A stretch of 64,000 nucleotides of DNA from a virus. The DNA lies in the IMG/VR virus record IMGVR_UViG_3300036790_000270, positions 53,212 through 117,211 of that record; one strand, given 5' to 3'. The notes below the pieces were generated by a model. That model saw only the letters and a list, made by a program, of their open reading frames with translations, was not told the origin of the DNA and made no database searches. Positions 1 through 64,000 of this stretch are shown here, one piece after another (position 1 is the stretch's first letter; each line of letters opens with the position of its first letter). A program made the translations under genes and the position numbers.

Positions 1-1123
1 CGGCCTCAACCAGACGGCAGCCGAGCAGCTGTGGACGGCGATGCACACCCTCGCCTCCGGCAGCCCTTACAACGCGAACGTCAACGCCACCATCGGCGCG
101 TCCGGTGAGGTATCGGTGCTGGAGGACATCGCCGCGCCCGGCGTCGCCGTGACCAAGAACATCCTCGGCGAGCTGACGTTCTCCGCGGCGGGCGGCATCA
201 TCAACGGCAAGGGCCCGTCCGGCAAGGATTCCACCCTGGTAATGGCGGCGCCTGGTGAGGCCATCATCCCGACGGCGCACGTGCCGAAGATCGCCGACAT
301 GGCGCGCAAGGCCTCCATTCCCGGTTTCACGGCCGGCGGCCTCGTTGCCGGCGCACCCGGGCTGGAAACCCAGCTCGGCCAGATCGTGCCGACGACGGCG
401 AAGGACGTGGGCAGCTACGCGCAGTCGGTTATCCAGGCGTTCGTCACCGGGGCGTCTAAGACCGCGGACGCGTCCGCCACGGCGATGCTGCCCACTGTCG
501 GCGCGCAGACGTCCACCCAGATCGTGTCAATCCTTGAGCAGGCGCTGAAGATCACCAACACGCCGCTGTCCTGGCTGCCCGCCCTGGAAACCCTGGTGAG
601 CAAGGAATCGTCCGGTAACGCGTCCGCGGTCGACCCGATCTCGGTTGACGGCCAGCACGCTACCGGCCTGTTCCAGACGCTGCCCAGCACTTTCGCGCAG
701 TACGCGATGCCCGGGTACGCCGCCGGCCCCACCAACGCGCTGGACGACGCGATCGCGGGCATCCGCTACATCAAGGCCGAGTACGGCACGCCCGCTGCCA
801 TCACCGGTATCGGCAAGCCCGGCACCTACGAGGGCTACAGCGCCGGCGGCATGGTCAACGAGCCGGTGTTCGGCTACGGGAAGTTCTCCGGGATGCCGTA
901 CTCATTCGCGGAGAACGGGCCCGAGCAGGTCATCCCCGGCGGCGCGGCCACTCAGTCGCAAGCAGGGCTCCCGGGGCTCACCATGTACCAGGGAAACACG
1001 CTCATTCAGCTGCTGCAACAGCAAAACAAGCTCCTCGGGCAAATGCCGTACACGCAAGCACAGGCGATCAACCAGGCCAATGCGACCGGCGTGCGCAGGG
1101 GATACTTTGCGACGAGTGGCTGA
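1..1123 (+). CDS. Tape measure protein, C-terminal part, with SLT/lytic transglycosylase domain (5' end lies outside the window)
   Basis: SLT motifs 'LVSKESSGN', 'ATGLFQ', 'AGIRYIKAEYG' and TMP-type 'GYSAGG...FAENGPEQVIP'; directly upstream of tail genes. Confidence 0.85.
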   Translation, partial: GLNQTAAEQLWTAMHTLASGSPYNANVNATIGASGEVSVLEDIAAPGVAVTKNILGELTFSAAGGIINGKGPSGKDSTLVMAAPGEAIIPTAHVPKIADMARKASIPGFTAGGLVAGAPGLETQLGQIVPTTAKDVGSYAQSVIQAFVTGASKTADASATAMLPTVGAQTSTQIVSILEQALKITNTPLSWLPALETLVSKESSGNASAVDPISVDGQHATGLFQTLPSTFAQYAMPGYAAGPTNALDDAIAGIRYIKAEYGTPAAITGIGKPGTYEGYSAGGMVNEPVFGYGKFSGMPYSFAENGPEQVIPGGAATQSQAGLPGLTMYQGNTLIQLLQQQNKLLGQMPYTQAQAINQANATGVRRGYFATSG

Positions 1124-1131
1124 CCGTCGCG

Positions 1132-1229
1132 GGCGCAGCTCCTGTGGGCCTCGTTACGAAGTTGGCCTGCGGCGGTCAGCTGCGAGCACTGCGGGCGTTG
1201 GCTGACTGGGTTTCGTTTCGAGAGTGGCC
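1132..1229 (-). repeat. Two solo TIGR-like units (1132-1167, 1194-1229)
   Basis: + strand GGCG-CAGCTCCTG-TGGGCCTCG-TTACGAAGT-TGGCC and GGCG-TTGGCTGAC-TGGGTTTCG-TTTCGAGAG-TGGCC; same geometry as the array at 41790-42434. Confidence 0.85.
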
Positions 1230-1341
1230 CGCGGTAGTCGCAACAGCTGAGTAGCGGCCGGTATTCCGCCCGTATAGGGTCAGCGTAGGGAGCGCTCGGC
1301 AGACCGCTGAGCTGGCCTGAGTCGTGTCGCGCGGAGGACGT

Positions 1342-4300
1342 GTGGCCGCCTACTCAGGCAGCTCGTACCCATACTGGCTGACGTTGCAGGGCAACGGCTC
1401 TGTCGCCAACGCCGGGGCGCAGTCGGAGAACATCCCGGTCACGCCAGGGACGGACTACGCGTTCACCGTCGTCGCGGCGTACTCGGGGTTCTTCTCGGGC
1501 GGCATCAAGCTGACGCTCGCCTGGTACGAGTCGGGCGGCACGCCGATCAGCTCGGTGACCGCCACCAGCGGCGCGATGGCCCCCAACGAGCTGGTTGAAG
1601 TTGCCACCGCCTCGACGGCCGCGCCCAGCCTCGCGTCTTACGCGATCGCGACTGTCGCCCAGGACGGGCTGCCCGGGGCGTCTAACGTCCTGTCGGTCTT
1701 CGCCGCCACGGTTACCCCGGCGGCCTCGATCCCGGTCAACATCAACTACGCCTTCACCTGGACGTTCTGGCCCTGGGAAGGAGTTAACGACGCGACGCTG
1801 GGCTGGCAGGCGGACCAGTTCCTGGTCGACAACAACGACTCGCTGGTGCTGTCCGGGGTCATTGAGCTGATGGGCGGCGCGGGCGGCGTTGAGTGCACGG
1901 CGATCCCCGAGCTGCTGGACGCCAACGGGGTCGGCCCGCGGTACCGCATCCTGGCGGCGCCGTCGCTGAACACCGCAGCGTACGGCTATGAGGCGTCTTA
2001 CGACATGAACGCCCCGCAGCCGACCCAGGACGTCGTCGCGTCGATGCTGCTGGACGGGGAGCGGCCGTTCGGCACCCGGGCGTCCAACCGGACGATCTCG
2101 CTGCCCATCATTATCTTCGGCACGCTCAACGGCGGCATGAAGCAGGTGCTGGCGGCCCGCGAGTACCTGATGAGCCTGATCGACCAGCAGGTCTGGCAGA
2201 TTACCTGGACCTCGTCCGGCAGCGGCCTGCCGATGCTGTACGACTGCTTCCGGGCGCTGCCGTCGATCCCGCTGTACGGCTTCAACTACTCCTCCGGCGG
2301 CTCGGCGGTCGGGTCGGCGGCGGCTGCCACCCACGGCGGCGCGCTCGGGCGGCCCAACTACCCGATCGCCATGATCACCGTCACCCTCCAGGCGCTGCCT
2401 TACGGCCGCAGTGACATTGACGGCATCCAGAACCTGGCGATCGCCAACAGCCTGATCAACTCCCCGGTGCCGCCGGGCAGCCAGGGCGTCGACAACTTCT
2501 CCTCGGTCACCGGCGGCCAGGGCTGGGTGCAGGACGACACCAAGTTCGTGCAGGGCGGTACCGCGTCCATCCGCTACGACGCGCCCGTGCCGGTCAGCTC
2601 GCCGTACCCGGCCGCCATTTACGCGCATAGCCTGTCCGCACCGGTCAGCGTCATCGGGCTGCCCGCCATAGCGGTCTGGCTGGGGCAGGCCTACGACACC
2701 CAGTGGGCGCCGTCCCCGTCGTTCGTCTCTAACGTCACCCTCGCCTGGACGCTGACCGACGGCCTGGGCCGCACCCTGTCGTTTTCGGCGACGCAGAATG
2801 CGGCACCCTGGGGGGCGCTGCCGTCCACCCCGCAGTGGACGCTGGTCAGCGCGCCGATCCCGCAGGCAAGCGCCAGCTTCTCCTACGGGGACGTCACCGG
2901 CTACTCCGTCGTCGTCACCAACTGGGCGGGCTCCGGCAACACGGGGCTCGTGCGGATGCACGCGTGGCTGAACGACCTGGTCGCCGTGCCGCAGACGGTG
3001 GCTAACCAGCCGTCCCCGCGCGGGGTGCTCTACAACCTGTTCTCGCTGCCCGGCAGCGCCCGCGCCCCCATCAACGTGCAGTGCCAGCTGCCCGCTACCG
3101 CGCCGGTCGTGCAGGAGATCACCACCCCGGCCTCCGGCAGCTGGATCGTGCCGCCGTCGGTCTACCAGCTTGAGGCGGAAGCCTGGGGGGGCGGCGGCGG
3201 CGGGGCGACCGTCAACCAGGCACGGCCGACCGCGGGCGCCGGCGGGGGCGGCGGCGAGTACGCGGCTGAGCCCCTGCTGAACGTGATCCCCGGTGCCGTC
3301 GTCCCTTACAGCCTCGGCTCGGGCGGTACGCCGTCCCAGGTGCAGGACACCGTCATCGACATCACGACGCCCGGCGCGCACAGCTGGCTCTGCCCGCCGA
3401 ACGTCACCTCCCTGCTGGTGGAGTGCTGGGGCGGCGGCGGGGCGGGCGCGGCCGGGTCGGGCGGCGGCGGGGCGGGCGGCTACTCGTCCTCCACGGTCAC
3501 CGTCGTGCCCGGCCAGTCGTACAACCTGTCGGTCGGCGCGGGCGGCACCGCTAACTCGGGGACCACGTCGGCGGATAACGCGGCCCGTAACGGCGCGGCA
3601 ACCTGGTTCGGCAACTCCAGTGCCACCGGGATCAGCAACGCCCTGGTCGCCGCGTCTGGCGGTACTTCCCCGACCACCGGCAGCACCTCGGGCGGCTCCG
3701 GCGGCAGCAACTCCGGCTGCCCCGGCACCACGCAGTACCCCGGCGGCAACGGCGGCTGGGCCCCGGGCGGCGGCGGGGGCGGCGGCGGCGGGTGCGCGGG
3801 GCACAGCGGTCGCGGCGGCCACGGCCGGGCGCCTGCCTCCAACGGGTTCGGCGCGGTGTGGTGCGGCTCCGGTTCCGGCGGCTCCGGCAGCGGCCAGGGC
3901 GGTAACGGCGGTAACGGCTCGTCCTGCCCGGGTACCCCGTCGGGCGGTTTCTTCCCCGGTGGCGGCGGCGGCGGCGGTTTCTGCGGCACCTACTTCCAGT
4001 ACGCGGCGCAGCCTGTGCAGGCGACTCCCGGTACCGCCCAGGTCAACTACATGGGTGCTAACGGCGCCAACGGCATGGTGCAGCTGACTTACGCCATCGG
4101 CAACGGCATCGCGGTCAACGGCGGGGCCACCATCTTCGGGTCGGCCGGCACGACGGGCACCGTGGTTACCGCCAACGGCGGCGCGAGCGCGGCCCTGAAC
4201 TCGGTGACCGGCGCGGCGGGCGGCTCGGGCAGTGCTAACACGGTGCACGAGAGCGGCGGCGCGGGCGGCCTTAACACCTCCGGCACCTACGGCAGCTGGA

Positions 4301-6603
4301 TGCTCGGCCCGTCGGTCAGCAACCTGTTCCAGACGCTGAGCTCGTTCACCTACAGCGCGGGCAGCCACACCTCCGCGGCGGCCAGCAGCTCCTGCGCGCA
4401 GGGCGGCGGCGTCGTGCTCATTGAGTCGGCTGCTCCCGTCTTCGACCTGGTGGTCACGGACTCCGCGGGCAACACCTACGTCAACCAGCAGCAGCAGGGC
4501 GGCGGCAGCGGCGGGGCGACCGGCTGCATCTACGTTTTCAGCACCCCGCTGGCCTTCCCGGTTACTACCAGCACCACCCTGACCGTCACCTCGGCGACCA
4601 GCCAGGAGTACGGCGCCATCTGGTACGCCTCGCCGTGGATCACCGACGCCACCGGCTCCAACAACGGGCAGGGCAACGGCACCGGGACCGCGGTCAGCGG
4701 CCAGTTCGGCACTGCCGACAACGTGTCCGCGCAGTATGAGCTGGTGCTCGCGTTCAACGCCACCAATCAGACCTTCGGGACCCCCACTTACGGCGGCAAG
4801 CTCTGGTACGCACCCGGCTCGACCAGCTCCCTGGTGGCGGGCGGCAGCCTGTCCATGCAGGCGTACGTGGGACTGAACTCCGGCGGCGGCACCGGCTCGG
4901 CTAACGGGGACGCCTTCGCGCAGGCCATCGGCGGCAGCTCCTCCTGGGCGGTGCTGTGCATCCCGCTCATGGCGGCCAGTCAGCAGGCGTACGCGCCGCA
5001 GCTCGACTGGCGGGCCGGCACCACCCCGGGAGCGTCGACCACCTGGGGCACTGACTGCTCCATCTCGGCGGAGGGCATGATCGCCGTCGTCGGGATGGCC
5101 GGGTCCGGCAGCGGCATCACGGCGGGGCCGTCCGCGTTCAGTGACCAGGGCGGCAACGTCTACACGGTGCAGAACACGACGGTGCTGCCGTCTAGCGGCG
5201 GGGTGATGTTCCTGGCGACCGCGCCGGTCACCGCGGCGATGACGCAGGGCGCGTCGGGCACGGTCAGCTGGGGGCACGCGTCGGCCGCGCCCAACTACTG
5301 GACGGCCGCCTACTGGATTCCGAACGCCACCGGCCTGGACGGGGTCTCTGCGGTGACCGGCAGCAGCGGTACGCCGTCGGGGGTCTACGCGCCGTCTGCC
5401 AGCAACGACATGACCCTGGCGGTGCTCGGGAACGCGGTGAGCGTTACGGCGTCAGGCACGATGGCCGCGCCGTGGAACTACCTGGACGCCAATAGCCAGG
5501 CGTACCTGTCGGGGCAGACGTGGGCCTGCCAGGTGACTGACCGGACGGCGGTTACCGCCGCCACGACGATGACCTCCGACCCGTGGGCGATGCTCCTGGC
5601 CGGGTTCACGATGAACGTGCGGGCAGGCGGCGGCGGCGCAGCCGGGGGTCCTGGTAACACGGGCTACCCGTCGACCTTCTACGGCGGCGGTCCGGGTTAC
5701 GCGGGCGGCGGCAAGGGCGGCCTGGGCGCGCAGTCCCTTAATACCAACGGCGGCGGCGCGTCACTGCCCGGCGGCGGGGGCGGCGGCTCCTACGGGGCGA
5801 CCACCACCTCGATCGAGGGCGGGCAGGGCGGGCAGGGCGCCGCGCGGATCACCTACTCGCCGCCGCTCACCCCGTTTAACACGCTGATCGTGCACCGGCC
5901 GGGGACGACCGCGAGCAAGAACCTGAACCCGCTGTGCCCGATCCCGATCACCGACGTGCCGAACAACACCGAGTACACGGTGACCAATGCGGTGCAGGCG
6001 TCGATCCCGGCGGCGTTCAACAGCACCTACACCGTCATCCTGGTCAACCACGCCTGGGACTCGGCCACCCTCGGTACCGCGCGGACGATCACCGTGACGA
6101 TCTCCCAGTACGAGTACCCGGGCGGCCCGGCCTCGTCAGTGCAGGTCAGTCGCGCCGTGACGCCCTCAACTGACGTGGTCAACGGAATTCTCAACATGGG
6201 CGAAGTCACCTTGCCGGTCAAGGATTACGCCAAGTTCAATAACCAGGCGTACTTCACGGTGAGTATCAACGACACTGACGCCAGCGACCGGTTCATGGAC
6301 GTCCTGTTCCTGGACACCACCGGGCAGACCGTCCTGCTGAACATCGACCCGAGCCAGCCTGGCTACAACACCTACGTCAACTTCTACATTGACGAGCCGA
6401 CCGCCGACCGCGACCTCGGCTTCATCGGCGGCACCTGCCAGGACCGGCAGCACAACGTCTCGCTGATGGAGTACACCTTCGTCTCCGGCGGCCCGCTGTA
6501 CATCGGCGCGGGTGACAACCTGCTGCTCACCTACAGCCCAAGTGGCGCGCCGAGTCTCGGGCTGAGTTATAGCCCGCGCTGGTACCTAGACAGGATTGTC
6601 TAG
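1342..6603 (+). CDS. Large Gly-rich minor tail protein (distal-tail/fibre-like, possible N-terminal carbohydrate-binding module)
   Basis: ~1750-aa ORF after the TMP; GGAGGA RBS before GTG 1342; repeated 'VE(A/C)WGGGGGG' Gly-rich domains. Confidence 0.8.
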   Translation: MAAYSGSSYPYWLTLQGNGSVANAGAQSENIPVTPGTDYAFTVVAAYSGFFSGGIKLTLAWYESGGTPISSVTATSGAMAPNELVEVATASTAAPSLASYAIATVAQDGLPGASNVLSVFAATVTPAASIPVNINYAFTWTFWPWEGVNDATLGWQADQFLVDNNDSLVLSGVIELMGGAGGVECTAIPELLDANGVGPRYRILAAPSLNTAAYGYEASYDMNAPQPTQDVVASMLLDGERPFGTRASNRTISLPIIIFGTLNGGMKQVLAAREYLMSLIDQQVWQITWTSSGSGLPMLYDCFRALPSIPLYGFNYSSGGSAVGSAAAATHGGALGRPNYPIAMITVTLQALPYGRSDIDGIQNLAIANSLINSPVPPGSQGVDNFSSVTGGQGWVQDDTKFVQGGTASIRYDAPVPVSSPYPAAIYAHSLSAPVSVIGLPAIAVWLGQAYDTQWAPSPSFVSNVTLAWTLTDGLGRTLSFSATQNAAPWGALPSTPQWTLVSAPIPQASASFSYGDVTGYSVVVTNWAGSGNTGLVRMHAWLNDLVAVPQTVANQPSPRGVLYNLFSLPGSARAPINVQCQLPATAPVVQEITTPASGSWIVPPSVYQLEAEAWGGGGGGATVNQARPTAGAGGGGGEYAAEPLLNVIPGAVVPYSLGSGGTPSQVQDTVIDITTPGAHSWLCPPNVTSLLVECWGGGGAGAAGSGGGGAGGYSSSTVTVVPGQSYNLSVGAGGTANSGTTSADNAARNGAATWFGNSSATGISNALVAASGGTSPTTGSTSGGSGGSNSGCPGTTQYPGGNGGWAPGGGGGGGGGCAGHSGRGGHGRAPASNGFGAVWCGSGSGGSGSGQGGNGGNGSSCPGTPSGGFFPGGGGGGGFCGTYFQYAAQPVQATPGTAQVNYMGANGANGMVQLTYAIGNGIAVNGGATIFGSAGTTGTVVTANGGASAALNSVTGAAGGSGSANTVHESGGAGGLNTSGTYGSWMLGPSVSNLFQTLSSFTYSAGSHTSAAASSSCAQGGGVVLIESAAPVFDLVVTDSAGNTYVNQQQQGGGSGGATGCIYVFSTPLAFPVTTSTTLTVTSATSQEYGAIWYASPWITDATGSNNGQGNGTGTAVSGQFGTADNVSAQYELVLAFNATNQTFGTPTYGGKLWYAPGSTSSLVAGGSLSMQAYVGLNSGGGTGSANGDAFAQAIGGSSSWAVLCIPLMAASQQAYAPQLDWRAGTTPGASTTWGTDCSISAEGMIAVVGMAGSGSGITAGPSAFSDQGGNVYTVQNTTVLPSSGGVMFLATAPVTAAMTQGASGTVSWGHASAAPNYWTAAYWIPNATGLDGVSAVTGSSGTPSGVYAPSASNDMTLAVLGNAVSVTASGTMAAPWNYLDANSQAYLSGQTWACQVTDRTAVTAATTMTSDPWAMLLAGFTMNVRAGGGGAAGGPGNTGYPSTFYGGGPGYAGGGKGGLGAQSLNTNGGGASLPGGGGGGSYGATTTSIEGGQGGQGAARITYSPPLTPFNTLIVHRPGTTASKNLNPLCPIPITDVPNNTEYTVTNAVQASIPAAFNSTYTVILVNHAWDSATLGTARTITVTISQYEYPGGPASSVQVSRAVTPSTDVVNGILNMGEVTLPVKDYAKFNNQAYFTVSINDTDASDRFMDVLFLDTTGQTVLLNIDPSQPGYNTYVNFYIDEPTADRDLGFIGGTCQDRQHNVSLMEYTFVSGGPLYIGAGDNLLLTYSPSGAPSLGLSYSPRWYLDRIV

Positions 6604-6947
6604 TGCGCGGCCTTTCCCCAGCGCCCCGGTGGCTTCTGCTTCCGCCACACCAGGTTGCCCGGCGAGGCGTCCAGCTTGCCCCCGGGCCCGTGCCCTGCCT
6701 CGTACCCGGGGGGCCGGGGACGGTCAAAAGCCTCCAGCACCAGGTGGTGAACGTAGCGCCGGAGCATCGTGCCGTTCCGGTACAGCCGGACCTCGGGGTA
6801 CCCGTCGTTCTCCCGGATGTACCAGTTCATCAGCTTGCCGCCGCGAACTCCCCGGAGGGTTTTCCGCGGCAGGGAGCGCACGCTGCCCAGGCTGCTGACC
6901 TCGTACAGGCCCTCCCAGCCGTACACCGGCCGCCACTCTTCGTCCAT
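6600..6947 (-). CDS. NUMOD4-HNH homing endonuclease (possibly degenerate)
   Basis: 'EEWRPVYGWEGLYEVSSLGSVRS' NUMOD4 motif; 'YVHHLVLEAF...AGH...NLVW' HNH-like. Confidence 0.85.
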   Translation of the reverse strand: MDEEWRPVYGWEGLYEVSSLGSVRSLPRKTLRGVRGGKLMNWYIRENDGYPEVRLYRNGTMLRRYVHHLVLEAFDRPRPPGYEAGHGPGGKLDASPGNLVWRKQKPPGRWGKAAH

Positions 6948-6994
6948 GCAGGACGTAACTGCCCGCGTGCCGGGTGTATTCCGGGTGGTGAGAC

Positions 6995-9900
6995 GTGACC
7001 GCGACCCCCCCGAAGCCGAGCCTGGTCAAGACCACCGCGCTGTCGATGGCGCAGGCGGTGACCGACCGGCTGACCGCGCTGCTGCCGACGGTACCGAGCG
7101 CCGAGTCGCCGGTAACCGTCTACCAGGCGGGCACCCTGGGCGTCGGCGGCCAGCTGAACGCGCCCACCTCGGTCTTCCCCGCGGGCGCCGGCTACTACGG
7201 GGTGTGGACCGCACCGGACCTGAACGACGGCAACGCCTACACGGTGCAGGTGGAGTGCTTCGGCGGCGGCGGGGGCGGCGGCGGCGGCTCGACCACGACC
7301 GGCGGGGGCGGCGGCGGCGGGGCGGAGTACGCCAGGGAAACCTACTACCCGGTCAAGCCCGGCGCGGACTACGTGTGGACGGTCGGGGTGCCGGGCAGCG
7401 CGGGCACCGCCAACAGCGACAACAACCAGGGCGGGACCGCGGGCGGCAGCGGCGGCGACACGGTCTTCGACATCGCCGGGAGCGGGGTGGCGGGCGGCAT
7501 CACGGCGCACGGCGGCCAGGGCGGTGACGTCGGTAACACCGGGATCGGCGGGACGGCCGGGTCGGGCAGTATCAACACCACCGAGTTCAGCGGCGGCGCC
7601 GGAGGTACCAATCTTCCCGGTTCTGGCGGCGGCGGGTCCGGCGGCCAGGGCGGTACCGACAATCCCGTTAGCCTGAACCAGGGAGGCATGCTGAGCGCGC
7701 CGCCGCTCGCCTGGCTGGTGCTGAACGACGCCTCCTCCAACGGCCAGCTGAACGACAACAGCGGGAACAACAACACCGGCGCGGTCGGCAACCCGGGCGG
7801 CGGCAGCGGCGGCTTCACCTATGCCCAGCCGGGCGCGCCTGCCCAGGTGCCCGCCTACTCCAACGGCGCGAGCCCGCCGAGCTCACCCAACCCGAGCGCC
7901 GCCGGGGACCAGCTGCGCTTCACGCTCAGCTCGCTGACCTCACCGTCGGCGTACTTCTACACGCCCGGCTACAGCGCCAACGGGTCGCAGTTCACCGTCT
8001 CCGGCTGGTTCACCCCCGACCCGACCGGCACCTGGGGCAACACCGCGACCGGCTCACGGGCCGTGCTGGTCGGCAACAACGCGGGCTACGCGACCGCCAG
8101 CCGGGCCGGGGTCACCTTGTACCTGGTGAACAACGGGACGCCTGCCAACCAGAGCTGGCAGCTGGTCTACTACTGCTCCGACTTCTACAACTACCAGACG
8201 GTCAGCACACCGCTGAAGCCGGTGGCGGGCACCGCGGTCTACATCGTCGCGACCTTTAGCTCCGGCACCATGAAGCTGTACGTCAACGGGACGCTCGCCG
8301 GCAGCGCCAGCGCTGGCTTCAGCAGCATTCCCGGCTGGCCGACCACGCCGTACTCGATGCTGGCGGGCGCCAACCCGACCCTGACCGGCGACTGGTTCTT
8401 CGGCTTCATGAGCAACCTCTGGTTCGCTGACGGGGTGCTGAACGCGGCGGGAGTCAGCCAGGCGTACGCTGGCTCGGGCGGCAGCTCCACCGAGGGCGGT
8501 GCGGGCGGCGGCGCATCGGGCGGGCCCGCTGCCAACGGGGGCGCGGGGGCTGCTGGCAGCGGGTCCTCCGGCGGGGCAGGCGGTACCCCGGCAACGCAGC
8601 CCGCAACCTCGATCGGGCTGAACACCCCGGCGTCGGCTGGCATCGCGGGCGCGGCCGGCAGCTCCGGCAACTCCGGCATCACCGGCGCGGCCGGCGCGGG
8701 CGGCGGCGGGGCAGGCTCCAGCTCAGCGCCCCCGGTGATCACCACCGTGCAGGTCCCGTTCGTCACCGCGGCTTCCTACTGCGGGACGGACGCGGGCGGC
8801 GGCGCGGCGGGCGCGGTCTACAACCCGGTCATCCAGGGCACCACGGGGCGGCTGTTCACCGGCGGCCTGGCCAGCGACACCGCCAGCGGCTCAAAGAACT
8901 CGCTGCTGGTCCTGCCGCCCAACCTGGCGGCCAGCCTCGCCAGCGGCAGCTACACGGTACTGCGGGTCACCCTCACCGTCACCAATGCCAACACCCAGGG
9001 CAGTCAGGCGGCGCTGATGCAAGTCGGCTGGAGCGCTGACACGTTCCTGCCGATCACCTATGAGGCCGGCGACATTGCCGGGTCTGCCGGGGTGATGGAG
9101 ATCCCGGCCGGGGCGTACACGGTGACCGCGGACCTCACTGAGTCCCAGCTGGGGCTCTACCTGCAGAACGGCGGCGCGACCGCCCTGGTGCTCGGGCCGG
9201 GCAGTACCCCCACCTTCGCTGCCTACAGCGCGGACACAGCGGCTGACTTTTACACCGCGGTCTACGGGCCGGGTGCCACTGATAACGCGGGAAACTCCCT
9301 GCAGCCCTACCTGACCGTCACCTACGCGCAGGCGACCACCGTCCAGCAGGGCTCCCCGGGCGGGGCCGGCGCCATCCTGCTGACCTACCTGAACCAGGCG
9401 CAGACCCTTGTCGGCACCTGGAACTCCACTGACGGGATCAATGCCAGCGGCGGCCAGCTGACTGAGACGACCGTTGTCCTCGGCTCGACGATCACCGACG
9501 CGGCCCTCGACGGCGCCCGCACGCTGAACCGCGGTGACGCCCGGCGCAGCATGCGGGCAGCTCGGGCACGGGGCCGGGCACTGGGGGCTCGCCCCGGCCG
9601 CCGCCTCGGCGCTGTTCCCGGGGCGCCGGGCACCATCCTCGGTTACACCGCTGGCACCACTACGGTTACCCAGGCGACCGCCGGAAGTTACACGTTCACC
9701 GTGCCCGCGGACGTCACCTCCCTGAACGTGCAGTGCTGGGGCGGCGGCGGCGGTGGCACGGGCGGCAGCAACACGCAGGGGCAGGCAGGCGGCGGCGGCG
9801 GGGGGTACGCCGGGGAACCGAACTACGTGGTCAGCCCGGGGGACGTCATCAGTTACGTCGTCGGGGCGGCCGGCGCGGGCGACCACGTCGGGACTTCCAC

Positions 9901-10972
9901 CAGCGCTAACGGGGGCAATACCCAGTTCGACACGACCGGCGTGGCGGGCGGCGGCGTGCTGGCTAACGGCGGCAAGTCGTACAGCAGCAGCCTCAACTAC
10001 GGGCCCGGCGGCAGCTCGTCCGGCAATACGGTCAGCTTTGCCGGCGGCAACGGCGGTCCGCTTTACTCCGGTCAGTCCAACGGCTCGGGCGGCGGCGGCT
10101 CCGGCGGCACCACGGGGAACGGCGGCGGCGGCAGCAACGGCGGCGGGGCGGGCCGGGCAGGCAACGGCGGCGGTGAGCCGGGTGGCGCGGGCGCGGGTAC
10201 CGGCAGTGGCTCCGGCGGCTCGGCGCCCGGGGGCGGCGGCGGCGGCGCGAGCAAGGGCACCAGTTCTTATACCGGCGGCTCCGGCGGCGCGGGCCAGGTG
10301 CTGATCACCTACGCATCGTCCACCGCGCTGGCCACCTCGATCGCGACCGCCTCCGGCAGCGACGCAGCGGGCAACACCTACCCGGCGGGCGTGATGACCG
10401 CGGCGCTGCAGGTGAACGGCACCACCACCACCGAAAACCAGACGGTGTCCAACACCACGACCACCGACATTCTGGCGGTCACCGCTAACGCGACCGTCGG
10501 CGGCAACCACACGGTCACCGGCAACGTCGCCGCGGCTACCTATACCGGTGCGTCCGGCGGCGCGATGGAGAACAGCACCGGCATTCACTCCTCCGGCACC
10601 GTGGAGGCTGACGGCGGCCTGACAACCGGGGGCGGCGCCAGCATCAGCGGTGGCGCGAGCATCTCTGGCGGCATCGAGAACGACAGCATGCACGCCTCGG
10701 CGAACGTGCAGATCGACGGTACCGGAAGCGTCAACGGCACGCTCACCGCGAGTTCCGGCATCGAAACCTCCAGCATGCACTCCACCGGGAACGTGCAGAT
10801 CGACGGCACGCTCAACGGGCAGCCGGTCGGGGGCGGCGTAACAGGCGGCCAGGCGGGCGTATCGACGGTGTCCTCCGGTGAATCAAGTTACGACCAAACA
10901 CAGATGACCTCTTACGCGTCAGCAATTAACGGCATCATTTCCCGGCTAGAGTCATCCGGGCTTATCGGGTAA
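6995..10972 (+). CDS. Gly-rich tail fibre/minor tail protein with LamG/concanavalin-A-like domain
   Basis: 'FTVSGWF...YIVATFSSGTMKLYVNGT' LamG-like; Gly-rich repeats; C-terminal 'ASAINGIISRLESSGLI'. Confidence 0.8.
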   Translation: MTATPPKPSLVKTTALSMAQAVTDRLTALLPTVPSAESPVTVYQAGTLGVGGQLNAPTSVFPAGAGYYGVWTAPDLNDGNAYTVQVECFGGGGGGGGGSTTTGGGGGGGAEYARETYYPVKPGADYVWTVGVPGSAGTANSDNNQGGTAGGSGGDTVFDIAGSGVAGGITAHGGQGGDVGNTGIGGTAGSGSINTTEFSGGAGGTNLPGSGGGGSGGQGGTDNPVSLNQGGMLSAPPLAWLVLNDASSNGQLNDNSGNNNTGAVGNPGGGSGGFTYAQPGAPAQVPAYSNGASPPSSPNPSAAGDQLRFTLSSLTSPSAYFYTPGYSANGSQFTVSGWFTPDPTGTWGNTATGSRAVLVGNNAGYATASRAGVTLYLVNNGTPANQSWQLVYYCSDFYNYQTVSTPLKPVAGTAVYIVATFSSGTMKLYVNGTLAGSASAGFSSIPGWPTTPYSMLAGANPTLTGDWFFGFMSNLWFADGVLNAAGVSQAYAGSGGSSTEGGAGGGASGGPAANGGAGAAGSGSSGGAGGTPATQPATSIGLNTPASAGIAGAAGSSGNSGITGAAGAGGGGAGSSSAPPVITTVQVPFVTAASYCGTDAGGGAAGAVYNPVIQGTTGRLFTGGLASDTASGSKNSLLVLPPNLAASLASGSYTVLRVTLTVTNANTQGSQAALMQVGWSADTFLPITYEAGDIAGSAGVMEIPAGAYTVTADLTESQLGLYLQNGGATALVLGPGSTPTFAAYSADTAADFYTAVYGPGATDNAGNSLQPYLTVTYAQATTVQQGSPGGAGAILLTYLNQAQTLVGTWNSTDGINASGGQLTETTVVLGSTITDAALDGARTLNRGDARRSMRAARARGRALGARPGRRLGAVPGAPGTILGYTAGTTTVTQATAGSYTFTVPADVTSLNVQCWGGGGGGTGGSNTQGQAGGGGGGYAGEPNYVVSPGDVISYVVGAAGAGDHVGTSTSANGGNTQFDTTGVAGGGVLANGGKSYSSSLNYGPGGSSSGNTVSFAGGNGGPLYSGQSNGSGGGGSGGTTGNGGGGSNGGGAGRAGNGGGEPGGAGAGTGSGSGGSAPGGGGGGASKGTSSYTGGSGGAGQVLITYASSTALATSIATASGSDAAGNTYPAGVMTAALQVNGTTTTENQTVSNTTTTDILAVTANATVGGNHTVTGNVAAATYTGASGGAMENSTGIHSSGTVEADGGLTTGGGASISGGASISGGIENDSMHASANVQIDGTGSVNGTLTASSGIETSSMHSTGNVQIDGTLNGQPVGGGVTGGQAGVSTVSSGESSYDQTQMTSYASAINGIISRLESSGLIG

Positions 10973-10983
10973 AGGCTGGATAG

Positions 10984-12723
10984 ATGGCACTGGAGAAGCT
11001 GGACGCCACCCAGATCTGCACCTGGGCGCCGCCGTTGCCGCGACGGGCGTTCCCCGTTCAGGCGGCCGGGGTGACCAGCGACAGCGTCGGGGTGAGCCTG
11101 GGCGGGGCGACGGTCAACGGCGTGCAGTACGGGTACTTCCTGCTGAACACCAGCCAGTGGGGGGTCAGCCCGAGTCTTAACCTGCCGCCGGTCAGCGTCG
11201 GGGAGCGGTTCCAGCTGTGCACGGCGGTTTCCGGGCGCTCGTTCCTGCCGATGCCCGGGTTCGAGGGCGGTGAGGCGCTGCCGCCGTCGCTGGTTGCCGA
11301 TGCCGGGGCGGGGGGCACTACCTACGCGCCGGACCTGTTCAACGTGTCGATGATGTTCCCGACCGCGTACGCGGTGAAAGACCCGACGCTGTGCTCGGTG
11401 GTCTCCACCCGGCAGGACGGGGCTAACTCCTGGTACGTTTACTACTCGCCGTACAACCCGGCTATCTCGGTTACCCCGGGCGGCGACGGCCTGGTGACGG
11501 TGCCGGAGCTGTCGTCCCCCAAGTGGCTCGGCCAGATCGGGCACGTGGCCGGCGTGGACTACTCCTACTCGATCCCCGGCGGTCCTGACCAGCTGACCTG
11601 CGTGCTGCAGACCGAGCCGGACTACCGGACCGACGCGATCAACCCGGGGCGGGTCGTCACCGCGCACCGCGGCGGCTCCTGCATCTGGGAGGGCGTCCTG
11701 ACCGAGCCGGTCCCGGCCTCTACCACCGGGTGGACGCTGACCGCTAACGGCTGCGGTACCTACGGCACCAACTTCGGCGCCTGGTGGCAGCTTGACTACC
11801 CGGACTCCTGGTCGGTGGACGGCCCGATTGACCTGGCGATCGGGCGCGGCCTGCGCTGGGCGAACCCGGGCCAGTACTCGGCGGGCGGCAGCGCCTACCT
11901 GGGTCCCGTCCAGGAGCCGGGCAGCCTGACCCTCACCGACTTCATGAACCTGCTGTGCACCGGCGGCGCCCTGTCCTGGCAGCTGGTGCAGCCACCGTCG
12001 GCGAGCTCGTTCCCGCCCGGCCCGTGGGTACTGAACCTGTTCCCGCTGCCCACCGACTCCTCGGGCAACCCGATCGCGTCGCAGCCGTCGGACGTGCTGG
12101 CCTCCGAGCTGTTCACCTTCGACCGGTGGTCCCGTTCCGACTTGTCCGCTACGTCCTCGCGCCGGCCGCCGGACCTGTACATCATCAACACCAACCCGGT
12201 CGGCCGGACGATCGCCGCGGACATTAACACGGTCATCGTCTACTACGAGGTAACCGACGACACGACGGCCACCTCGACGACGACGGCAGCGGCGGCCACC
12301 TACGGCACCACGTTCGCGGACATTCCCGGCTCGGTAGCCCGGCACGGGCGCCTGGAGTACTTCCTCGACGTGAGCTCCGCCGGGGTGATGACGCAGCCGC
12401 AGGCCGCCCAGATCGCGCAGAACGTGCTGAGCAAGTACGTGCGGGCGAACTTCTCCGGCAGCTTCAGCGTGCAGCCCGGCCAGCTGCTGAACGTCGGCGG
12501 CTACCCGGTTGACCTGGGTTGCAACTGGGGCGGCTACATGGCCTCGCTGCAGGTGGAGAACTTCGCGGCCGGCGGTGAGGTGGGCTTCGGCCCGATCACC
12601 TTCCAGATCGGCGAGTACGAGTTCAACGACGATTCCCAGACAGCCATGATCACGCCGTACCAGAATGCGCGCACGGACATGTCGTCGGTGATAGCCCAGC
12701 TTTACCCGGGTAAGTTCACGTAG
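10984..12723 (+). CDS. Minor tail protein
   Basis: 579-aa ORF closing the tail operon; 'GGSCIWEGVL' segment typical of siphovirus tail/hub proteins. Confidence 0.6.
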   Translation: MALEKLDATQICTWAPPLPRRAFPVQAAGVTSDSVGVSLGGATVNGVQYGYFLLNTSQWGVSPSLNLPPVSVGERFQLCTAVSGRSFLPMPGFEGGEALPPSLVADAGAGGTTYAPDLFNVSMMFPTAYAVKDPTLCSVVSTRQDGANSWYVYYSPYNPAISVTPGGDGLVTVPELSSPKWLGQIGHVAGVDYSYSIPGGPDQLTCVLQTEPDYRTDAINPGRVVTAHRGGSCIWEGVLTEPVPASTTGWTLTANGCGTYGTNFGAWWQLDYPDSWSVDGPIDLAIGRGLRWANPGQYSAGGSAYLGPVQEPGSLTLTDFMNLLCTGGALSWQLVQPPSASSFPPGPWVLNLFPLPTDSSGNPIASQPSDVLASELFTFDRWSRSDLSATSSRRPPDLYIINTNPVGRTIAADINTVIVYYEVTDDTTATSTTTAAAATYGTTFADIPGSVARHGRLEYFLDVSSAGVMTQPQAAQIAQNVLSKYVRANFSGSFSVQPGQLLNVGGYPVDLGCNWGGYMASLQVENFAAGGEVGFGPITFQIGEYEFNDDSQTAMITPYQNARTDMSSVIAQLYPGKFT

Positions 12724-13366
12724 TTTTTACTTCCGGGGGCGGACCTGTTGCTAGTACGCATTCAGCGGGGTCGAGAGGGACTGACGGGTAATGGTGCACT
12801 GTAACTTCACCGGCTGATGTATAAGGGATGCCAGCTTCCAGCCAGGACTGCACGAGCAGCCAGTCTTCCGCAGGATGCGCCTGCTCCCAGGTAGCTGTCT
12901 TCAGTACCCAGCGCCGGTGCATGAGCATTGAGCTTTGCACGCGTCCGTGGGCAGGTCGCCCGTCTCCGATCCGGACTACCCCGGATGTCATGTGGACCAA
13001 GGCCCGGGAAAAACCGAAGCCTGCGTCAGGCTCGTTAATTAGAGCTTTAGCTAGGACTTCCAGGTGCCTAGGCTCCCAACAGTCATCGTCGTCCAAGTAG
13101 GCAATGAACTCACCCCGGGCTAGTTCAAGGCCGCGTAGTCGTGCGAGGTGCCCCCAGTGCCGCTTCGGGTCATGCCCAGGTAGTTCGCTGTACTTAATGT
13201 GCGCTGGCCAGTCGATGGCAGCCAGGACCTGGTCAGGGCCGTCCGATACGATGACATGCTCGCACGGCCATTGCTGTGCCTTAACCGACGGGACGCACCT
13301 ACCTAGAAGTGTGCTGTGCCGCTGCCACGACGGGGTAATAACGGAAACTAGCGGCTCGTCCGTCAC
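12716..13366 (-). CDS. Glycosyltransferase family 2
   Basis: 'LVSVITPS', 'HVIVSDG', 'RLRGLELARGEFIAYLDDDD', 'EDW' GT-A motifs. Confidence 0.9.
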   Translation of the reverse strand: MTDEPLVSVITPSWQRHSTLLGRCVPSVKAQQWPCEHVIVSDGPDQVLAAIDWPAHIKYSELPGHDPKRHWGHLARLRGLELARGEFIAYLDDDDCWEPRHLEVLAKALINEPDAGFGFSRALVHMTSGVVRIGDGRPAHGRVQSSMLMHRRWVLKTATWEQAHPAEDWLLVQSWLEAGIPYTSAGEVTVHHYPSVPLDPAECVLATGPPPEVKTT

Positions 13367-13761
13367 GAGGTGTTAGCGACGACCATCCAGTAGGTGACGT
13401 CCATACTGTAGCCGTCACCTCCGCTTTGCAACTTTACTGACCCCTGAAATCGCCACTTTGTGTTATCTGTAGGGTGAGGGCCGTCTGCGGACAGCCACGC
13501 ATTACCAAATCCGGATACCTGGATGCCCGAGCCTAGAACCGTGGTTCCCGCTGGGATAGCCATGTCGTACGTCGTATTCGACGTAACAGTGTCGTCGTAG
13601 GTAAGCAGCTGCAAGCCGAGTGCGCCAATCCAGCTGACTTCGGCCTGTCCGTCAACTACAGACACCGTGTCCGGGTCAACGATGTTAAGCGCCGTACCGC
13701 AGGAAAGTGCCGAAGTCTGATAGACAGCGTGAAGCAGCCCGTTAGCGTCAGGAATAGCCAT
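13363..13761 (-). CDS. Hypothetical protein, coupled to the GT2 gene
   Basis: 132-aa ORF with AGGAAGG RBS; 4-bp overlap with GT2; lower GC. Confidence 0.65.
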   Translation of the reverse strand: MAIPDANGLLHAVYQTSALSCGTALNIVDPDTVSVVDGQAEVSWIGALGLQLLTYDDTVTSNTTYDMAIPAGTTVLGSGIQVSGFGNAWLSADGPHPTDNTKWRFQGSVKLQSGGDGYSMDVTYWMVVANTS

Positions 13762-14024
13762 AACGTGCCTTCCTAATTTTAATCGTTGTTTGCCTTAAAG
13801 TTTAATCCAGTTACCGTCGTTAGGGCCGTGGTCGTTCACGTCAACCAGCGGCCACTCGGGAACGTCAACGCGGGCGGGCGCCACCTGGCCGGCCCGGGGC
13901 CAGTGCTCCTCGCCGTTACCGAGCTTGCCGTCCAGGCCTGATACGTCTTTCACAAGGCCAGGGTACGCGCAGGCCTCGCTGTGGATCAGCACGCCCGGCA
14001 TACTGGTGAGTAGGTCCTGCGGCC

Positions 14025-14444
14025 GTGCCCGGAGCCAGGTCCCCGCTAGAGCATGACAGTGAGGGAGAAGCCGTGCCAGGGACCGAAGAAAGCCGCGCGA
14101 TCCCGGCGGTGCCCCCGGAAAGAACGGGCGTGTCCCGGAACGGGAAGCTGCTCGCCGCGGCGCTGCTACTGCTAGCCGTGATCCTTGGCGCGACCAACCT
14201 GTGGTCCAGCTATGTTGAGAACCACCAGTTCGAACAGCAGTTCACTACGGCTCAGGCCAAGGCCGCGGCGGCACAGCAGAAGACGGCGGTAACCGAGATC
14301 CAGGCGCTGTGCAAGGACCTCGGCACCATGGCGGCGATACCGGCTCCTGCCGGGCCCGCCCAGTCGAACCCGTCCCGTGGCTACGAGCAGGCTGAGCACC
14401 TGGCGTGGCAAGGGCTGTACACGAGCATCCGCTGCCGCCCGTGA
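14025..14444 (+). CDS. Single-pass membrane protein (lysis-cassette-like); start uncertain
   Basis: Hydrophobic 'LLAAALLLLAVILGA' followed by an Ala/Gln-rich helix. Confidence 0.6.
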   Translation: MPGARSPLEHDSEGEAVPGTEESRAIPAVPPERTGVSRNGKLLAAALLLLAVILGATNLWSSYVENHQFEQQFTTAQAKAAAAQQKTAVTEIQALCKDLGTMAAIPAPAGPAQSNPSRGYEQAEHLAWQGLYTSIRCRP

Positions 14445-14785
14445 ACCCGGAATGGCTCACTGCGCTAGCCGCGCTGATCACGATCGTCGCCGGGATACTC
14501 GCCTGGGGTGCACAGAAAGTCTGGTACGTCTTCCGGCGCACGGATCAGTTCCTGGAAGACTGGAACGGTGTTTCAGCTGACAAGGGTCACGAAGGGTATC
14601 CCGGTGTGATGACCCGGCTGCTAGCGCTAGAGCACAGCATGACCGACATCCAGGGGCAGGTGCACCTGAACAGCGGGCACTCAATGCGAGATGAAGTACA
14701 GCGTACCGAGGCCGCCGTGGAAGAGCTGACGATCAAGCTAGGAAAAGTAGAGCTGACGGTTAACGAGCTGAATGGCCGCCAGTAA
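14441..14785 (+). CDS. Holin-like/lysis-associated membrane protein
   Basis: N-terminal TM 'WLTALAALITIVAGILAWG', 'FLEDWNG...PGVMTRL...NSGHSMRD' pattern seen in actinophage lysis-region proteins; GTGA overlap. Confidence 0.65.
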   Translation: MNPEWLTALAALITIVAGILAWGAQKVWYVFRRTDQFLEDWNGVSADKGHEGYPGVMTRLLALEHSMTDIQGQVHLNSGHSMRDEVQRTEAAVEELTIKLGKVELTVNELNGRQ

Positions 14786-14791
14786 CGCGCC

Positions 14792-14902
14792 GGCGTCTGG
14801 GAGTTGGGTTTCGTAAACGACTTGGCCGGGCGTAGATTGATTGGGTCTCGCATGCGATATGGCCCCGGCGTAAGTAAGCTGGGTTTCGTGACCTGATTGG
14901 CC
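14792..14902 (-). repeat. Three-unit TIGR-like mini-array
   Basis: GGCG-N9-TGGGTYTCG-N9-TGGCC three times in tandem. Confidence 0.9.
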
Positions 14903-14913
14903 GGGAGCCCGGG

Positions 14914-15072
14914 TCAGAGCAGCTTCTGCAGTTCCGCCAGGATCGCGGTGAACTGAGCCGTTACGAACTTCACGGCAAGCGCTACTTCGGTCTTGCCCTC
15001 GGTCACCATCTGCTGCTCCAGTGCCTGCAGGTCGGCAATCAGGCCTTGCAGGTCGGTGATGATCTCGTTCAT
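14914..15072 (-). CDS. Small helical hypothetical protein (52 aa; not in the ORF track)
   Basis: Hand translation MNEIITDLQGLIADLQALEQQMVTEGKTEVALAVKFVTAQFTAILAELQKLL; GGAAGGG upstream. Confidence 0.6.
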   Translation of the reverse strand: MNEIITDLQGLIADLQALEQQMVTEGKTEVALAVKFVTAQFTAILAELQKLL

Positions 15073-15235
15073 GAGCGCCCTTCCGGGAAGTTAGCTGCTG
15101 TGACAGGTACCGCAGACGTGCGTGTGGCTTTCACCGGGGTAGATCCACACCCCGCACACGTGAGAGTAGACATTACCTTTCACCGGCTGCCCGCACTGCC
15201 CCCAGGTGACGCCGCACATGACCTTATGCGGCATG

Positions 15236-15748
15236 TCAGCTGTCGTCTCCCGGCTGCGGTGGCAACCCGAGTTCCGTGTGCGTTACCGGGCCGTGCCGCG
15301 GCCGGTAGTCAGCCGCGTTAGAACCGTGGCCGGGAGCTGTTTTCCGGGCAGCACGGTCACGCTGCGCCTTTTCCTTCTGCGCGCGGACGTTAGCCGCGTG
15401 CTTCACCTGGCCGTTCGCCTGCCGGGACAGCTGGTGCCCCATCTTCAGGAACAGCCGGGCCAGGGCGAGGGCGGTGCCGGTCTCCGGATCGTAGATGTCC
15501 GTGTTGTCCCGCTTGGACGAGCCGGTTGCCGTCAGGAACGGGTCGTACATGTTGTCCGCGGTAGACAATGTTCCCCGCGCGACGGTTGCGCCCGGGTCGG
15601 CCAGCACGGTCACGTGGACGGTGAAAGAATCCGGGGTGCCGGGTGCGCGAACCGGCTGCGGCGGCAGCGGGTAATAAGGGGACGGGTCCGGGGGGGCGAA
15701 GATGCCCGGGTGCTGCTTTTTCTGCTGCGACACAGTGCTCCTTGTCAT
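15236..15748 (-). CDS. DUF1876/Rv2632c-like (dsRBD-fold) protein
   Basis: 'ATGSSKRDNTDIYDPETGTALALARLF' matches the family motif. Confidence 0.7.
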   Translation of the reverse strand: MTRSTVSQQKKQHPGIFAPPDPSPYYPLPPQPVRAPGTPDSFTVHVTVLADPGATVARGTLSTADNMYDPFLTATGSSKRDNTDIYDPETGTALALARLFLKMGHQLSRQANGQVKHAANVRAQKEKAQRDRAARKTAPGHGSNAADYRPRHGPVTHTELGLPPQPGDDS

Positions 15749-15765
15749 GCGGATCGCCCGCGCCC

Positions 15766-15801
15766 GGCGTTACATGTTTGGGCCCCGCAAGTGGAATGGC
15801 C
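15766..15801 (-). repeat. Solo TIGR-like unit
   Basis: GGCG-TTACATGTT-TGGGCCCCG-CAAGTGGAA-TGGCC. Confidence 0.8.
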
Positions 15802-15823
15802 GGGCGCGGGCGGGCGGGTAAAG

Positions 15824-16594
15824 TCAGGCGGCCATCAGCTGGACGTCGAGCGCGATCTCCGCCGGGTCGGACACGCCGGTCAGCGCGACCACGGAGATGT
15901 ACTTGTTCTTGGCGGCCAGCCGCTTGTAGCTGCTGACGGCCGCGTCGTGCCCGGGGCCGTAACCGACCACGGCGACGCCGACGACGCAGAACTCGTCGGC
16001 CTGCGCCAGCCACTCCTCGAAGTCAGCCTCGTCGTTCAGCTTGCCGTCGGTCCAGATGACCACTTCCATCGTGGGCCGCTTGCGCATCGCGATGCTGCTG
16101 AACTCACCCTGGAAGGCCTTCTCCGCCGCGTGGATCGCCGGCATGATGTACGTCCGGCCGCCCCATGGCGCATTGCCCAGGGATTCCTGGACATTGGCCT
16201 CGGAGACGTCCTTCAGGTCACGCGTGTCACCGAACTCGGCTTCCTCCTCGTCGTAGTCCTCGAACTCACAGGGCTCGTTGAACGCGTAGCTGCGGACGCC
16301 GCCCTTGCCGGTACCCTCCTCGCTCTTCGCCTGCGAGTCGTCACCTGCCAGCTTGCCAGTGGCGAGGGGAATGGCCGTCAGCAGCAGCTGCTGCTTGGTC
16401 ATCGGGGAATCCGGGGACGCTGCCTCCCCGTTTGAGGCGGAGATGTCGATCAGGAAGACCGGCTCCTTGTCCCGGCCGCCGTTGTCCGGCTTCTCCTCGA
16501 TGATCTGCTCGCGCGGGGTGCGGCCCGGCAGCCCGGTGACCGGGGCCTCGACGATCTCCCGGACTGCCTGCTCGCTCAGTTCAGAACTTGGCAC
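15824..16594 (-). CDS. vWA-domain protein
   Basis: MIDAS-like 'FLIDISASN', 'GGRTY', 'VVIWTDG', 'VAVVGYG'. Confidence 0.75.
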   Translation of the reverse strand: MPSSELSEQAVREIVEAPVTGLPGRTPREQIIEEKPDNGGRDKEPVFLIDISASNGEAASPDSPMTKQQLLLTAIPLATGKLAGDDSQAKSEEGTGKGGVRSYAFNEPCEFEDYDEEEAEFGDTRDLKDVSEANVQESLGNAPWGGRTYIMPAIHAAEKAFQGEFSSIAMRKRPTMEVVIWTDGKLNDEADFEEWLAQADEFCVVGVAVVGYGPGHDAAVSSYKRLAAKNKYISVVALTGVSDPAEIALDVQLMAA

Positions 16595-16710
16595 CTTGTT
16601 CTCCTGTCCGCTGGGCGGTGTTGCCCGTGACTGACCTCAACCAGGCGCCTGCGGCAGGTATTCCGCTCCCGTCCGGCCGTAATGTCAGGGGCCGGCGATA
16701 GCCTGCCGTC

Positions 16711-17127
16711 ATGACTTCCATTGACAAGGCGATCGCCAACGCGCTGACCGCGGACGCCCAGGCGCACGCCGCGCCGGAACGCCCCGAGGTGGTGATCGTG
16801 GTGGTGCCGCCGGACAGCAAGCTGGAAGGGTGGCTGTGCCTTGGTGACCCGCGTAAGAGCGCCCTGGAGGCAGCGGAGGCGGCGCACGGCGAGTGGAAGG
16901 ACGCGGTCATCGCCGAGCTGCAGCGGATGTACCCCGGTGAAACCGCTCCTACTAAGGGGTACGAGATACCCGGCGGCCCGATGTGGTCATCGCTGAGTGT
17001 CAGCTGGCAGAACGGCAAGGAGTACCTGCCGACCGACCTGATCAAGCAGCACATCCCGCAGGTGTGGTCGGCGTTCAAGAAGCAGTCGAGGGGTTTCTGG
17101 ATTATCCGGCGGAAGGCAAAACGGTGA
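16711..17127 (+). CDS. Hypothetical protein, first gene of the rightward arm
   Basis: 138-aa ORF, codon usage like the rest of the genome, overlaps next gene. Confidence 0.65.
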   Translation: MTSIDKAIANALTADAQAHAAPERPEVVIVVVPPDSKLEGWLCLGDPRKSALEAAEAAHGEWKDAVIAELQRMYPGETAPTKGYEIPGGPMWSSLSVSWQNGKEYLPTDLIKQHIPQVWSAFKKQSRGFWIIRRKAKR

Positions 17128-17348
17128 GCGGCGGCCGGTGGAACTACCAGGAATGGCGCATCCGGGATTTCGGTGAGGACGTCACCAGGTTCATCGGTCA
17201 GTTCGCCGGGGCGATCGCGCAGTCCGAGCACATCGTCGACTGGGCGGAGTCCGGGGACACGACGCGGCGGCGCGAGGACGGGTCGGGAGCTGAACGTGAC
17301 TTGTACGACCTGTGGCTGAAGACCTTCGATGACGTGTACGGCGACTGA
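17124..17348 (+). CDS. Hypothetical phage protein (MSGGRWNY...)
   Basis: GTG overlapping upstream stop. Confidence 0.6.
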   Translation: MSGGRWNYQEWRIRDFGEDVTRFIGQFAGAIAQSEHIVDWAESGDTTRRREDGSGAERDLYDLWLKTFDDVYGD

Positions 17349-17353
17349 TCCGG

Positions 17354-18175
17354 GTGCCTGGCGCAGCGGGTGAGTTCATGTCGGCGGCGCCGCGGTCGAC
17401 GTCGGGGTCGGACGCGTGGGCAGAAGGCTACGGGAACGAGCTGAAGGGCATCGTCACCCGGTACGCGAGCCAGCAGCCGCGCTCGGTGCAGCGGCACCTG
17501 GGGCCCTCCGAGCTCGGGCACGCCTGCGACCGCCAGGTGGTGGCGAAGATGGCGGGCAGCAAGCCGACCAACCACGTAGCCGACCCGTGGGCGTCGATCG
17601 TCGGGACCGCCATTCACGCGTACCTGGCGGACGCGTTCGAGTGGGACAACGCGCACAACAGCTACCTGCGCTGGCTGACCGAGGCGCGGGTGACTCCCGA
17701 CCCGGGGCCGGACGAGCACCCGGGGACGGCCGACCTGTACGACTGCCACCTGCGGGCGCTGGTCGACCACAAGGGGCAGGGTGAGTCAACGCGGGCGAAG
17801 CTGAAGGCTAACGGGCCGCCGCGGCATTACTTCGTGCAGCTGCTGCTGTACCGGCGGGGTTACCAGAACCTGGGGCTGCCGGTAGAGCGGATCGCGATCG
17901 CCAGCTGGCCGCGGACCAAGTCCACCCTCGACGACCTTTACGTCTGGTCACACGTGCCCACCCCGCAAGACGACCAGTTCATCGAGGACGTGCTCACCCA
18001 GACGCAGTTCCGGCAGCAGGTCGCGGGGCTGGTGCACGCCGGGCAGCTGGGCATTATGGACGTGCCCGCGCAGCCGGAGGACACCGAGTGCTTCTTCTGC
18101 CTGCTGTACCGGCCGCAGGCTGCCCACGACGGCCTCTACGGCTGCCCCGGCACGCTGCTGAGAAAGGAACAGTAG
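17354..18175 (+). CDS. Cas4-like PD-(D/E)XK exonuclease
   Basis: 'LGPSELGHACDRQ', 'GTAIH', 'GTADLYD', 'LVDHK', 'QLLLY', C-terminal 'CFFC...GCPG' Fe-S cysteines. Confidence 0.85.
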   Translation: MPGAAGEFMSAAPRSTSGSDAWAEGYGNELKGIVTRYASQQPRSVQRHLGPSELGHACDRQVVAKMAGSKPTNHVADPWASIVGTAIHAYLADAFEWDNAHNSYLRWLTEARVTPDPGPDEHPGTADLYDCHLRALVDHKGQGESTRAKLKANGPPRHYFVQLLLYRRGYQNLGLPVERIAIASWPRTKSTLDDLYVWSHVPTPQDDQFIEDVLTQTQFRQQVAGLVHAGQLGIMDVPAQPEDTECFFCLLYRPQAAHDGLYGCPGTLLRKEQ

Positions 18176-18200
18176 ACGACCGCTCGTAGTTACCAGGCTC

Positions 18201-18407
18201 ATGGGAAGCAAGGGAACTAAGCACTACATTACGGTAACGTGCCCGACGTGCAACGGCAGCGGGACGCGCGGTAACAACGTGTGCCCGCTGTGCAAGGGCG
18301 ACAAGGTGATCAAGGTCCCGCAGGAGTTAGGTGCACGAAGAGCTGAACGTGAACGCGGCGCGGGCACTGGTCGCGCTGTCCACCCTAGGCGAAGTGCAGC
18401 CCGGTGA
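18201..18407 (+). CDS. Small DnaJ-type zinc-finger protein
   Basis: 'CPTCNGSG...CPLCKGDK' CxxCxGxG repeats. Confidence 0.55.
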   Translation: MGSKGTKHYITVTCPTCNGSGTRGNNVCPLCKGDKVIKVPQELGARRAERERGAGTGRAVHPRRSAAR

Positions 18408-18597
18408 CGTCTTCTACCTGGTTAGCGACCCGTCTGCCGTATGGTTCCGGGACATCCCGGACGGCGGGTACGACGGGTACGCCTTCACGTCGTTTGCCGC
18501 TGACAGCTGGCGCACTGCAGGAGAAGTCGGCACCGGCGACCTGAGGCAGCGGGTGGTTATCCTGCACAACACCGGAACACAGAAGAAGGAGCAGTAA
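18331..18597 (+). CDS. Hypothetical protein
   Basis: GGAG RBS before GTG; abuts next gene. Confidence 0.55.
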   Translation: MHEELNVNAARALVALSTLGEVQPGDVFYLVSDPSAVWFRDIPDGGYDGYAFTSFAADSWRTAGEVGTGDLRQRVVILHNTGTQKKEQ

Positions 18598-18599
18598 AG

Positions 18600-19283
18600 A
18601 TGGCGCAACCTGGTTACCGGCACCGCATCCTGGTGATCGACCGCTCCGGCAGCATTGCCGACATCCTCAGCGGCCAGCAGTCAGGCATGCGGGAGTTCTT
18701 CGGCAGCGAGGCGGGAGTGCCCGGGAAGGCGACGTACTCCCTGTGGGACTTCGACCACGAGATCCGCTGCCTGCATTCCTTCGCGGCGATGGAGGAGGTG
18801 CGCGGTTACCAGATCGAGCCGCGCGGCACTACCGCGATGTACGACGCGATCGGCCTGGCCGTAGCGGCGGAGCGCGCCCGGATCGCCGGCATGGAAAAGG
18901 GCGCGCAGCCGGAGGACGTCACCGTCATCGTGTCTAGTGACGGCCTTAACAACGTCTCGGACCAGCTGCACAACGCCACGCGGCTCAACGCGCTGCTCGC
19001 GGCCGTGCAGGCGGGCGGCGGCGCCCGGTGGAACCCGTGGCGCGTCCTCTACATGGGCTGCAACCAGGACGCCATTAAGGAGGGCGGCTACATCGGCACC
19101 CGTTACGGGATGACGGTGAACACGGTGTCCACTGACGACGGCCAGCGTAACGCCTGGAAGATGTCCGCGGACTACCTCCGGCGCGCTCCTGTCGCGGCAG
19201 CCGCGGCCGGGGGCTACGAGGTCACCCCGGAGGAGCGGTCGCTCGGGGAATCCGCCGAAACTAATGACGCGCCAGCCGGGTAG
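18600..19283 (+). CDS. vWA-domain protein
   Basis: 'ILVIDRSGSI', 'PRGTTAMYDAIG', 'VIVSSDGLNN', 'LYMGCNQDA'. Confidence 0.85.
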   Translation: MAQPGYRHRILVIDRSGSIADILSGQQSGMREFFGSEAGVPGKATYSLWDFDHEIRCLHSFAAMEEVRGYQIEPRGTTAMYDAIGLAVAAERARIAGMEKGAQPEDVTVIVSSDGLNNVSDQLHNATRLNALLAAVQAGGGARWNPWRVLYMGCNQDAIKEGGYIGTRYGMTVNTVSTDDGQRNAWKMSADYLRRAPVAAAAAGGYEVTPEERSLGESAETNDAPAG

Positions 19284-19545
19284 CTGCTAGGTTCACCCCA
19301 CGGAGCACCTGAACCAACGCCGCCGGGAACCTGCAGAACCCGGCGGCTGGCAGGTCAGGCAAAAGCTCCGGGCAGGAGGCAGATCCCCAGCGTCTTCGCA
19401 GGACGCCAGGGCCGTTAGTCCTCCAGGGCCAGGAACAGTAGGGGGTACCGCCCGACCTCAAGGACGGTACCCCCGCCAAGGAACAGTGACAGTACCCAGT
19501 TTCAGTGACCTTTTAGTGATCATGGCAAGGGACAGTGACAGTTCA

Positions 19546-20757
19546 GTGACTTATCCTCAGGCGCCTTACCCGCAGCAGCCGGGGTACCCAGCACCGCAGC
19601 CGAATTACGCTCCCGCGACGCAGGGGTACCCCGCTGCCGCACCGCAGTACGCACCTCCTGCGCCTCCGCCCGGCTACCCCGCGCAGCAGGGATACGCGCC
19701 GCCACCCCAGCCTGGCTACGCCATGCAGCCGTACGCCCCGCCGCAGCAGGGATACGCGCCGCCACCCGAGCAGCCGACTGCCCCGCCGCCCCCGCGCGGG
19801 ACGGTCAAGGACTTCTGGGAGCAGCCTGCTACCGGCGGCGGCCCCTCACTCAGCTTCCCGGTGGCCGGCACCGAGTACACCGGCGTCGTCATCCGGGACG
19901 TTACCGACGCGGACACTGAGATCCAGACGGACATGCGCACCGGTGAGTTGCGCAAGCACCCGGACGGCCGCTACAAGCGGCACATGAAGATCCCGCTGGC
20001 GATCCCGCCGTCCCCGCAGTACCCGGAGGGCATCGGCGTCTGGTACGTCAAGGGCAACGACCAGACCGAGCTGGTGCGCGCCATGACCATGGCCGGCTGT
20101 GACGTCGACCCGGATACCAGCAGCCTGTACCCGCCGCGGGCCGGCGACGTCATCCACGTCAAGTTCACCCATGAGCGGGCAGGCCGCGCCGGGTCAGGCA
20201 TGAACCCGACCAAGATCAAGCAGGTTAGCTACAGCAAGGGCAACGGGCAGCCGCCACAGATGGCATCGCCCATGGTGCAGGGCCAGGTTGTCGGCTCGCA
20301 GTACCAGCCGCAGCCTCAGTACCAGCAGCCTATTCAGCCGCAGCCTCAGTTCCAGCAGCCTATTCAGCCGCAGCCTCAGTTCCAGCAGCCGCAGAACGGG
20401 TACGCCCAGCAACCTGATCCCGCGCAGGCTTACCAGCAGGCGACCGGGCAGCCGATGCAGCCTTACGCGGGCAACGGCCAGTACGCAGCCAGCCCGCAAG
20501 TGCAGATGGCCCAGCCTGCCCCTGCTCAGCAGCCGCAGTACCCGCAGCAGTTCCCTACGCCTGCACCGCCTGCCCCGGGCGCGCCGCCTTCGGGTCCTGT
20601 GCCGCCCTCGGCTGCGCCGTCCCCTTCTAACGGGCAGCCGACTGCGCCGGACGGATCAGCATGGCCTGCTGACGTGCCGTTCATCGCTGGCCTGACGCCG
20701 GCCCAGGCACAGATGGCCGCGGCCATGCACCTGAACCAGCAGGCACCCCAGCAGTAA
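19546..20757 (+). CDS. Single-stranded DNA-binding protein with long Pro/Gln-rich tails (start may be 19486-19546)
   Basis: Core 'GPSLSFPVAGTEYTGVV...QTDMRTGE...DGRYK' resembles actinophage SSBs; near the Cas4-like exonuclease. Confidence 0.65.
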   Translation: MTYPQAPYPQQPGYPAPQPNYAPATQGYPAAAPQYAPPAPPPGYPAQQGYAPPPQPGYAMQPYAPPQQGYAPPPEQPTAPPPPRGTVKDFWEQPATGGGPSLSFPVAGTEYTGVVIRDVTDADTEIQTDMRTGELRKHPDGRYKRHMKIPLAIPPSPQYPEGIGVWYVKGNDQTELVRAMTMAGCDVDPDTSSLYPPRAGDVIHVKFTHERAGRAGSGMNPTKIKQVSYSKGNGQPPQMASPMVQGQVVGSQYQPQPQYQQPIQPQPQFQQPIQPQPQFQQPQNGYAQQPDPAQAYQQATGQPMQPYAGNGQYAASPQVQMAQPAPAQQPQYPQQFPTPAPPAPGAPPSGPVPPSAAPSPSNGQPTAPDGSAWPADVPFIAGLTPAQAQMAAAMHLNQQAPQQ

Positions 20758-20766
20758 AGCCAGCGG

Positions 20767-20802
20767 GGCCACAGAAGCAACGAGACCCACAGTGCTAGCG
20801 CC
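20767..20802 (+). repeat. Solo TIGR-like unit (+ orientation)
   Basis: GGCCA-CAGAAGCAA-CGAGACCCA-CAGTGCTAG-CGCC. Confidence 0.85.
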
Positions 20803-20915
20803 CCGGTTAGGTATCGAACTGGTAACAGGAGCAGCAGGCAGCATCAGGAGCAATAGACTCGCTGCTTGTTGTCCCTGTTACCGGCCATGTCCCCTATCAC
20901 AGGAGATCCTTATTC

Positions 20916-22232
20916 ATGTTCCGTAAGCTCATGATCGTAGCCGCGCCAGTCGCGGTGACCGCCCTGATCCTCGGGGGCGCAGCTGCCTCCGCGGACGCGA
21001 GCGTCGGCCCGATCCAGTACACGCCCACCGGGGCGGACTCGATCAGCGGCTACTACGCGCACGCACTGAACGACAGCGTTGACTTCACGCACATCACCAG
21101 CTACGCCGGCAGTGACGGCAGCCACACGATTGAGCAGCTTCCCGTCACCAGCATTTCCGGCGGCAAGCTAACGGGCGTCATCGGCGGCGCGGCGGGCATC
21201 GGGCTGTGCAACCAGGGCACTGGCGCCGCGGCCCAGGTCGGCCTTGTCTACGCGGGCTCCGGCACCGTTGACGTCGTTTACGGGACTGGCAACTTCTCGG
21301 CTGGCAACAACGGTGACCTCTGCCAGGGCGGCATCGTCAACCCGAGCGGCCTGAACGGCACCCCGACTACGGTGAAGCCGAACCCCACCGCTGAGACGAC
21401 CAGCTTCTCGTACACGCCGAGCTCGGACGTACTGGTGGTCACGCCCGGCGATGTTGTCCCGCCGACCGGGACGCCCGTTAACTTCACGCTCCCCGGCACG
21501 CTGACCGGCGCTGCCCTCACTGCCGCGCAGAATGCCCTGACGGCCCTTGGGCTCACCCCGGCGGCCGGCGGCGTCTACACCCTGTACGTCGTGCACACCA
21601 CCGCGACGACGTTTGAGGTGTCCAGCAACAAGGGCGCAGTGCCGCTGACCGTGCCGGCCGCCTCTGCCGGGGTGATGGCCGGAACCGCGTCGGTTACCTG
21701 GTCGAAGCCCGGCTTCACGATCGTGCCCGGCGGTAACCTGGACGACTCGTTCGGCGTGCTGGCCACCGGCATCCCGGACAACAACACGGTGTCCCTCGAT
21801 GTCCTTTACGACGCGGCGCACAGCTACACGTTCAAGGGCAAGGTCCACGCGGCTGGCACCATCACGTTCTCGGCGACCAACCTGGGCGCCCCCGGCGTGA
21901 CCTACCAGGCGGGCGTGTCCGCTCCCGGCCGGTCGTTCAACGAGGCTGACACCGGGGTCATCGCCGACACCAACTCGATTACCGCGCTGACCGGGACGGC
22001 CCCGCTGCCGGACGGCAACGCCAACCTCCTGGAGCGGTTCGCGCACGTCACCCTGGCGGGCAACCCGGTGGGCGGCGGCGCGGCGGTTGAGGGGTCGCTG
22101 CAGGACAACGCCAACTGGACGGCGTTCCCGGTGGCCTCCGCTAACGGCGGCGTGCTCTACCTCGCGCCGTCGGTGTTCCTCAACGACCACTTCTCCGAGC
22201 TGGTCGGGGCGCCGGTCGCCAACGCAGGGTAG
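20916..22232 (+). CDS. Secreted/surface protein with signal peptide
   Basis: 'MFRKLMIVAAPVAVTALILGGAAASADA' Sec signal; AGGAG RBS; Thr/Gly/Ala-rich. Confidence 0.75.
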   Translation: MFRKLMIVAAPVAVTALILGGAAASADASVGPIQYTPTGADSISGYYAHALNDSVDFTHITSYAGSDGSHTIEQLPVTSISGGKLTGVIGGAAGIGLCNQGTGAAAQVGLVYAGSGTVDVVYGTGNFSAGNNGDLCQGGIVNPSGLNGTPTTVKPNPTAETTSFSYTPSSDVLVVTPGDVVPPTGTPVNFTLPGTLTGAALTAAQNALTALGLTPAAGGVYTLYVVHTTATTFEVSSNKGAVPLTVPAASAGVMAGTASVTWSKPGFTIVPGGNLDDSFGVLATGIPDNNTVSLDVLYDAAHSYTFKGKVHAAGTITFSATNLGAPGVTYQAGVSAPGRSFNEADTGVIADTNSITALTGTAPLPDGNANLLERFAHVTLAGNPVGGGAAVEGSLQDNANWTAFPVASANGGVLYLAPSVFLNDHFSELVGAPVANAG

Positions 22233-22260
22233 CAGTCGCCCCGGAAACACAGCGGAATAG

Positions 22261-22302
22261 AGCGACCGTGTCAGGAGTTGCACCTGGCACGGTCGCTTTT
22301 TT
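22261..22302 (+). terminator. Intrinsic terminator
   Basis: AGCGACCGTGTCAGG-loop-CCTGGCACGGTCGCT stem followed by a T run. Confidence 0.75.
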
Positions 22303-23495
22303 GTGGCCACATAACAACGGAGACCTGCGTGAATGATGCAGAAGCGCTAACCTACCGGCGCTGGGCGCGAGATACCTGCGTCCGCAATATCAGTACCCAG
22401 CCAATGGAAGCACTAGACACCACACGCGATATCCCGCGCATCGTCGCACTGGTGCCCGCGCACAACGAGCAAAAGTCACTAGCCGGAACTCTCGCGTGCC
22501 TGCAACGGCAGAGCATCCGGCCTGACCGCGTGATCGTCATATGCGACAACTGCACGGATAATACCGAGGCGGTCGCTGCCAGCCAGGGTGCGGACGTCTA
22601 CCTGACCCGTGAGAACACGTTCATGAAGGCGGGGGCACTCAATCAGGCGCTTGAATGGCTGGCGCCTTTCGCTGACGACCGGGATGTTGTCGTCATAATC
22701 GATGCCGACACTTACGTTACGGAGAACTTCACCACCGAAGCGGTCGCCAGGTTCACAGCTGACCGGCGCTTCGGCGGCCTCTCCGGTGTCTACGACGGGA
22801 AGCGGGGCAGCGGGTTCGTCGGCTGGTGTCAGCGGAACGAGTTCGCGCGCTGGGGGTTTGACGCGCGGCAGCAGAACGGTAAGGCAATCTGCCTGTCAGG
22901 AGCTGCTTCTGCGTTCACGGTGGGCGCGCTCCGGGCGGTTAAGGCCGCGCGTGTTTCCGGGGAGCTAGGCGGCGGGAGCAGTTTCTACGCCACTGACAAC
23001 TTCACCGAGGACTTCGAGCTCACCCAGGCACTGCTGCACTGCGGTTACCACATCCAGAACATGATGAACGTGACTATCACCACGGCTATCAAGCCGACCT
23101 GGGGCACGCTGCACATTCAGCGCCTGCGGTGGAACCGTGGCATCACCGAGACGCTCCTGGCGTACGGGCTAACTAGGCATACCCGCCTGATGTGGACGAA
23201 ATGGTGCATTTACGTCGCCTCGGTCGTCTCCATTCCGCTGTCGTTCTTCCTGATCAGCTACCGGCTTTCCTCCGGCGAGGGCTGGCACATGAACGACTGG
23301 ATGGTGCTGTGGCTAGGTGTCACCGGCGTTATCTCGCTTTACAAGTCGGTAACCGTCATCCGTACCAGGGGTGCTGCCTCAGCTCTCGTAGCAGCCGTAC
23401 TGCTACCCGAGATCCTCTATGACAGCTTCCTGCACCTTACGTTCCTGCGCTCACTTGCTCAGGTAATCCAGGGCGCTAATAAGTCCTGGCGATAG
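22278..23495 (+). CDS. Membrane GT2 polysaccharide synthase (IcaA/PgaC/NodC-like); true start probably 22330-22404
   Basis: 'ALVPAHNE', 'CDNCTD', 'KAGALN', 'IDADT', 'TEDFELT', 'QRLRW' (QxxRW) and C-terminal TMs. Confidence 0.9.
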   Translation: MHLARSLFCGHITTETCVNDAEALTYRRWARDTCVRNISTQPMEALDTTRDIPRIVALVPAHNEQKSLAGTLACLQRQSIRPDRVIVICDNCTDNTEAVAASQGADVYLTRENTFMKAGALNQALEWLAPFADDRDVVVIIDADTYVTENFTTEAVARFTADRRFGGLSGVYDGKRGSGFVGWCQRNEFARWGFDARQQNGKAICLSGAASAFTVGALRAVKAARVSGELGGGSSFYATDNFTEDFELTQALLHCGYHIQNMMNVTITTAIKPTWGTLHIQRLRWNRGITETLLAYGLTRHTRLMWTKWCIYVASVVSIPLSFFLISYRLSSGEGWHMNDWMVLWLGVTGVISLYKSVTVIRTRGAASALVAAVLLPEILYDSFLHLTFLRSLAQVIQGANKSWR

Positions 23496-23598
23496 CAGCC
23501 AAAAACACCGAGAGAGAAGAGCAGTAAATGCATGTCATGATCGACATCATCGGGGTCATCGTCGTGACAACGGCGGTGAGCACCTCGCTCATGGCCTT

Positions 23599-24534
23599 GT
23601 GGAGCCTAGCTCCCCGGCTGAGCCGTATCCTGCGGGCGGCGCAATGACACTGCGCAGCGTCATCGCGATCGCGGTTGGGGCCGTCTTCGTCATAGCCGGG
23701 GGCGGCGCTTACGCCGGGGAAGCTACCCGGACTGCCGCCAGCACAGCAGCGCCTTCCCTGCACAACTTGACGGTCGCAGTACCCGCCGCCGCCCCGCTCA
23801 GCGAGGCCCGCGTAACCGGAAATGTTGTCTTCACCTTCGACGACGGCCCGGACGCCTACACCCAGGCCCTGCTCACCGAGCTGCAGCGGCTGCACGTGCC
23901 GGCCGTGTTCTTCGTCTTCGGGTGGAAGGCCGAAGCGTACCCGGCCCTGATCCGCGAGGAGCTGGCCGACGGCGACCTGATCGAGAACCACACGTGGGAT
24001 CACCTCAGCTTCACCGGTGCCTCAACGGATACGCCGCCGCTTGCGCCAGCGAAAATACGCGCGGAGCTTTCCGTGACACAGCAGGCCCTGACCAGCCTGG
24101 GCGTGCCCGCGCCCCAGTACTACCGGCCGCCGTTCGGGGACGTGACACCGCAGGATAACGCCATCGCGGTCTCACTCGGTCTGAAGATAATCCAGCCGTT
24201 CGCCGTCACCAGCAACGGCAACGTTACCGACAGCCGGGACTGGACCGGGATCAGCGCCGCGCAGATCGTCAAGGACGTGACGCACGGCTACACCATCACC
24301 CAGAACGGGAAAACAGCCTACCGGGCCGGGATCAGCGCGGGCTCGGTCATCGGGTTCCACGACTCCTCCGTCGGTGACTGCGTAACTACCGACCCAACGT
24401 GCGCTGACGTTAAGCAGACAATCCTGTCCCTGCCCGGGATCGTCGCCTGGATGAACGCGCACCACCTCGGGGCAACTGTCCGACTGGCCGGTGCTATGAC
24501 TGGGGGGATGAACCTCGCTGTCCCCGCTTCGTAG
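23599..24534 (+). CDS. Polysaccharide deacetylase (NodB/CE4); start may be 23644
   Basis: 'VFTFDDGP', 'ENHTWDH', 'YRPPFG', 'IGFHD'; signal/TM segment. Confidence 0.9.
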   Translation: MEPSSPAEPYPAGGAMTLRSVIAIAVGAVFVIAGGGAYAGEATRTAASTAAPSLHNLTVAVPAAAPLSEARVTGNVVFTFDDGPDAYTQALLTELQRLHVPAVFFVFGWKAEAYPALIREELADGDLIENHTWDHLSFTGASTDTPPLAPAKIRAELSVTQQALTSLGVPAPQYYRPPFGDVTPQDNAIAVSLGLKIIQPFAVTSNGNVTDSRDWTGISAAQIVKDVTHGYTITQNGKTAYRAGISAGSVIGFHDSSVGDCVTTDPTCADVKQTILSLPGIVAWMNAHHLGATVRLAGAMTGGMNLAVPAS

Positions 24535-24538
24535 TTCC

Positions 24539-25357
24539 TTGTCGCGCCGTCAGGTGATCACGGTCGCACTGGCGGCGCTACTCAGTTACAAAGCAGAGGA
24601 GTACCTTATGCCGCACCATCCTGTTCACCCGCAACCGGTCGTTACCCCGGTGCCGCTGCCGTCGTCGGGTAAGTTCGCGTTTAACGATGACTTCGACGGG
24701 GCAGCCGGGACACCCCCGAACCAGGCTAACTGGGCCTATGACGTAGGGCCCGGGTCAGTGGTCGGCGGCAACAACGAAACGGAAACGTACACGGACTCAA
24801 CGCAGAACGCGTACCAGGACGGGGAGTCGCACCTTGTCATCGCCGTTACCGCCGCGGCAGCCGGCGGCACCAACAGCGCCCGGATCAAGACGATGGGCAA
24901 ATTCACCCAGCAGTACGGGTCCTGGCAGGCATCGATCGCCGTTGACAACACGCCGGGCTGCTGGCCGGCATTCTGGTTTCTTGGCGCCCGCGGAGACTGG
25001 CCCGCATGCGGTGAGGCCGACGTCATGGAGAACTACGGGTCGGGCTTCACGGAAGGAACCGTCTGGAACACGCGTGCCTCCAAGAGCACGGTCGGACGCG
25101 CACTGACAGCCGTGGACCAGGACTTCCACACCTACCAGATGGACTCCTCGCCCAGTGGGATCAATTACTTCGTGGACGGGGTAGCCTACGTTCAGGCCAC
25201 GCCAGACGCAGTCAGCCCGTGGCCGTTCAGCGACAACGGCGGCGTGTACGCTATCCTCAACATCGCGGTCAACGGAACGGGGACTGGTGGCATAAAGCCC
25301 GCGGCCTCCGCCCTTCCGGTTCTCATGAAGGTTGACTTCGTGCGCGCCTGGAGCTGA
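24539..25357 (+). CDS. Glycoside hydrolase family 16
   Basis: 'FNDDFDG', 'WPAFWFLG', 'WPACGEADVMEN' (ExDxxE), 'MKVDFVRAW'. Confidence 0.9.
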   Translation: MSRRQVITVALAALLSYKAEEYLMPHHPVHPQPVVTPVPLPSSGKFAFNDDFDGAAGTPPNQANWAYDVGPGSVVGGNNETETYTDSTQNAYQDGESHLVIAVTAAAAGGTNSARIKTMGKFTQQYGSWQASIAVDNTPGCWPAFWFLGARGDWPACGEADVMENYGSGFTEGTVWNTRASKSTVGRALTAVDQDFHTYQMDSSPSGINYFVDGVAYVQATPDAVSPWPFSDNGGVYAILNIAVNGTGTGGIKPAASALPVLMKVDFVRAWS

Positions 25358-25377
25358 CCGTATTTTCAGGTTAGCGA

Positions 25378-25413
25378 GGCCAAATTGGTGACGAGACCCA
25401 TCGACCACACGCT
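25378..25413 (+). repeat. Solo TIGR-like unit (+ orientation)
   Basis: GGCCA-AATTGGTGA-CGAGACCCA-TCGACCACA-CGCT. Confidence 0.8.
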
Positions 25414-25579
25414 CTGCTAACCGGAGCCCCGGGCTGCATACGGGATGTTGCCGCCTGCCAAGTAGGTTCCAGCGGTACCCCGGCTGTGTGCAGCGGTGAA
25501 AGTCCGTGCCAGCCCGGAATACGACGGCCGCTCCTGTAGCTGATACAGGGGCGGCCGTCGGCGTCTGCCCGGGAGGCAG

Positions 25580-25841
25580 CATGGACATCGAGAACTTCGC
25601 GTGGATGGCGCTGTACCAGCCGGACCAGATCGGCTACGCGGAAACAACAGGCATACCGGAGGCCAGCATGCGCAGGCGCGCAACGGTCAGCCCGGCCGAG
25701 CAGGATGCGTTCGGCTCGTGGGGGCGCCGCTTCATGTGCTATATCCAGCGGGCGGGGACAAGAAGCTCAATCAAGAATGGCGCGATAAGGCGGGAACGCC
25801 GTGAGGCTAAGGCCCGCATCCGCCGCGGTGAGGACAATTAG
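25580..25841 (+). CDS. Hypothetical protein
   Basis: GGAGG RBS before ATG near 25581; basic C-terminus. Confidence 0.55.
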
Positions 25842-25850
25842 GAGGAAAGC

Positions 25851-26738
25851 ATGAGTGACAACCTGCCCCCGCACGTCAGGTCAGGTAACAAGGGGCAGTC
25901 CTATGAGGAGCGGTTCCCGCGCTACGCCGCTAACGCCGACCGGGAGACCGCGCTGCTAGACCTGGCGGCCGGTAGCTGGAAGCGGTCAGCGGACTTTTAC
26001 AAGAAGGCGGCGCGCAATTCCCTGCTGCACCATGACGAGGCCGCCGCGGGTTTTTACGAGGAGATGGCCGAGGCAGCCCTGGATGCCACCGCGGCCCTCC
26101 GCGACGCGATGCGGGCTGCACAGCGGGTAGCCGAGCACTACCGGTCAGCTATGCGTCCAGGGGCGCCAGGCGAACACGACCTCGGCGGTGAGGCAGGCGA
26201 GGCCCGCGTAGGCGAGCGGCGCCGCGTGCGGGTTGCCGTTCCACCCGATGACCGCCGCGACGATGAACAGGATGAAGGCGAAGATGCCGAACATGCCCGC
26301 TTACCTACCCGGAAAGGAGCGCCGGATGCCGGAAATCATCGACCAGCAGTGGTTGCGCACCCTGGACGAGGCCGTTGCCCTGGAGAACTCGCTGTCCGGG
26401 GCCGCCAAGTACCAGAACCTGGTGATCGGGCACAAGCCGTTCGGCGGCGGTTACCTGGTGACCGTGGAGACGCAGGAGTGAGCAAGGCTGCCAGGCTGCG
26501 TAAGTGCCGCTGCGGGGACGGCTGCCCGCTGTCGGCGGCGTGCGAGGACGAAGCCACGCAGGAGGACCTGCTGTGCGACTACTGCCGGGCCGCCCGGGAC
26601 GGGACCGGGGCCGAGGAAGGGCCGCTGCACTGCCATGAGTGCCGCAATGACGGAGAGGAAGCAGAAGAGATGTCCCCTGATGAACTGTCCGCGTTCACCC
26701 GGATACTGCGCCGGGCACTGAGAGGGCCGTCCCGGTGA
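25851..26738 (+). CDS. Hypothetical ORF, probably a read-through of several small genes (N-terminal helical protein; C-terminal Cys-rich protein from 26478)
   Basis: GGAGG RBS at the start; internal GGAG-GTG at 26478 begins 'SKAARLRKCRC...TQEDLLCDYCR'. Confidence 0.45.
   Translation: MSDNLPPHVRSGNKGQSYEERFPRYAANADRETALLDLAAGSWKRSADFYKKAARNSLLHHDEAAAGFYEEMAEAALDATAALRDAMRAAQRVAEHYRSAMRPGAPGEHDLGGEAGEARVGERRRVRVAVPPDDRRDDEQDEGEDAEHARLPTRKGAPDAGNHRPAVVAHPGRGRCPGELAVRGRQVPEPGDRAQAVRRRLPGDRGDAGVSKAARLRKCRCGDGCPLSAACEDEATQEDLLCDYCRAARDGTGAEEGPLHCHECRNDGEEAEEMSPDELSAFTRILRRALRGPSR
26145..26294 (-). CDS. 49-aa two-TM membrane peptide (not in the ORF track)
   Basis: Hand translation MFGIFAFILFIVAAVIGWNGNPHAAPLAYAGLACLTAEVVFAWRPWTHS; high GC3. 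Confidence 0.55.
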   Translation of the reverse strand: MFGIFAFILFIVAAVIGWNGNPHAAPLAYAGLACLTAEVVFAWRPWTHS

Positions 26739-27184
26739 AGTACCGCAAGCTGAGCATCAAGGCGGTCATCGCCGTCGAGGACGACGCCGATGACGGCGAG
26801 GCGCAGGGACGCGCCTACCTTGAGGTGATGCTGCTGCTGAAGACGATGGCGACCCGCTCGTTCCTGCGCCGCGACCCGGCAGACCAGCTGATCGGGATGG
26901 ACTTCCCGGTGGTCTGGTTCGACAGCCGCAGCGAGGACACCCAGTGGCCGCCTGCGCCTGTTAAAGCACGCCAGGCAGCGACCGCCCCGTCGTTCGGCCG
27001 GTTCCTCAGCTGGCTGGAGGGGCGCGGCTACAGTGACCGCGACTGGAAGTACATCGGGCGCGAGCATGACCTGAGCGGCTTCCCGCCGGGAACGGAGCTG
27101 CACGTCATCGACGGGTTCCCGCACAGCCTCGAATTCAGCCGGGAAAGCCTCACGGAACTCACCGTTACCTGGGAGCTGCCGTGA
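26735..27184 (+). CDS. Hypothetical protein
   Basis: 149-aa ORF with GTGA overlap. Confidence 0.55.
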   Translation: MKYRKLSIKAVIAVEDDADDGEAQGRAYLEVMLLLKTMATRSFLRRDPADQLIGMDFPVVWFDSRSEDTQWPPAPVKARQAATAPSFGRFLSWLEGRGYSDRDWKYIGREHDLSGFPPGTELHVIDGFPHSLEFSRESLTELTVTWELP

Positions 27185-27450
27185 GCCGGCCGTCACGCGC
27201 TACTTACGCGGAAGGACTGCTGTAATGGCTTTCGGTGTTCCCCCCTGCACCTGCACGCCCGGTGAGATTATCAACGGGCACCAGACGTGGCTGATCGCCC
27301 GGGACTGCCCCGAGCACGCGGACGCGGCGTGAGCGCGCCGTCCCACCCGTGCTGTGATCACTGCGACCACCCGGACGCGGACTCGGAGGGAGCGTGGCTG
27401 CAAGTGCACGACGAGCCCTGCCCGCACGGGTGCAATGACCCGGAGGAACC

Positions 27451-27699
27451 GTGACGAGCGTATTCAACGACGTCTACCTGGTGGTCGCCTCGTTCGCGCT
27501 TCTGCTGCTCGTTACCGGGCTGCTGTGGCCGGACCGCTTCCCGAAGTACAGCCGGGTGAGCAGCGGAGACCTCGGGCCGCTGCTGATCATGACCGTCCTG
27601 TCGCTGCTACCCGGCTTTACCTGGCCCTGCCGCGAGCTGCTCCTGGGCACTACCCTCGCCCACGGCGTGGTCTTCATCCGGCAGCGGCGGCACCGGTGA
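27451..27699 (+). CDS. Small membrane protein
   Basis: GGAGG RBS; hydrophobic segments. Confidence 0.6.
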   Translation: MTSVFNDVYLVVASFALLLLVTGLLWPDRFPKYSRVSSGDLGPLLIMTVLSLLPGFTWPCRELLLGTTLAHGVVFIRQRRHR

Positions 27700-27917
27700 C
27701 CCCCGTGCAGGCGCTCGCCGGCTGCCTCTTGCTGTTCGCGGCGTACTGCACGGTGATGATCTGCCTTGCGGTCGCCGGGGTGCACGCCCCGTGGTGGGCG
27801 CAGTGACCGGGAACGAGACGACCCAGGCGGTCATCCCGCCGGAGGCACTCGGCCCGGGTGCGGAGGGCAACCTGCCCGCGTACATCATCGGGTTCAGGTA
27901 AGCGCTGAGGAGCTTAA

Positions 27918-29744
27918 GTGAGTGCAGTATTTGGCGAGCTGGACGAGGCCGGGCAGCACATCCTGGTCACCTGTACCGGGGACGCGCACGACGTAAACGC
28001 GTTCGTCGCGGTGCTGCGCGCCATCACCCCGAACGTGACGCCCACGGACAACCCGAACGTGATGGCGGTGCCGCTGTCCTGGGCGGCCGTCGTCCAGCTG
28101 GCGCACGGCTTCCCCGGTGAGCCGCAGTGGGACGGCCGCCCGGGGCTCACCTGGGTACCGGGGGAGCAACTCGGCAAGTGGCTGATCGCCGAGATCATCC
28201 GGCGCTCCTGCGAGGGCGACTGGGCCGGGGAGTGGCCGGCCCTGGAGCCGATGAAGCACCAGCGCAGCGGGGCGATCGCCGTCGGGATGAACGGCCGGTT
28301 CCTGTTCGCCGACGATATGGGCACCGGCAAGACGATAACGTACTTCATGAGCCTGGCCGCACTGGAGGGCCGCAACCGGAACCCGTGGCCGGCGCTGCTC
28401 GTCACCCCGGCGAGCGTCGTCGACACCATCCTGGAGGAACTCCCGCGGTTCTACCCGGGCTGGGAGGCGGTCGCCTACCGGGGTACCCACCGCCAGCGGT
28501 TCCTGCGCTCCAACGCGCGCCTGCTGGTCATGGGGTACGAGACGATGCGCACCGACACCGGGGACAGCAAGAAGCCGGGGCCGCTGATGAAGTTCCGCGC
28601 GGGCACCGTCATCTACGATGAAGCGCACTTCCTGTGCAACTTCGACTCACTGCAGTCCCGTGAGGCGCGGAAGCTGGCGGCGAAGGTCCCTAACGTGATC
28701 GCCGGGTCCGGCACCCCGATCACTAGCAGCGTGGTCGGCTTCTGGCCGCTGCTCAGCGCGATGTACCCGGGCAGCTACCCGTCCCGGCAGCGGTGGAAGG
28801 ACCTGTACACCATCGGCCGCCGGGCACAGTACGGCAACGGCGACGCGGAGGTAAGCGGGCTGGACCCGCTGCGGGAAAAGCAGTTCCGCGCCGAGATGCA
28901 GGGCGTGTTCCGCCGGGTGGCGGCCGACGACGTGCTCGACCTGCCGCCCAAGTCCTACCAGGCGCGGTACGTGGAGATCCCGGCCGCCTGGCGGGCCGCC
29001 TACAACCAGATGGAAGCGGACATGCTGGCGGAGCTGCCCGACCAGATGACCCCGCTGGAGGCGAACGTCGCCGTCGTCAAGATGATGCGGCTGCGGCAGC
29101 TGGCCTGCTCGGCGTGCGACGTGGAGGTCACCCGGGGCATCGAGGGCAACCCGCGGTCCCCCAAGTTCGGCCAGGAGGTGGCGCACACCAGGGTCACCCT
29201 GAAGGAGCCCTGCTGGAAAGGCGCGGCGCTGGTATCGCTGCTCGACGAGATCCACCAGGCCGACGGGGAGCTGGACGACCGGGGCGTTCGTCACGGGCAC
29301 CGGGTCGGGTCACGGCCGGTCCTCGCGTTCGCCGAGCACGCGCAGCTGACCAGGCTGGCCGGGGCGATGGCGGAGAAGAAGGGGTACGTCACCGGGTACA
29401 TCGACGGGGACGTCAGCCAGAAGGACCGCACCAGCACCCGGCTGGCGCTGCAGGCCGGCGAGCTCGACCTGGTTTGCGTGACCACCGGGGCGGGCGGCGT
29501 CGGGCTGAACCTGACGGCGGCGGCCGACGTCGCGTTCCTCGCCAACCCGTGGGGGTTCGTCCCCCGGACCCAGTCGGAGCGGCGGTCGTGGCGGCGCGGG
29601 CAGGACAAGCCGGTGCGGGTTTACGATTTCGTCGCCAAGGACAGCGTGGAGTCGCGGATCGCCGCGCGGCTGAAGCAGAAGGCAGGCAACCTCGCTGACC
29701 TTGTCATGGACCGCCGGATAGTAGAAGAGTTCCTCGGCGGGTAA
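27918..29744 (+). CDS. SNF2-family DNA helicase
   Basis: 'LFADDMGTGKT', 'IYDEAH', 'SGTPI', 'GGVGLNLTAA', 'QSERRSWRRGQ'. Confidence 0.9.
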   Translation: MSAVFGELDEAGQHILVTCTGDAHDVNAFVAVLRAITPNVTPTDNPNVMAVPLSWAAVVQLAHGFPGEPQWDGRPGLTWVPGEQLGKWLIAEIIRRSCEGDWAGEWPALEPMKHQRSGAIAVGMNGRFLFADDMGTGKTITYFMSLAALEGRNRNPWPALLVTPASVVDTILEELPRFYPGWEAVAYRGTHRQRFLRSNARLLVMGYETMRTDTGDSKKPGPLMKFRAGTVIYDEAHFLCNFDSLQSREARKLAAKVPNVIAGSGTPITSSVVGFWPLLSAMYPGSYPSRQRWKDLYTIGRRAQYGNGDAEVSGLDPLREKQFRAEMQGVFRRVAADDVLDLPPKSYQARYVEIPAAWRAAYNQMEADMLAELPDQMTPLEANVAVVKMMRLRQLACSACDVEVTRGIEGNPRSPKFGQEVAHTRVTLKEPCWKGAALVSLLDEIHQADGELDDRGVRHGHRVGSRPVLAFAEHAQLTRLAGAMAEKKGYVTGYIDGDVSQKDRTSTRLALQAGELDLVCVTTGAGGVGLNLTAAADVAFLANPWGFVPRTQSERRSWRRGQDKPVRVYDFVAKDSVESRIAARLKQKAGNLADLVMDRRIVEEFLGG

Positions 29745-29761
29745 GACCCAGGGGGATGGGG

Positions 29762-29797
29762 GGCCAATCAGGTAACGGGGCCCGTATGCCGCACGCC
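29762..29797 (+). repeat. Solo TIGR-like unit (+ orientation)
   Basis: GGCCA-ATCAGGTAA-CGGGGCCCG-TATGCCGCA-CGCC. Confidence 0.75.
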
Positions 29798-30038
29798 CGG
29801 TCCCCGGGGCGCCGTCAGCGTGCCCGTAAAATCAGAGCCAGCAGCCCGCGACTAAGGAGGACGGATGAGCAGCCGGGAACCCGATGACGATGCGCGCGTG
29901 CCCTGGGATGACCTGCGCGTCCTTACCCTGGACGCACTGCACCGGTACGTGGCGGTCCTCGGCCTCAAGCCCGGTGACGTCCTTTACCCGGCGATCCTTG
30001 ACCGGCTGGAGCGCGAGGACGAGCTGGCGCGAGATGCT

Positions 30039-30345
30039 GATGACGAGTAAGCGGCGCCGCAACAAGCACCGCACGCACACCTACCACAAGCCGCCCGCGC
30101 AGAACAACCGCAAGGTCCGCGGGCACCACCACTGCGCGCGGTGCGGCAAGTGGTGCTACGTCAGCCGGGCCGAGGCGGAGGCCGCCGTGCGCACCCTGCA
30201 CCCGGGCGCCACCGTGCACTTCTACAAGTGCGGGGACTGGTGGCACTTCACCAGCATGACCGCCGAGCAGGTGGAGGGCATCCGGCAGCGCCAGGCGCAG
30301 GCCGCGGAAGACGAGGATGACTGGCCGGAACAAATGCCCGCGTGA
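30039..30345 (+). CDS. Small Cys/His-rich hypothetical protein
   Basis: 'CARCGKWCY...AEAA...FYKCGDWWHFTS' zinc-binding pattern common in actinophages; start approximate. Confidence 0.55.
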
Positions 30346-30368
30346 GACGGTTGCACCAGGCACGTCCC

Positions 30369-30404
30369 GGCCAACAAAAAAACGAGGCCCACAGCGGGAA
30401 CGCC
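30369..30404 (+). repeat. Solo TIGR-like unit (+ orientation)
   Basis: GGCCA-ACAAAAAAA-CGAGGCCCA-CAGCGGGAA-CGCC. Confidence 0.85.
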
Positions 30405-30702
30405 GGGGCACCCGCCTACCCAAAGGAGAGCACCGTGAGTAACGACGAGAGAAGCTTCGCTAACGGCGGCGGCGCGATGACCGGCAACACCGGCGCTATC
30501 GTATCCCTGCACCTGCGCCGCCTCTGGGAGTACGAGCAGGTACACGCGGCACAGCACAGCTTCTGGACCGTGCAGGCGTGAGCGGCCACAGCTGCTCTTA
30601 CACCGTGGAGATCGAGAGCTGGGAAGACAACGTGACCGGGGTCAAGTGGGTCCGGCTGCAGTGCTCGCATCCCGGTTGCGTTAATCAGACGGTCGACCGG
30701 GC

Positions 30703-31371
30703 GTGAGTAACCGCGGGCCTTTCCACCGGGCTTTTAACTGCGGGGTCGCCGCCGCGATGGCGGGCGTTATCGGCTTCTTGCTCGCCGACCCGCAGTCCTA
30801 CGCGGCCACGCAGTACATGGGGACAGCCATTCCCGTCGGTGGGCTCGCCCTGATAGCCGCGGACATCGTCAGCAAGCAGCTTGCGGCCCGGCGCGGACGG
30901 ATCGAGGGGGAAAAGCAGCAGCAGGAGACTGAGCGCAGGCGCCAGGAACTGGGCCTCGGATGGCGTATCCCGCCGCAGAAGCAACTGATGGCGCTGTCTG
31001 AGAAGTACGGGCTGCCCGTCGTCACGCTCCTGCAGAAAAGCGAGCCGCTGCCTGACTTCGTGATGGCGCTGCCGCCGGAGGAGAAGGCAGAGCAGGAGTA
31101 CGTGCCTGACGGCCAGTCGGAGCTAAGCGAGAACCTGTTCGACTCCCTGTTCACGCAGCACTGGGACCGGGACCGCGGGACCGCCGGGTACCACTGGGAG
31201 ATGAATGCCGAGTGGGCGGCCGAGGTGAAGAAGCTGAAGGACAAGGACGGCAGGCCGCTGTGGACGCAACGGCAGCGGATCATGCCGCCCGGCTACCCGA
31301 GTGATTACCTGTTCGGCTGCCCGGTCCGTACCGGGAATGAGTTCGGGGCGCCTAACCTGGTGGCAACGTGA
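30703..31371 (+). CDS. Membrane protein with a C-terminal HK97 major-capsid-like segment
   Basis: Two N-terminal hydrophobic helices; C-terminus 'WEMNAEWAAEVKKLKDKDGRPLW...LFGCPV'. Confidence 0.6.
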   Translation: MSNRGPFHRAFNCGVAAAMAGVIGFLLADPQSYAATQYMGTAIPVGGLALIAADIVSKQLAARRGRIEGEKQQQETERRRQELGLGWRIPPQKQLMALSEKYGLPVVTLLQKSEPLPDFVMALPPEEKAEQEYVPDGQSELSENLFDSLFTQHWDRDRGTAGYHWEMNAEWAAEVKKLKDKDGRPLWTQRQRIMPPGYPSDYLFGCPVRTGNEFGAPNLVAT

Positions 31372-32213
31372 CCAGGCACCAGCGGGGGATCACTGACGAT
31401 GACGAGTACGACGCCTTTATCACGCAGCTGCCGTCTGCGGAGGAACGCGTCATGCTAGCCCTGCGGGAAAGCCGGTACGTGACAGGCTTCTTCCCGCCGT
31501 ACTCCTCAGGTGCTACAGGCATGATCACGGACCTGCTAGCGGAACTGAAAGAAGAGTGGACCTCGAAAACATCATGATGATCGTGGGCATCGCCGCGGTC
31601 TCGGTGGCACTGGTCATGCTCAGCCTGATGCTCGCCGGGATCTGGGACGCCGGCCCGATGGCCGGGTGGTGGCTCAGTTAACGGGTTCTACCATTAGTTA
31701 TGCCTTTGACGCATCATCCGGTGCGGTTGTTCCGGTTGTCGTGCGGCTGCCTGCGCGAGTACCCGATGATGTCAGCGACCGTGCAGCACCTAGTGCTCTG
31801 CATCACCTGCCGCCAGGCAGTCATGACGGTACTCGCCTACCCCGAGCGCCGGTGCGGGGCCCGCGGGCACGCTGACGCCCGGTTCCCGCTGTCCTGCACG
31901 CTACCGCGCGCCGAGTGTAACGGGCGCTGGCACTTCGACGACTGCGCCAGCACCTGGTTCGCTACCGTAACCCCGAAACTAGCAGCCGTACGCGAGGGAA
32001 GGACAGGACGGGCATGAGCACGACCAGGCTTTGCGGTGCCCCCAGCACCACCCGGCCGGGCTGGTCCCTTAACTTCGCGCAGTGCCTGTGGGAGCTGCAC
32101 GACGAGCGCGGCACAACGGTAACCCGGGTGACCGCCGAGCTGCTGGCACTGGGCCCGGCCGTGGAAGAGCTCCTGGAAGCCCGGTTCGGCGTGCCGTTCC
32201 CGAAGGAGGGCCG

Positions 32214-33020
32214 GTGACCCGCAAGCTCCGCATGCTGGCGGCCTGCGAGTGCTCCGGCCTGGTCCGCGACGCGTTCGCCGCAAGAGACTGGGAGGCGTGG
32301 TCGGCGGACATCCTGCCGAGTGAGACCCCGGCCCGGTACACGCGGCTGGACGACGACTGCTACGTCCGCGACCAGAGCATCGACGTGCTGTCCTGCCACT
32401 ACCAGGGCGACGTCCGCGACCTGTTCAGCCCGTGGCACCCGATGAACGAGGAGCGGCGCAAGCGCACGCAGGAGCTGTGGCCGCTGTGGGACCTGGTGAT
32501 CGCGTTCCCGCCGTGCACGCACCTGTCGCTGGCCGGGGCGGTGTGGTGGAAGGTGAAGCGGGAGCCGCAGCTCGACCAGGACAGCGGCCAGTACACGCTG
32601 CCGTCGGTGCAGGACGAGGCCGCCGCGTTCTTCATGGAGATGGTTCGCGCCCCGGCGGCGCACGTCGCGGTGGAGAACCCGCGCGGCGACATGACCCGCC
32701 GTTACCGCCCGCCTGACCAGTACGTGCAGCCGTGGATGTTCGGCGACCCGCTGATCAAGGCAACCGCCCTGTGGCTGGAGAACCTGCCGCCGCTGTACCA
32801 GACGTCCGCGCGGGAGGACTTCCCCGGACTGGGCCGGGTGGCGACCGGCGGGGGCAGCTGGCGGACCGACAAGGCAGCCGGGAAGAAGGCGATGAACACG
32901 CACGAGGACGGCAAGGGCCGTGAGCACCGGCAGCGGGAACGCAACCGCACCCTGCCCGGCCTCGCCCGCGCGATGGCACAGCAGTGGGGCGCCTTCATCG
33001 AGGAGCAGCATGGCAACTAA
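32214..33020 (+). CDS. Phage DNA cytosine methyltransferase-like protein
   Basis: 'MLAACECSGLVRDAF', 'WDLVIAFPPCTHL' (catalytic PC), 'VAVENP', 'QPWMFG'. Confidence 0.8.
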   Translation: MTRKLRMLAACECSGLVRDAFAARDWEAWSADILPSETPARYTRLDDDCYVRDQSIDVLSCHYQGDVRDLFSPWHPMNEERRKRTQELWPLWDLVIAFPPCTHLSLAGAVWWKVKREPQLDQDSGQYTLPSVQDEAAAFFMEMVRAPAAHVAVENPRGDMTRRYRPPDQYVQPWMFGDPLIKATALWLENLPPLYQTSAREDFPGLGRVATGGGSWRTDKAAGKKAMNTHEDGKGREHRQRERNRTLPGLARAMAQQWGAFIEEQHGN

Positions 33021-33303
33021 GGAGATCGAGCTGCGGGTGACCGTCGTCGTCAGTGAGGAAACGGACCTGCAGATCGTGCCGACGAGGGTGTGGCTCGCGC
33101 TGGACGACGCCTTTACCTTCGGCGTTAAGACCGTGGAGCTGGCCGATGCCGAGTGAGATCACGGTGAAAACAGCATTCGGCGAGTACACGTTCCGTGAGT
33201 GCATCGCGTGCCGCCTCTGGAATCACTGGCACGATACCCTAGACGGTTCCTGCGAGGACCCGCGGTGCGAGTGCCCGTACCGGCCCGGAGAGGTGAGGTT
33301 CAC

Positions 33304-33804
33304 GTGATCGACAGCTGCGTCGGGTGCGACCCGGGCCCGGCCACCGGCCTGTGCTTCCTCGACTACCAGGACGGCAGGCTTGTCGGGCGCACCCTCCTCC
33401 AGGCGGAGGGCAGTACCGCGGTCATCGTGCTGCGCGGGCTGCTGCAGGCGTACTACAGCGATGGCGCCAGGCACTACAGGCGCGTCGGGTCGGTGGAGAA
33501 GTTCCTTACCGGAGCAGGCGCCGGGTCACGCGGGAAGAACGCTGACGTCACCCGGCAGCTGGTCTACGAGCTGGCCGAGGTACTGCAGCTGTTCGGCTAC
33601 CAGGTAGCCATCCGGCCGGCCGCCGACGTCAAGCCGTGGGCGAGCAGCAAGCGCCTGGTGGCCGCGGGCATCGTCAGCTCGGAGAAAGGCATGCACGGCG
33701 ACATGAACCACAGCTACGACGCGGCCCGGCACTGCCTGTACGGGGCGCACGAGGCCGGCGTCATCCGGGACCCGCTGATCCGGGGCGCCCGTGCCGAAGC
33801 ATGA
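33304..33804 (+). CDS. RuvC-like Holliday junction resolvase
   Basis: 'VGCDPGPATG', 'VEKF', 'HSYDAARH'. Confidence 0.75.
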   Translation: MIDSCVGCDPGPATGLCFLDYQDGRLVGRTLLQAEGSTAVIVLRGLLQAYYSDGARHYRRVGSVEKFLTGAGAGSRGKNADVTRQLVYELAEVLQLFGYQVAIRPAADVKPWASSKRLVAAGIVSSEKGMHGDMNHSYDAARHCLYGAHEAGVIRDPLIRGARAEA

Positions 33805-33969
33805 GGAACAGCGGCAGTGCAACGTGACCTGGGGGAGCTGCGACAAGCGCAGCCTGAGCGTGCCCGGGAAGAAGTCACTGCCGCACATCTGCAGCCTGTG
33901 GGGCGGGCACCGGGTACATATCTGCGACTACTGCCTGGTGCTGCAGCGGTAACAAGGGAAGAGGAACAC

Positions 33970-34122
33970 GTGAGCGAGGAACAGTGCGCGCTGTGCGGCG
34001 GCTCCGGTCAGCGGGACTGCCCGTTCTGCAATAACTGCCCGTCCTGCAGTACAGCCTGCCGGGCGTGCAACTACACCGGCAAGGTATCGTGCCCGGACTG
34101 CAAGGGCCGGGGCTCCCGGTAA
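33970..34122 (+). CDS. Cys-rich DnaJ-type zinc-finger micro-protein
   Basis: 'CALCGGSG...CPFC..CPSC...CRAC...CPDCKGRG'; GAGGA RBS. Confidence 0.55.
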   Translation: MSEEQCALCGGSGQRDCPFCNNCPSCSTACRACNYTGKVSCPDCKGRGSR

Positions 34123-34869
34123 CAAGGAGGACTAGAAGCTCATGACGGAAACCCCGTTCGGGCACCAGTGGGGGGCGTGGTCGGAGTGGGCGTACGCCTG
34201 CGGTGACCAGGACACCCGCCATCGCGCCTGCACCCGCTGCCCCGCGGTCGACCCCGGCTACCGGCGGCACGCGCACCAGTGGAAGGAGCACCCCGACGTC
34301 TTCGCCCCGGTCGGTACCGGCGCCACCATCAGCGTGTGCAGCGCCTGCCGTACGGTGAAAGGCAGCTGATGGCCTTTCAGGTCCTCGTGAAAACTACCCC
34401 GGGGATGCTCGGCTCCTACTCCTACGACGTGGTCAGCCGGGAGGTCGCCGAGGTTTTCGTGCGCCGCTCCGACGTCTGGTGGTACGCGTTCCCCGTGGAA
34501 GACGAGACACTAGACGGCAGCAGCTGGAAGAAAGGCGGCGCGTGGGCTCAGCCGCCCGAGGCCGGCAACGACGTCGCCGCGGCGGTCCCGCTGGAAGCGT
34601 ACGGGAACCGGGTTAGTGACGGGCTCGACCGTGAACGTCCCGCTGTACCGCGGGGGAGCCAGGTCGTAACAGAGGAAAACGAGGACGACGAGGATGACGG
34701 CCGATGGGGCTAGCTGGTGCGCCCGCTGCCAGCACATGATCCGGGTGGCCGACGGCATCTGGGTGCACGTCAGCAGCGACGACTGGGCGGCCGGGGACTG
34801 CTACTGCACCTCGCAGCTGGCCCGCTGCGTGCCCGCGGTCAAGTTCCGCCGGGCTCGTATACTCCGGGA

Positions 34870-35724
34870 ATGAGCTTCACGTTCGCGTTCGACGTCACCG
34901 CCCCGTTCTTCAGCCAGGTCCCGCAGGGCTACCAGCTGGCCGGGTACGACACCGGCGACGGCGTCGCCTGGACCCCGGCGATGTGGGCCGCGCACCCTGG
35001 CGCCGTGCACATCGACCAGGACCCGGGCGCGGTCGTTACCACCGCGGACGTGCTCGACTGCGAGAACGGGGCGGTACCGGTCGGGTCACCGAGGATCGCC
35101 GCCTGGGCGCGGGACGCGCAGGTGTCGTACGCGGAAGCCCGGCGCCCCGGCCAGCGCAGCCCGCTGCTGTACTGCTCGGCCTCCAACGTCACCGCCAACG
35201 TGAACGCGCTGGTCGCCGGCGGGGTGAGCTCCGGGACGGGCCTGTGGGTGGCGGACTGGAGCCTGTCGTCGGCGCAGGCGGTAGCCGAGCTCGCCGCCGC
35301 GGCCGGGCCGTTCCCCGTGCAGGGCATCCAGTTCAGTGACGACGGTGACTTTGACGCCGACATCTTCTCCACCGCCTGGCTGGATGACGTCTCCGGGGAC
35401 GGCTGGGTATTCGGGCCGGTCCGCAACGCCGCCTTCTGGCCGGGGATCACCACGTTCGGGGTGAGCGGCAACTCACCGGGCACCCCGCAGGCCCTCGGCG
35501 TCGGGGACTACGAGGTCGCGGTGTTCCCCGGGTCGTCATTCGGGTCGGGGCCGCAGGTGCCCGGCTACCCGGTTTACCTGCCGAAAGGCCCGGAGTCCGC
35601 GTTCAGCTACACGGGGCACGACATCGGCCAGCACGCGCGGGTCACTATCGGGGTCCGGGCGATCGCCACCGACGGCGGCCATGCCTCCCCGTGGGTGACC
35701 GGCACCATCACGACGGGCACCTGA
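34870..35724 (+). CDS. Putative endolysin (GH25/DUF1906-like muramidase fold plus C-terminal FnIII-like domain)
   Basis: 'AGYDTG...DVLDCENG...PLLYCSAS...LWVADWS...GIQF...DADIF' pattern of GH25-like lysins. Confidence 0.65.
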   Translation: MSFTFAFDVTAPFFSQVPQGYQLAGYDTGDGVAWTPAMWAAHPGAVHIDQDPGAVVTTADVLDCENGAVPVGSPRIAAWARDAQVSYAEARRPGQRSPLLYCSASNVTANVNALVAGGVSSGTGLWVADWSLSSAQAVAELAAAAGPFPVQGIQFSDDGDFDADIFSTAWLDDVSGDGWVFGPVRNAAFWPGITTFGVSGNSPGTPQALGVGDYEVAVFPGSSFGSGPQVPGYPVYLPKGPESAFSYTGHDIGQHARVTIGVRAIATDGGHASPWVTGTITTGT

Positions 35725-35818
35725 TGCGCGCGGCGCTGCGCAGGCTTGACCCCGGCCTGGTGCTGATCGGGGTGTTCCTCGGCTTCGCGGCCCTCACCCT
35801 GGTCATCCTGCTGTAGTA

Positions 35819-36307
35819 CTAAGCGGGCAGGTCGGGGCGCTTGCGGCGGTACCCCTGCCTGCCGGTGACCGGCGGCTTGCGCGGCCAGCGGGAACGCTGC
35901 GCAGTGACCTGGGCCTCGGCCTCAGCTCGCTTCTCCTCGATGACGGCGCGCTCGGCCGCGGTGACCTCATGGAAGTCCGGGCACTCCGTAGCGCCGATCC
36001 AGGAGCGCAGCACCTTCCCGCAGCCGGCGCAGACCTCCTGGTGGTCGCAGTACCAGGCCAGCTTGCCGTTGCTGCGCCAGCCAGCCGACCACTGGCACCG
36101 GCCGGGACGCGGCCCGGGGTAGACGCGCATCCGGAGCTGAGGCTGGTGCGGTCCTTTCCAGTGGGCGGCCTTGCACAGGTCCCGGTCTTTCTTACCGGGC
36201 GCCTTCGCCGCGGGCTCGGTCACCGCGCGGGCCACCTCGTCACGCCGGGAGCCGGGGGTCCCCCGTTCCCAGGCGGAGCGGGCGTGCCGCTCGAAGCGCT
36301 TCGGCAT
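35819..36307 (-). CDS. Hypothetical basic Cys/His-containing protein
   Basis: 162-aa ORF in the leftward block. Confidence 0.5.
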   Translation of the reverse strand: MPKRFERHARSAWERGTPGSRRDEVARAVTEPAAKAPGKKDRDLCKAAHWKGPHQPQLRMRVYPGPRPGRCQWSAGWRSNGKLAWYCDHQEVCAGCGKVLRSWIGATECPDFHEVTAAERAVIEEKRAEAEAQVTAQRSRWPRKPPVTGRQGYRRKRPDLPA

Positions 36308-36440
36308 GTTAACCCCGCTTCAGGTTCCGGGTGTGAACCCGGTGATCTTAAACATGACTTCCGGTATCCCGCAGTGCACGCTAGCCGGCTGCGTGAGCGC
36401 AAGATCGGCGTAAACGGCGGAGCAGCCGCTGCGGCAGCCG

Positions 36441-36749
36441 TCACACAGCAGGTCCTCCTGCGTTATCGCCAGCGTGCACCGCACCGCCCCCCACCTCGGG
36501 CACCGGCACGTGCGATCGGGAATGCTCACCTGGCTCCTCCTGCCGGACGATGTGCGCGATCAGTTCCTTGCTGCAGCCGATCTCCCTCGCCAGCGCGCCC
36601 AGCGTCCAGGTGACCGGGTCAGCCGCGCGCAGCCTCCGGACAATATGGTCGCGGGTCGCCCGGCGCCGTCGGGCCTCACTGTCACTGGAGGCAGCCGACG
36701 CGTGGCAGGTACGCGCCTGGGCGAGGAGAATACGATCGGTTTCAGTCAC
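36441..36749 (-). CDS. HTH DNA-binding protein
   Basis: 'WTLGALAREIGCSKELIAHIVR' HTH. Confidence 0.6.
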   Translation of the reverse strand: MTETDRILLAQARTCHASAASSDSEARRRRATRDHIVRRLRAADPVTWTLGALAREIGCSKELIAHIVRQEEPGEHSRSHVPVPEVGGGAVHAGDNAGGPAV

Positions 36750-36791
36750 CTGTCCTTGTTACCCTGCTTTACCGCTGGTTACCAGCACTGC

Positions 36792-36905
36792 TTAGTCGTG
36801 CCACCCGTTGCCGCAGTTACCGCAGACGTGGCCGCTGTGCGCGCCGGACCCCTGGCAGGTACCACCGCACTTGCTGCACGTCGCCGTGCAACCTGAATTC
36901 GCCAT
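36792..36905 (-). CDS. 37-aa Cys-rich peptide
   Basis: MANSGCTATCSKCGGTCQGSGAHSGHVCGNCGNGWHD; GGGAG RBS. Confidence 0.55.
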   Translation of the reverse strand: MANSGCTATCSKCGGTCQGSGAHSGHVCGNCGNGWHD

Positions 36906-36962
36906 GACCTGCTCCCTCCCGGAAATTGGTGGGCCCCCGCCCATGCCCAGGACGGGGGCCCG

Positions 36963-37035
36963 ATGACATCGGGGGACTTGAACCCCCAACTTCAGTCTCC
37001 TAATGACTGCGCGCTACCAATTGCGCCAGGTGTCT
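36963..37035 (-). tRNA. tRNA with anticodon UAG (nominally Leu), atypical
   Basis: AGACACC-TG-GCGC-AATTGGTA-GCGC-G-CAGTC-ATTAGGA-GACTG-AAGTT-GGGGG-TTCAAGT-CCCCC-GATGTCA-T; two acceptor-stem mismatches, short variable loop, no encoded CCA. Confidence 0.8.
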
Positions 37036-37059
37036 GTTTGGTGCCCTCAGTGTCGTTAA

Positions 37060-37260
37060 GGAACGGCAGGTCTTGCGACGGGTAACGCTCTGCCGGCTGA
37101 GCTAGGGGACCATGCGGAGGTCCCCCGGGGGGTCGAACCCCGGACCTTTACCCTGGTACTACCGTCCTCGCGGGGAGGACCTAACGGCTAACGGCGCGAA
37201 GGACAAGGAGCGAACGGCTAAGCAGTCCGGCTCACGGCTAACGGCTAAGTGCTAGGTCCT
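37060..37260 (-). ncRNA. Structured ncRNA with a circularly permuted tRNA-like domain (core 37080-37153; YrlA/Y-RNA-like) and a TTAGCCG-repeat 5' region; boundaries approximate
   Basis: GGGTAA-AGGTC-CGGGG-TTCGACC-CCCCG-GGGGACC-(TCCGCAT loop)-GGTCCCC-TA-GCTC-AGCCGGCA-GAGC-G-TTACCC: T-arm precedes D-arm and all stems pair perfectly. Confidence 0.85.
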
Positions 37261-37314
37261 TACGTGTAACAGCTTACACGGTCACCTGGTAAATGCAACC
37301 TGTACGGCGGGCAA

Positions 37315-37424
37315 GGCGTCGCCAGTTTGGGTTTCGCCGTCGTCATGGCCTCACGCGCCGCACAAGCCGTTCCGCAGGCAGGGAGTAAGGCGTGTGGTTA
37401 TTGGGTCTCGTCAGGTAGGTAGCC
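37315..37424 (-). repeat. Two solo TIGR-like units (37315-37350, 37389-37424)
   Basis: GGCG-TCGCCAGTT-TGGGTTTCG-CCGTCGTCA-TGGCC; GGCG-TGTGGTTAT-TGGGTCTCG-TCAGGTAGG-TAGCC. Confidence 0.8.
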
Positions 37425-37439
37425 TCACGCCCCGCCTTG

Positions 37440-38204
37440 CTACGGCCGCAGCAGCCAGGAGAAGATCTCCGCGCCCTCGTTCCGCTCGGTCACCGTCGCC
37501 GAGTTGGCTTCCTCCCGGGCCATCTTCACCGCGGTGCGCAGTGCCGACAGCCGGTCGAGCAGCTCCGCCTTCCGCTTCGCCTCCAGGGCGCCGGAGAAGC
37601 TCACCGTCGTGTTGTACTCGACGATCTCGTCGCGGGTCATCACGTCGACCTGCTCCTGGATCGTCGGGGTGCCGTTGCCGCGGTGCCAGTTGAACATGAC
37701 CTTGTCCTTCAGGTCACCTTCCTGCGGGCGCACCGAGCGCCACTGGCCGGGCTCGGTGTTCTCATTCGTCCAGTCCTGCACCCCGTTCAGCACCGGGAGC
37801 GCCTGCACGATGGCGTGCAGCTTGGTGAGCTCGCCTTCCAGGTACACCAGGTGCCGGACCGGGACGTCGTGCATGACGGTGTGCGGCCCGACCACGACGT
37901 CCGCCTTCGCCGCGCCCTGGGCGGTGTCCAGGGTCAGCGCGGTGTCCCACTTGGCAGTCAGCAGCGTCTTCACGTCATCGAGGACCTGAACCGCGGTGTA
38001 GGCGACCTTCTTCTTCACGTCGGGGGTCACCCGGCGGCGCTGGTGGTTCGGGTCGACGGAGTCACTCGCCGCGACCGACTCCTTCTCCATCCCGCTGAAC
38101 AGCTCCGGCTTGGCGACCACCTGGGACACCCGGGCGAGCGCCGTGTCGGTCTCGGTGTTAACCCCGCTGATGATCGCAAGCAGCTGGTGAATCCGGACGG
38201 GCAT
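37440..38204 (-). CDS. Conserved helical/coiled-coil protein of unknown function (family recalled as DUF7873-like; unverified)
   Basis: 'IHQLLAI...LFSG...ADVVV...VPVRHLVYLE...LPVL...FSGAL...VKMAREEAN' resembles a widespread actinobacterial/phage family; AGGAG RBS. Confidence 0.75.
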   Translation of the reverse strand: MPVRIHQLLAIISGVNTETDTALARVSQVVAKPELFSGMEKESVAASDSVDPNHQRRRVTPDVKKKVAYTAVQVLDDVKTLLTAKWDTALTLDTAQGAAKADVVVGPHTVMHDVPVRHLVYLEGELTKLHAIVQALPVLNGVQDWTNENTEPGQWRSVRPQEGDLKDKVMFNWHRGNGTPTIQEQVDVMTRDEIVEYNTTVSFSGALEAKRKAELLDRLSALRTAVKMAREEANSATVTERNEGAEIFSWLLRP

Positions 38205-38243
38205 CCTTGCTCTCCTTTATACGTTTACGTTTACACGAGACCG

Positions 38244-38389
38244 GGCGTTACTACCTTGGGCCTCGTGTCTCGGGTGGCCCGGCGTCGTACGTTTGGGTTA
38301 CGTCTTGCTGGCCGGGGCGTTACTACCTTGGGCCTCGTGTCTGCGTTGGCCCCGGCGTTTGTGCTGTGGGCCTCGTCATGATGCTGGCC
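38244..38389 (-). repeat. TIGR-like array segment, 4 units
   Basis: GGCG-N9-TGGGYYWCG-N9-TGGCC four times (one unit has a 6-nt spacer). Confidence 0.9.
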
Positions 38390-38782
38390 GGGACGCCACG
38401 GCCCCGGGAGGCACTACACCATGCCTCCCGGGGCCTTTCCCTCCTCCGGCGCGCGTACCGGCCGTCCCGGCAGGGTGCCTTCAGCGTGCCGGAGCTTTAT
38501 GCCGCGCCGGGTCAGGCAGCCTGCGCGGGGAACGGGGCGGTGCTGGTGAGCCGCTGGTAAAGGCCGTGGAGGGCCTCCGTCGCGGTGACCTCGGGGGCCT
38601 GCGCCAGGCACGCGCCCTGGCTGTTCGACCAGTTCATGCTTTCCTCCTGATAAGTCGGCCCGCGGTACCCGTCCCGGGATTAGCCCCCGTTATGAGCAGG
38701 GCCGCTGACTGGCCCGGGAACGGGTTCGCTGCGGGGGCTGCACCGCGGTACTGGCGGCGTCCCTCCGCCGTCGTACAGCATC

Positions 38783-39064
38783 TTACACGCTCTCGCCGGG
38801 CCGTGTCAGCGACTTAACCGAAGGCGCAGGCGATTTTGGTCTCGTGTCATCGTTGGCCTCCGTCTCGTCGCCGAGCACGCTGATTACCGCGTCCAGCACG
38901 TCGTCGGGCCGCTTCTCCGCGACCTTCAGCAGCACTGCCAGCAGCACCTCGCCGTCCGCGTCCAGCGCCAGGCGCCCGGATAGCAGCAGCCGGATCTTCT
39001 GCCGCACGTGCCGGTACGGTATTCCCTTGTCCGGGTCCGGCGCCCCGGCGTAACCACGTGGCAT
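38783..39064 (-). CDS. Hypothetical protein; its 3' end overlaps a solo TIGR-like unit at 38823-38858
   Basis: 93-aa ORF; unit GGCG-CAGGCGATT-TTGGTCTCG-TGTCATCGT-TGGCC. Confidence 0.55.
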   Translation of the reverse strand: MPRGYAGAPDPDKGIPYRHVRQKIRLLLSGRLALDADGEVLLAVLLKVAEKRPDDVLDAVISVLGDETEANDDTRPKSPAPSVKSLTRPGESV

Positions 39065-39074
39065 CGCACTGTCC

Positions 39075-40031
39075 TTACCGGCGGGCCTGCTCCAGCGCCT
39101 GGTGCGCCTTAGACAGGGCCAGCAGGTTGCCGTCCTTGCCGGGCAGCGGCAGGAAGTCCGGCACCGAGCTGGCCGCGAAGTACTTCAGGCCGGTCCGCGG
39201 GCGCACGTCGAAGTTCGGGTTCACCCGGGCGTAGTTCTCATTGCGGGCGTGCTTGTTCCACGCGGTGGTGAACGCGTACAGCTCCATCAGCCGCTTGTCG
39301 GCTGGCAGCCGGTCCCGGACCGTGCCGAGCAGCAGCCAGTTGTGCAGGGTAAGCGCCGGGTTGCCCCGGTCCAGGTTGGCGCCGGTGCGCACCGACTCCC
39401 AGAAGCCGTCCGGGTCAATCTTGGTGACCGTGCCGTCCTCGTCGCGCTCCGCCGTCCGCATGATCGCGTACCCGGCGACCGACGGGTTGGCCCGCACCGC
39501 CCGGTACAGCGCCTCGCCCCGGTGGATCGCGTCGGTGATTCCCGGTGCGTCCACCCACGCGTCCTGTGACGCCCGGGTCAGCGCCTGCTTGCCGGGGTTA
39601 CGCACCCCGTCGATGCCGTAGTTCTCGTACAGCGCCATGTACTTGGCGAGCACCGAGGCCCGCTTGTAATCGGGTATCGCCAGCATCCGCAGGGTGTCCG
39701 CGTAGGTGCGCTTGCGGCCCGTGTCGATGTACTCGGCCTCCTCTGTGGTGATGCCCCGGATGAACGGCAGGTACGTGGCGATGCCGGTCCGGATGATCGC
39801 CGCGAAGCGGTGCTGGCCGTCCCAGGCCCGGTCCGCGTCGTCCAGGTAAACGGGGCTGATCCCCGGGAAGAACGTGCCCTCCCGCAGGTTCAGCTCCATC
39901 ACCGCGGTATCCAGCTTCGACTGGCTGCGGTTGGCGTGCATCGTCTTCAGGTACCGCTCGGCGTCCTTCGGCGTCACCAGCGTCATCTCAAAGGTGACGT
40001 GCGCCGGGAACGGGACTTCGGTACTGGTCAC
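39075..40031 (-). CDS. ParB-like N-terminal (DGQHR) domain protein
   Basis: 'VTPKDAERYL...ANRS...WDGQHRFAAI...IDTGRKRT'; GGAGG RBS before GTG at about 40031. Confidence 0.75.
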   Translation of the reverse strand: MTSTEVPFPAHVTFEMTLVTPKDAERYLKTMHANRSQSKLDTAVMELNLREGTFFPGISPVYLDDADRAWDGQHRFAAIIRTGIATYLPFIRGITTEEAEYIDTGRKRTYADTLRMLAIPDYKRASVLAKYMALYENYGIDGVRNPGKQALTRASQDAWVDAPGITDAIHRGEALYRAVRANPSVAGYAIMRTAERDEDGTVTKIDPDGFWESVRTGANLDRGNPALTLHNWLLLGTVRDRLPADKRLMELYAFTTAWNKHARNENYARVNPNFDVRPRTGLKYFAASSVPDFLPLPGKDGNLLALSKAHQALEQARR

Positions 40032-40138
40032 GCGGTCCTCCTGAAAAGGGGATAGCAGAAGTTGTGTCATGGCTGCTCGGAACAAGCTGGCTGCGGTATC
40101 TATTCCGCGTCAGGGCCACCGCCCTCGCGAGCCCCGCA

Positions 40139-40374
40139 GGCGTCACGGGAATGGGTTTCGTGTCGACTTTGGCCTGCCAGGGGCCGGCGTTCTACCTGTG
40201 GGTTCCGTCCTCGGTTTGGCCGGGCGTTACTTGTTTGGGTCTCGTGAAGGCGTTGGCCCGGCGTGGTTCAGGCGGGTTCCGTGCTCGGTTTGGCCTGGCG
40301 CTGTGCCGCTGGGTTCCGTGAAGTAGTTGGCCGGGCCCGGCGTAACATCATTGGGTTCCGCCTCACTTTTGGCC
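40139..40374 (-). repeat. TIGR-like array segment, 6 units
   Basis: Tandem GGCG-N9-(T/C)GGGTYYCG-N9-TGGCC. Confidence 0.92.
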
Positions 40375-40389
40375 GGGCCCGCGCCAGGC

Positions 40390-40530
40390 TTACTGCATCG
40401 CCCCGCAGCCGTTAGCCAGGCAGATATGGCGCCCGTCGTGGTTAACGTCGTCCCCGCACCGGTGCAGGCTGCCCGGGTGGGCCGGCTCCTTCAGCGTCCC
40501 CCAGCTGTGCCCGCATGCTCTTACTGCCAT
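40390..40530 (-). CDS. 46-aa Cys/His-rich peptide embedded between array segments
   Basis: MAVRACGHSWGTLKEPAHPGSLHRCGDDVNHDGRHICLANGCGAMQ; AGGAGAAG RBS. Confidence 0.6.
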   Translation of the reverse strand: MAVRACGHSWGTLKEPAHPGSLHRCGDDVNHDGRHICLANGCGAMQ

Positions 40531-40554
40531 CAGCTTCTCCTTCTCCGGGTGCCC

Positions 40555-40874
40555 GGCGTTTGCCTTTTGGGTCTCGTAGGCCGTATGGCCGGGCCCGGCG
40601 TGGCGACATTGGGTCCCGTCAAGCTTGATGGCCGGGCCCGGCGTTTGTGGACTGGGTCTCGTGAGGACTATGGCCGGGCGTGATGGATTTGGGTCTCGTG
40701 TCTCAGATGGCCCGGCGTTGTCCTGTTGGGTTCCGTGTCGACTTTGGCCGGGCGTTACTGTCGTGGGTTCCGTTGCTCGGTTGGCCCGGCGTGCATCCAA
40801 TGGGTTCCGTGAACTTGATGGCCGGGCAGCACGGCGGCGGCGTTCCAGGAATGGGTTCCGTTACTACACTGGCC
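40555..40874 (-). repeat. TIGR-like array segment, 8 units, directly downstream of the Tas-like gene
   Basis: Tandem ~37-nt units with 9-nt variable spacers. Confidence 0.93.
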
Positions 40875-40883
40875 GCCTGCCCG

Positions 40884-41771
40884 CTACCGGCCGCGGTGCC
40901 GTCCCCGGTTCTCCTCCCCCACCCGGACCGTCCCGTACACCGGCGCGTCCCCGGCTGCCGTCAGCCACAGGTCCCGCAGGATCTCCTTACCGGTGTGCCG
41001 CAGCCCGATCGCGTGCACGTGCGACTTCTGGTACGGGTCCCCGGCCAGGGCGTAACCGAGCTTCACCTTGCCGCCGGCCGCGTCATCCGGGGTTGCCAGC
41101 GGGTCAGTGTCATCAGGGACGTGCGTCTTGCACTTGACGTACAGCTTCCCGCTGTACCCGCCCACGCAGTCCCGGGTGTGCACCCGCCCGCTGTAGGCTG
41201 CCTTCACGTCGTCGTAGACCTTCCGGTACCCGGTACCCGCCTTCGCGGTGCTCTTCACCTGCGCGACCGACATCAGGTAGACCAGCTTCTTCGCGTCGGG
41301 GCGCCCGTTGGCCATCAGCGCGTCCGCGTCGCCCTTCACGTTCCGGTTCTTCGGCGCGCCCACTGAGCAGTATTGCCACAGCTCGCCCACCCCCCGCGGG
41401 TGCTCCTCGTCGTCGATCAGGTGCCGCCCCGGGCCCTCGCCCTCCCAGTGCCGCGGGGAGGCCGTCCGCGGGTCACCGGTGATGCCCAGCAGCCGGGCCA
41501 GGGTATGCTCGCCGATCCCCGCGCTCTCCTGCTGCCAGCGCTGCACGCTTTCCGGCACCGTCATCCGGTAGCAGGCCGTCAGCTCCGCCTCCAGCCGCTT
41601 CTCCGCCTCCTTGTACAGCTCCAGCACCGGGCCGAGCGCGTCCAGCGTCACCGTCCCCGACCGCTTGGTGTTCTCGAACGCGATCCGGGCGGCCTGCGCG
41701 TCCGCGAACTCCTCCGCCCACATCCGCAGCTCGGTGTACGAGCCCGGGTTGGTGCGCCTGACATTCGTCAT
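40884..41771 (-). CDS. TasA-like Nop-domain (IS110/box C/D-related) RNA-binding protein with no recognisable nuclease domain
   Basis: Coiled-coil 'ADAQAARIAFEN', HhH-like 'AGIGEHTLARLLG', 'LWQYCSVG', 'YRKVYD', C-terminal 'HVHAIGLRHTGKEILRDLW'; no DEDD/RuvC N-terminus; AAGGAG RBS; flanked by dual-spacer arrays. Confidence 0.8.
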   Translation of the reverse strand: MTNVRRTNPGSYTELRMWAEEFADAQAARIAFENTKRSGTVTLDALGPVLELYKEAEKRLEAELTACYRMTVPESVQRWQQESAGIGEHTLARLLGITGDPRTASPRHWEGEGPGRHLIDDEEHPRGVGELWQYCSVGAPKNRNVKGDADALMANGRPDAKKLVYLMSVAQVKSTAKAGTGYRKVYDDVKAAYSGRVHTRDCVGGYSGKLYVKCKTHVPDDTDPLATPDDAAGGKVKLGYALAGDPYQKSHVHAIGLRHTGKEILRDLWLTAAGDAPVYGTVRVGEENRGRHRGR

Positions 41772-41789
41772 TTCCTTTTCTCCTTGCGA

Positions 41790-42434
41790 TGGCCGGCGTA
41801 TTGTGTACGGGTTCCGTCGTGTGCATGGCCGCCGGGGCGTTAACAGGGTGGGTTCCGTGAGGCAGTTGGCCCGGCGTTGTTCTCTTGGGTTCCGTTGCTC
41901 GATTTGGCCGGGCCTGGCGTTAGCTAGTTGGGTTCCGTGAGGCAGTTGGCCGGGCGTTAACGTGGTGGGTTCCGTGACTCGGTTGGCCGGGCGTTACTGC
42001 CCTGGGTTCCGTGTGCCTGTTGGCCCGGCGTCGTGATTTTTGGGTTCCGTACCTGAAGTGGCCGGGCGTCATGTTTTTGGGTTCCGTGGAAGCGGTGGCC
42101 CGGCGTCATGGCATTGGGCCTCGTTACGGTGGTGGCCGGGCGTGCAGTCATTGGGTTTCGTTACTCAGTTGGCCCGGCGTGCGTCCAATGGGCTCCGTTG
42201 GAGTGGTGGCCGGGCGTTCAGCCATTGGGTCTCGTTAACTCAGTTGGCCCGGCGTGACCAGTATGGGTTCCGTTACGTAGCTGGCCGGGCGATACCTGAT
42301 TGGGTTCCGCGGGAGTGGTGGCCCGGCGTGGGTCGCATGGGTTCCGTAACGGGTTTGGCCGGGCGTAACACCGATGGGTCTCGTTGCGTGGTTGGCCTGG
42401 CGCCCGGACACCGGGTTCCGTCATGCGGCCGGCC
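41790..42434 (-). repeat. Main TIGR-like array, 17 units, directly upstream of the Tas-like gene
   Basis: Minus-strand unit GGCCA-spacerA(9)-CGGAACCCA-spacerB(9)-CGCC(C/G); ~37-nt period; both repeats end in CCA. Confidence 0.95.
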
Positions 42435-42968
42435 TAGGCGCCCACCGGGGCGTCCTGCCCCAGCAGGCTGTCCGGCAGCGCGCCGAACCGGTCCGCGTAA
42501 TCATCCAGGTCGGGGCAGCCCGCCTGCGCCAGCAGCGCCGCCGCGCTCTCGTGCCGGGCGATCGTCGCGTCCGCCCCGCTGACGTACCGGCGCTTGCACT
42601 CGCGCAGGAACGCGGCCCGCAGCCGGTGGTGCTCCGGGGTCAGCCGCCCCCAGGGAACCTGCCCCTGGCCCGGCACGTAGCAGGTCTCGCCGAGCAGCCG
42701 CCGCATCGCGTCCTCCGCCGGGTTGGTGTAGGCGGCCAGCTCACCGCGGACCGCCGGCGGGGCGGAGCTGAACGCCCGCTTCTCGCTGCGCCGCACGCTG
42801 CCCCGCCCGTTAGCCGAGACCCACAAGGTGACCGCCGGCAGGAAGGCATGCGGGCCGTTGCCCGCCGCCGCGTAGTTCTCCAGCATCCACTGCGCCAGCT
42901 GCCGCGCGGTAGCGCCCGGCCCCAGCTCCGCGTGCGCGGCCAGCAGCAGTTCCGTCAGTGCGTCCATG
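42434..42968 (-). CDS. Hypothetical protein immediately upstream of the main array (start uncertain)
   Basis: ORF stop abuts the first array unit; 'MDALTELLLAAH...'. Confidence 0.55.
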
Positions 42969-43815
42969 CCCGGGTGCAACACAGGCTCGCCCGATTTTGT
43001 TCCGCGCTTACGCTGAGCTGCCGTTACTCCCGTGCTCCACGCCGTGCATGAATGCCTTGCGCGCCGCGTCCTTCTCACCGTAGCTCCAGTTGGTACCCGA
43101 GTTGTCCTGCGCCCAGTACTCCTCGAACGCCACCGCCAGCCCGGCCTGCTGGCCGTCTGCCCGCTCTGCCTTCGTCACCTTCAGGCTGTACGGGGACAGC
43201 TGCAGCCGTACCGGCAGGCCCGTCGCGCTGCTCCGGGCAATCATCTTCGCCAGGACCGCGTCGGGGTCATCCGGCGCGCAGGTCACCGTGACATTCAGGT
43301 CCAGGCTCTTGCTCATGTCGCTCATGCTCTCCTCCTTGGTATTCCCGCCCTGGCTGCCGTCGCCCGGCGGGTCCCCCGGCGTTACGTACCAGGGGCGGTC
43401 GTGCTCGTGGTGGCTGCCCAGGTAGCCCGGCCACGCGTGCAGCCGCTCGTGCTCGCGCCCGACGTCAGCGGTCGACCGGAACGTGAAGTCGTGCCCGGCC
43501 GGGTAGCTCCCCGCGTGATCCGGGTGGTGGTGCAGGTGGCCCGTTACCCAGGCCCGCCAGCCGGCATCCCGGGCAGGCCGCTCTTCCGCGCCCGCGGCCT
43601 GCTGCCGGAGACGAGCCGCCTCCCGCCTGAACCTGGCCAGCACGCGCCTTGTCGTCGGGTCGCTGAAGTTCCACGGCCGCCCCTTCTCGTACGCGAGGAG
43701 CATCGCCTCGATGAAATCCTGCTCACCAGGGGTCACGCTTCCTCCTTCATCTTCTCCGCGACCTCCTGCGGGACCGGCCAGCCGAGCTCGCGGGCCGAAC
43801 CCGGGCTCTGCGGGG

Positions 43816-44205
43816 TCATTCACAAGCGGGGTCCTCCGTTGCCTCCGGGTCGTCACGGAACGAGTGCCAGTCAACCTCAAGCCACGCCAGCCCGCGGACC
43901 TCATCGACCTCGGCCACAACCGCGTCAGCCGCGATGCCGTCGAACGGCTCAACGGCCAGGACCTTGCCCCCTGTGGCAACGGGGCCGTCAGCCTGCGAGA
44001 GGCGGCCGTAAGCTCGGCCCTTCCGGTCGTGCTCGTTGAAGTCGACGGGGATGCGGACGGTCACGGCTGCCCGCACCTGCTCTAGCGCCCCGGCCAGGTA
44101 CGCGGCCAGCATCTCCGCGCGGTTGAACTGCTCGGCGTTGTCACCGTGCATGTTCTCCAGCCAGGCGGCGGCTTTCTCCTCGGGCAGCAGTTCATGTGTT
44201 GTCAT
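43816..44205 (-). CDS. Hypothetical protein
   Basis: 'MTTHELL...IPVDFNE...' ORF in the leftward block. Confidence 0.5.
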   Translation of the reverse strand: MTTHELLPEEKAAAWLENMHGDNAEQFNRAEMLAAYLAGALEQVRAAVTVRIPVDFNEHDRKGRAYGRLSQADGPVATGGKVLAVEPFDGIAADAVVAEVDEVRGLAWLEVDWHSFRDDPEATEDPACE

Positions 44206-44468
44206 GACGCGTGCAACAGGTGACTGGTAACTTCTGTTCCTGGTCACGGTGCGTAGTACGCACAGGATCACACACCGGTGTCTTGTAGCACGTCACGGAA
44301 AGTAACAGCAGGCTTTGCCCGGTCATGACCGGCCGCCGGCGCCCCCGGTCTTACGCTGGGCCTGCCCCTGCGGCCGGGACCCGGAGCCAGGGCCGCGCTT
44401 CCCGTCAGCACCGCCCGGAGGAGGCTGCTCATGCCCGTTGCTGTTACCAGTGATCCGGAAGCTGCCCA

Positions 44469-47400
44469 GTGAGCCGCGCGGCTGAGCCGTTCCGGCTGAC
44501 CACCGGGCGGTGGCACAACCGCTACGACCCGGAGACCGGCCGCACCGCCAAGGCCCCCTGCTACCTGGCCGGCTTCACCTACGACGACTTCGAGTACGGC
44601 GGCGACTACCCGGCCGCCTACCTGCCGGAGGCAGACCCCCCGGAGAGCGTGCAGACCTCCCTGATCTGCGCCCCGTCCACGTTCCTGCTGGTCATCGACG
44701 TCGACCACCCCGAGCAGCTGGGCCCCAGCGCCACCGGGCAGCTGGTCTCCTGGCACGACGCCATGTCCGTGCGCGGCAGCCACTTCCACGTCGGCGTCGA
44801 CATGCGCGGCGCCCGGCCGCAGGACTGGCCGCTGCAGGGCCGCACCCCGTGGGGGGACGTCAAGTCCAACGGGTTCGTCGCCGCCCCCGGCTCCGTGCAC
44901 TACGGCGGCGAGCCCTACGCCCGCACCTCCGCCACCGTCCAGGAACGGCTCGTCGGGTGGACCCCGGAGCTGCTGTCCGCCCTGGCCGCCGACAAGGCCG
45001 CCCTGGTAGCGGCGAAGCGCGCCGAATGGGGCATCGCGGCAGGGGCCAGGCTGGACGGCGGCGGCTACCTGTACGCCAGCGGGTACACGGGCGGCAGCTG
45101 GGAGGCTATCCCCGACGGCGGCCTCAGGCACGACGACGAGCTGAAAGACCTGCTCTGGGACATGCACGTCGAGTACGGCCGGGACGAGGCCGAGTGCCGC
45201 GCCCAGTGGGAGCGCCTCGCCGGGGCGCTGGGCAAGCCGTGGACGGAGCGGGACTTCACCCGGCACTGGCACCGCGTCCCCGCCCGCCGCCTGGACCGCC
45301 TCGAAGACGACGACGCCTACAAGCTGGACCGGGACTTCGGGCTGCGGGTACTGCCCCCGGCCGTCGAGCAGGAGTACAGCCGCCAGCAGGCCGACTGGGA
45401 GCAGCGGGCCAAGGCCGCCGCCGACGAGGGGCGCCAGCCGCCCACCCCGGTCCCCGCCGACGGCCCCTTCGAGGACCCGGGTGACCCCGGCGCCGACCTG
45501 TTCGACTGGAACCTCGGCGTCGGCGCCTACCAGCGGCCGTTCGACGCCGGGCCGCCCAGCGACTCCGACAACGCCCGCGCCGTGCTGTCGCGGATCGGCG
45601 GCGTGTGCGCCTACCTGACCGACCGCGGCATCTGGCTCAAGCGGGTCGGCGCCCGCTGGGACGACCAGGAACTGGGCGCCAACCTGCGCCCGGTGCTGGC
45701 CGCCGTCGAGGAAGTCATGCCCGCTGGCTGCGCCGACCCGGTCAAGGTGCTGGACCTGGACGCCGACGACGACGCCCCGCAGGTGGCGGCACTTAAAGCG
45801 CAGGCCAAGAACCTGGAGCGGTTCAAGTCAACCGCGTCGCGGCAGTCCGTCGCCACCGCCTGCGCGGACACCGCCATCCGGTACTCCGGCCGCGGCCTGG
45901 CGACCCGCGCCGACGCCCTTGACACCGAGCCTGAGGTGCTGTGGGCGGGCGGGGTGCCCTGGGACCTGCGCGCCTCCCGCAACGGGCCCGTACGGGCCGC
46001 CCTGAGCCGTTACCAGCCGCACCTGATGAGCGCCGCCGTGGTCCCCGACCTGTCCGGGCCGCACGACCGCTGGGACGCGCTGACCGCGGCCATCTGGCCG
46101 GACGAACGGGGCCGCGAATGGGCGCTGCAGGTGCTCGCCGTCGCCTTCACCGGCTACTCCGACGCGGTCATGCCGATCCTGATGGGCGACCCCGGCCGGG
46201 GCAAGACGCACCTGGTCAAGCGGCTGATCGACGTCCTGGGGGGCAACACCTCCTGGAGCTACGGCGGCGTGATGAACGCCGACCTGCTGCGGTCGGACGC
46301 CAAGCTGCACGGCACCTTCACCCTCGACCTGAAAGGCAAGCGGCTCGCGTTCATCGACGAGGCCCCCGGGCACGGGCTCGCCGCCCAGCGCAGGCTCAAG
46401 TCCCTCACCGGCGGCGGCGCGCTGCAGGGCAACCGGATGCGGGAGAACCCGGTCAGCTTCGCGCCCACCCACACGCTGGTGATGACCGCCAACCACGAGG
46501 ACCCGCCGCCGCTCGACGAGCCCGCACTGCAGCGCCGGGCCCGGCTGATCTTCTTCGAGGGGGACCTGGCCGCCGTCGACGCCGCCAGCCGCGACATCGA
46601 CGGCGGGGAGCCCCAGCGGGCCGCCTGGCGCAAGGAGATGCCCTGGGTGCTGGCCCGGATGATGCAGCTGGCAGCCGCCTGGCTGGATAACCGCGGCGTC
46701 GCCGACGCCGACCGCGCCCCGCTCGACTGGCAGAACAAGAAAGACACCGAGATCAGCACCCAGGACCCGGTCCTCGCCTGGCTGGACTCCGGTGAGGTCG
46801 CGCCCGACCCGGCGGGCACCAGGTCCTCGGTGCTCCGGGAGAACTTCGTGTCCTGGTGCAAGAACCAGGGACTGGCCGCGCCGACCGTGACCAAGTGGGG
46901 CCGGCGGCTTACTGAACTCGGCTTCCCGGTCACCGGGCGTGACGCCGGCGGCAGGTACCGGCCCCTCAAGCCAGTTCTGCCTGGTGCGGCGGACTTCATG
47001 CATGGTTCAGGCGGCCGGTCAACTATGCAGCAAACCGTACATCCGGAGAATCCCCAGGTCAGCGGTAGCTCTATGTATAGTTTGTATAGTTTGTATAGTA
47101 AAAACAACACTACACAGGAAGAGAGTATAAATAACCCCCTAGCACCCCCTACCAGCACACATATAAATAAGGGGGAAAGTGGGAAAACTGAGCAACCGTG
47201 CACAGCCCCCGAAAATGTATGGTCTGACCTGGGGATTCATAGTTCTGTGCACGGTTCTGAGACCATGCAAGACAGTGCACAACCCGGCACAACCCCCCTG
47301 GCGAGCAAACCCCATACGCCGTACAGGAAATCGGGCGCGGAACCGGCCGCCACTCATAAGAGCCGTCCGGCCGAAACGGGCAAAAACGACAAAATAGTCG

Positions 47401-48194
47401 AAAAACCCAAAACCCCCCCAAGTGGGAAAAACCCGAAAAACCGGCTGAGCGAGGAAGAGAAGCTGGCCCGAGCCCAGGCGCGCAAGGAGAGGCTGGCCGC
47501 CGAACGGCTCGCGGCCCGGCAGGCGAGAATCACCGAACTGGGCGGCCCGCTGGTGCCGCTGCCCGCGGTGGTGCTCCGCGACCAGCGCGTCCTGCCGGTG
47601 ACGCCGGAGGCAGCCGCCCGGTGGCTGGAAGGCTGCCTGGCCGAGCTGAGCGTCGACGTCGAGCACACCGGCTACCCGCGGACGCACAAGGACTACCGGC
47701 TGCGCCTGGTGCAGCTCGGCAACGAGGGCTCCGCCGTGGTGCTCGACCCGGCCGACCCGGCGCAGGCGGCAGTGATCCGGGATGCCCTGGCGAGCGCGAC
47801 GGTGCTGCACGCCCACTCGGCGCTGGCCGACCTGATCCCCCTGGAAGCCACCGGGCTCGGCGACGCCAGCATGTGGGACAAGATGATCGACACGGTGAAC
47901 ATCGCCAAGCTGAGCGACCCGGCCCTGTGCGACAGCGACGAGGCCGGCCTGAAGGCCCTGGCGAGGAACCTGCTGGGTCCTGACTACGCCCTGAGCTGGC
48001 GGCTGGACGAGCTGCGCAAGGAGATCTTCGCGGCCGGCGGCTGGATCGGGGACTGCGAGGTGACCACCCCGGCCGAGCGCAGCGGCTGGGCGAGCATTCC
48101 CTTGTGCGAGAGCTTCGTGCGTTACAGTGCGAGTGATGTACTCGACTGCGCCGCTGTGGCGCGCGTTCTAGGCGGAGGACCCGTTGGCGGGTAA
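44469..48194 (+). CDS. Fusion: prim-pol primase + D5-like SF3 helicase + low-complexity linker + PolA-type 3'-5' exonuclease
   Basis: 'LLVIDVD', 'HFHV', 'DVKSNGFVAAPGS'; Walker A 'GDPGRGKT', 'AFIDE'; ExoI 'SVDVEHTG', ExoII 'HAHSALADL', ExoIII 'YSASDV'. Confidence 0.85.
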   Translation: MSRAAEPFRLTTGRWHNRYDPETGRTAKAPCYLAGFTYDDFEYGGDYPAAYLPEADPPESVQTSLICAPSTFLLVIDVDHPEQLGPSATGQLVSWHDAMSVRGSHFHVGVDMRGARPQDWPLQGRTPWGDVKSNGFVAAPGSVHYGGEPYARTSATVQERLVGWTPELLSALAADKAALVAAKRAEWGIAAGARLDGGGYLYASGYTGGSWEAIPDGGLRHDDELKDLLWDMHVEYGRDEAECRAQWERLAGALGKPWTERDFTRHWHRVPARRLDRLEDDDAYKLDRDFGLRVLPPAVEQEYSRQQADWEQRAKAAADEGRQPPTPVPADGPFEDPGDPGADLFDWNLGVGAYQRPFDAGPPSDSDNARAVLSRIGGVCAYLTDRGIWLKRVGARWDDQELGANLRPVLAAVEEVMPAGCADPVKVLDLDADDDAPQVAALKAQAKNLERFKSTASRQSVATACADTAIRYSGRGLATRADALDTEPEVLWAGGVPWDLRASRNGPVRAALSRYQPHLMSAAVVPDLSGPHDRWDALTAAIWPDERGREWALQVLAVAFTGYSDAVMPILMGDPGRGKTHLVKRLIDVLGGNTSWSYGGVMNADLLRSDAKLHGTFTLDLKGKRLAFIDEAPGHGLAAQRRLKSLTGGGALQGNRMRENPVSFAPTHTLVMTANHEDPPPLDEPALQRRARLIFFEGDLAAVDAASRDIDGGEPQRAAWRKEMPWVLARMMQLAAAWLDNRGVADADRAPLDWQNKKDTEISTQDPVLAWLDSGEVAPDPAGTRSSVLRENFVSWCKNQGLAAPTVTKWGRRLTELGFPVTGRDAGGRYRPLKPVLPGAADFMHGSGGRSTMQQTVHPENPQVSGSSMYSLYSLYSKNNTTQEESINNPLAPPTSTHINKGESGKTEQPCTAPENVWSDLGIHSSVHGSETMQDSAQPGTTPLASKPHTPYRKSGAEPAATHKSRPAETGKNDKIVEKPKTPPSGKNPKNRLSEEEKLARAQARKERLAAERLAARQARITELGGPLVPLPAVVLRDQRVLPVTPEAAARWLEGCLAELSVDVEHTGYPRTHKDYRLRLVQLGNEGSAVVLDPADPAQAAVIRDALASATVLHAHSALADLIPLEATGLGDASMWDKMIDTVNIAKLSDPALCDSDEAGLKALARNLLGPDYALSWRLDELRKEIFAAGGWIGDCEVTTPAERSGWASIPLCESFVRYSASDVLDCAAVARVLGGGPVGG
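47020..47440. other. Putative replication origin (AT-rich, iteron-like repeats) inside the primase ORF
   Basis: Sharp GC drop; TGTATAGTT x3 at 47074-47100; roughly ten degenerate ACYRTRCA octamers on both strands. Confidence 0.6.
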
Positions 48195-49137
48195 GCGTAT
48201 TGCTAAAAAGGGTAGTTCAGGTCGTTCAAACCGGACGCCAGGGAAACACGGGGTAACGGACAAGGTAGCCGGGCGCCTGTTCGGGATACTTCAGAGAGAA
48301 AGCACGCGCAGGAACGTCGAGTACGATCTCCGCCAGCCTGTGTGGAAGATACAAGGTTACGACTTGTGCGCCGGGGACGGTGTCTTCGCTGACGACGAGG
48401 CGTTTCACCGGAACACGTCGCCCGGGATATTCGCCTATCACGCTCAGTTTGCCGCAGGAACAGCGTTTGCCCTCCCGGTTGAGGCGCACCTGTACGAGAT
48501 CAAGGAAGCGAATTACCTGAGCCTTCTAGCCGCCATGCGGCGCTGGCTGCCTGAAATGCACAAGATTCAGCCGAGCAGGCGGTTCCATCCGGTTCCGTAC
48601 CAGGAAGTTTCCGAGGGAGTATTCCGCGCCGGCCGCGTTACGGTAACGCTGCACCACGGTGACGGCGCCAGCGCTTCCCTTGACGGAGTCGATCCCTATA
48701 CGGCCGTGCTCGTCTTGCACGATCCGAACTCGATGCTCGCCTGGCCGCTGACACCCGAGTGGCTCTGGCAGCTGCACAATCGCACCAACCTGGTGACCCT
48801 GGTGAACACCATGGGGTGCAACGTAGCCGGGATCAAGCGCATAAGCCCGGAAGAGCGCGACGGGTGGTTTACCCGGGTTACCGCAGTCCTCAGCGTGTCC
48901 TCCCGGTGGCACGACACGCTGTTCGCCAGCCTGCACGGCGACCCGGCCCAGTGGGCGTACCTGATTACCGTGCCGCGTGCCTTCTGGGCAGCTACTGAGA
49001 AGGAAACCCTCCGGTCGTTTGAAAAGCACGGGTTCAAGCTTGATACCGCCTGGTACCGGACAGACCCGGTGCGGTTCGCGGAACTTCAGGAGCAGCATTT
49101 CCTGCGGAAAACAGAACGGGAGGCTCCCGGTGCCTGA
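48184..49137 (+). CDS. Three-Cys-motif partner (TcmP-like, SAM-MTase fold) protein
   Basis: 'YDLCAGDG' SAM-binding-like motif, 'LYEI', 'VLHDP'; adjacent to DUF5131, the known partner. Confidence 0.6.
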   Translation: MAGKRIAKKGSSGRSNRTPGKHGVTDKVAGRLFGILQRESTRRNVEYDLRQPVWKIQGYDLCAGDGVFADDEAFHRNTSPGIFAYHAQFAAGTAFALPVEAHLYEIKEANYLSLLAAMRRWLPEMHKIQPSRRFHPVPYQEVSEGVFRAGRVTVTLHHGDGASASLDGVDPYTAVLVLHDPNSMLAWPLTPEWLWQLHNRTNLVTLVNTMGCNVAGIKRISPEERDGWFTRVTAVLSVSSRWHDTLFASLHGDPAQWAYLITVPRAFWAATEKETLRSFEKHGFKLDTAWYRTDPVRFAELQEQHFLRKTEREAPGA

Positions 49138-50572
49138 TTACGGTCCCTACCGGGTTCATCCGTTCGCCGACGAGTTTCCTCTTCTTGTCAACGACGAGTT
49201 CGACGCACTGGTCGCCAGCATCAAGGCGAACGGCCTGTACCAGAACATCCTGCTCACCGCGGACCAGTCCACGATCGTAGACGGCCGCAACCGTTACCGG
49301 GCCTGTATAGCGGCCGGGCTTGACCCGGTGTTCGACGTTCTGGAAGCGAACGTCAGCGAACCGGACCTGCTCGACATGATCCTCGCACTTAACCTCGATC
49401 GCCGGCACCTGAACCAGGCCCAGCGGGCTCTTATCGCACGGGCGTACGAACGCTATTACGCAGATGCTGTTCCCGCGCCCGTACGTGATGAGACTGGAAA
49501 GTACGTTTCCGCAGGTGAAACCGAAGGACCAGATCTGGTCCCGCGGACGGACGATCCGTCTACGCGCTCTGCGGCAAAGGCGGCCAAGGTTACGGGCGCG
49601 TCGCGGACCGGGGTGACGATGGTGCGGGCGATCGAGCGGGACGCGCCGGACCTGATCCCGCGGATGGCGGCGGGCAAGTTGTCGTTGAACGCAGCGGAGG
49701 CTGAGCGCAAGGCCCGGGTCGCCAGGCAGCCGAAGCCCGAGGTGGTGAAGCCTGCGCCGGTCTTGCTGACGCTGCTGACGCACACGGGCGAGGAGTTTCC
49801 GTACCCGAAGCCGCTGCACCCGGCGTCGTTCAACGAGACGCGCGGCGACGGCATTTCCTGGGCCGCGTGGTCATGGAACCCGGTGACCGGCTGCCTGCAC
49901 GGGTGTGACTACTGCTATGCCCGGGAGATCGCCACGTCTACCCGGTTCGCCGCGGCGTACCCGGCCGGGTTCACCCCGCTGTTCCACCCCGAGCGGCTAG
50001 AGGCCCCGAACCACACCCGCGTGCCGGTTCCGCGCCGGGAAGATCCTGCTTACAAGCGCGTGTTCGTCTGCTCGATGGCGGACCTTTACGGGCGCTGGGT
50101 GCCCGACGGCTGGATCGAGCAGGTGCACGCTTCGATGGCGGCCAGCCCGCAGTGGCAGTACATCACCCTGACCAAGTTCCCGGAGCGGTACGAGACGCTG
50201 CCCCCGCCGCCGGGAGCCTGGGTCGGTACGTCCGTGGACGAGCAGAAGCGGGTCAAGCGGGCTGAGAGCGTGTTCTCCAAGCTGGAGGGTGCGGCGGTGA
50301 AGTGGCTTTCGCTGGAACCGTTGCGTGAGTCGCTAGCGTTTACGGACCTGTCCGTGTTTGACTGGGTGGTCATCGGCGGACAGACGGCTACGGTGCAGCC
50401 CGATGGCCCGGTAGGACGGTTCGCACCGCCGTTTGAGTGGGTAGCCCGGATCTGGGCGCAGGCGAAGGAAGCAGGCTGCCGGGTGCACTTGAAGCCGAAT
50501 TTGCTGATTAGTGACGGGCATCCGGGGATGCAGCTGCCCGACGAGTATCCGGAGGTGTCGTCTTATGATTGA
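49130..50572 (+). CDS. ParB-like N-terminal domain fused to DUF5131 (Gp37/Gp68 three-Cys radical-SAM-like)
   Basis: 'VHPFADEFP...SIKANG...IVDGRNRYRAC...NLDRRHL'; 'SWNPVTGCLHGCDYCYA', 'VFVCSMADL', 'SLEPL', 'DWVVIGG'. Confidence 0.85.
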   Translation: MPDYGPYRVHPFADEFPLLVNDEFDALVASIKANGLYQNILLTADQSTIVDGRNRYRACIAAGLDPVFDVLEANVSEPDLLDMILALNLDRRHLNQAQRALIARAYERYYADAVPAPVRDETGKYVSAGETEGPDLVPRTDDPSTRSAAKAAKVTGASRTGVTMVRAIERDAPDLIPRMAAGKLSLNAAEAERKARVARQPKPEVVKPAPVLLTLLTHTGEEFPYPKPLHPASFNETRGDGISWAAWSWNPVTGCLHGCDYCYAREIATSTRFAAAYPAGFTPLFHPERLEAPNHTRVPVPRREDPAYKRVFVCSMADLYGRWVPDGWIEQVHASMAASPQWQYITLTKFPERYETLPPPPGAWVGTSVDEQKRVKRAESVFSKLEGAAVKWLSLEPLRESLAFTDLSVFDWVVIGGQTATVQPDGPVGRFAPPFEWVARIWAQAKEAGCRVHLKPNLLISDGHPGMQLPDEYPEVSSYD

Positions 50573-50789
50573 CTTCAGCGAGGCGCTGACCGCGATGAAG
50601 GCGGGAAAGCGGGTGACCCGCGCGGTGTGGGCGAGCGGGCGCGACGACTGGCACGGCGCGTTCGCCGAGATCCGGGAGGTTCCCGGTTACGAGCCGCAGA
50701 TCATGGTCGGCTATGCCGGCGGGACCCCCCGCCCGTTCGCCGGCGCCCAGTGGGACCTGCTTTCTGACGACTGGCAGGTTCTTGACTAA
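50565..50789 (+). CDS. DUF2829/Tad2-like (Thoeris anti-defence 2 sponge family) protein
   Basis: 'FSEALTAMKAGKRVTRAVW...DLLSDDW' family signature. Confidence 0.75.
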   Translation: MIDFSEALTAMKAGKRVTRAVWASGRDDWHGAFAEIREVPGYEPQIMVGYAGGTPRPFAGAQWDLLSDDWQVLD

Positions 50790-50807
50790 ATGGCTACAGG
50801 AGGTGCC

Positions 50808-52178
50808 ATGAAGAGGTTTACCGTACCGCGCTGCGCGCATTGCGAGTCTGGCGCATTATGCCGGTGCCAAGGTTCACGCTGCCGCGCTGCGCGCACTGCG
50901 ACGCGGGTTCATTATGCCGGCGCCAAGGTTCACGCTGCCGCGCTGCGCGCACTGCGCCGGGGGCGTCTTATTGCCGTCCCCGGCTGGCTGCTGGACCGCG
51001 AGCGCGACTTCCAGAAGGCGTTCCGCCCCGCCGCCCTCGACGGCGTGCTCCTCGACCCCGTTCAGGTAGAGCGGCTGGCCGTGGAGCACGCCGGGGCCCG
51101 GGAGGCGTCCAGGAGGCGCGTGGAGGATGCTACCGGCGGCCAGGTGACCAACCCGAAGTCCAGTGCCCAGGTAGGGCCCTACCTGGCCGCCACCGGCCGT
51201 TACGACCTGCCGCTGAGCGAGCGGACCGGGAAGCCGGGCGCCGCCAAGGGGGTGCTGGAGCCCTACGCCTACCTGGGGGACCAGCTGGCCCGGGACATCC
51301 TCGGCTACCGGGAGCACGACACCGCGCTCGGCCTGCTGCTGGAGCCGCGCCGTGAGCTGATCGAGCACGGTGACGGCCGGGTTCGCACGTCCATCCTGAC
51401 GCTGGCTGCCAACACCGGAAGAACCAGCTCGCGGAATGAGAACCTGCAACAGGTGAGCCGCCAGGGCGGGATGCGCGCCTGCCACCTGGCCGAGCCCGGC
51501 TGCCTGATCATCTCCGCGGACTTCGCCTCGGTGGAGGTGCGGGTGGGCGCCGCCCTATCAGGTGATAGCGGCATGCAGGAAATGATTAGGATGGGCGACC
51601 GGTACCCGGCCCGCAAAAAGGAGTTCGATTTTCACTGGCGTACTGCTATCTCTGTGTGGGGGCAGGAGGCGACCAAGGAGAACAGGTACACCGCTAAGCG
51701 AATAAACTTTCAGAAGATGTACGGGGGGGCGCCCAAGGGCTGCGCGGCGGCGGTCGGCATCCCGCTCCCCGAGGCGCGGACCGTGTTCTCCGCGTTCGAG
51801 GCGCTCGCTCCCGGCTACGTCGCGTGGGACCAGTGGGTCCGCGACTCGGTGCGCGCCGGGATGAAGTCGTTCACCACCTACAGCGGCCGGGAGATCTGGC
51901 TGACCGGCAAGGGCGAGCACGCCGCCGGCAACGCCGCCATCCAGGGCACCGCCCGCGAGTTCCTGGTGGACGCCGTGGCCAAGTGGGTGGCCGGGCCGTG
52001 GGGCGGCGCGGTCATCATGCCGGTCCACGACGAGCTGATCGCCTTTGACATTCCCGGGGCGGAGGCCGCCGACGCGACCGCGTTCCTGGTCAGCTGCATG
52101 GAAGCGGAGCTGAACGGGGTGAAGATCATCGCCGAGGCGAACGAGCCGAGTCCGTATTGGCTGGACGCTTCGTTATAG
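50808..52178 (+). CDS. DNA polymerase I (family A), polymerase domain only
   Basis: 'NTGRTSSRNENLQQV', motif A 'ISADFASVEVRV', motif B 'RYTAKRINFQKMYG', motif C 'PVHDELI'; GGAGG RBS before ATG 50808. Confidence 0.88.
   Translation: MKRFTVPRCAHCESGALCRCQGSRCRAARTATRVHYAGAKVHAAALRALRRGRLIAVPGWLLDRERDFQKAFRPAALDGVLLDPVQVERLAVEHAGAREASRRRVEDATGGQVTNPKSSAQVGPYLAATGRYDLPLSERTGKPGAAKGVLEPYAYLGDQLARDILGYREHDTALGLLLEPRRELIEHGDGRVRTSILTLAANTGRTSSRNENLQQVSRQGGMRACHLAEPGCLIISADFASVEVRVGAALSGDSGMQEMIRMGDRYPARKKEFDFHWRTAISVWGQEATKENRYTAKRINFQKMYGGAPKGCAAAVGIPLPEARTVFSAFEALAPGYVAWDQWVRDSVRAGMKSFTTYSGREIWLTGKGEHAAGNAAIQGTAREFLVDAVAKWVAGPWGGAVIMPVHDELIAFDIPGAEAADATAFLVSCMEAELNGVKIIAEANEPSPYWLDASL
50812..50980 (+). 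repeat. 56-bp tandem repeat, about 3 copies, at the 5' end of the polymerase ORF
   Basis: CCGCGCTGCGCGCA recurs at 50826, 50882 and 50938. Confidence 0.9.
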
Positions 52179-52203
52179 GTGTGACGCGGGGTAAGCTGCG
52201 CTC

Positions 52204-52407
52204 ATGAGCGATACCGAAAGCTCCACCACGTGGCCCAGGCTGCTAACGGTGGTCGAAGTGGCGAAAGTCCTGCGCGTCTCCAAGATGACCGTGTACCGGA
52301 TGGTGCACGACGGCGAGCTGCGCGCGGTGAAGGTGGGCCGCGGCTTCCGGGTGGAGGCTGCCTCCCTGCGCGAGCTGCTGCGCGCCAACGCGGTGCCCGT
52401 CAAGTGA
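52204..52407 (+). CDS. Excisionase-like/MerR-type HTH DNA-binding protein
   Basis: 'LLTVVEVAKVLRVSKMTVYRMVHDGELRAVKVGRGFRV'. Confidence 0.9.
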   Translation: MSDTESSTTWPRLLTVVEVAKVLRVSKMTVYRMVHDGELRAVKVGRGFRVEAASLRELLRANAVPVK

Positions 52408-52673
52408 TCACCGCCGCCGGGGTCTCCGGCAGCCTCAGCATCCTCGGGCTGCACGTCAGCGCCTGGACCGCGCTGGTCGCCACCGGGTTTTTCGCCCTCG
52501 GCCTGTTCGTGCACGGAAAATGGGGGAAATAGCATGAGCCTGGTCAAGAACAGCAAGGCGCCTTACGTCCAGTGCGCGCTACGCTGCAGTACCTGCCAGC
52601 AGGTATGCACCGCCCAGCGTGGCCACGCCGCCATGGCCGGGCACAGCTGCGGTCACTAGCCAAGGAGGAAAAC

Positions 52674-53069
52674 ATGACGCTGCAGGAAAACATGACGCTG
52701 CAGGACTACCGCTGCCTCTTCCGCGACCCGGCCGTCCCGCTCGGCCCCGAGAAACTGGAACTGCGCCGCCTGGTACTCAAGCAGGCGGAAGCCCACCCGG
52801 ACACCTTCAACATGACCGAATGGGAACTGTCGGCCGGCTGCCGCACCACCCGCTGCATCGCCGGCTGGGCGCAGTTCTTCGCCCGCGGGCAGGTCAACCA
52901 GCAGGAGGGCAGTTCCTTCGTGGAAACTGACGCGATCCGGCTGCTCGGCCTGACCGAGGAGGAGTTCTTCGACGTGGACGAGGCCGATGACCTGTTTCAC
53001 CTTGCTGACACGCCGGCCGTTGACCGGCTGCGTTACCTTGCCCGCGACCCGGAGGGAACTGAGCAGTGA
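52674..53069 (+). CDS. Hypothetical phage protein (paralog of 54289-54744)
   Basis: 'LELRRLVLKQAEAHPDTFNM..W...CRTTRCIAGWA'. Confidence 0.7.
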   Translation: MTLQENMTLQDYRCLFRDPAVPLGPEKLELRRLVLKQAEAHPDTFNMTEWELSAGCRTTRCIAGWAQFFARGQVNQQEGSSFVETDAIRLLGLTEEEFFDVDEADDLFHLADTPAVDRLRYLARDPEGTEQ

Positions 53070-53419
53070 ACAGCAGCGACGACATCATCTACCAGCAGGC
53101 AACCGGGCAGCTCCCGGGCCAGGGTGAAACCCTGTTCAATCCCGATGACGAGCTCACCGACCAGGACGTGCTGTCTTTCATCGGCCAGCACGCCGGCACC
53201 GTCGCGATGACCACGTTCCCGCTGCGGATGGAACCCGGCGGCGGGCACCCCGGGGACAAGGTGTTCTACGCCCCGGTGCCTACCCGCGACCCGGAGCTGT
53301 TCATCGCCATCGGGTTCCGGTTCGGTTACCCGTCCGCCGACCAGATGGAAAACTACAAGGCCCGCTGGGCGTCCCTCAACGGCCCGATGACCCGCCAGGA
53401 ACTCGGCGCGCTGCGGTGA
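53066..53419 (+). CDS. Hypothetical protein
   Basis: 117-aa ORF with GTGA overlap. Confidence 0.55.
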   Translation: MNSSDDIIYQQATGQLPGQGETLFNPDDELTDQDVLSFIGQHAGTVAMTTFPLRMEPGGGHPGDKVFYAPVPTRDPELFIAIGFRFGYPSADQMENYKARWASLNGPMTRQELGALR

Positions 53420-53560
53420 AAACCTTCCTCGACTGGCTCTTCGACCAGCTGTACGGGCTGTGGATATCCCTGTTCCCGCCCCGGGAGGACCCCGGCGGCC
53501 AGCCGCCGTCAGACTGACGACCGGAACCCGTTAACGCCGAAGTCCTCCGTAAGGGGGAAC

Positions 53561-54001
53561 ATGCCAGTACGCCGCCGCCCGGCCGCCAGGGAGGCAAGCC
53601 AGGCAAACCGGAACCGCAACCGCAACCGGGCGGAAGGCGCGGTATGGCGCCGCATCGTGCAGGGCGTGCTGTCCCGCGACCTGCGCGTCTGCTGGATTTG
53701 CCGCCACCCGGGCGCCAACGCGGCCGACCACGTCATCCCGGTTACCGAGCGTCCCGACCTCGCCCTGTCCGCCGCCAACCTGCGGGCCGTGCACTCGGCC
53801 AGCCGCGCCGGGGGCGGGGAATGCCGCGTCTGCTCCGTCGCCGCCACCGTGAAAGCCGGGGCGCCCGTGCGCGTCTTCTGCAATGAGATTAAAGGCTCCG
53901 GCAGCATCGAGCGCGCCCGGCGCATCATCGAGACGCGAACCGGGCTTGCCCTCGGATCACAGTCCAGCGGCAAGCCCGGCGGTGAGCGTGACTGGGAATG
54001 A
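53561..54001 (+). CDS. HNH endonuclease
   Basis: 'CWICRHPGANAADHVIP...LSAANLRAVH...CNEIKG'. Confidence 0.85.
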   Translation: MPVRRRPAAREASQANRNRNRNRAEGAVWRRIVQGVLSRDLRVCWICRHPGANAADHVIPVTERPDLALSAANLRAVHSASRAGGGECRVCSVAATVKAGAPVRVFCNEIKGSGSIERARRIIETRTGLALGSQSSGKPGGERDWE

Positions 54002-54005
54002 GCGC

Positions 54006-54041
54006 GGCGCGTGCCAATTGGGTTCCGTGCGCTGTTTGGCC
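54006..54041 (-). repeat. Solo TIGR-like unit
   Basis: GGCG-CGTGCCAAT-TGGGTTCCG-TGCGCTGTT-TGGCC. Confidence 0.85.
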
Positions 54042-54056
54042 GCCCGCATTTCCCCG

Positions 54057-54146
54057 TTACTTAATGTGCAGGAACATGTGCAGCCGCAATTCCTCCGCGC
54101 TCTTGAACGACTCCGGGCACACCTTGCACCGGTACGGGCCGCTCAT
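54057..54146 (-). CDS. 29-aa classical C2H2 zinc-finger peptide (not in the ORF track)
   Basis: MSGPYRCKVCPESFKSAEELRLHMFLHIK. Confidence 0.6.
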   Translation of the reverse strand: MSGPYRCKVCPESFKSAEELRLHMFLHIK

Positions 54147-54288
54147 GTATTCCCGCACGCGCTAAGGTGCCGGACCCGCAGCAGCAGCTGATGCCGCCGC
54201 ACCGGCCGGAACGGGGCGCACGACGGGCACAGGCCGCCCAGCTTCGGGTCCCCGCCCGGCCGCAGGCACGACACGCACAGGTGCGCGC

Positions 54289-54744
54289 TCACGCTGCCGC
54301 CTCCGCTACGGCCGCCAGCTTCCGCAGTTGCTCCAGGGCCCCGCTTTCCCGGGCGTAGAACAGCCCCGAAGTCAGGCCGGAACCGCGGTAGAAATCGTCG
54401 TAGCTAAGGCCCAGCAGCGTGATCGCGTCCATCCCGGTAACCGGGATACCCTGCTCCGTGTCGCCGTTCGGGAATACCTCACCACGGACGAGGAACTGCG
54501 CCCAGCCGGCAACGCACCGCGTGGTACCGCACTCCTGGTCCAGTTCCCAGTAGCCCATGTCGAAGGTGCCCGGGTTCGCCTCTGCCTGCTTCAGCACCAT
54601 CCTCCGCAGTTCCAGCTGCTCCGCGGTGACCGCAGTTCCCGGGTCGCGCCAGGGGATGCGCTCGTCGTCAGCTGATTCCGTTTCCGGGTCGCTCCAGGGG
54701 ATGGGGATGCGCTCGTCGTCAGCAGGCCGTTCGCTTTCTTCCAC
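54289..54744 (-). CDS. Hypothetical phage protein (paralog of 52674-53069)
   Basis: 'LELRRMVLKQAEANPGTFDM..W...CGTTRCVAGWA'. Confidence 0.7.
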   Translation of the reverse strand: MEESERPADDERIPIPWSDPETESADDERIPWRDPGTAVTAEQLELRRMVLKQAEANPGTFDMGYWELDQECGTTRCVAGWAQFLVRGEVFPNGDTEQGIPVTGMDAITLLGLSYDDFYRGSGLTSGLFYARESGALEQLRKLAAVAEAAA

Positions 54745-55026
54745 GCTCTGTCCTTTCCCTCGTCAGTACCGGGCGTCGCAGACCTGGCAGTGATGCTGCC
54801 CGTCGTGCCCGCGGTCCAGGTCGCACGCGTGCTGCATCTCGGGATGCTGAGGGGGACGGGTTCCCCCCCGGACCGTGCAGGCCGGCTTACTTTCCTTTTT
54901 CGCCATCATGTCCTTACCGGTGGTAGTCGCGGGCACCGCAGTTGTTGCAGCGGTACAGGATGTTCGGCTCGCCGTAGCAGGGGGGCAGGGTTGGCATTCG
55001 GGTATTTTCCTTTCCTAGGCGGCTTA

Positions 55027-55040
55027 GTGCCACGTGGCAC
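55027..55040. promoter_or_regulatory. 14-bp palindrome GTGCCACGTGGCAC (second copy at 61108-61121), putative operator
   Basis: Perfect palindrome present twice in intergenic-looking DNA. Confidence 0.45.
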
Positions 55041-55067
55041 CAGGGGGGTGCCGGGCGCGGGCCGCGG

Positions 55068-55103
55068 GGCGTGATGGATTTGGGTCTCGTGCTGCAATTG
55101 GCC
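55068..55103 (-). repeat. Solo TIGR-like unit
   Basis: GGCG-TGATGGATT-TGGGTCTCG-TGCTGCAAT-TGGCC. Confidence 0.85.
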
Positions 55104-55133
55104 CCGGCTCCCGCGCCCGGCACGATCACGGGG

Positions 55134-55529
55134 TTACGACAGTGCGCGCAACGCCGGCGGCTGCGACGGCTTGAACCCCTCGCGCTCCTTTACCGTGTCG
55201 TAGCTGCCGCAGTTCTCGCACCGGTACACGTACCGGACAGGGACCGCCGGGGTGTTACCGCACAGCCGGCTGATGTCGTACGTGCCGAGCTCTGCCGCCG
55301 CGTGCTGCAGCGCGTGCTCACTCGGGTAAGCCCGGTACAGCCGCCGGTAGGTGCTCACCATCGCCGCGCTGTGCCCGATAGCCGCGCCAAGCGCCTTCAG
55401 CGTGTAAAGCCCCGCCAGCGCGTCCACGATTTGCCCGAAAGTGTAAGCTGCCGACAGGCTGTCCGTCCCCGCTTTTACGAGTTTCTCATATGCGGCGGCC
55501 AGCATGTCCAGGTTCTCGCCTGATCTCAT
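55134..55529 (-). CDS. Hypothetical protein with possible HTH and C-terminal CxxC
   Basis: 'YTLKALGAAIGHSAAMVSTY', 'YRCENCGS'. Confidence 0.55.
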   Translation of the reverse strand: MRSGENLDMLAAAYEKLVKAGTDSLSAAYTFGQIVDALAGLYTLKALGAAIGHSAAMVSTYRRLYRAYPSEHALQHAAAELGTYDISRLCGNTPAVPVRYVYRCENCGSYDTVKEREGFKPSQPPALRALS

Positions 55530-55569
55530 CTTCCTGCTTTCCCTTCTTGCCTTTCTTTCCGGTGTGCCC

Positions 55570-55642
55570 GGCGTTTGGTCAATGGGTTTCGTTTCTCGTA
55601 TGGCCGGGCGTTCCGGAGTTGGGTTTCGTCTTGCCTCTGGCC
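55570..55642 (-). repeat. Two-unit TIGR-like mini-array
   Basis: GGCG-TTTGGTCAA-TGGGTTTCG-TTTCTCGTA-TGGCCGGGCG-TTCCGGAGT-TGGGTTTCG-TCTTGCCTC-TGGCC. Confidence 0.9.
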
Positions 55643-55876
55643 CGGCCCCCGGTTACAGGCCGCGTGACGCCAGCGGCGCCATTAGGGTAACCGTGCCGTC
55701 CTGGTAGACGGTCTCGACGCTGCCGAACGCCGCTACCGGAGGCTGAGCCGGGTCAGCGAACACGGTTACCGCCAGCTCGCCGGTCATCGTCTCCTTCCCG
55801 TCGAAACTCAGCCCCGACGGCACCGAGTAGGTGTTCCCGGTGCTAGTCACCACGGTAATTCCCGGCGCCGGCGTCG

Positions 55877-56233
55877 TCACCTGCCTTCCCCCTTCAGCTC
55901 AGTCAGGGCCTCGTCCGCCAGGGCCTGCGCCCAGTCCGGCGCCTGGTCCAGCTCGAAGCTGTAGAACTTCTCACTCGCCGTCACGTTGCCCGGGGTGCCG
56001 TCCTTCTTGATCCGGCCGCCGCTGACGGTAAGCGAGCTGACCTTCAGGTTCGCGTAGCGGGGCAGCTCACTGTCCCGGAGCGTCCCGCAGGTCAGCTCTA
56101 CCCGCAGGCTGTCCGGCTGGTAACGCGCCAGGACGCTGCTGTACTTCACCGGCCGGTCCTCGACCTTCCCGCCGATCGTGTAGTAAGCGGTGAAAGACAG
56201 TTCGCCGGACAGGTGCGTTCTTGTCGCGTTCAC
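55877..56233 (-). CDS. Hypothetical protein
   Basis: 'VSGGRIKKDGTPG...APDW' motif seen in small actinophage proteins; overlaps neighbours. Confidence 0.6.
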   Translation of the reverse strand: MNATRTHLSGELSFTAYYTIGGKVEDRPVKYSSVLARYQPDSLRVELTCGTLRDSELPRYANLKVSSLTVSGGRIKKDGTPGNVTASEKFYSFELDQAPDWAQALADEALTELKGEGR

Positions 56234-57084
56234 GCTACTTTTTCCTCCTTCGCCGCGGACGGCTTACGGGCCCGGGGCTTGCGCGCGGGCTTCGGCGCGG
56301 TCGCCCGGCTCGCCTTGATGGACGCCTCGATCGCCGCCATGATGTCCTGCGGCGCGGTTACCGCTGCCTCCGTGCGCGGCGCCGGGGTGCCGACCGCCTG
56401 CCCGGTTTCCAGTTTCGCCTGGATCACCGCCGCCAGCTTCTCCTCGCTCGCGTCCGTGAAAGAGGACCAGTCGAACGGCTCGTCGAGTGCCGCCACCAGC
56501 TGCTGCGCCTGCGCCAGTTCCGGGGCGCTGACCAGGGTTGCGGGCGGCGCCGCGAAATCCGGCTGCTGCACCGACGTCCCCCAGGCCAGCCGCTCCAGCA
56601 CCAGGTAGCCGTCCGGGGTGGCGTACAGCAGGGCCAGGGCCTCCCGCTGCCGCACCGCGATGCTCACTACCGCCGCCTTCCCGGTCGCGGTCATCGCGGC
56701 GGCCAGCAGCGCGTACGGCTTCTCGCCGCCGTCGCCCGGCTGCACGTAGTAACTGGTCTCGTGCGCGGTGCGCGGCACGGTAACCGGGTCGGTGAACTGC
56801 AGGACCTTTGCGTGCCGGCTCTTGTCGCCGAACGCCCGCGCCAGGTCATCCTTCTCCACCAGCACCGTGCGGCCGTCCGGCGCCGCGTACCCCATGGTGA
56901 CGTCCTCCCAGCCGACCGGCGCGCCGTCCGCCTCCGCGACGTTCTGCTGCCTGATCCGGCTGCCGTCACTGCGCCGTACCCGGTGCAAGGGCAGCTTGCC
57001 CTCACTGACCGCCGGGCCCAGCTTTACCGGGAAGCTCAGCATTGACACGCCGATCGTTCCCGTCCAGATGCTCCGCATGCTCAT
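56230..57084 (-). CDS. ku: Ku-like DNA end-binding protein
   Basis: 'MRSIWTGTIGVSMLSFPVKL', 'DGSRIRQ', 'SYYVQP', 'PYALLAAAM', 'DIMAAIEASI'. Confidence 0.9.
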   Translation of the reverse strand: MSMRSIWTGTIGVSMLSFPVKLGPAVSEGKLPLHRVRRSDGSRIRQQNVAEADGAPVGWEDVTMGYAAPDGRTVLVEKDDLARAFGDKSRHAKVLQFTDPVTVPRTAHETSYYVQPGDGGEKPYALLAAAMTATGKAAVVSIAVRQREALALLYATPDGYLVLERLAWGTSVQQPDFAAPPATLVSAPELAQAQQLVAALDEPFDWSSFTDASEEKLAAVIQAKLETGQAVGTPAPRTEAAVTAPQDIMAAIEASIKASRATAPKPARKPRARKPSAAKEEKVA

Positions 57085-57108
57085 GCATCTCCCTTGTCGT
57101 GGCCAGCG

Positions 57109-57144
57109 GGCGGCATTCATATGGGTCTCGTGGCGTCTGTGGCC
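57109..57144 (-). repeat. Solo TIGR-like unit upstream of ku
   Basis: GGCG-GCATTCATA-TGGGTCTCG-TGGCGTCTG-TGGCC. Confidence 0.85.
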
Positions 57145-57431
57145 CGCTGGCCTGCTCGTGTACAGCCATGTGAATTTCACGGTTATTCCCGTGGGTACTG
57201 CTGCCCGGTCATCCAGGTGCAAATTCCGAACTCATAAACCTGCAGCGGCATGCGCTCCTGCCCGCGGATCATGAATAGCACGTGCTGGCCGGGCTCGCGT
57301 GCGCTTACTGCCGCCGCGTCGCCGTAGGCCTGCAGCAGGTTCTTCAAGAGGGGCGGGTAGATCCGGGGGACGCTGCCGCCGGCCAGCAGGTACCGGTCGG
57401 TGCTGGTCATGGTCCTCCCTTCAGGTGGTGC

Positions 57432-57467
57432 GGCGTGTAGAGGGTGGGTCTCGCGAGGAGGTTGGCC
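57432..57467 (-). repeat. Solo TIGR-like unit
   Basis: GGCG-TGTAGAGGG-TGGGTCTCG-CGAGGAGGT-TGGCC. Confidence 0.85.
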
Positions 57468-57478
57468 GCGCCGTCCCC

Positions 57479-57805
57479 TCATTCTCCCGCGTCCTCCTCG
57501 ATCGAGCCGTAGCAGGCGTACACGTTGACGACCGGGCGCGGTACCCCGCCGGCACCGTCCTCGATCTCGGTCCGGCTGACCGCGTCGAACGTCCCCGGCG
57601 GCCGGAACGCCTGGTAGCGCCCCCGGCGGATGTTCATCGCCATGCTGCGGGCCGACTGCGCCCTTACCGGCGGGAACGTCATGATGACGGCCGGCTGGCC
57701 GGGGTGGGCGCGCAGCTGCCCGGCGATATCCGCCAGGGTCGGCTCCCCCTTCTGCGGCTTGCCGCCCATGGACGGCGGTGGCTTCTGCCACCTCAGCTCA
57801 GCCAT
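57479..57805 (-). CDS. Hypothetical phage protein
   Basis: 'LRWQKPPP...IAGQLRAHPG...FRPPGTFDAVSR...VYACY' pattern common in actinophages. Confidence 0.65.
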   Translation of the reverse strand: MAELRWQKPPPSMGGKPQKGEPTLADIAGQLRAHPGQPAVIMTFPPVRAQSARSMAMNIRRGRYQAFRPPGTFDAVSRTEIEDGAGGVPRPVVNVYACYGSIEEDAGE

Positions 57806-57962
57806 GCCCGCTCCAGTTCCCTTTCCAGTTCTTTCTCTAGCGTCCTGATCAGCGTGCGCAGGAACAGTACCCGCGTCATCGCCCTGCGTTCCGTTTCCTC
57901 AGTTAGCCCTGCCTTCTCGATCCTGTCCTGCACCCACTGCCGGTTTTCCCGCGCTGACTGGT

Positions 57963-58595
57963 TCAGAGCCGTACTCCCTCCGGGACCTTCCCCTCGAACT
58001 GCGCCTGCACGTCCTGTGCCCGCGCGGTGCCCCGTGCGACCGCCTTCGTCATCCGGGCCAGGTGGCAGAAGGTAACCGGGTTCTTCCCGACGAGCGCAAC
58101 AGGTATTCCTATTCCCATGTTGCATGAAATTAGCACCGGTGACGGGCAGGCCGGGCAGGAAACTGAGAAAAGGTCCGCTAGCCGCTGCTCCCGGCTGCGC
58201 TCGGACGGGTCCGGCAGGCTGCGCAGGAACGCCGCGCGACGGCGCATGTCCCCCGCCGTGGCCGACGGCGCCGGGTAAGCGTACCTGGCGAAAGTCGCCC
58301 GCCGCCGCTGCCGCCTCAGGCGGGCGCCCGCGACCCGGCTCACCACCATCGCCACGGCCATCAGCACCGCGAACGCGACTACGTAATCCGTGACCAGGCG
58401 CAGCGTGACCCGCCCCTCGTACCCGGCCCGGAACCCGGCGATCAGCAGCGGCAGCAGCATGACGAAGATCACCGCGCCCGCCCCGTTATCCCGCTGCCCC
58501 GGCTCGTTCTTAGTGCCAGCTGGCACTGAGCTGCGCTGGTTAAGGGACCGGCTCGCGCCGCGCAGGGCGCCCCGGGTAACCCAGAAGCCGATCAT
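57963..58595 (-). CDS. Membrane protein with a C-terminal zinc finger
   Basis: Two TM segments; 'VSCPACPS...C...CHLAR'. Confidence 0.55.
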   Translation of the reverse strand: MIGFWVTRGALRGASRSLNQRSSVPAGTKNEPGQRDNGAGAVIFVMLLPLLIAGFRAGYEGRVTLRLVTDYVVAFAVLMAVAMVVSRVAGARLRRQRRRATFARYAYPAPSATAGDMRRRAAFLRSLPDPSERSREQRLADLFSVSCPACPSPVLISCNMGIGIPVALVGKNPVTFCHLARMTKAVARGTARAQDVQAQFEGKVPEGVRL

Positions 58596-58634
58596 GGTCT
58601 CACCTTCTTCTCTTTCCCGGTGTCGCGGGGCGCG

Positions 58635-58670
58635 GGCGTAGTTTCTGTGGGCCTCGTTGCTACTTTGGCC
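58635..58670 (-). repeat. Solo TIGR-like unit
   Basis: GGCG-TAGTTTCTG-TGGGCCTCG-TTGCTACTT-TGGCC. Confidence 0.85.
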
Positions 58671-58708
58671 CGCGACACTCGCGACAAGATCCGGTGACCT
58701 GCTATTTC

Positions 58709-59893
58709 CTAGCGGGCCGCGACAAGCGCCAGTTCCAGTTGGGTGGCGTCCGGCGGCTGCTCCTCGTCCGGCCCGTACAGTTCCTCGCGCAGGCTGGCCG
58801 CCGCCTCCAGGATCTGCGCCGCGTAGCGGGCCTTGCCGTGCACGTCCTGCCCGGCCAGGGTGATGCCGCGCATGTCTGCCGACGGGCCCAGTGCCTTCGG
58901 CAGCAGCGTCTGCACCAGGTAGTTGCTGTCCATCTTCCGGTAGTTCTCGCCGTCCGGCAGGTCGCGCAGCGCGGTGATGACGTCACTGGTGAACAGCCGC
59001 TCGGCCCCGGTCGCCATGATGATGCCCGCCACGTCCAGCAGGCAGCGCTGGAAGGTGAGCAGCTGCGGCTTCTCGCTGGCGTCCAGCGCTAGCAGCCGGA
59101 ACGCGTCCATGCACTTGCCCGGCCACGCGCCGCCGGCCGCGCTGGCGACCGCGAACAGCGGCCCCCACAACTGCAGCCGCCGGTCGGTGAGCAGCGGGTG
59201 AACGCGCAGCACGCCGTCCAGCATGAACTTGCCCATTGACTCCGCGTTCGCCCGGGACCAGCCGTGCAGTGCCTCGCGCAGGTCATCGGCCTCCAGCCGG
59301 ACCGCTGGCGACAGCGCGTTCTGCAGCCGCAGCTTCGGCGGCTTCGGCTTCACCGGCATGATGATTGACCGGGTAGCCAGGTCATCGGGGACCGCGTTGT
59401 GCAGCCCGTTCATGAACGCCACGGTGAACGCGGGCAGGTCTTTCGCTACCCGGTCAACCGAGACCGAGATGGTGCCCGTGTTCAGGTAGCACTCGATCAG
59501 CAGCGAGTACAGCTTGCTGCCGCGCCCGTTCAGGCCCGCGTCCCCGAACGTCTTGCTGATGTCATCGCAGACCAGCGTCGGCTCGTCCCCCCGGGTGAGG
59601 AACCGGGAGTTGATGGCCGGCTCGGTGGTCAGCCTGCCGACCTTCCACGGGTTGAACGCCAGCATCCCCGGGATCTGCGCTGCCGCCGTCGTCTTCCCGG
59701 TGCCCGGCGAGTCACTGGTCACCAGGCAGTGCGGTACCGAGGTAAACGGCGCCTCATTCGCGTGCACTGCGTGCGTCACCGACAAGATCAGGGTGAGCAC
59801 GTCGATGTACTCCGGCGGCGCCCACCACAGCGTGGCGGTGAAGTTGCGGACCTCGTTCAGCACGAAGTCCGGCTTCTGACTAGAACGGCTCAT
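58709..59893 (-). CDS. P-loop ATPase, DUF3631-like (replication-associated)
   Basis: Walker A 'SDSPGTGKTT', 'PTLVCDD', 'VPDDLATRSII', 'LWGPLFAVA'. Confidence 0.7.
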   Translation of the reverse strand: MSRSSQKPDFVLNEVRNFTATLWWAPPEYIDVLTLILSVTHAVHANEAPFTSVPHCLVTSDSPGTGKTTAAAQIPGMLAFNPWKVGRLTTEPAINSRFLTRGDEPTLVCDDISKTFGDAGLNGRGSKLYSLLIECYLNTGTISVSVDRVAKDLPAFTVAFMNGLHNAVPDDLATRSIIMPVKPKPPKLRLQNALSPAVRLEADDLREALHGWSRANAESMGKFMLDGVLRVHPLLTDRRLQLWGPLFAVASAAGGAWPGKCMDAFRLLALDASEKPQLLTFQRCLLDVAGIIMATGAERLFTSDVITALRDLPDGENYRKMDSNYLVQTLLPKALGPSADMRGITLAGQDVHGKARYAAQILEAAASLREELYGPDEEQPPDATQLELALVAAR

Positions 59894-60114
59894 TCAGGTT
59901 CCTCCTTCAGCCTGACTCGTACAACCTCTCCTGTTCACTTGTTTATTCCTCGGGAACCAGGATGACCAGGCCGTATTCCTCGGTCGCGTAATCCAGCGGG
60001 GCCGCGCCGAACTTCTCCAGCAGCCTCGTCCGCACGATCTCGTGCAGTGAGACCACCGCGCCCGGCGCCACCTCGACCCACGGCTCGCCGCTGCTGTCCC
60101 GGTACACCGCTGCC

Positions 60115-60555
60115 TCAGCCATGCCGCTCCATTTCGCTCGTGACCCGGGCGTGCCCGTAGTCCGGGTGCGTGAACGTCTGCCCGGCTACCGGTACTCGCG
60201 CCCGGCCGACGTCAATATCGTGCCTGCGCGGGTACAGGTACCGCACCCAGTTGTCCCGGAACAAGTACCCGAGGTTGTTGTCGTGCGCGACCTTGTTCAG
60301 CCACTGCCCGGTCGTCAGGTGCTGGTCCTGCGCGCCCTCCCGGGTGAAGTGCACCCGCCCGTCCGCGTACAGGACCGCGATCGTGGTGGCGTACAGCCGG
60401 ATCATGATCAGCGCGCCCTCGTCCGGGTCGTCGTAACGGAGCAGCCGGACGGTGGCGCCGACGCCTTTCGTCCGGGTCGCGCCCAGGTACGCGTCGAGCC
60501 CCTTGTAGGTGAGGTCCGGCGTGCCCTCCGGCATCCGGAAAACGTAGTCGTTCAC
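60115..60555 (-). CDS. Hypothetical phage protein
   Basis: 146-aa ORF, AGGAG RBS. Confidence 0.6.
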   Translation of the reverse strand: MNDYVFRMPEGTPDLTYKGLDAYLGATRTKGVGATVRLLRYDDPDEGALIMIRLYATTIAVLYADGRVHFTREGAQDQHLTTGQWLNKVAHDNNLGYLFRDNWVRYLYPRRHDIDVGRARVPVAGQTFTHPDYGHARVTSEMERHG

Positions 60556-61142
60556 GCCTTCTCCTGATCCTTAACTGCCCCCTGGATGGCCAGGGTGATC
60601 TTGGTGAGTAGCCCCCGGTTAAGGGCATCGCACACCAGCTGCGCCCGCGTTGCCGTCTCCGGCCCGTACACCGCCCGCTGCCGGTCGCGGGGGATCTCCC
60701 GCCCGTTCACCCGGAGCAGGTACACCAGGTACTTCCCGTCCTCGGTGCGCAACTGGAATGCCGCTGTTGACTGCTGCTGCCTCATTCGCTGTTATTCCTG
60801 TCTGCGATGCCGCTAGGCTTAATTTCCCGCATGACCGCGCGCCGGATGTCATGGTGGGACTTGCCCGATGACAGCAGCGGCTGCAGGACGCGGTACGTTA
60901 CTTCCGCGGGTATCCCGCAGGCAGCCGCGATCAGTTCCGCCTGCCCGCACGTGTACTCGGCGGCCGGGTCTTCCCCGGTTTCGTACAGGCTGGCCTCGTG
61001 CAGGTTGCACGCTGCCTTGATAAGGGTAGTGAGTACGGCGACTTCGATTGAGCTCATTCGCTGTTATCCCTTGTTGTCTCGTGCCTGGTAAGCACGCGGA
61101 AAGCTAAGTGCCACGTGGCACCTAGCCAACCGTGCGCCGGCC

Positions 61143-61337
61143 TTAGCCAGTCTCGATGGTGACGTACAGGAACTCCGGGTTACCCGAGCCCACCCCTTCG
61201 ACGATCTGCTTCAGTGCGCTTTTCTGCACGTACAGGGTCTTGATGACATCCGGGCTGCCGTCCGTCGCCGGCTCCTCGTTATATCTGAGCGTGTTTCTTG
61301 TTTCCCGCTCGAATATGAACTTCACCTTCACGCTCAT
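61143..61337 (-). CDS. Small hypothetical phage protein
   Basis: 'FERETRNTLRYNEE...IKTLYVQKSAL' known small phage pattern; GAGGAG RBS. Confidence 0.65.
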   Translation of the reverse strand: MSVKVKFIFERETRNTLRYNEEPATDGSPDVIKTLYVQKSALKQIVEGVGSGNPEFLYVTIETG

Positions 61338-61365
61338 GCGTCGCTCCTCGCTAGCGCGGCACCCC

Positions 61366-61401
61366 GGCGTGTACTCTTTGGGCCTCGTCTGCGCTATGGC
61401 C
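61366..61401 (-). repeat. Solo TIGR-like unit
   Basis: GGCG-TGTACTCTT-TGGGCCTCG-TCTGCGCTA-TGGCC. Confidence 0.85.
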
Positions 61402-61419
61402 GGGGTGCCTGCTTACTTT

Positions 61420-61797
61420 TTACCTTCCGTCTGCCCAGTACTTCACGTCACCGAGTTCTACGGCTGTGTAGTTGTTGCGGAGCACATCGGCCCACATGTC
61501 CGCGCCCCAGAAATCAGTGTCCACGGCCGCGCCGTAAATGTCATGCGACTGGTCGTACGCGTAATTGGCCCAGTAGCTGTCTGCCACGAAGGTCATGCTC
61601 TCCCAGCGGTCCTCGCCCCAGGTGCCGATGACTGCCAGCAGGAACGTGCTCAGCTTCTCCAGCTCCCGGGCCTCGTCGTCGCTGAGCCCGGCGCCGTTCG
61701 CGTCCTCGCTCGCCAGGAACTGAATCCGGTCCTGGATGTCATTCGCGTAGATGATGTCGCCGTCCGCGAACGGCTTCGACTGCCCGTTGTCACTCAT
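61420..61797 (-). CDS. Acidic ArdA-like antirestriction protein (may be translated as part of the longer ORF starting near 62127)
   Basis: Acidic; 'TFVADSYWANYAYD...ADVLRNNYTAVELGDVKYW' resembles phage ArdA-like C-termini. Confidence 0.5.
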   Translation of the reverse strand: MSDNGQSKPFADGDIIYANDIQDRIQFLASEDANGAGLSDDEARELEKLSTFLLAVIGTWGEDRWESMTFVADSYWANYAYDQSHDIYGAAVDTDFWGADMWADVLRNNYTAVELGDVKYWADGR

Positions 61798-62123
61798 GCT
61801 CTTCTCTTTCCGGTTCCGGTACGGCCACTTGCCGTACAGCTTGCGCCGGTCCCTGAGGTACCACCACAGCCACGCAGGGTCCGCCCAGCGGGTGACATGC
61901 GGCAGGCACAGCACCCCGCACGACGGGCACCGGGTGAACCGCCATTGCCACGCCCGCCGCTTGTACATGAACGACGCGAACGACGCGCCGCACTTCTCGT
62001 AGTCCCCGTAGGACCAGCCCGGCCCGGCCCACGTGGGGCAGCGGTGCGGCTTGTCGTAGTGCAGCCTCGACAGCCTCATGCGGGCAGCGGCGAAGTAGCC
62101 GCCCAGCTCGTCTGCGAAGTAGC

Positions 62124-62633
62124 TCATGCCTTGTCCTCCTCGATCGCCGTGATGACCGGCCCGGTGCCGCGAATAGGGGGGAACCCGCGGAAGTGCAGGA
62201 CGGGGCGTTCCTCCCACTCGTCGTTGATGTCGTCCCCGGTGGCGCCGTCCTCCCGGTACTGCCAGCGGTTCATGTCCACACAGTAGACCGCGTTGTCATA
62301 GTCCGGCACTGACATGTACACATTGGCGGCTGCTAGCAGTCGCTCCACCTCCTCGACCAGGGTGTCCCAGATAGCCGCGCCGTGCAGGGCCGGCCAGGAA
62401 CTGCGCGCCCCGTTGTCCGCCTGCCAGACGCGCTCGGCCTCCGGGAAGGACCGCAGCGGCGGCATGTAACTATTGCCGGTCACCCACGCGACCGGTTCGG
62501 CGCTGGCGCGTGCGTCGGCGGTCATCGAGCTGGCGATCACCTTGGCCAGTGCCCGCGCCGCGCCGTGCCCGACGATCCGCGTCCCGCCGATGTGCTCCCC
62601 GTAGTAGTCAGTTGAGTAGTTCCGGTTGCTCAT
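62124..62633 (-). CDS. Hypothetical protein
   Basis: 169-aa ORF overlapping neighbours. Confidence 0.55.
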   Translation of the reverse strand: MSNRNYSTDYYGEHIGGTRIVGHGAARALAKVIASSMTADARASAEPVAWVTGNSYMPPLRSFPEAERVWQADNGARSSWPALHGAAIWDTLVEEVERLLAAANVYMSVPDYDNAVYCVDMNRWQYREDGATGDDINDEWEERPVLHFRGFPPIRGTGPVITAIEEDKA

Positions 62634-63100
62634 GCGCCTGGTCCCGTCTGCTCGCGGATCGTGTCGTGGTTGATCATGTCCTCGGTGCCCCCCTGGGGCG
62701 GGAAATTCCCGGGGTCTGCGAACTTGCCGCCGGTCTTGGCATTGAAGTCATCCGTCCCTTTGTAGAAGCCGAATACCGCGTCCGGGTCCGCCGCGAAAAT
62801 GCCCGCGATGAACCAGCCCCATTCGTCCCAGGTCGCGCTGTACACGCTGGACGCGCCGTCTGCGCCGTCGTTCTTGTACCGGCGGACGTTCATCTTCCGG
62901 CCGTTCTGGTCGGTGTAGCCAGCTGGCAGTGAGTCACGGAAGTAGGTGCCTAGCTGAATCTCGAATGCGCGGTCGCGCTTGGTTGACGCGTGCGCTGACG
63001 AGTTCACGAAATGCACGTCACGGGTAATGCGCCCGGCTTCCTTCGCGGTCGTGAGTGCCATCGTAACTCCGGTGTTACTCAGGCTCGTGTGCAGCCTCAT
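62630..63100 (-). CDS. Hypothetical phage protein
   Basis: 'HASTKRDRAFEIQL...SATWDEWGWFIAGIFAADPDA' conserved-looking pattern. Confidence 0.65.
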   Translation of the reverse strand: MRLHTSLSNTGVTMALTTAKEAGRITRDVHFVNSSAHASTKRDRAFEIQLGTYFRDSLPAGYTDQNGRKMNVRRYKNDGADGASSVYSATWDEWGWFIAGIFAADPDAVFGFYKGTDDFNAKTGGKFADPGNFPPQGGTEDMINHDTIREQTGPGA

Positions 63101-63389
63101 TAGCTGTCTGCCTCTCTTTCTCGTGCACCCTGCGCACGGAACCGCCCTAGTGCCACTAAGACGATCCCCTGCTCAGCTGCTGAGAGCGTCCAGCTCGTCG
63201 TCGCGGCCGGCCTCGTACGCGTGGTTCAGCGCGGCGGCCACCTCCCGCGCCAGTTTCTGCGAACTGAACGGGCCGAGCACGTCCTCACCCAGCCCGACGC
63301 CGGTGCTGTCACTACCCGAACACGGGCCCCGGCTGCTGTGGTGCACCCAGTGGCCCTGCGACCCGGACGCCTTCCAGTAATGATCCATC

Positions 63390-63839
63390 TCACGCCCCTT
63401 CCCCGCCTGCCAGCGCGGCCAGTAGCGCCCCGGCGGTCTCGTACAGCCACCAGTTCAGCGCGTCGGTGAGCTTGCCCGCGCGGATAGCCCAGGTGTGCGC
63501 GGTCTTGTAGGCCCGGTCGGTGTAGGCGAAGTACTCCGCGAACAGGCCTTCGTCGAACCGGCCGTCCTCGGCTTCGGCGTACAACTTCAGGTCGGTCACC
63601 ACTTGCCAGGTTTCCGCGCTGCTCAGCTGCCCGGACATCTGGTCTACGATCGCGTTCCTGGCTTCCTCGTCCCCGGCCATCAGGTCTTCCCGGTCATTGG
63701 CGTACGCGGTCGCGACTGCGCGCAGCCATACCGCCCCCGGGCTGTTGTCATCACGCGGCACGCTGCCGTACGTCATGCCCGCCAGGTCCTGCGCGTCGTA
63801 CGTGCTGTCCCCGATGCGGACTAGCTTCGCGTTGCTCAT
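63390..63839 (-). CDS. Acidic hypothetical protein (possible Ocr-like DNA mimic)
   Basis: 149-aa acidic helical ORF in the early arm; AGGAA RBS. Confidence 0.45.
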   Translation of the reverse strand: MSNAKLVRIGDSTYDAQDLAGMTYGSVPRDDNSPGAVWLRAVATAYANDREDLMAGDEEARNAIVDQMSGQLSSAETWQVVTDLKLYAEAEDGRFDEGLFAEYFAYTDRAYKTAHTWAIRAGKLTDALNWWLYETAGALLAALAGGEGA

Positions 63840-64000
63840 TCCTGTTCCTTCCTGGTGCTGTCCTCTTCATGGTTGTACTCGTTGGGGCACCTTGCGCCAG
63901 GCGCAGGCGTGACGGACGTGATGATGGTGTCGTCCCACGCGAAACCGCACGCCTTGCATGTGACCACGTGGTCCGGGGGGGGGGGGGGGGGGGGTGCCGG

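Follow-up and report, generated by a model that had tools for sequence, protein, structure and literature searches.

tRNA-like folds are known from several settings outside ordinary tRNA genes. At the 3′ end of MALAT1, mascRNA serves as a processing and stability module that is cut by RNase P; modules of this type are eukaryotic, keep the conventional order, occur singly and come without a dedicated protein gene. Cyanidioschyzon merolae and its relatives have permuted tRNA genes, in which the 3′ half precedes the 5′ half and a sequence lies between the acceptor strands. Bacterial Y RNAs, for their part, have hitherto been defined through Ro60, no other protein being known as a partner of such RNAs. 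The survey of Chen et al. (2014; PMC4201824) covered solely genomes encoding a TROVE protein, and an RNA was taken as YrlA when it lay within about 4 kb of a Ro60/TROVE gene on the same strand. The motif GNCGAAN0-1G near the 5′ end has been proposed as the Ro60 contact of YrlA. The YrlA of M. smegmatis is described as having a 7-bp acceptor stem, being cut by RNase P and gaining CCA in vivo; and phages carrying both Ro60 and YrlA are known (PMC4201824).

The locus considered here lies in a 64,000-nucleotide stretch of a viral record (IMGVR_UViG_3300036790_000270), the whole of which we refer to as the window. On its minus strand, the gene of a 254-residue protein of the family DUF7873 (37440..38204; Pfam PF25283) is followed by a proposed non-coding RNA of about 340 nt (36923..37264), whose limits are predicted from the sequence and from the modules conserved in relatives. 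We put the probability at roughly 0.55 that the gene and the RNA form a self-contained two-part cassette for a dedicated ribonucleoprotein related to the Y RNAs, a reading drawn from comparison of sequences. We found no published account of DUF7873, or of such an RNA in phages or Streptomyces, in the literature searched, outside which most subscription journals fall.

The centre of the RNA is a circularly permuted tRNA-like core (37080..37153, minus strand), recognised from the sequence, from its alignment to the Rfam YrlA model and by a strict detector. Reading along the minus strand, the 3′ strand of an anticodon-like stem (37153-37148) is followed by a variable region (37147-37143), a T arm with the loop TTCGACC (37142-37126), a 7-bp acceptor stem (37125-37119 with 37111-37105) capped by the 7-nt loop TCCGCAT (37118-37112), a TA dinucleotide (37104-37103), a D arm (37102-37087) and finally the partner strand of the anticodon-like stem (37085-37080). 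A preliminary description of this DNA had proposed the permuted fold, and each element that it listed is indeed present in its place. Because the tRNA halves are swapped, the RNA's own ends exit via the “anticodon” stem; with its T arm, looped acceptor-like stem and D arm, the whole has the YrlA-like architecture that had been claimed for it. Equally, there is no anticodon loop, since the anticodon-like stem runs on into an outer stem. The outward pairing noted earlier extends to a stem of 9 bp (37167-37159 with 37069-37061), which encloses the core to give a stalk and tRNA-like head (“head B”, 37061..37167). The GTC-GCAA-GAC hairpin of the same description does occur at 37079-37070, though in the alignment of relatives this position is a conserved unpaired loop.

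The strict detector looks for a T stem of 5 bp whose loop has TTCRA, followed without a gap by a 7-nt strand, which must pair at 7/7 positions with a second strand beyond a loop of 3-90 nt; 2 nt and a D arm complete the pattern. Applied to both strands of the 64-kb window, it finds one site, which is the core itself, and there is one further site pairing at 6/7 positions that has no D arm. Fold energy alone is not significant (z = -1.24, with 24 of 200 shuffles folding equally well). Among 246 elements of relatives, the capping loop opens with a discriminator-like base and then CCA in 80, and with such a base followed by CTN in 121; the two closest relatives have TCCAGCAT, and the window itself has TCC-G rather than TCCA. 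Searching viral contigs with an exact 21-nt pattern from the head gave no match, and ARAGORN called no tmRNA in the 64-kb window.

The structure is well conserved. When 42 elements are aligned with MAFFT, pairing is seen in 88.4% of cells compared to 63.1% after shuffling, a value that none of 500 shuffles reaches, and slid controls attain at most 49.6%. The outer stem, which was no criterion in detecting the aligned elements, is 87.9% paired in the same alignment, and both of its sides change at 8 of 8 pairs. For a model-fitted alignment of 135 distinct rows the figure is 91.6% versus 54.5%. Across these two alignments all helices of the downstream element covary among DUF7873 loci, which is the outcome the preliminary description had looked for. 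R1, a covariance model of the head built in this analysis, matches the window at 37050-37177 with 73.9 bits, the window being one of its seed sequences. When a single fixed register was considered for the anticodon-like stem it had to be rejected, as the signal is spread over several registers, and a flexible helix search was used for this reason.

Evidence for the cassette comes from the association of the RNA with the gene. Of 80 viral DUF7873 loci, 75 are followed within 1 kb by one or more strict permuted elements on the strand of the gene (45 of the loci by at least two), and 120 strict matches fall in the 78,080 nt downstream of DUF7873 compared to 8 in 799,768 nt elsewhere. A similar picture emerges for bacteria, where all 80 loci have a strict element in the same position, 58 of them at least two, with just 2 strict matches elsewhere in 1.9 Mb. 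The comparison of homologues suggested earlier thus places the element downstream of DUF7873 in nearly every case, and R1 detects a head at 78 of the 80 viral loci. The linked loci span 30% to 70% GC, with DUF7873 identity falling to 27%, and no other conserved neighbouring gene was seen at the viral or bacterial DUF7873 loci. Exceptions are few: one distinct viral locus (entered twice, as L015 and L016) has the gene without the RNA, and at another (L061) the RNA is on the opposite strand. Gene and RNA are very strongly linked, although mere adjacency could also be a matter of co-expression.

At least 571 bacterial genome stretches contain the pair, as do 163 stretches of uncultured viruses and 61 cultured phage genomes, in all of which DUF7873 is annotated “hypothetical protein”. 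Phages with the cassette infect at least seven host genera. Its spread in actinomycetes is patchy, with DUF7873 in 55 of 101 genomes of the genus Streptomyces and in 7 of 301 across the phylum, and there it is a single-copy chromosomal accessory gene pair; the flanks of five bacterial loci consist of metabolic genes, not defence islands. In viruses the cassette is often close to tRNA genes: canonical tRNA calls occur within 2.5 kb at 36 of 60 viral loci scanned, the Gordonia phage GodonK carries it inside an array of at least 30 annotated tRNAs, and some phages have tmRNA genes nearby. Some of the nearby tRNA calls directly follow a head and may belong to the RNA. The gaps of 350-500 nt that hold the RNA bear no RNA annotation in GodonK, phiRSL1 and Vibrio phage D517. 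A megablast of 36900-38400 against cultured phages gave no match.

Around the core, the window allows a longer RNA to be drawn (all features on the minus strand). A promoter-like TTGCAT-16 nt-TAAGCT (37298-37271) stands just before the proposed start, where a scan with the strict sigma-70 consensus finds no promoter. The leader domain (37199..37261) consists of a helix P1 (37261-37256 with 37204-37199) that closes over heptamer repeats (37248-37242, 37241-37235 and 37221-37215, with a variant at 37234-37228) and the motif TTCGCTCC (37214-37207). The heptamer has 7 exact copies in the 64-kb window, four of them within 37185-37248. With its 7-nt period the window departs from its relatives, whose tract has a period of 6 nt (autocorrelation 0.469 at lag 6 compared to 0.18-0.27 at other lags, 91 elements). 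P1 reaches at least 6 bp in 55 of 88 relatives, compared to a mean of 41.7 and a maximum of 53 with shuffled partners, a comparison that lends modest support to the predicted helix. Then follows a linker (37164..37198) with the fourth heptamer copy (37191-37185) and a small hairpin (37180-37175 with 37169-37164), occupying in alignments the position of a conserved ATCGACC-type motif of the relatives.

On the 3′ side of the stalk (37054..37079) are the 10-nt loop or hairpin (37079-37070), the second strand of the outer stem and CTTAACG (37060-37054), which corresponds to the conserved CTTAAACG motif of the relatives. This motif lies 25-28 nt past the D arm in most type-B elements (27 in the window), and its alignment columns are nearly invariant. 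Between the stalk and a terminal hairpin sits a cloverleaf of conventional order (36962..37035) with two non-standard acceptor pairs, which ARAGORN calls tRNA-Leu (anticodon tag) and which scores 48.3 bits with the Rfam tRNA model. In three relatives the body of the orthologous cloverleaf is kept with the anticodons ctg, tcg and atg, and instead of a decoding tRNA the element may be a third tRNA-like head. The GC-rich hairpin (36961-36953 with 36939-36931) and the ACCAATTT after it (together 36923..36961, from the sequence) are likely to be the terminator and the 3′ end of the RNA; the hairpin is kept in three close relatives, and equivalent hairpins close the RNA at other loci. Across loci the RNA measures about 340-450 nt and usually has two heads, the window's clade lacking the first head found in most relatives. 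Two further proposals for the RNA were rejected: a long rod formed by the repeat tracts flanking the first head (duplex -13.87 kcal/mol compared to -13.53 with shuffled partners), and a tmRNA-like tag in the repeats or past the heads, where by eye reading frames are not conserved across several loci.

One RNA-seq run of an isolate gives a weak hint of expression. Over the head of a Streptomyces relative it has 60-nt contigs with word depths of 18,900 and 12,767, compared to 335 and 622 for flanking contigs; the gene is covered by one of the latter, and the head appears some 20-55 times deeper in these assembled contigs, from which neither RNA ends nor true levels can be read. Runs of RNA from soil and root (X1, X5 and X7) cover gene and RNA alike with contigs of low depth, which may derive from DNA, and we draw nothing from them.

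The protein is a clear member of its family, matching PF25283 with 180.3 bits (E 6.8e-53; curated cut-off 27 bits) over profile positions 3-242 of 244, and its gene has a GC3 of 0.95. The preliminary description took it for a coiled coil; the AF2 model (pLDDT 90.8) is instead a four-helix bundle plus a beta sheet, the helices being long. Searches beyond the family were unproductive: PHROG and NCBIfam hold no family matching the window protein, and PADLOC-DB 2.0 (the 2023 library) has none at E <= 0.1, the sole PADLOC match among the homologues tested being BrxE for one of them (E 0.022). A sequence profile search of the PDB yielded two designed proteins only (E 0.02-0.05). Fold searches with the model gave no convincing relative in the PDB with Foldseek (best E 0.028) or in BFVD (best E 0.014), the VIA wide fold search reached at best Z 8.1 on generic helical bundles, and the ESM Atlas returned other DUF7873 clusters and nothing else. 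Cas7, which came up in repeated rows, is very weak as a fold relative (TM about 0.1) and is no evidence. Neither an RNA-binding motif nor a nuclease fold is recognisable in DUF7873.

How the two parts might work together can be sketched from what is known of related RNAs. Host RNase P would cut between 37112 and 37111, at the 5′ side of the acceptor stem of 7 bp; after trimming, the CCA-adding enzyme would complete the upstream piece to N-CCA, as in the YrlA of M. smegmatis. The product would be a tRNA mimic that is nicked and very stable, its pieces kept together by the stalk. DUF7873 may bind the conserved stalk loops, the periodic tract or both, and the head would dock on a tRNA-binding host factor, so that the RNA would tether DUF7873 to tRNA or to the translation machinery, much as a Y RNA tethers Ro60 to PNPase. 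The decoy against anticodon nucleases that had been suggested earlier is unlikely, because the fold has no anticodon loop, and since actinomycete chromosomes carry the cassette amid ordinary genes, its role is not confined to phage counter-defence.

A first alternative is that the RNA is an ordinary YrlA-type Y RNA using a host Ro60 borrowed by the phage, with DUF7873 merely a frequent neighbour, which we consider rather unlikely. The Rfam YrlA model (RF02553) matches the window at full length (37057-37168, model positions 1-114; 35.1 bits, E 6.8e-6 in a 701-nt search) and four of seven relatives with 31.9-38.5 bits. The Rfam search proposed in the preliminary description hence upholds the resemblance to YrlA, though below the gathering score of 69 bits; it gives no tmRNA, and at gathering thresholds it reports the neighbouring cloverleaf as a tRNA and nothing else. 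YrlA-like matches beside TROVE genes in two actinomycete genomes are also below threshold (41.9 and 34.7 bits), and a low score is hence compatible with membership of YrlA. R1 gives these TROVE-adjacent RNAs 36-42 bits, matching the core or the greater part of the model while missing its ends, compared to 55-111 bits at full length for heads linked to DUF7873. Phages with both Ro60 and YrlA do exist (PMC4201824), yet the whole 117,211-bp record (estimated 82% complete) has no TROVE match, in agreement with the absence of Ro60 claimed earlier, and nor have five related viral records (one 100% and one 90% complete), these searches covering the phage records themselves; the host of this particular phage may have a Ro60. 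By proximity to TROVE the window RNA would consequently not be classed as YrlA, there being no such gene in the 117-kb record. TROVE is matched in 33 of 55 DUF7873-positive genomes of the genus Streptomyces, which favours a role for Ro60, but it is missing from the other 22, and the co-occurrence is not significant (odds ratio 1.64, p = 0.24). Of five named actinomycete genomes with the cassette (four complete), three have no TROVE. Two genomes with both genes show a separate YrlA-like match beside TROVE; in bacteria with both, DUF7873 and TROVE are more than 60 kb apart, the distance on several Streptomyces contigs being 65-140 kb. In the window, the 120 nt preceding the T arm lack GNCGAAN0-1G; within 60 nt upstream this motif occurs in 40 of 246 elements compared to 14 of 246 in a downstream control, at offsets that differ between two bacterial clades. 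With flanking motifs (ATCGACC-type and CTTAAACG) that are foreign to YrlA, and with a near-universal linkage to DUF7873, Ro60 as its partner does not explain the RNA.

We consider it quite unlikely that the RNA acts in cis, as a 3′ element belonging to the DUF7873 transcript or to a tRNA array, that is, a processing or stability module cut by RNase P and no partner of the protein. Such an element would lie, as this one does, downstream of the gene on the same strand, with an acceptor stem of RNase P type and within tRNA arrays processed by the same enzymes, and there is a weak mascRNA-menRNA match (24 bits, E 0.02). A covarying structure of 340-450 nt with motifs kept from 30% to 70% GC nevertheless far exceeds the needs of a processing signal; GC-rich hairpins, seen by eye, separate the stop codon from the RNA at bacterial loci, and the 20-55-fold depth of the head in one RNA run is a weak hint in the same direction. 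Just as unlikely is a conflict module, either a type III-like toxin-antitoxin pair whose repeat RNA neutralises the protein or an exchanged defence or anti-defence device. The patchy spread in one genus and across the phylum, the single copy without conserved neighbours, the presence in chromosomes and in phages of at least seven host genera and the short periodic repeats would all fit. The gene order of ToxIN-type loci is the opposite of the DUF7873-RNA order, however, and the repeats are of 6-7 nt, not units of about 36 nt; nor does DUF7873 have a recognised nuclease fold or a PADLOC family beyond the one BrxE match, and bacterial loci are flanked by metabolic genes. Highly improbable, finally, is a two-piece tmRNA, or a circularly permuted gene for a working tRNA that would mature, like those of red algae, by way of a circular intermediate. 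The swapped halves, the acceptor stem of 7 bp, the N-CCA with which the loop starts in many relatives and the tmRNA genes near the cassette in some phages recall these, but the stem continues into a covarying 9-bp outer stem with no anticodon loop, ARAGORN and Rfam give no tmRNA in the window, and by eye several loci have no conserved reading frame or stop. Bacteria are not known to have the splicing endonuclease pathway used for permuted tRNAs.

Returning to the dedicated ribonucleoprotein, a bolder form of it, which we hold tentatively and at somewhat short of even odds, is that DUF7873 and its RNA make up a third, hitherto undescribed class of tRNA-mimic ribonucleoprotein beside SmpB-tmRNA and Ro60-Y RNA. 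Its members would occur widely, both among Streptomyces-like actinomycetes and among the tailed phages of several bacterial phyla. Several copies of DUF7873 would read the single-stranded tract of 6-nt period together with the conserved stalk loops, while the ribosome or enzymes acting on tRNA would be offered one to three heads, processed by RNase P and ended with CCA, and by this means phage and cell might sense or adjust tRNA metabolism or translation. The tRNA-mimic design of the Y RNAs has a second life independent of Ro60, fused here into a larger conserved RNA that is tied nearly always to DUF7873. If the ribonucleoprotein is real, DUF7873 gains a testable function and the RNA becomes a new class of large structured RNA with tRNA-like heads. 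Gordonia terrae with GodonK, as well as Streptomyces, would then be tractable systems, and the question of why tRNA mimics stand in phage tRNA arrays could be approached.

Set against the known systems, the RNA resembles mascRNA in having a tRNA-like fold inside a longer transcript that could be cleaved by RNase P, with the weak 24-bit Rfam match, and differs from it in being permuted and having conserved flanks. With the permuted tRNA genes of C. merolae it shares the swapped halves and the intervening sequence, though theirs become real tRNAs with anticodon loops, where the window RNA has a long covarying stalk instead. The likeness to SmpB-tmRNA is one of arrangement, a small protein gene lying directly beside the gene of a tRNA-mimicking RNA, and the permuted order would, as in two-piece tmRNA, yield a two-piece, CCA-ended tRNA-like domain after processing. 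However, the window RNA has neither a tag reading frame nor an ARAGORN call and has a full D arm, and DUF7873 shows no detected similarity to any solved protein. With YrlA the RNA has in common a permuted tRNA-like domain on a stem made by the RNA's two ends, and several tRNA-like modules per transcript are described also for the YrlA/YrlB precursor of M. smegmatis (PMC4201824). The RNA differs from YrlA in adjoining DUF7873 rather than TROVE and occurring in genomes free of TROVE, in having no conserved GNCGAAN0-1G and scoring below the Rfam threshold, and in its size of 340-450 nt, with a leader of periodic repeats, motifs conserved in the stalk and, in most cases, two heads. Nor does YrlA have the ATCGACC-type and CTTAAACG motifs that flank the head of the RNA linked to DUF7873.

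Read on the minus strand, positions 37153-37080 have the permuted tRNA-like order given in the preliminary description: the 3′ strand of an anticodon-like stem comes first, followed by a variable region of 5 nt, a T arm whose loop is TTCGACC, a 7-nt strand joined through a 7-nt loop to its perfect complement, the dinucleotide TA, a D arm with loop AGCCGGCA and, last, the partner strand of the anticodon-like stem. A helix search found a 9-bp outer helix surrounding this core (37167-37159 with 37069-37061, minus strand). Our strict detector, a pattern search for a T stem with a TTCRA loop, a 7-bp acceptor stem and a D arm, identified the core as the sole complete site on both strands of the 64-kb window. 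The whole Rfam YrlA model (RF02553) aligns to 37057-37168 with a score of 35.1 bits (E = 6.8e-6 when searching 701 nt) against a curated threshold of 69 bits; when curated thresholds are applied, the sole report is the adjacent tRNA and the permuted core falls below the cut-off. As the folding energy of the region is by itself unremarkable (z = -1.24), we set thermodynamics aside and built the case on comparative evidence.

The ORF upstream of this RNA (37440-38204, minus strand) is a full-length member of the Pfam family DUF7873 (E = 6.8e-53), with no family match in PHROG, PADLOC or NCBIfam. It had been taken for a coiled coil, a view that gives way to an AlphaFold2 model built from 35 homologues (pLDDT 90.8, pTM 0.78), where four long helices are predicted together with a beta sheet bearing a long hairpin. 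No convincing relative of this fold was found by Foldseek against the PDB, VIA all-against-representatives, BFVD and the ESM Atlas. Just upstream of the DUF7873 start lie three direct copies of a 38-nt unit (38243-38390, plus coordinates), spaced by 72 and 38 nt and with 92% and 63% identity to the reference copy, which may be a repeated promoter or operator. The surrounding genes include a 1241-aa primase-polymerase/helicase-type protein with a 3′-5′ exonuclease domain (44469-48194, plus strand), a match to a PHROG “transposase” (40884-41771, minus) and a DNA methyltransferase (32082-33020, plus), in a record with a G+C content of about 62-73%.

The RNA and the gene occur together well beyond this virus. 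A first scan of viral contigs gave seven homologous loci, four of which have a sub-threshold YrlA match just downstream. A profile scan yielded 163 viral relatives; the best 80, which span 30-70% G+C and protein identities to the window down to 27%, were searched with the strict detector. One or more elements follow the gene on its own strand, no more than 1 kb downstream, in 75 of the 80, and two or more in 45; the downstream regions hold 120 matches in 78 kb, compared to 8 in roughly 800 kb elsewhere. For bacterial genomes, with at least 571 confirmed relatives, the best 80 loci (nearly all from Actinomycetota) have at least one element in every case and at least two in 58, with just 2 matches elsewhere in 1.9 Mb. 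The association with the upstream protein suggested by the single viral locus extends to its homologues in both sets. Among the viral loci there are two exceptions: in locus L061, which is rearranged and has a partial protein match, the RNA lies on the opposite strand about 1.2 kb off, and in one distinct viral locus (L015 and L016, identical in this region) DUF7873 is followed by a terminator and another gene, with the RNA absent.

Even sampling of the phylum gave 301 genomes, of which 7, all of 7-10 Mb, have DUF7873; it was also found in 61 records of cultured phages (Vibrio 29, Gordonia 12, Rhizobium 12, Arthrobacter 3, Pseudanabaena 2, Ralstonia 2 and Rhodococcus 1), where it is annotated as a hypothetical protein throughout, among the matches listed. 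For instance, in Gordonia phage GodonK the gene lies within an array of at least 30 annotated tRNAs, and the unannotated 500-nt gap behind it contains two of the permuted tRNA-like domains, or heads; there are likewise two in Ralstonia phage phiRSL1, and Vibrio phage D517 has a single head with a tRNA behind it. Sixty of the 80 viral loci were scanned for tRNA and tmRNA: 36 have at least one canonical tRNA call within 2.5 kb and one has a tmRNA, and some tRNA calls directly behind a head may themselves be part of the cassette RNA. Phage-encoded tmRNA genes were found upstream of the cassette, at a distance of 1-3 kb, in two viral loci (L032, 985-1382; L006, 141-416).

The heads fall into two kinds, as seen when 104 distinct viral elements were aligned on their anchors and whole intergenic regions were read. 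On either side of the gene-proximal first head run short direct repeats whose period is 6 nt (autocorrelation of 0.469 at lag 6 versus 0.18-0.27 at other lags in 91 elements). This head is closed by a helix pairing the leader with a TTATCGCTCC-like motif; the helix measures 6 bp or more in 55 of the 88 elements compared, against 41.7 on average and 53 at most after shuffling. The second head, which nearly all loci have, is carried on a stalk with an ATCGACC-type motif on its 5′ side and a CTTAAACG motif 25-28 nt past the D arm, and the RNA ends 3′ in a GC-rich hairpin. The window element is of the second kind, with CTTAACG at the offset of the CTTAAACG motif in relatives. The first head is absent from the window RNA, as it is from some bacterial loci, which have a plain hairpin in its place; the window leader retains the TTCGCTCC motif, four 7-nt repeats and the closing helix (37261-37256 with 37204-37199, minus strand). 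In the window's clade a conventional cloverleaf, called as tRNA-Leu (tag), is found inside the RNA unit between stalk and terminal hairpin (36962-37035, minus strand). It has two non-standard acceptor pairs. Orthologues from three related phages retain the body with D and T arms but have the anticodons ctg, tcg and atg and a mismatch in every acceptor stem. Instead of a decoding tRNA, this cloverleaf may be a third tRNA-like head. By eye, some viral loci (L082, L048 and L044) show one more small hairpin with a T arm, or mini tRNA-like element, downstream of the DUF7873 stop and upstream of the periodic repeats.

To assess the structure, we aligned 42 second heads by plain MAFFT and supplied the structure ourselves. 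Paired cells make up 88.4%, compared to 63.1% with partners shuffled (none of 500 shuffles reached the observed 88.4%) and at most 49.6% when partners are slid. Since the T, acceptor and D helices served as selection criteria, their pairing is partly by construction; the outer stem, independent of detection, has 87.9% of its cells paired and double changes in all 8 pairs, and was recovered independently by RNAalifold on another alignment. A covariance model built from these 42 sequences matches in 78 of the 80 viral loci, scoring DUF7873-linked heads at 55-111 bits over the full length of the model. The alignment fitted to this model, which is biased towards it, is 91.6% paired versus 54.5% shuffled.

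These data best support a dedicated two-part cassette of DUF7873 and an RNA bearing YrlA-like tRNA-mimic heads. Kinship with Y RNAs is argued from the shared design and the weak model match, and one rival view is that the RNA uses the host's Ro60. Of 246 elements, 40 contain the proposed Ro60 contact motif GNCGAAN0-1G (PMC4201824), its offset differing between two clades; the window lacks it. The preliminary statement that no Ro60 is visible was borne out, with no TROVE match across the 117,211-bp record (estimated 82% complete) or five related viral records (one 100% and one 90% complete). Among five named actinomycete genomes with the cassette (four complete), three have no TROVE match and two have one more than 0.6 Mb away, each adjoining its own YrlA-like match (41.9 and 34.7 bits); the covariance model gives these two matches just 36-42 bits, covering its core or most of its length, ends excluded. 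Across 101 genomes from the genus of Streptomyces sp. BBFR2, DUF7873 (almost always single copy) and TROVE each occur in 55, with 33 having both, 22 DUF7873 alone, 22 TROVE alone and 24 neither (odds ratio 1.64, p = 0.24), and the cassette is thus found independently of Ro60. When the two ORFs share a contig they are typically 65-140 kb apart (e.g. genomes G316, G366, G343, G346, G373, G327, G398, G405, G197 and G315), a spacing that points to a conserved region of the chromosome and not to an operon.

Three further rival readings are less likely than the cassette. The element could be a purely cis-acting processing module, the RNA lying close behind its gene on the same strand, or, least likely, a true permuted tRNA or tmRNA. 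The pair might also act in defence or as toxin and antitoxin. In five bacterial loci, ordinary chromosomal genes lie on either side, and when neighbouring ORFs were clustered all against all, DUF7873 had no second conserved gene next to it in the viral or the bacterial set. No paper naming DUF7873 or describing its linked RNA was found in a literature search of incomplete coverage.

For the cassette RNA, processing can be considered by reference to Mycobacterium smegmatis, where Chen et al. (PMC4201824) showed that the acceptor stem of YrlA is 7 bp long, that RNase P cuts this RNA and that CA is added in vivo to complete CCA; in the same work, YrlA and YrlB were found to derive from one precursor. 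Every detected head has a 7-bp acceptor stem because the detector demands one. The first loop base after the 3′ strand is T in 113, A in 94 and G in 38 of 246 elements, and the next bases read CCA in 80 and CTN in 121; the window loop has TCC-G and its two closest relatives TCCA. With the YrlA precedent, these features suggest that heads would be cut by RNase P and completed to CCA. A weak hint of expression comes from the Streptomyces viridosporus locus (L116, 7003-7091) in an isolate RNA-seq run from a related organism (X12), where depth peaks exactly over the second head: two 60-nt contigs there have word depths of 18,900 and 12,767 compared to 335 and 622 in flanking contigs, though contigs cannot give RNA ends or true levels.

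How such a cassette might work is suggested by two known pairings of a protein with a structured RNA, Ro60 with Y RNA and SmpB with tmRNA. By analogy with these, DUF7873 would bind the conserved stalk or the periodic tract, and the heads would engage host factors that handle tRNA.

Follow-up and report, generated by a model that had tools for sequence, protein, structure and literature searches.

How a family A DNA polymerase (PolA) came to be encoded in two separate pieces, and whether these pieces still act as one enzyme, are the questions raised by this locus of a soil phage. A first-pass annotation of the window, that is, the whole 64,000-nt stretch of DNA analyzed here, described a PolA divided between an exonuclease-bearing and a polymerase-bearing open reading frame, and our results confirm this division. 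The whole 117-kb record from which the window derives contains one exonuclease match and one polymerase match. We consider it likely that this two-gene replicase arose when its gene underwent fission in the linker that joins the exonuclease domain to the polymerase domain, and that the resulting gene boundary later became a slot for accessory genes.

The exonuclease-bearing gene (P0001, 44469-48194, plus strand) codes for a fusion protein of 1241 aa. Pfam places on it a D5/DUF5906 SF3-type helicase (residues 571-690, nt 46179-46538; 40.8 bits) and a PolA-type 3'-5' exonuclease (DNA_pol_A_exo1, PF01612; residues 1058-1224, nt 47640-48140; 29.4 bits, cut-off 23.6), as well as a weak Prim-Pol match (residues 63-155, nt 44655-44933) whose 18.9 bits lie below the cut-off of 22.8. 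The ExoI D-x-E, the ExoII aspartate, and the ExoIII Y-x3-D are all present in the exonuclease domain; in an alignment of 20 sequences, D33, E35, Y189, and D193 are invariant, and D91 is conserved in at least 90%. A profile search with this domain returned no solved-structure match at E ≤ 0.001. The protein ends in '...YSASDVLDCAAVARVLGGGPVGG*', with the stop codon at 48192-48194, seven residues past both the exonuclease domain and the sequence 'ARVL'.

The polymerase-bearing gene (P0005, 50790-52178, plus strand) is open from an ATG at 50790, encodes 462 aa, and reads VPGWLLDRERDFQKAFRPAALDGVLLD from residue 63 (about nt 50976). In Pfam, DNA_pol_A (PF00476) covers residues 96-442 (145.9 bits, cut-off 34.3). 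Motifs A (SADF..VE.R), B (K..NF..MYG), and C (VHDE), the catalytic motifs of family A polymerases, are intact, align to Klenow, and are invariant in 23 sequences, as are residues D244, E249, K303, F307, Y311, G312, H413, D414, and E415. A profile of the polymerase clade matched Klenow at E = 9.9e-34, and its best 60 solved-structure matches are all Pol I, Klenow, Taq, Bst, or PREX. Relatives can be aligned from nt 50970 onward; at this conserved start position, the window has ATT instead of a canonical start codon. Translation would therefore be initiated at the ATG at 50808 or 50790, via a repeat array, or from a codon outside the canonical set. Of the canonical candidates, the ATG at 50808, which follows AGGAGG, is the best. 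The array, a 56-nt tandem repeat of 2.5 copies as assembled (50826-50965, plus strand), lies directly upstream of the conserved polymerase N-terminus. Its unit is not a multiple of three, and for a polymerase read through the array the frame depends on the repeat copy number and holds only as assembled. RNA folding of the repeat region gave z = 0.30, and the consensus unit, which is not an exact stretch of the window, had no exact match in 42 fetched loci, those of the window's record included. Elsewhere in the polymerase lineage, an insertion of about 345 aa follows motif B in L037, P0036, and P0042, L026, L027, and L029 have interrupted polymerase matches, and P0112, P0114-P0116, P0118, and P0119 show a further break immediately ahead of motif A.

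Relatives with an unbroken polymerase point to the origin of this arrangement. In 12 of 25 relatives on viral contigs, primase-helicase, exonuclease, and polymerase lie in a single stop-free frame of 4.6-6 kb; Pfam detects Prim-Pol, DUF5906, and DNA_pol_A on three loci (L007, L014, and L017), and the exonuclease domain too on L017. Likewise, 75 of the 120 listed exonuclease relatives carry PF00476, most of these 75 being 1500-1950 aa long. On the polymerase tree, the mega-fusions are found at basal positions and in the sister clade. These frames and their placement support the first-pass proposal of an ancestral primase-helicase-PolA mega-fusion, from which the derivation of the split gene pair is well supported. 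The window itself does not hold all these domains in one ORF, as the stop at 48192-48194 parts the exonuclease from the polymerase. In fused forms, the junction reads '...ARxLP-x3-7-L.RER...', and the homology of the window polymerase starts 4-6 residues ahead of 'LLDRER'. Alignment with the uninterrupted homologues defines the junction between 'ARVL' plus seven residues and 'LLDRER', and maps the break to about residue 196 of the Klenow chain, the boundary between its exonuclease and polymerase domains. As judged from this alignment, the break point is clean and lies in a short interdomain linker.

The same break recurs among close relatives. In 51 of 52 polymerase relatives at 64-83% identity, the protein starts between query residues 58 and 67, and all 52 lack an exonuclease match. 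All 40 listed exonuclease relatives at 67% identity or more, the window protein included, are proteins of 1026-1273 aa with helicase domains and without PF00476. We read the genomic context of eight split-clade loci, including the window. In two insert-free relatives, stop and start overlap (TGATG in L032, GTGA in L035) and the halves lie in different frames. The gap consists of only a 25-codon mini-ORF in L036 and of a spacer of about 135 nt in L033, while L006 and L037 carry a two-gene cassette comprising T5orf172 (PF10544, E about 1.5e-8) and a phrog_4652 protein, and L038 carries a ParB-DUF5131 gene and a small ORF, with no Tad2. In a co-occurring relative, the stretch that corresponds to 3241 nt of the window measures 2197 nt. 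The complete L006 genome contains no homologue of P0003, a cassette protein of the window, and the cassette genes of L006 are absent from the window's record. Cassette type does not track the polymerase tree. Going by these relatives and loci, the split is conserved clade-wide and the content of the slot is variable. The first-pass annotation had regarded the three-gene insert as the interrupter of the fusion, a view that it would have given up if relatives without the insert also encoded the two halves separately; L032 and L035 do so, gap content differs among relatives, and this role of the insert is not supported. In addition, three fused exonuclease-polymerase proteins (P0059, P0060, and P0065) are nested within the split clade, in a seven-row subclade with support 99/99. 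On this tree, a single ancestral fission would therefore be insufficient, and either recurrent fission or re-fusion would have to be invoked.

In the window, three co-oriented and tightly packed genes separate the halves, at a distance of 2.6-2.8 kb. The first (P0002, 48184-49137, plus strand, 317 aa) has a TTG start after GGAGG, overlaps the exonuclease stop by 11 nt, and shows a GC3 of 0.72-0.84 in its frame. The second (49130-50572, plus strand) is open from 48977 and likely starts at the GTG at 49130, after GGGAGG. The third (50565-50789, plus strand) encodes 74 aa from an ATG at 50565 that overlaps the stop of the second. They had been annotated at first as TcmP-like, ParB-DUF5131, and Tad2-like genes. 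The DUF5131 (PF07505; 124.8 bits, cut-off 28.9) and Tad2-like (PF11195; 36.9 bits, cut-off 25, residues 21-91, Pfam) assignments hold. ParB_N stays below its cut-off (21.2 against 26.3 bits), with PHROG ParB-like families matching at E = 1e-9. The TcmP-like label did not find the same backing: P0002 has no Pfam, PHROG, or NCBIfam match (NCBIfam threshold E ≤ 0.1), and the label stems from a structural lead in the Atlas, where its predicted fold reaches TM 0.62 to a TcmP-named cluster and TM 0.54 to RlmJ. This lead suggests a fold resembling TcmP and RlmJ-type methyltransferases. TcmP, the three-Cys-motif partner protein, is a partner of DUF5131 proteins. The ParB-DUF5131 gene of the window has a CxxxCxxC motif, and its homologue in L038 is 82.6% identical and located directly upstream of the polymerase. 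The Tad2-like gene is a candidate anti-defence gene, and the cassette genes may act in DNA modification or counter-defence. All five genes, from the exonuclease fusion to the polymerase, are co-oriented and have Shine-Dalgarno-like sequences, with stops and starts that overlap or abut. Because the cassette genes share the orientation of the genes around them and are packed tightly against them or overlap them, they probably form one operon with the replication genes. Cultured Streptomyces phages have HNH or methylase genes between their primase and PolA genes.

In the course of events that we favor, the ancestor would have been a Prim-Pol/SF3-helicase/exonuclease/polymerase mega-fusion on one polypeptide, and fission would have taken place in the short linker joining its exonuclease and polymerase domains. 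The proofreading exonuclease would have remained covalently attached to the primase-helicase (44469-48194), whereas the polymerase domain would have become a free-standing protein (about 50808-52178) and the new gene boundary a slot that acquires, exchanges, and sheds accessory genes. We infer that the free polymerase docks non-covalently on the exonuclease of the helicase fusion, which would rebuild a Klenow-like unit at the replisome. The first-pass annotation had likewise supposed that the halves work as two subunits, a proposal favored by the retention of catalytic motifs in both halves and of the split across the clade. Only tentatively would we extend this scenario to an exonuclease that was handed, in this actinophage lineage, from the polymerase to the primase-helicase, presumably present on every ring subunit and docking exchangeable free polymerases, with a linker broken independently at least twice and a boundary serving as a dedicated slot that swaps DNA-modification and anti-defence genes co-expressed with the replisome.

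A different order of events, with insertion first, seems unlikely to us. Here, the linker of the mega-fusion would have been broken by a mobile cassette, such as one headed by a gene for a GIY-YIG-like T5orf172 nuclease; insert-free forms would have lost this cassette, and the genes of the window would have replaced it. T5orf172 genes do occur at one and the same site in L006 and L037, which belong to different subclades, the polymerase lineage has undergone many other invasions, such as the motif B insertion, the interrupted matches, and the break before motif A, and the HNH or methylase genes of Streptomyces phages also lie between primase and PolA genes. However, the insert-free forms are compact, with overlapping stop and start in different frames, as frameshift-type fission gives, and no cassette is present in L035 and L036, the most divergent among the split loci whose context could be read. 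Moreover, the cassette proteins of L006 and L037 are 50-55% identical and their exonuclease and polymerase 65-66%, so that no recent mobility is apparent. It is very improbable that the insert is instead removed, restoring a fused exonuclease-polymerase, whether as an intron at the RNA level, by a split intein at the protein level, or by DNA excision; removal from RNA or DNA had been considered in the first-pass annotation. Although the break falls exactly between domains that are contiguous in relatives, and insertions within the polymerase frame are common in this lineage, intron covariance models (Rfam 15) gave no match at E ≤ 1 on either strand of 46500-52500. The seven residues that follow the domain in the exonuclease ORF are too few to accommodate an N-intein, and a Pfam search of both halves at E ≤ 0.01 turned up no intein/Hint domain. 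The insert is made of three independent genes that each have a Shine-Dalgarno-like sequence and a start codon of their own; insert-free relatives still end one ORF and open the next in a different frame, and gene callers start 51 of the 52 close polymerase homologues at the junction.

We give equally little credence to the decay of one half, in which the split would reflect a loss of function, with replication relying on host enzymes or on the polymerase alone. The lack of the conserved canonical start in the window polymerase and the repeat array in its 5' region would fit this explanation, but both ORFs are intact, their catalytic motifs are all invariant, and GC3 is 0.9-1.0 in the exonuclease and polymerase coding regions. 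The architecture is also kept in relatives diverged to 54-83% identity and, therefore, purifying selection is implied. The least probable explanation is an assembly artefact joining unrelated pieces. The 56-nt repeat does interrupt the Logan contigs, at 50895-50927. Nevertheless, a 7061-nt Logan contig from a soil run, which may be the source sample of the record, is identical over 46500-50895 and spans the exonuclease stop and the insert start, a second contig of the same run, perhaps again the source sample, is identical from 50927 on, and the contigs of run X2 tile alike. Besides, the unrelated metagenome contig L038 independently places a DUF5131 gene beside the polymerase, and L006 and L037 are broken at the same point with another cassette.

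Fission between the exonuclease and polymerase of PolA has been published before. Czernecki et al. (2023; PMC10201439) report it as a first, in one group of T7-like cyanophages (S-SBP1-like, cluster #5) and as fission of the frameshift type, and also mention PREX. Gene fission in the window lineage is similar in that interdomain fission yields separate exonuclease and polymerase genes, both kept and assumed to reassemble, and the insert-free L032 and L035 resemble the S-SBP1-like case in their frame change and overlapping stop and start (PMC10201439). On the other hand, S-SBP1-like polymerases belong to the T7-like PolA subfamily, whereas the best solved-structure matches of the window are Klenow, Taq, and Bst, and their exonuclease is a small stand-alone gene adjoining the polymerase, whereas that of the window is C-terminal on a 1241-aa primase-helicase. 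A four-activity parent, apparently recurrent fission, and 0-2.8 kb of variable genes between the halves further set the present lineage apart. The window locus would be a second, unrelated, and apparently recurrent case of PolA exonuclease/polymerase fission.

Fused replicases akin to the putative ancestor are known as well. Kazlauskas et al. (2016; PMC4889955) describe Pas55 of Actinoplanes phage phiAsp2 (PolA) and gp55 of Lactococcus phage 1706 (PolB) as helicase-primase-polymerase fusions; Pas55, like the inferred ancestor, joins primase, SF3 helicase, and replicative polymerase on one actinophage polypeptide. Pas55 is not a close relative: its identity to the window polymerase domain is only 28% over 272 residues, it has no significant match to P0001, and its N-terminus is DUF3854 rather than the Prim-Pol/DUF5906 of the window lineage, of which the window version is a split derivative. 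A separate paper is devoted to gp55 of phage 1706 (PMC12205980). The Plasmodium apicoplast polyprotein PREX, which is among the solved-structure matches, also has primase, helicase, exonuclease, and PolA made together. PREX is eukaryotic and organellar, with a TOPRIM primase and a Twinkle-type helicase, and is made as a polyprotein and processed into parts, whereas separation in the window lineage is genetic. In the T4-like phage Aeh1, gp43 and NrdA are split, with a mobile endonuclease gene accompanying the split. In phiKZ-like phages, PolB is split, with the exonuclease on a separate ORF, according to Kazlauskas and Venclovas (2011; PMC3201878). These systems and the window share a replicase divided into exonuclease- and polymerase-bearing polypeptides; however, they involve family B or ribonucleotide reductase instead of PolA, and none has its exonuclease fused to a primase-helicase.

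With fused, freshly split, and insert-bearing relatives at hand, it could be traced step by step how a replicase with four activities turned into one with several subunits. A natural helicase-exonuclease fusion with a polymerase-only subunit also offers a system for studying proofreading in trans and polymerase exchange at the replisome. Furthermore, the locus flags a conserved genomic slot with a turnover of accessory genes, the Tad2-like candidate among them.

Finally, the low-complexity linker of P0001 (about 200 aa, about nt 46990-47560, plus strand) contains a GC trough (46990-47440), where GC drops to 0.42, compared with 0.68 for the window, and GC3 bias is absent. The P0001 frame stays open across these 450 nt of 42-55% GC, in which the remaining frames are interrupted, and a 9-nt tandem repeat (TGTATAGTT, 2.9 copies) lies within the trough at 47074-47099. 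The trough is nearly missing from the mega-fusions, weaker in L006 and L036, and alike in L037 (0.41).

The window carries a PolA split between its 3'-5' exonuclease (exo) and polymerase (pol) domains, with three genes between the halves, as the first-pass annotation had described. The exo half closes a primase-helicase-exo ORF of 1241 aa (44469-48194, plus strand; protein P0001), whose stop lies 7 residues past 'ARVL', where the exo domain finishes. Pfam places DUF5906 (D5-type helicase NTPase, residues 571-690) and DNA_pol_A_exo1 (1058-1224) on this protein, both above cut-off, together with a weak Prim-Pol match at residues 63-155, and PHROG primase families cover residues 123-843. Downstream, the pol-only ORF (50790-52178, plus strand; protein P0005) scores 145.9 bits against DNA_pol_A and contains motifs A, B and C. 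The window's record holds only this pol match and a single exo match. The first insert gene (48184-49137, plus strand) belongs to no sequence family, its only lead being an Atlas structural one that points to TcmP and RlmJ; the second (plus strand), lying between it and the third, is ParB-like/DUF5131 with a CxxxCxxC motif (protein P0003); the third (50565-50789, plus strand) encodes a Tad2-like protein of 74 aa. The five genes from exo to pol all lie on the plus strand; a GGAGG-like sequence precedes every start, and every start either overlaps or abuts the stop before it. By family membership, the cassette contents suggest a possible role in DNA modification or counter-defence. An HTH_17 DNA-binding protein gene (52204-52407, plus strand) directly follows pol; the related locus L006 has it too, and contigs of the soil runs share it very widely; neighbouring minus-strand genes for a Ku homologue, a DUF3631 protein and a DUF7873 protein are listed in this order with 56230-57222, 58709-59893 and 37440-38204.

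In P0001, a low-complexity linker of ~200 aa separates helicase from exo. The linker DNA falls to 42% GC and lacks GC3 bias; the P0001 frame stays open across it, the other frames are interrupted, and its C-terminal part shares 62% protein identity with L006. Based on the open frame and this identity, we read the ORF as a real fusion. An internal start yielding free exo as the main product was rejected, given the frame open through the low-GC linker and the 39 of 39 listed homologues with at least 67% exo identity that are recorded as helicase-exo fusions. The GC trough (46990-47440; minimum 0.42 vs a window average of 0.68) contains a 9-nt tandem repeat, TGTATAGTT, x2.9 at 47074-47099. It recurs in the related locus L037 (about 4600-4750; 0.41). 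L006 and L036 show a weaker form of it, and it is nearly absent in mega-fusions, that is, in proteins with Prim-Pol, helicase, exo and pol in one frame; it could be an embedded origin, promoter or recombination joint. The primase-helicase types of L006 (4508-8233) and L037 (1921-5628) differ, with only 28% identity in this module and 65% in exo. L006 has Prim-Pol on a separate upstream ORF and a helicase with a D5_N match, and its linker tail and exo are 62-74% identical to the window, which points to a swap of the module on the N-terminal side of the linker. That exo stays on the helicase although the N-terminal module differs suggests that the tethering is under selection.

The pol ORF drew 117 hits in a protein search, including a close set of 52 at 64-83% identity (P0007-P0058). 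An exo match is absent from all 52, and 51 of them start within query residues 58-67, reading 'M/V-x-x-P/S-x-x-LLDRER'; the lone exception, P0040, begins at residue 88. From 60% identity down, most hits are proteins of 590-760 aa with both exo and pol. The exo-region search listed 120 proteins, with PF00476 absent from 45 and present in 75. Most of the 75 are 1500-1950 aa long, and sequenced genomes of Micromonospora, Nocardioides and Actinoplanes account for several. All 40 proteins listed at 67% exo identity or above, the window's own included, carry helicase domains without PF00476 (1026-1273 aa). Genomic context could be read at 25 viral loci and at 8 metagenome loci, most of the latter with little upstream DNA. 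These loci were reached only by an alignment query; a single-protein query gave two weak, unrelated loci in genome contigs and none in viral contigs. Frame sharing was scored on the fetched loci by a stop-to-stop test. Primase-helicase, exo and pol share one frame in 12 loci (L007, L009, L010, L011, L013, L014, L016, L017, L018, L020, L027 and L028); by Pfam, L007, L014 and L017 carry Prim-Pol, DUF5906 and DNA_pol_A on translations of 1650-1710 aa, with an exo domain also on L017. Four loci (L008, L012, L015 and L019) have exo and pol in a shared long or truncated frame, and eight (L021-L026, L029 and L030) an exo-pol frame with no primase-helicase match, the pol match of L029 spanning two frames. 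Primase-helicase and exo in one frame with a separate pol is the arrangement of the window, L006, L036 and L037.

It had been proposed that the three-gene insert interrupted an ancestral mega-fusion. Alignment with uninterrupted homologues, which read '...AAxARxLPxxxPxxLxRER...' at the junction, maps the break to this 5-8-residue exo-pol linker, with nothing missing. In addition, position 21 of the clade pol profile aligns to residue 216 of the Klenow chain, which puts position 1 at ~196, the exo/pol domain boundary of Klenow. Relatives free of the insert also encode the two halves separately, an outcome that the first-pass annotation had named as refuting its reading. In L032 (pol 71% identity) exo and pol occupy different frames, with stop and start overlapping as TGATG, and L035 (58%) has a GTGA overlap, neither with an insert; the gap holds a 25-codon hydrophobic mini-ORF with GTGA overlaps at both sides in L036 (54%) and a ~135-nt spacer in L033 (70%). 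Since the break is present in these relatives, the three-gene insert appears not to be the cause of the split, or at least is not required for it. Removal of the insert at the RNA level, also raised by the first-pass annotation, or as an intein finds little footing: there were no Rfam matches at E<=1 in 46500-52500, Pfam detected no intein domain on P0001 or P0005, and each insert gene has its own translation signals. As for misassembly, Logan contigs identical to the window cover 46500-50895 and run from 50927 onward, the sole break falling within a 56-nt repeat; the runs containing them may be the source sample. The arrangement is independently supported by L038, L006 and L037.

The gap contents vary among relatives. 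L006 (72%) and L037 (75%) carry a ~1.7-kb cassette encoding a T5orf172 protein and a phrog_4652 protein, and in L038 (75%) the gap holds a DUF5131 gene at 82.6% identity to that of the window, followed by an ORF of ~48 codons, with no Tad2. A stretch that measures 3241 nt in the window is 2197 nt long in contigs of a co-occurring relative. The complete L006 genome lacks a P0003 homologue and the window's record lacks both L006 cassette genes, which argues that these contents are presence/absence differences and not relocations. The two cassette types are each scattered across different subclades of the pol tree.

In a careful IQ-TREE analysis of pol (64 rows, midpoint-rooted, three long-branch outgroup rows), the window falls in a 21-row clade (support 100/100) of 18 pol-only rows, 2 of them with a contig ending at the gene start, and three fused exo-pol proteins (P0059, P0060 and P0065). 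The fused proteins sit in a 7-row subclade (99/99) with the split L035, L036, P0061 and P0063. The sister clade includes the mega-fusion L027, exo-pol frames with no primase-helicase match, and the pol-only P0069, whose 12,909-nt contig seems also to carry a 1232-aa helicase-exo protein (P0174). Deeper branches are mega-fusions, and the nearest full mega-fusions by exo identity, among the proteins listed, are P0162, P0164 and P0165 (63-64%). Given the mix of fused and split forms in both clades and the mega-fusions at deeper branches, we tentatively read the pattern as two or more separate fissions of a mega-fusion, a count that leaves out row P0077 (truncated gene). Of the first-pass interpretation, the ancestral mega-fusion is supported; the insert as cause and splicing are not.

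The data show gene fission at the exo-pol interdomain linker, which kept exo on the primase-helicase and freed the pol gene, and the gap between the two genes is an accessory slot with variable genes. The free pol may dock onto exo in the way that the two domains pack in single-chain PolA. The same docking was inferred from an AlphaFold complex for S-SBP1-like phages by Czernecki et al. (PMC10201439), who also describe exo/pol fission in T7-like cyanophages as the first in PolAs. Single helicase-primase-polymerase polypeptides, phiAsp2 Pas55 and phage 1706 gp55, are described in PMC4889955; Pas55 is only distantly related to the window proteins. In cultured Streptomyces phages, methylase or HNH genes sit between the primase gene and the gene for a full-length PolA (617-656 aa), so that their slot lies before exo, whereas that of the window lies after it. 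Both PolA exo/pol fission and single-polypeptide fusions are already known; for the pairing of a primase-helicase-exo protein with a pol-only gene, we found no description in literature outside subscription journals, the only precedents being those cited here.

The source record is a 117-kb linear virus with an estimated completeness of 82%, and window GC is ~68%. The sequencing runs containing the stretch are soil metagenomes, with no RNA run among those listed. Relatives' proteins carry the source labels Trebonia, Micromonospora, Nocardioides, Actinoplanes and Mycobacterium, which makes an actinobacterial host probable. Megablast of 44000-53000 against cultured phages gave no DNA-level likeness, the best cultured-phage matches to pol are at ~30% identity, and tblastn found no cultured phage covering at least 80% of a mega-fusion.

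The pol start of relatives aligns with window residue 61, where the codon is ATT. Two canonical starts come closest: ATG 50808, behind an AGGAGG, and ATG 50790, which immediately follows the Tad2-like stop. Translation from either would cross the 56-nt tandem repeat (50826-50965; x2.5, 86% matches) that separates the Tad2-like gene from the conserved pol N-terminus. The repeat is read in three frames; its unit length is not divisible by three, and the assembled copy number is provisional. The database gene call for the window's contig (P0006) begins at residue 111 and would drop conserved sequence. The consensus unit, used as the query in place of the exact window stretch, had no exact match in 42 fetched loci. 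When the pol 5' region (50790-50990) was folded as RNA, no sign of special structure emerged (z = 0.30), and a promoter/terminator scan returned no promoter-like sites and three terminator-like sites, no more than in shuffled sequence. Small ORFs lie directly upstream of pol in L037 (7182-7325, ~48 codons), L038 (903-1060, ~48) and L036 (4962-5045, 25, hydrophobic), each overlapping the start of pol through a terminal GTGA. DNA upstream of pol in L006 (9755-9980) and L037 (7090-7180) shows 'AGC'-periodic repeats, then AGGA..TACC before the next start, and may be a lineage-specific regulatory repeat.

Large in-frame insertions occur in the pol of L037 (7321-9555), L027 (9881-12130), L026 (8600-10912) and L029 (10085-11739) and in proteins P0036, P0042, P0085 and P0117. 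In L037, P0036 and P0042, ~345 aa directly follow 'KRVNF' of motif B, and this insertion looks intein-like. The L029 pol is broken into two ORFs. In a more distant group (P0112, P0114-P0116, P0118 and P0119) a second break falls immediately ahead of motif A, with pol C-halves of 258-268 aa that start at '..GISADF..' or no more than about ten residues before it; P0113 (453 aa) looks like their counterpart, comprising exo and the N-terminal pol half.
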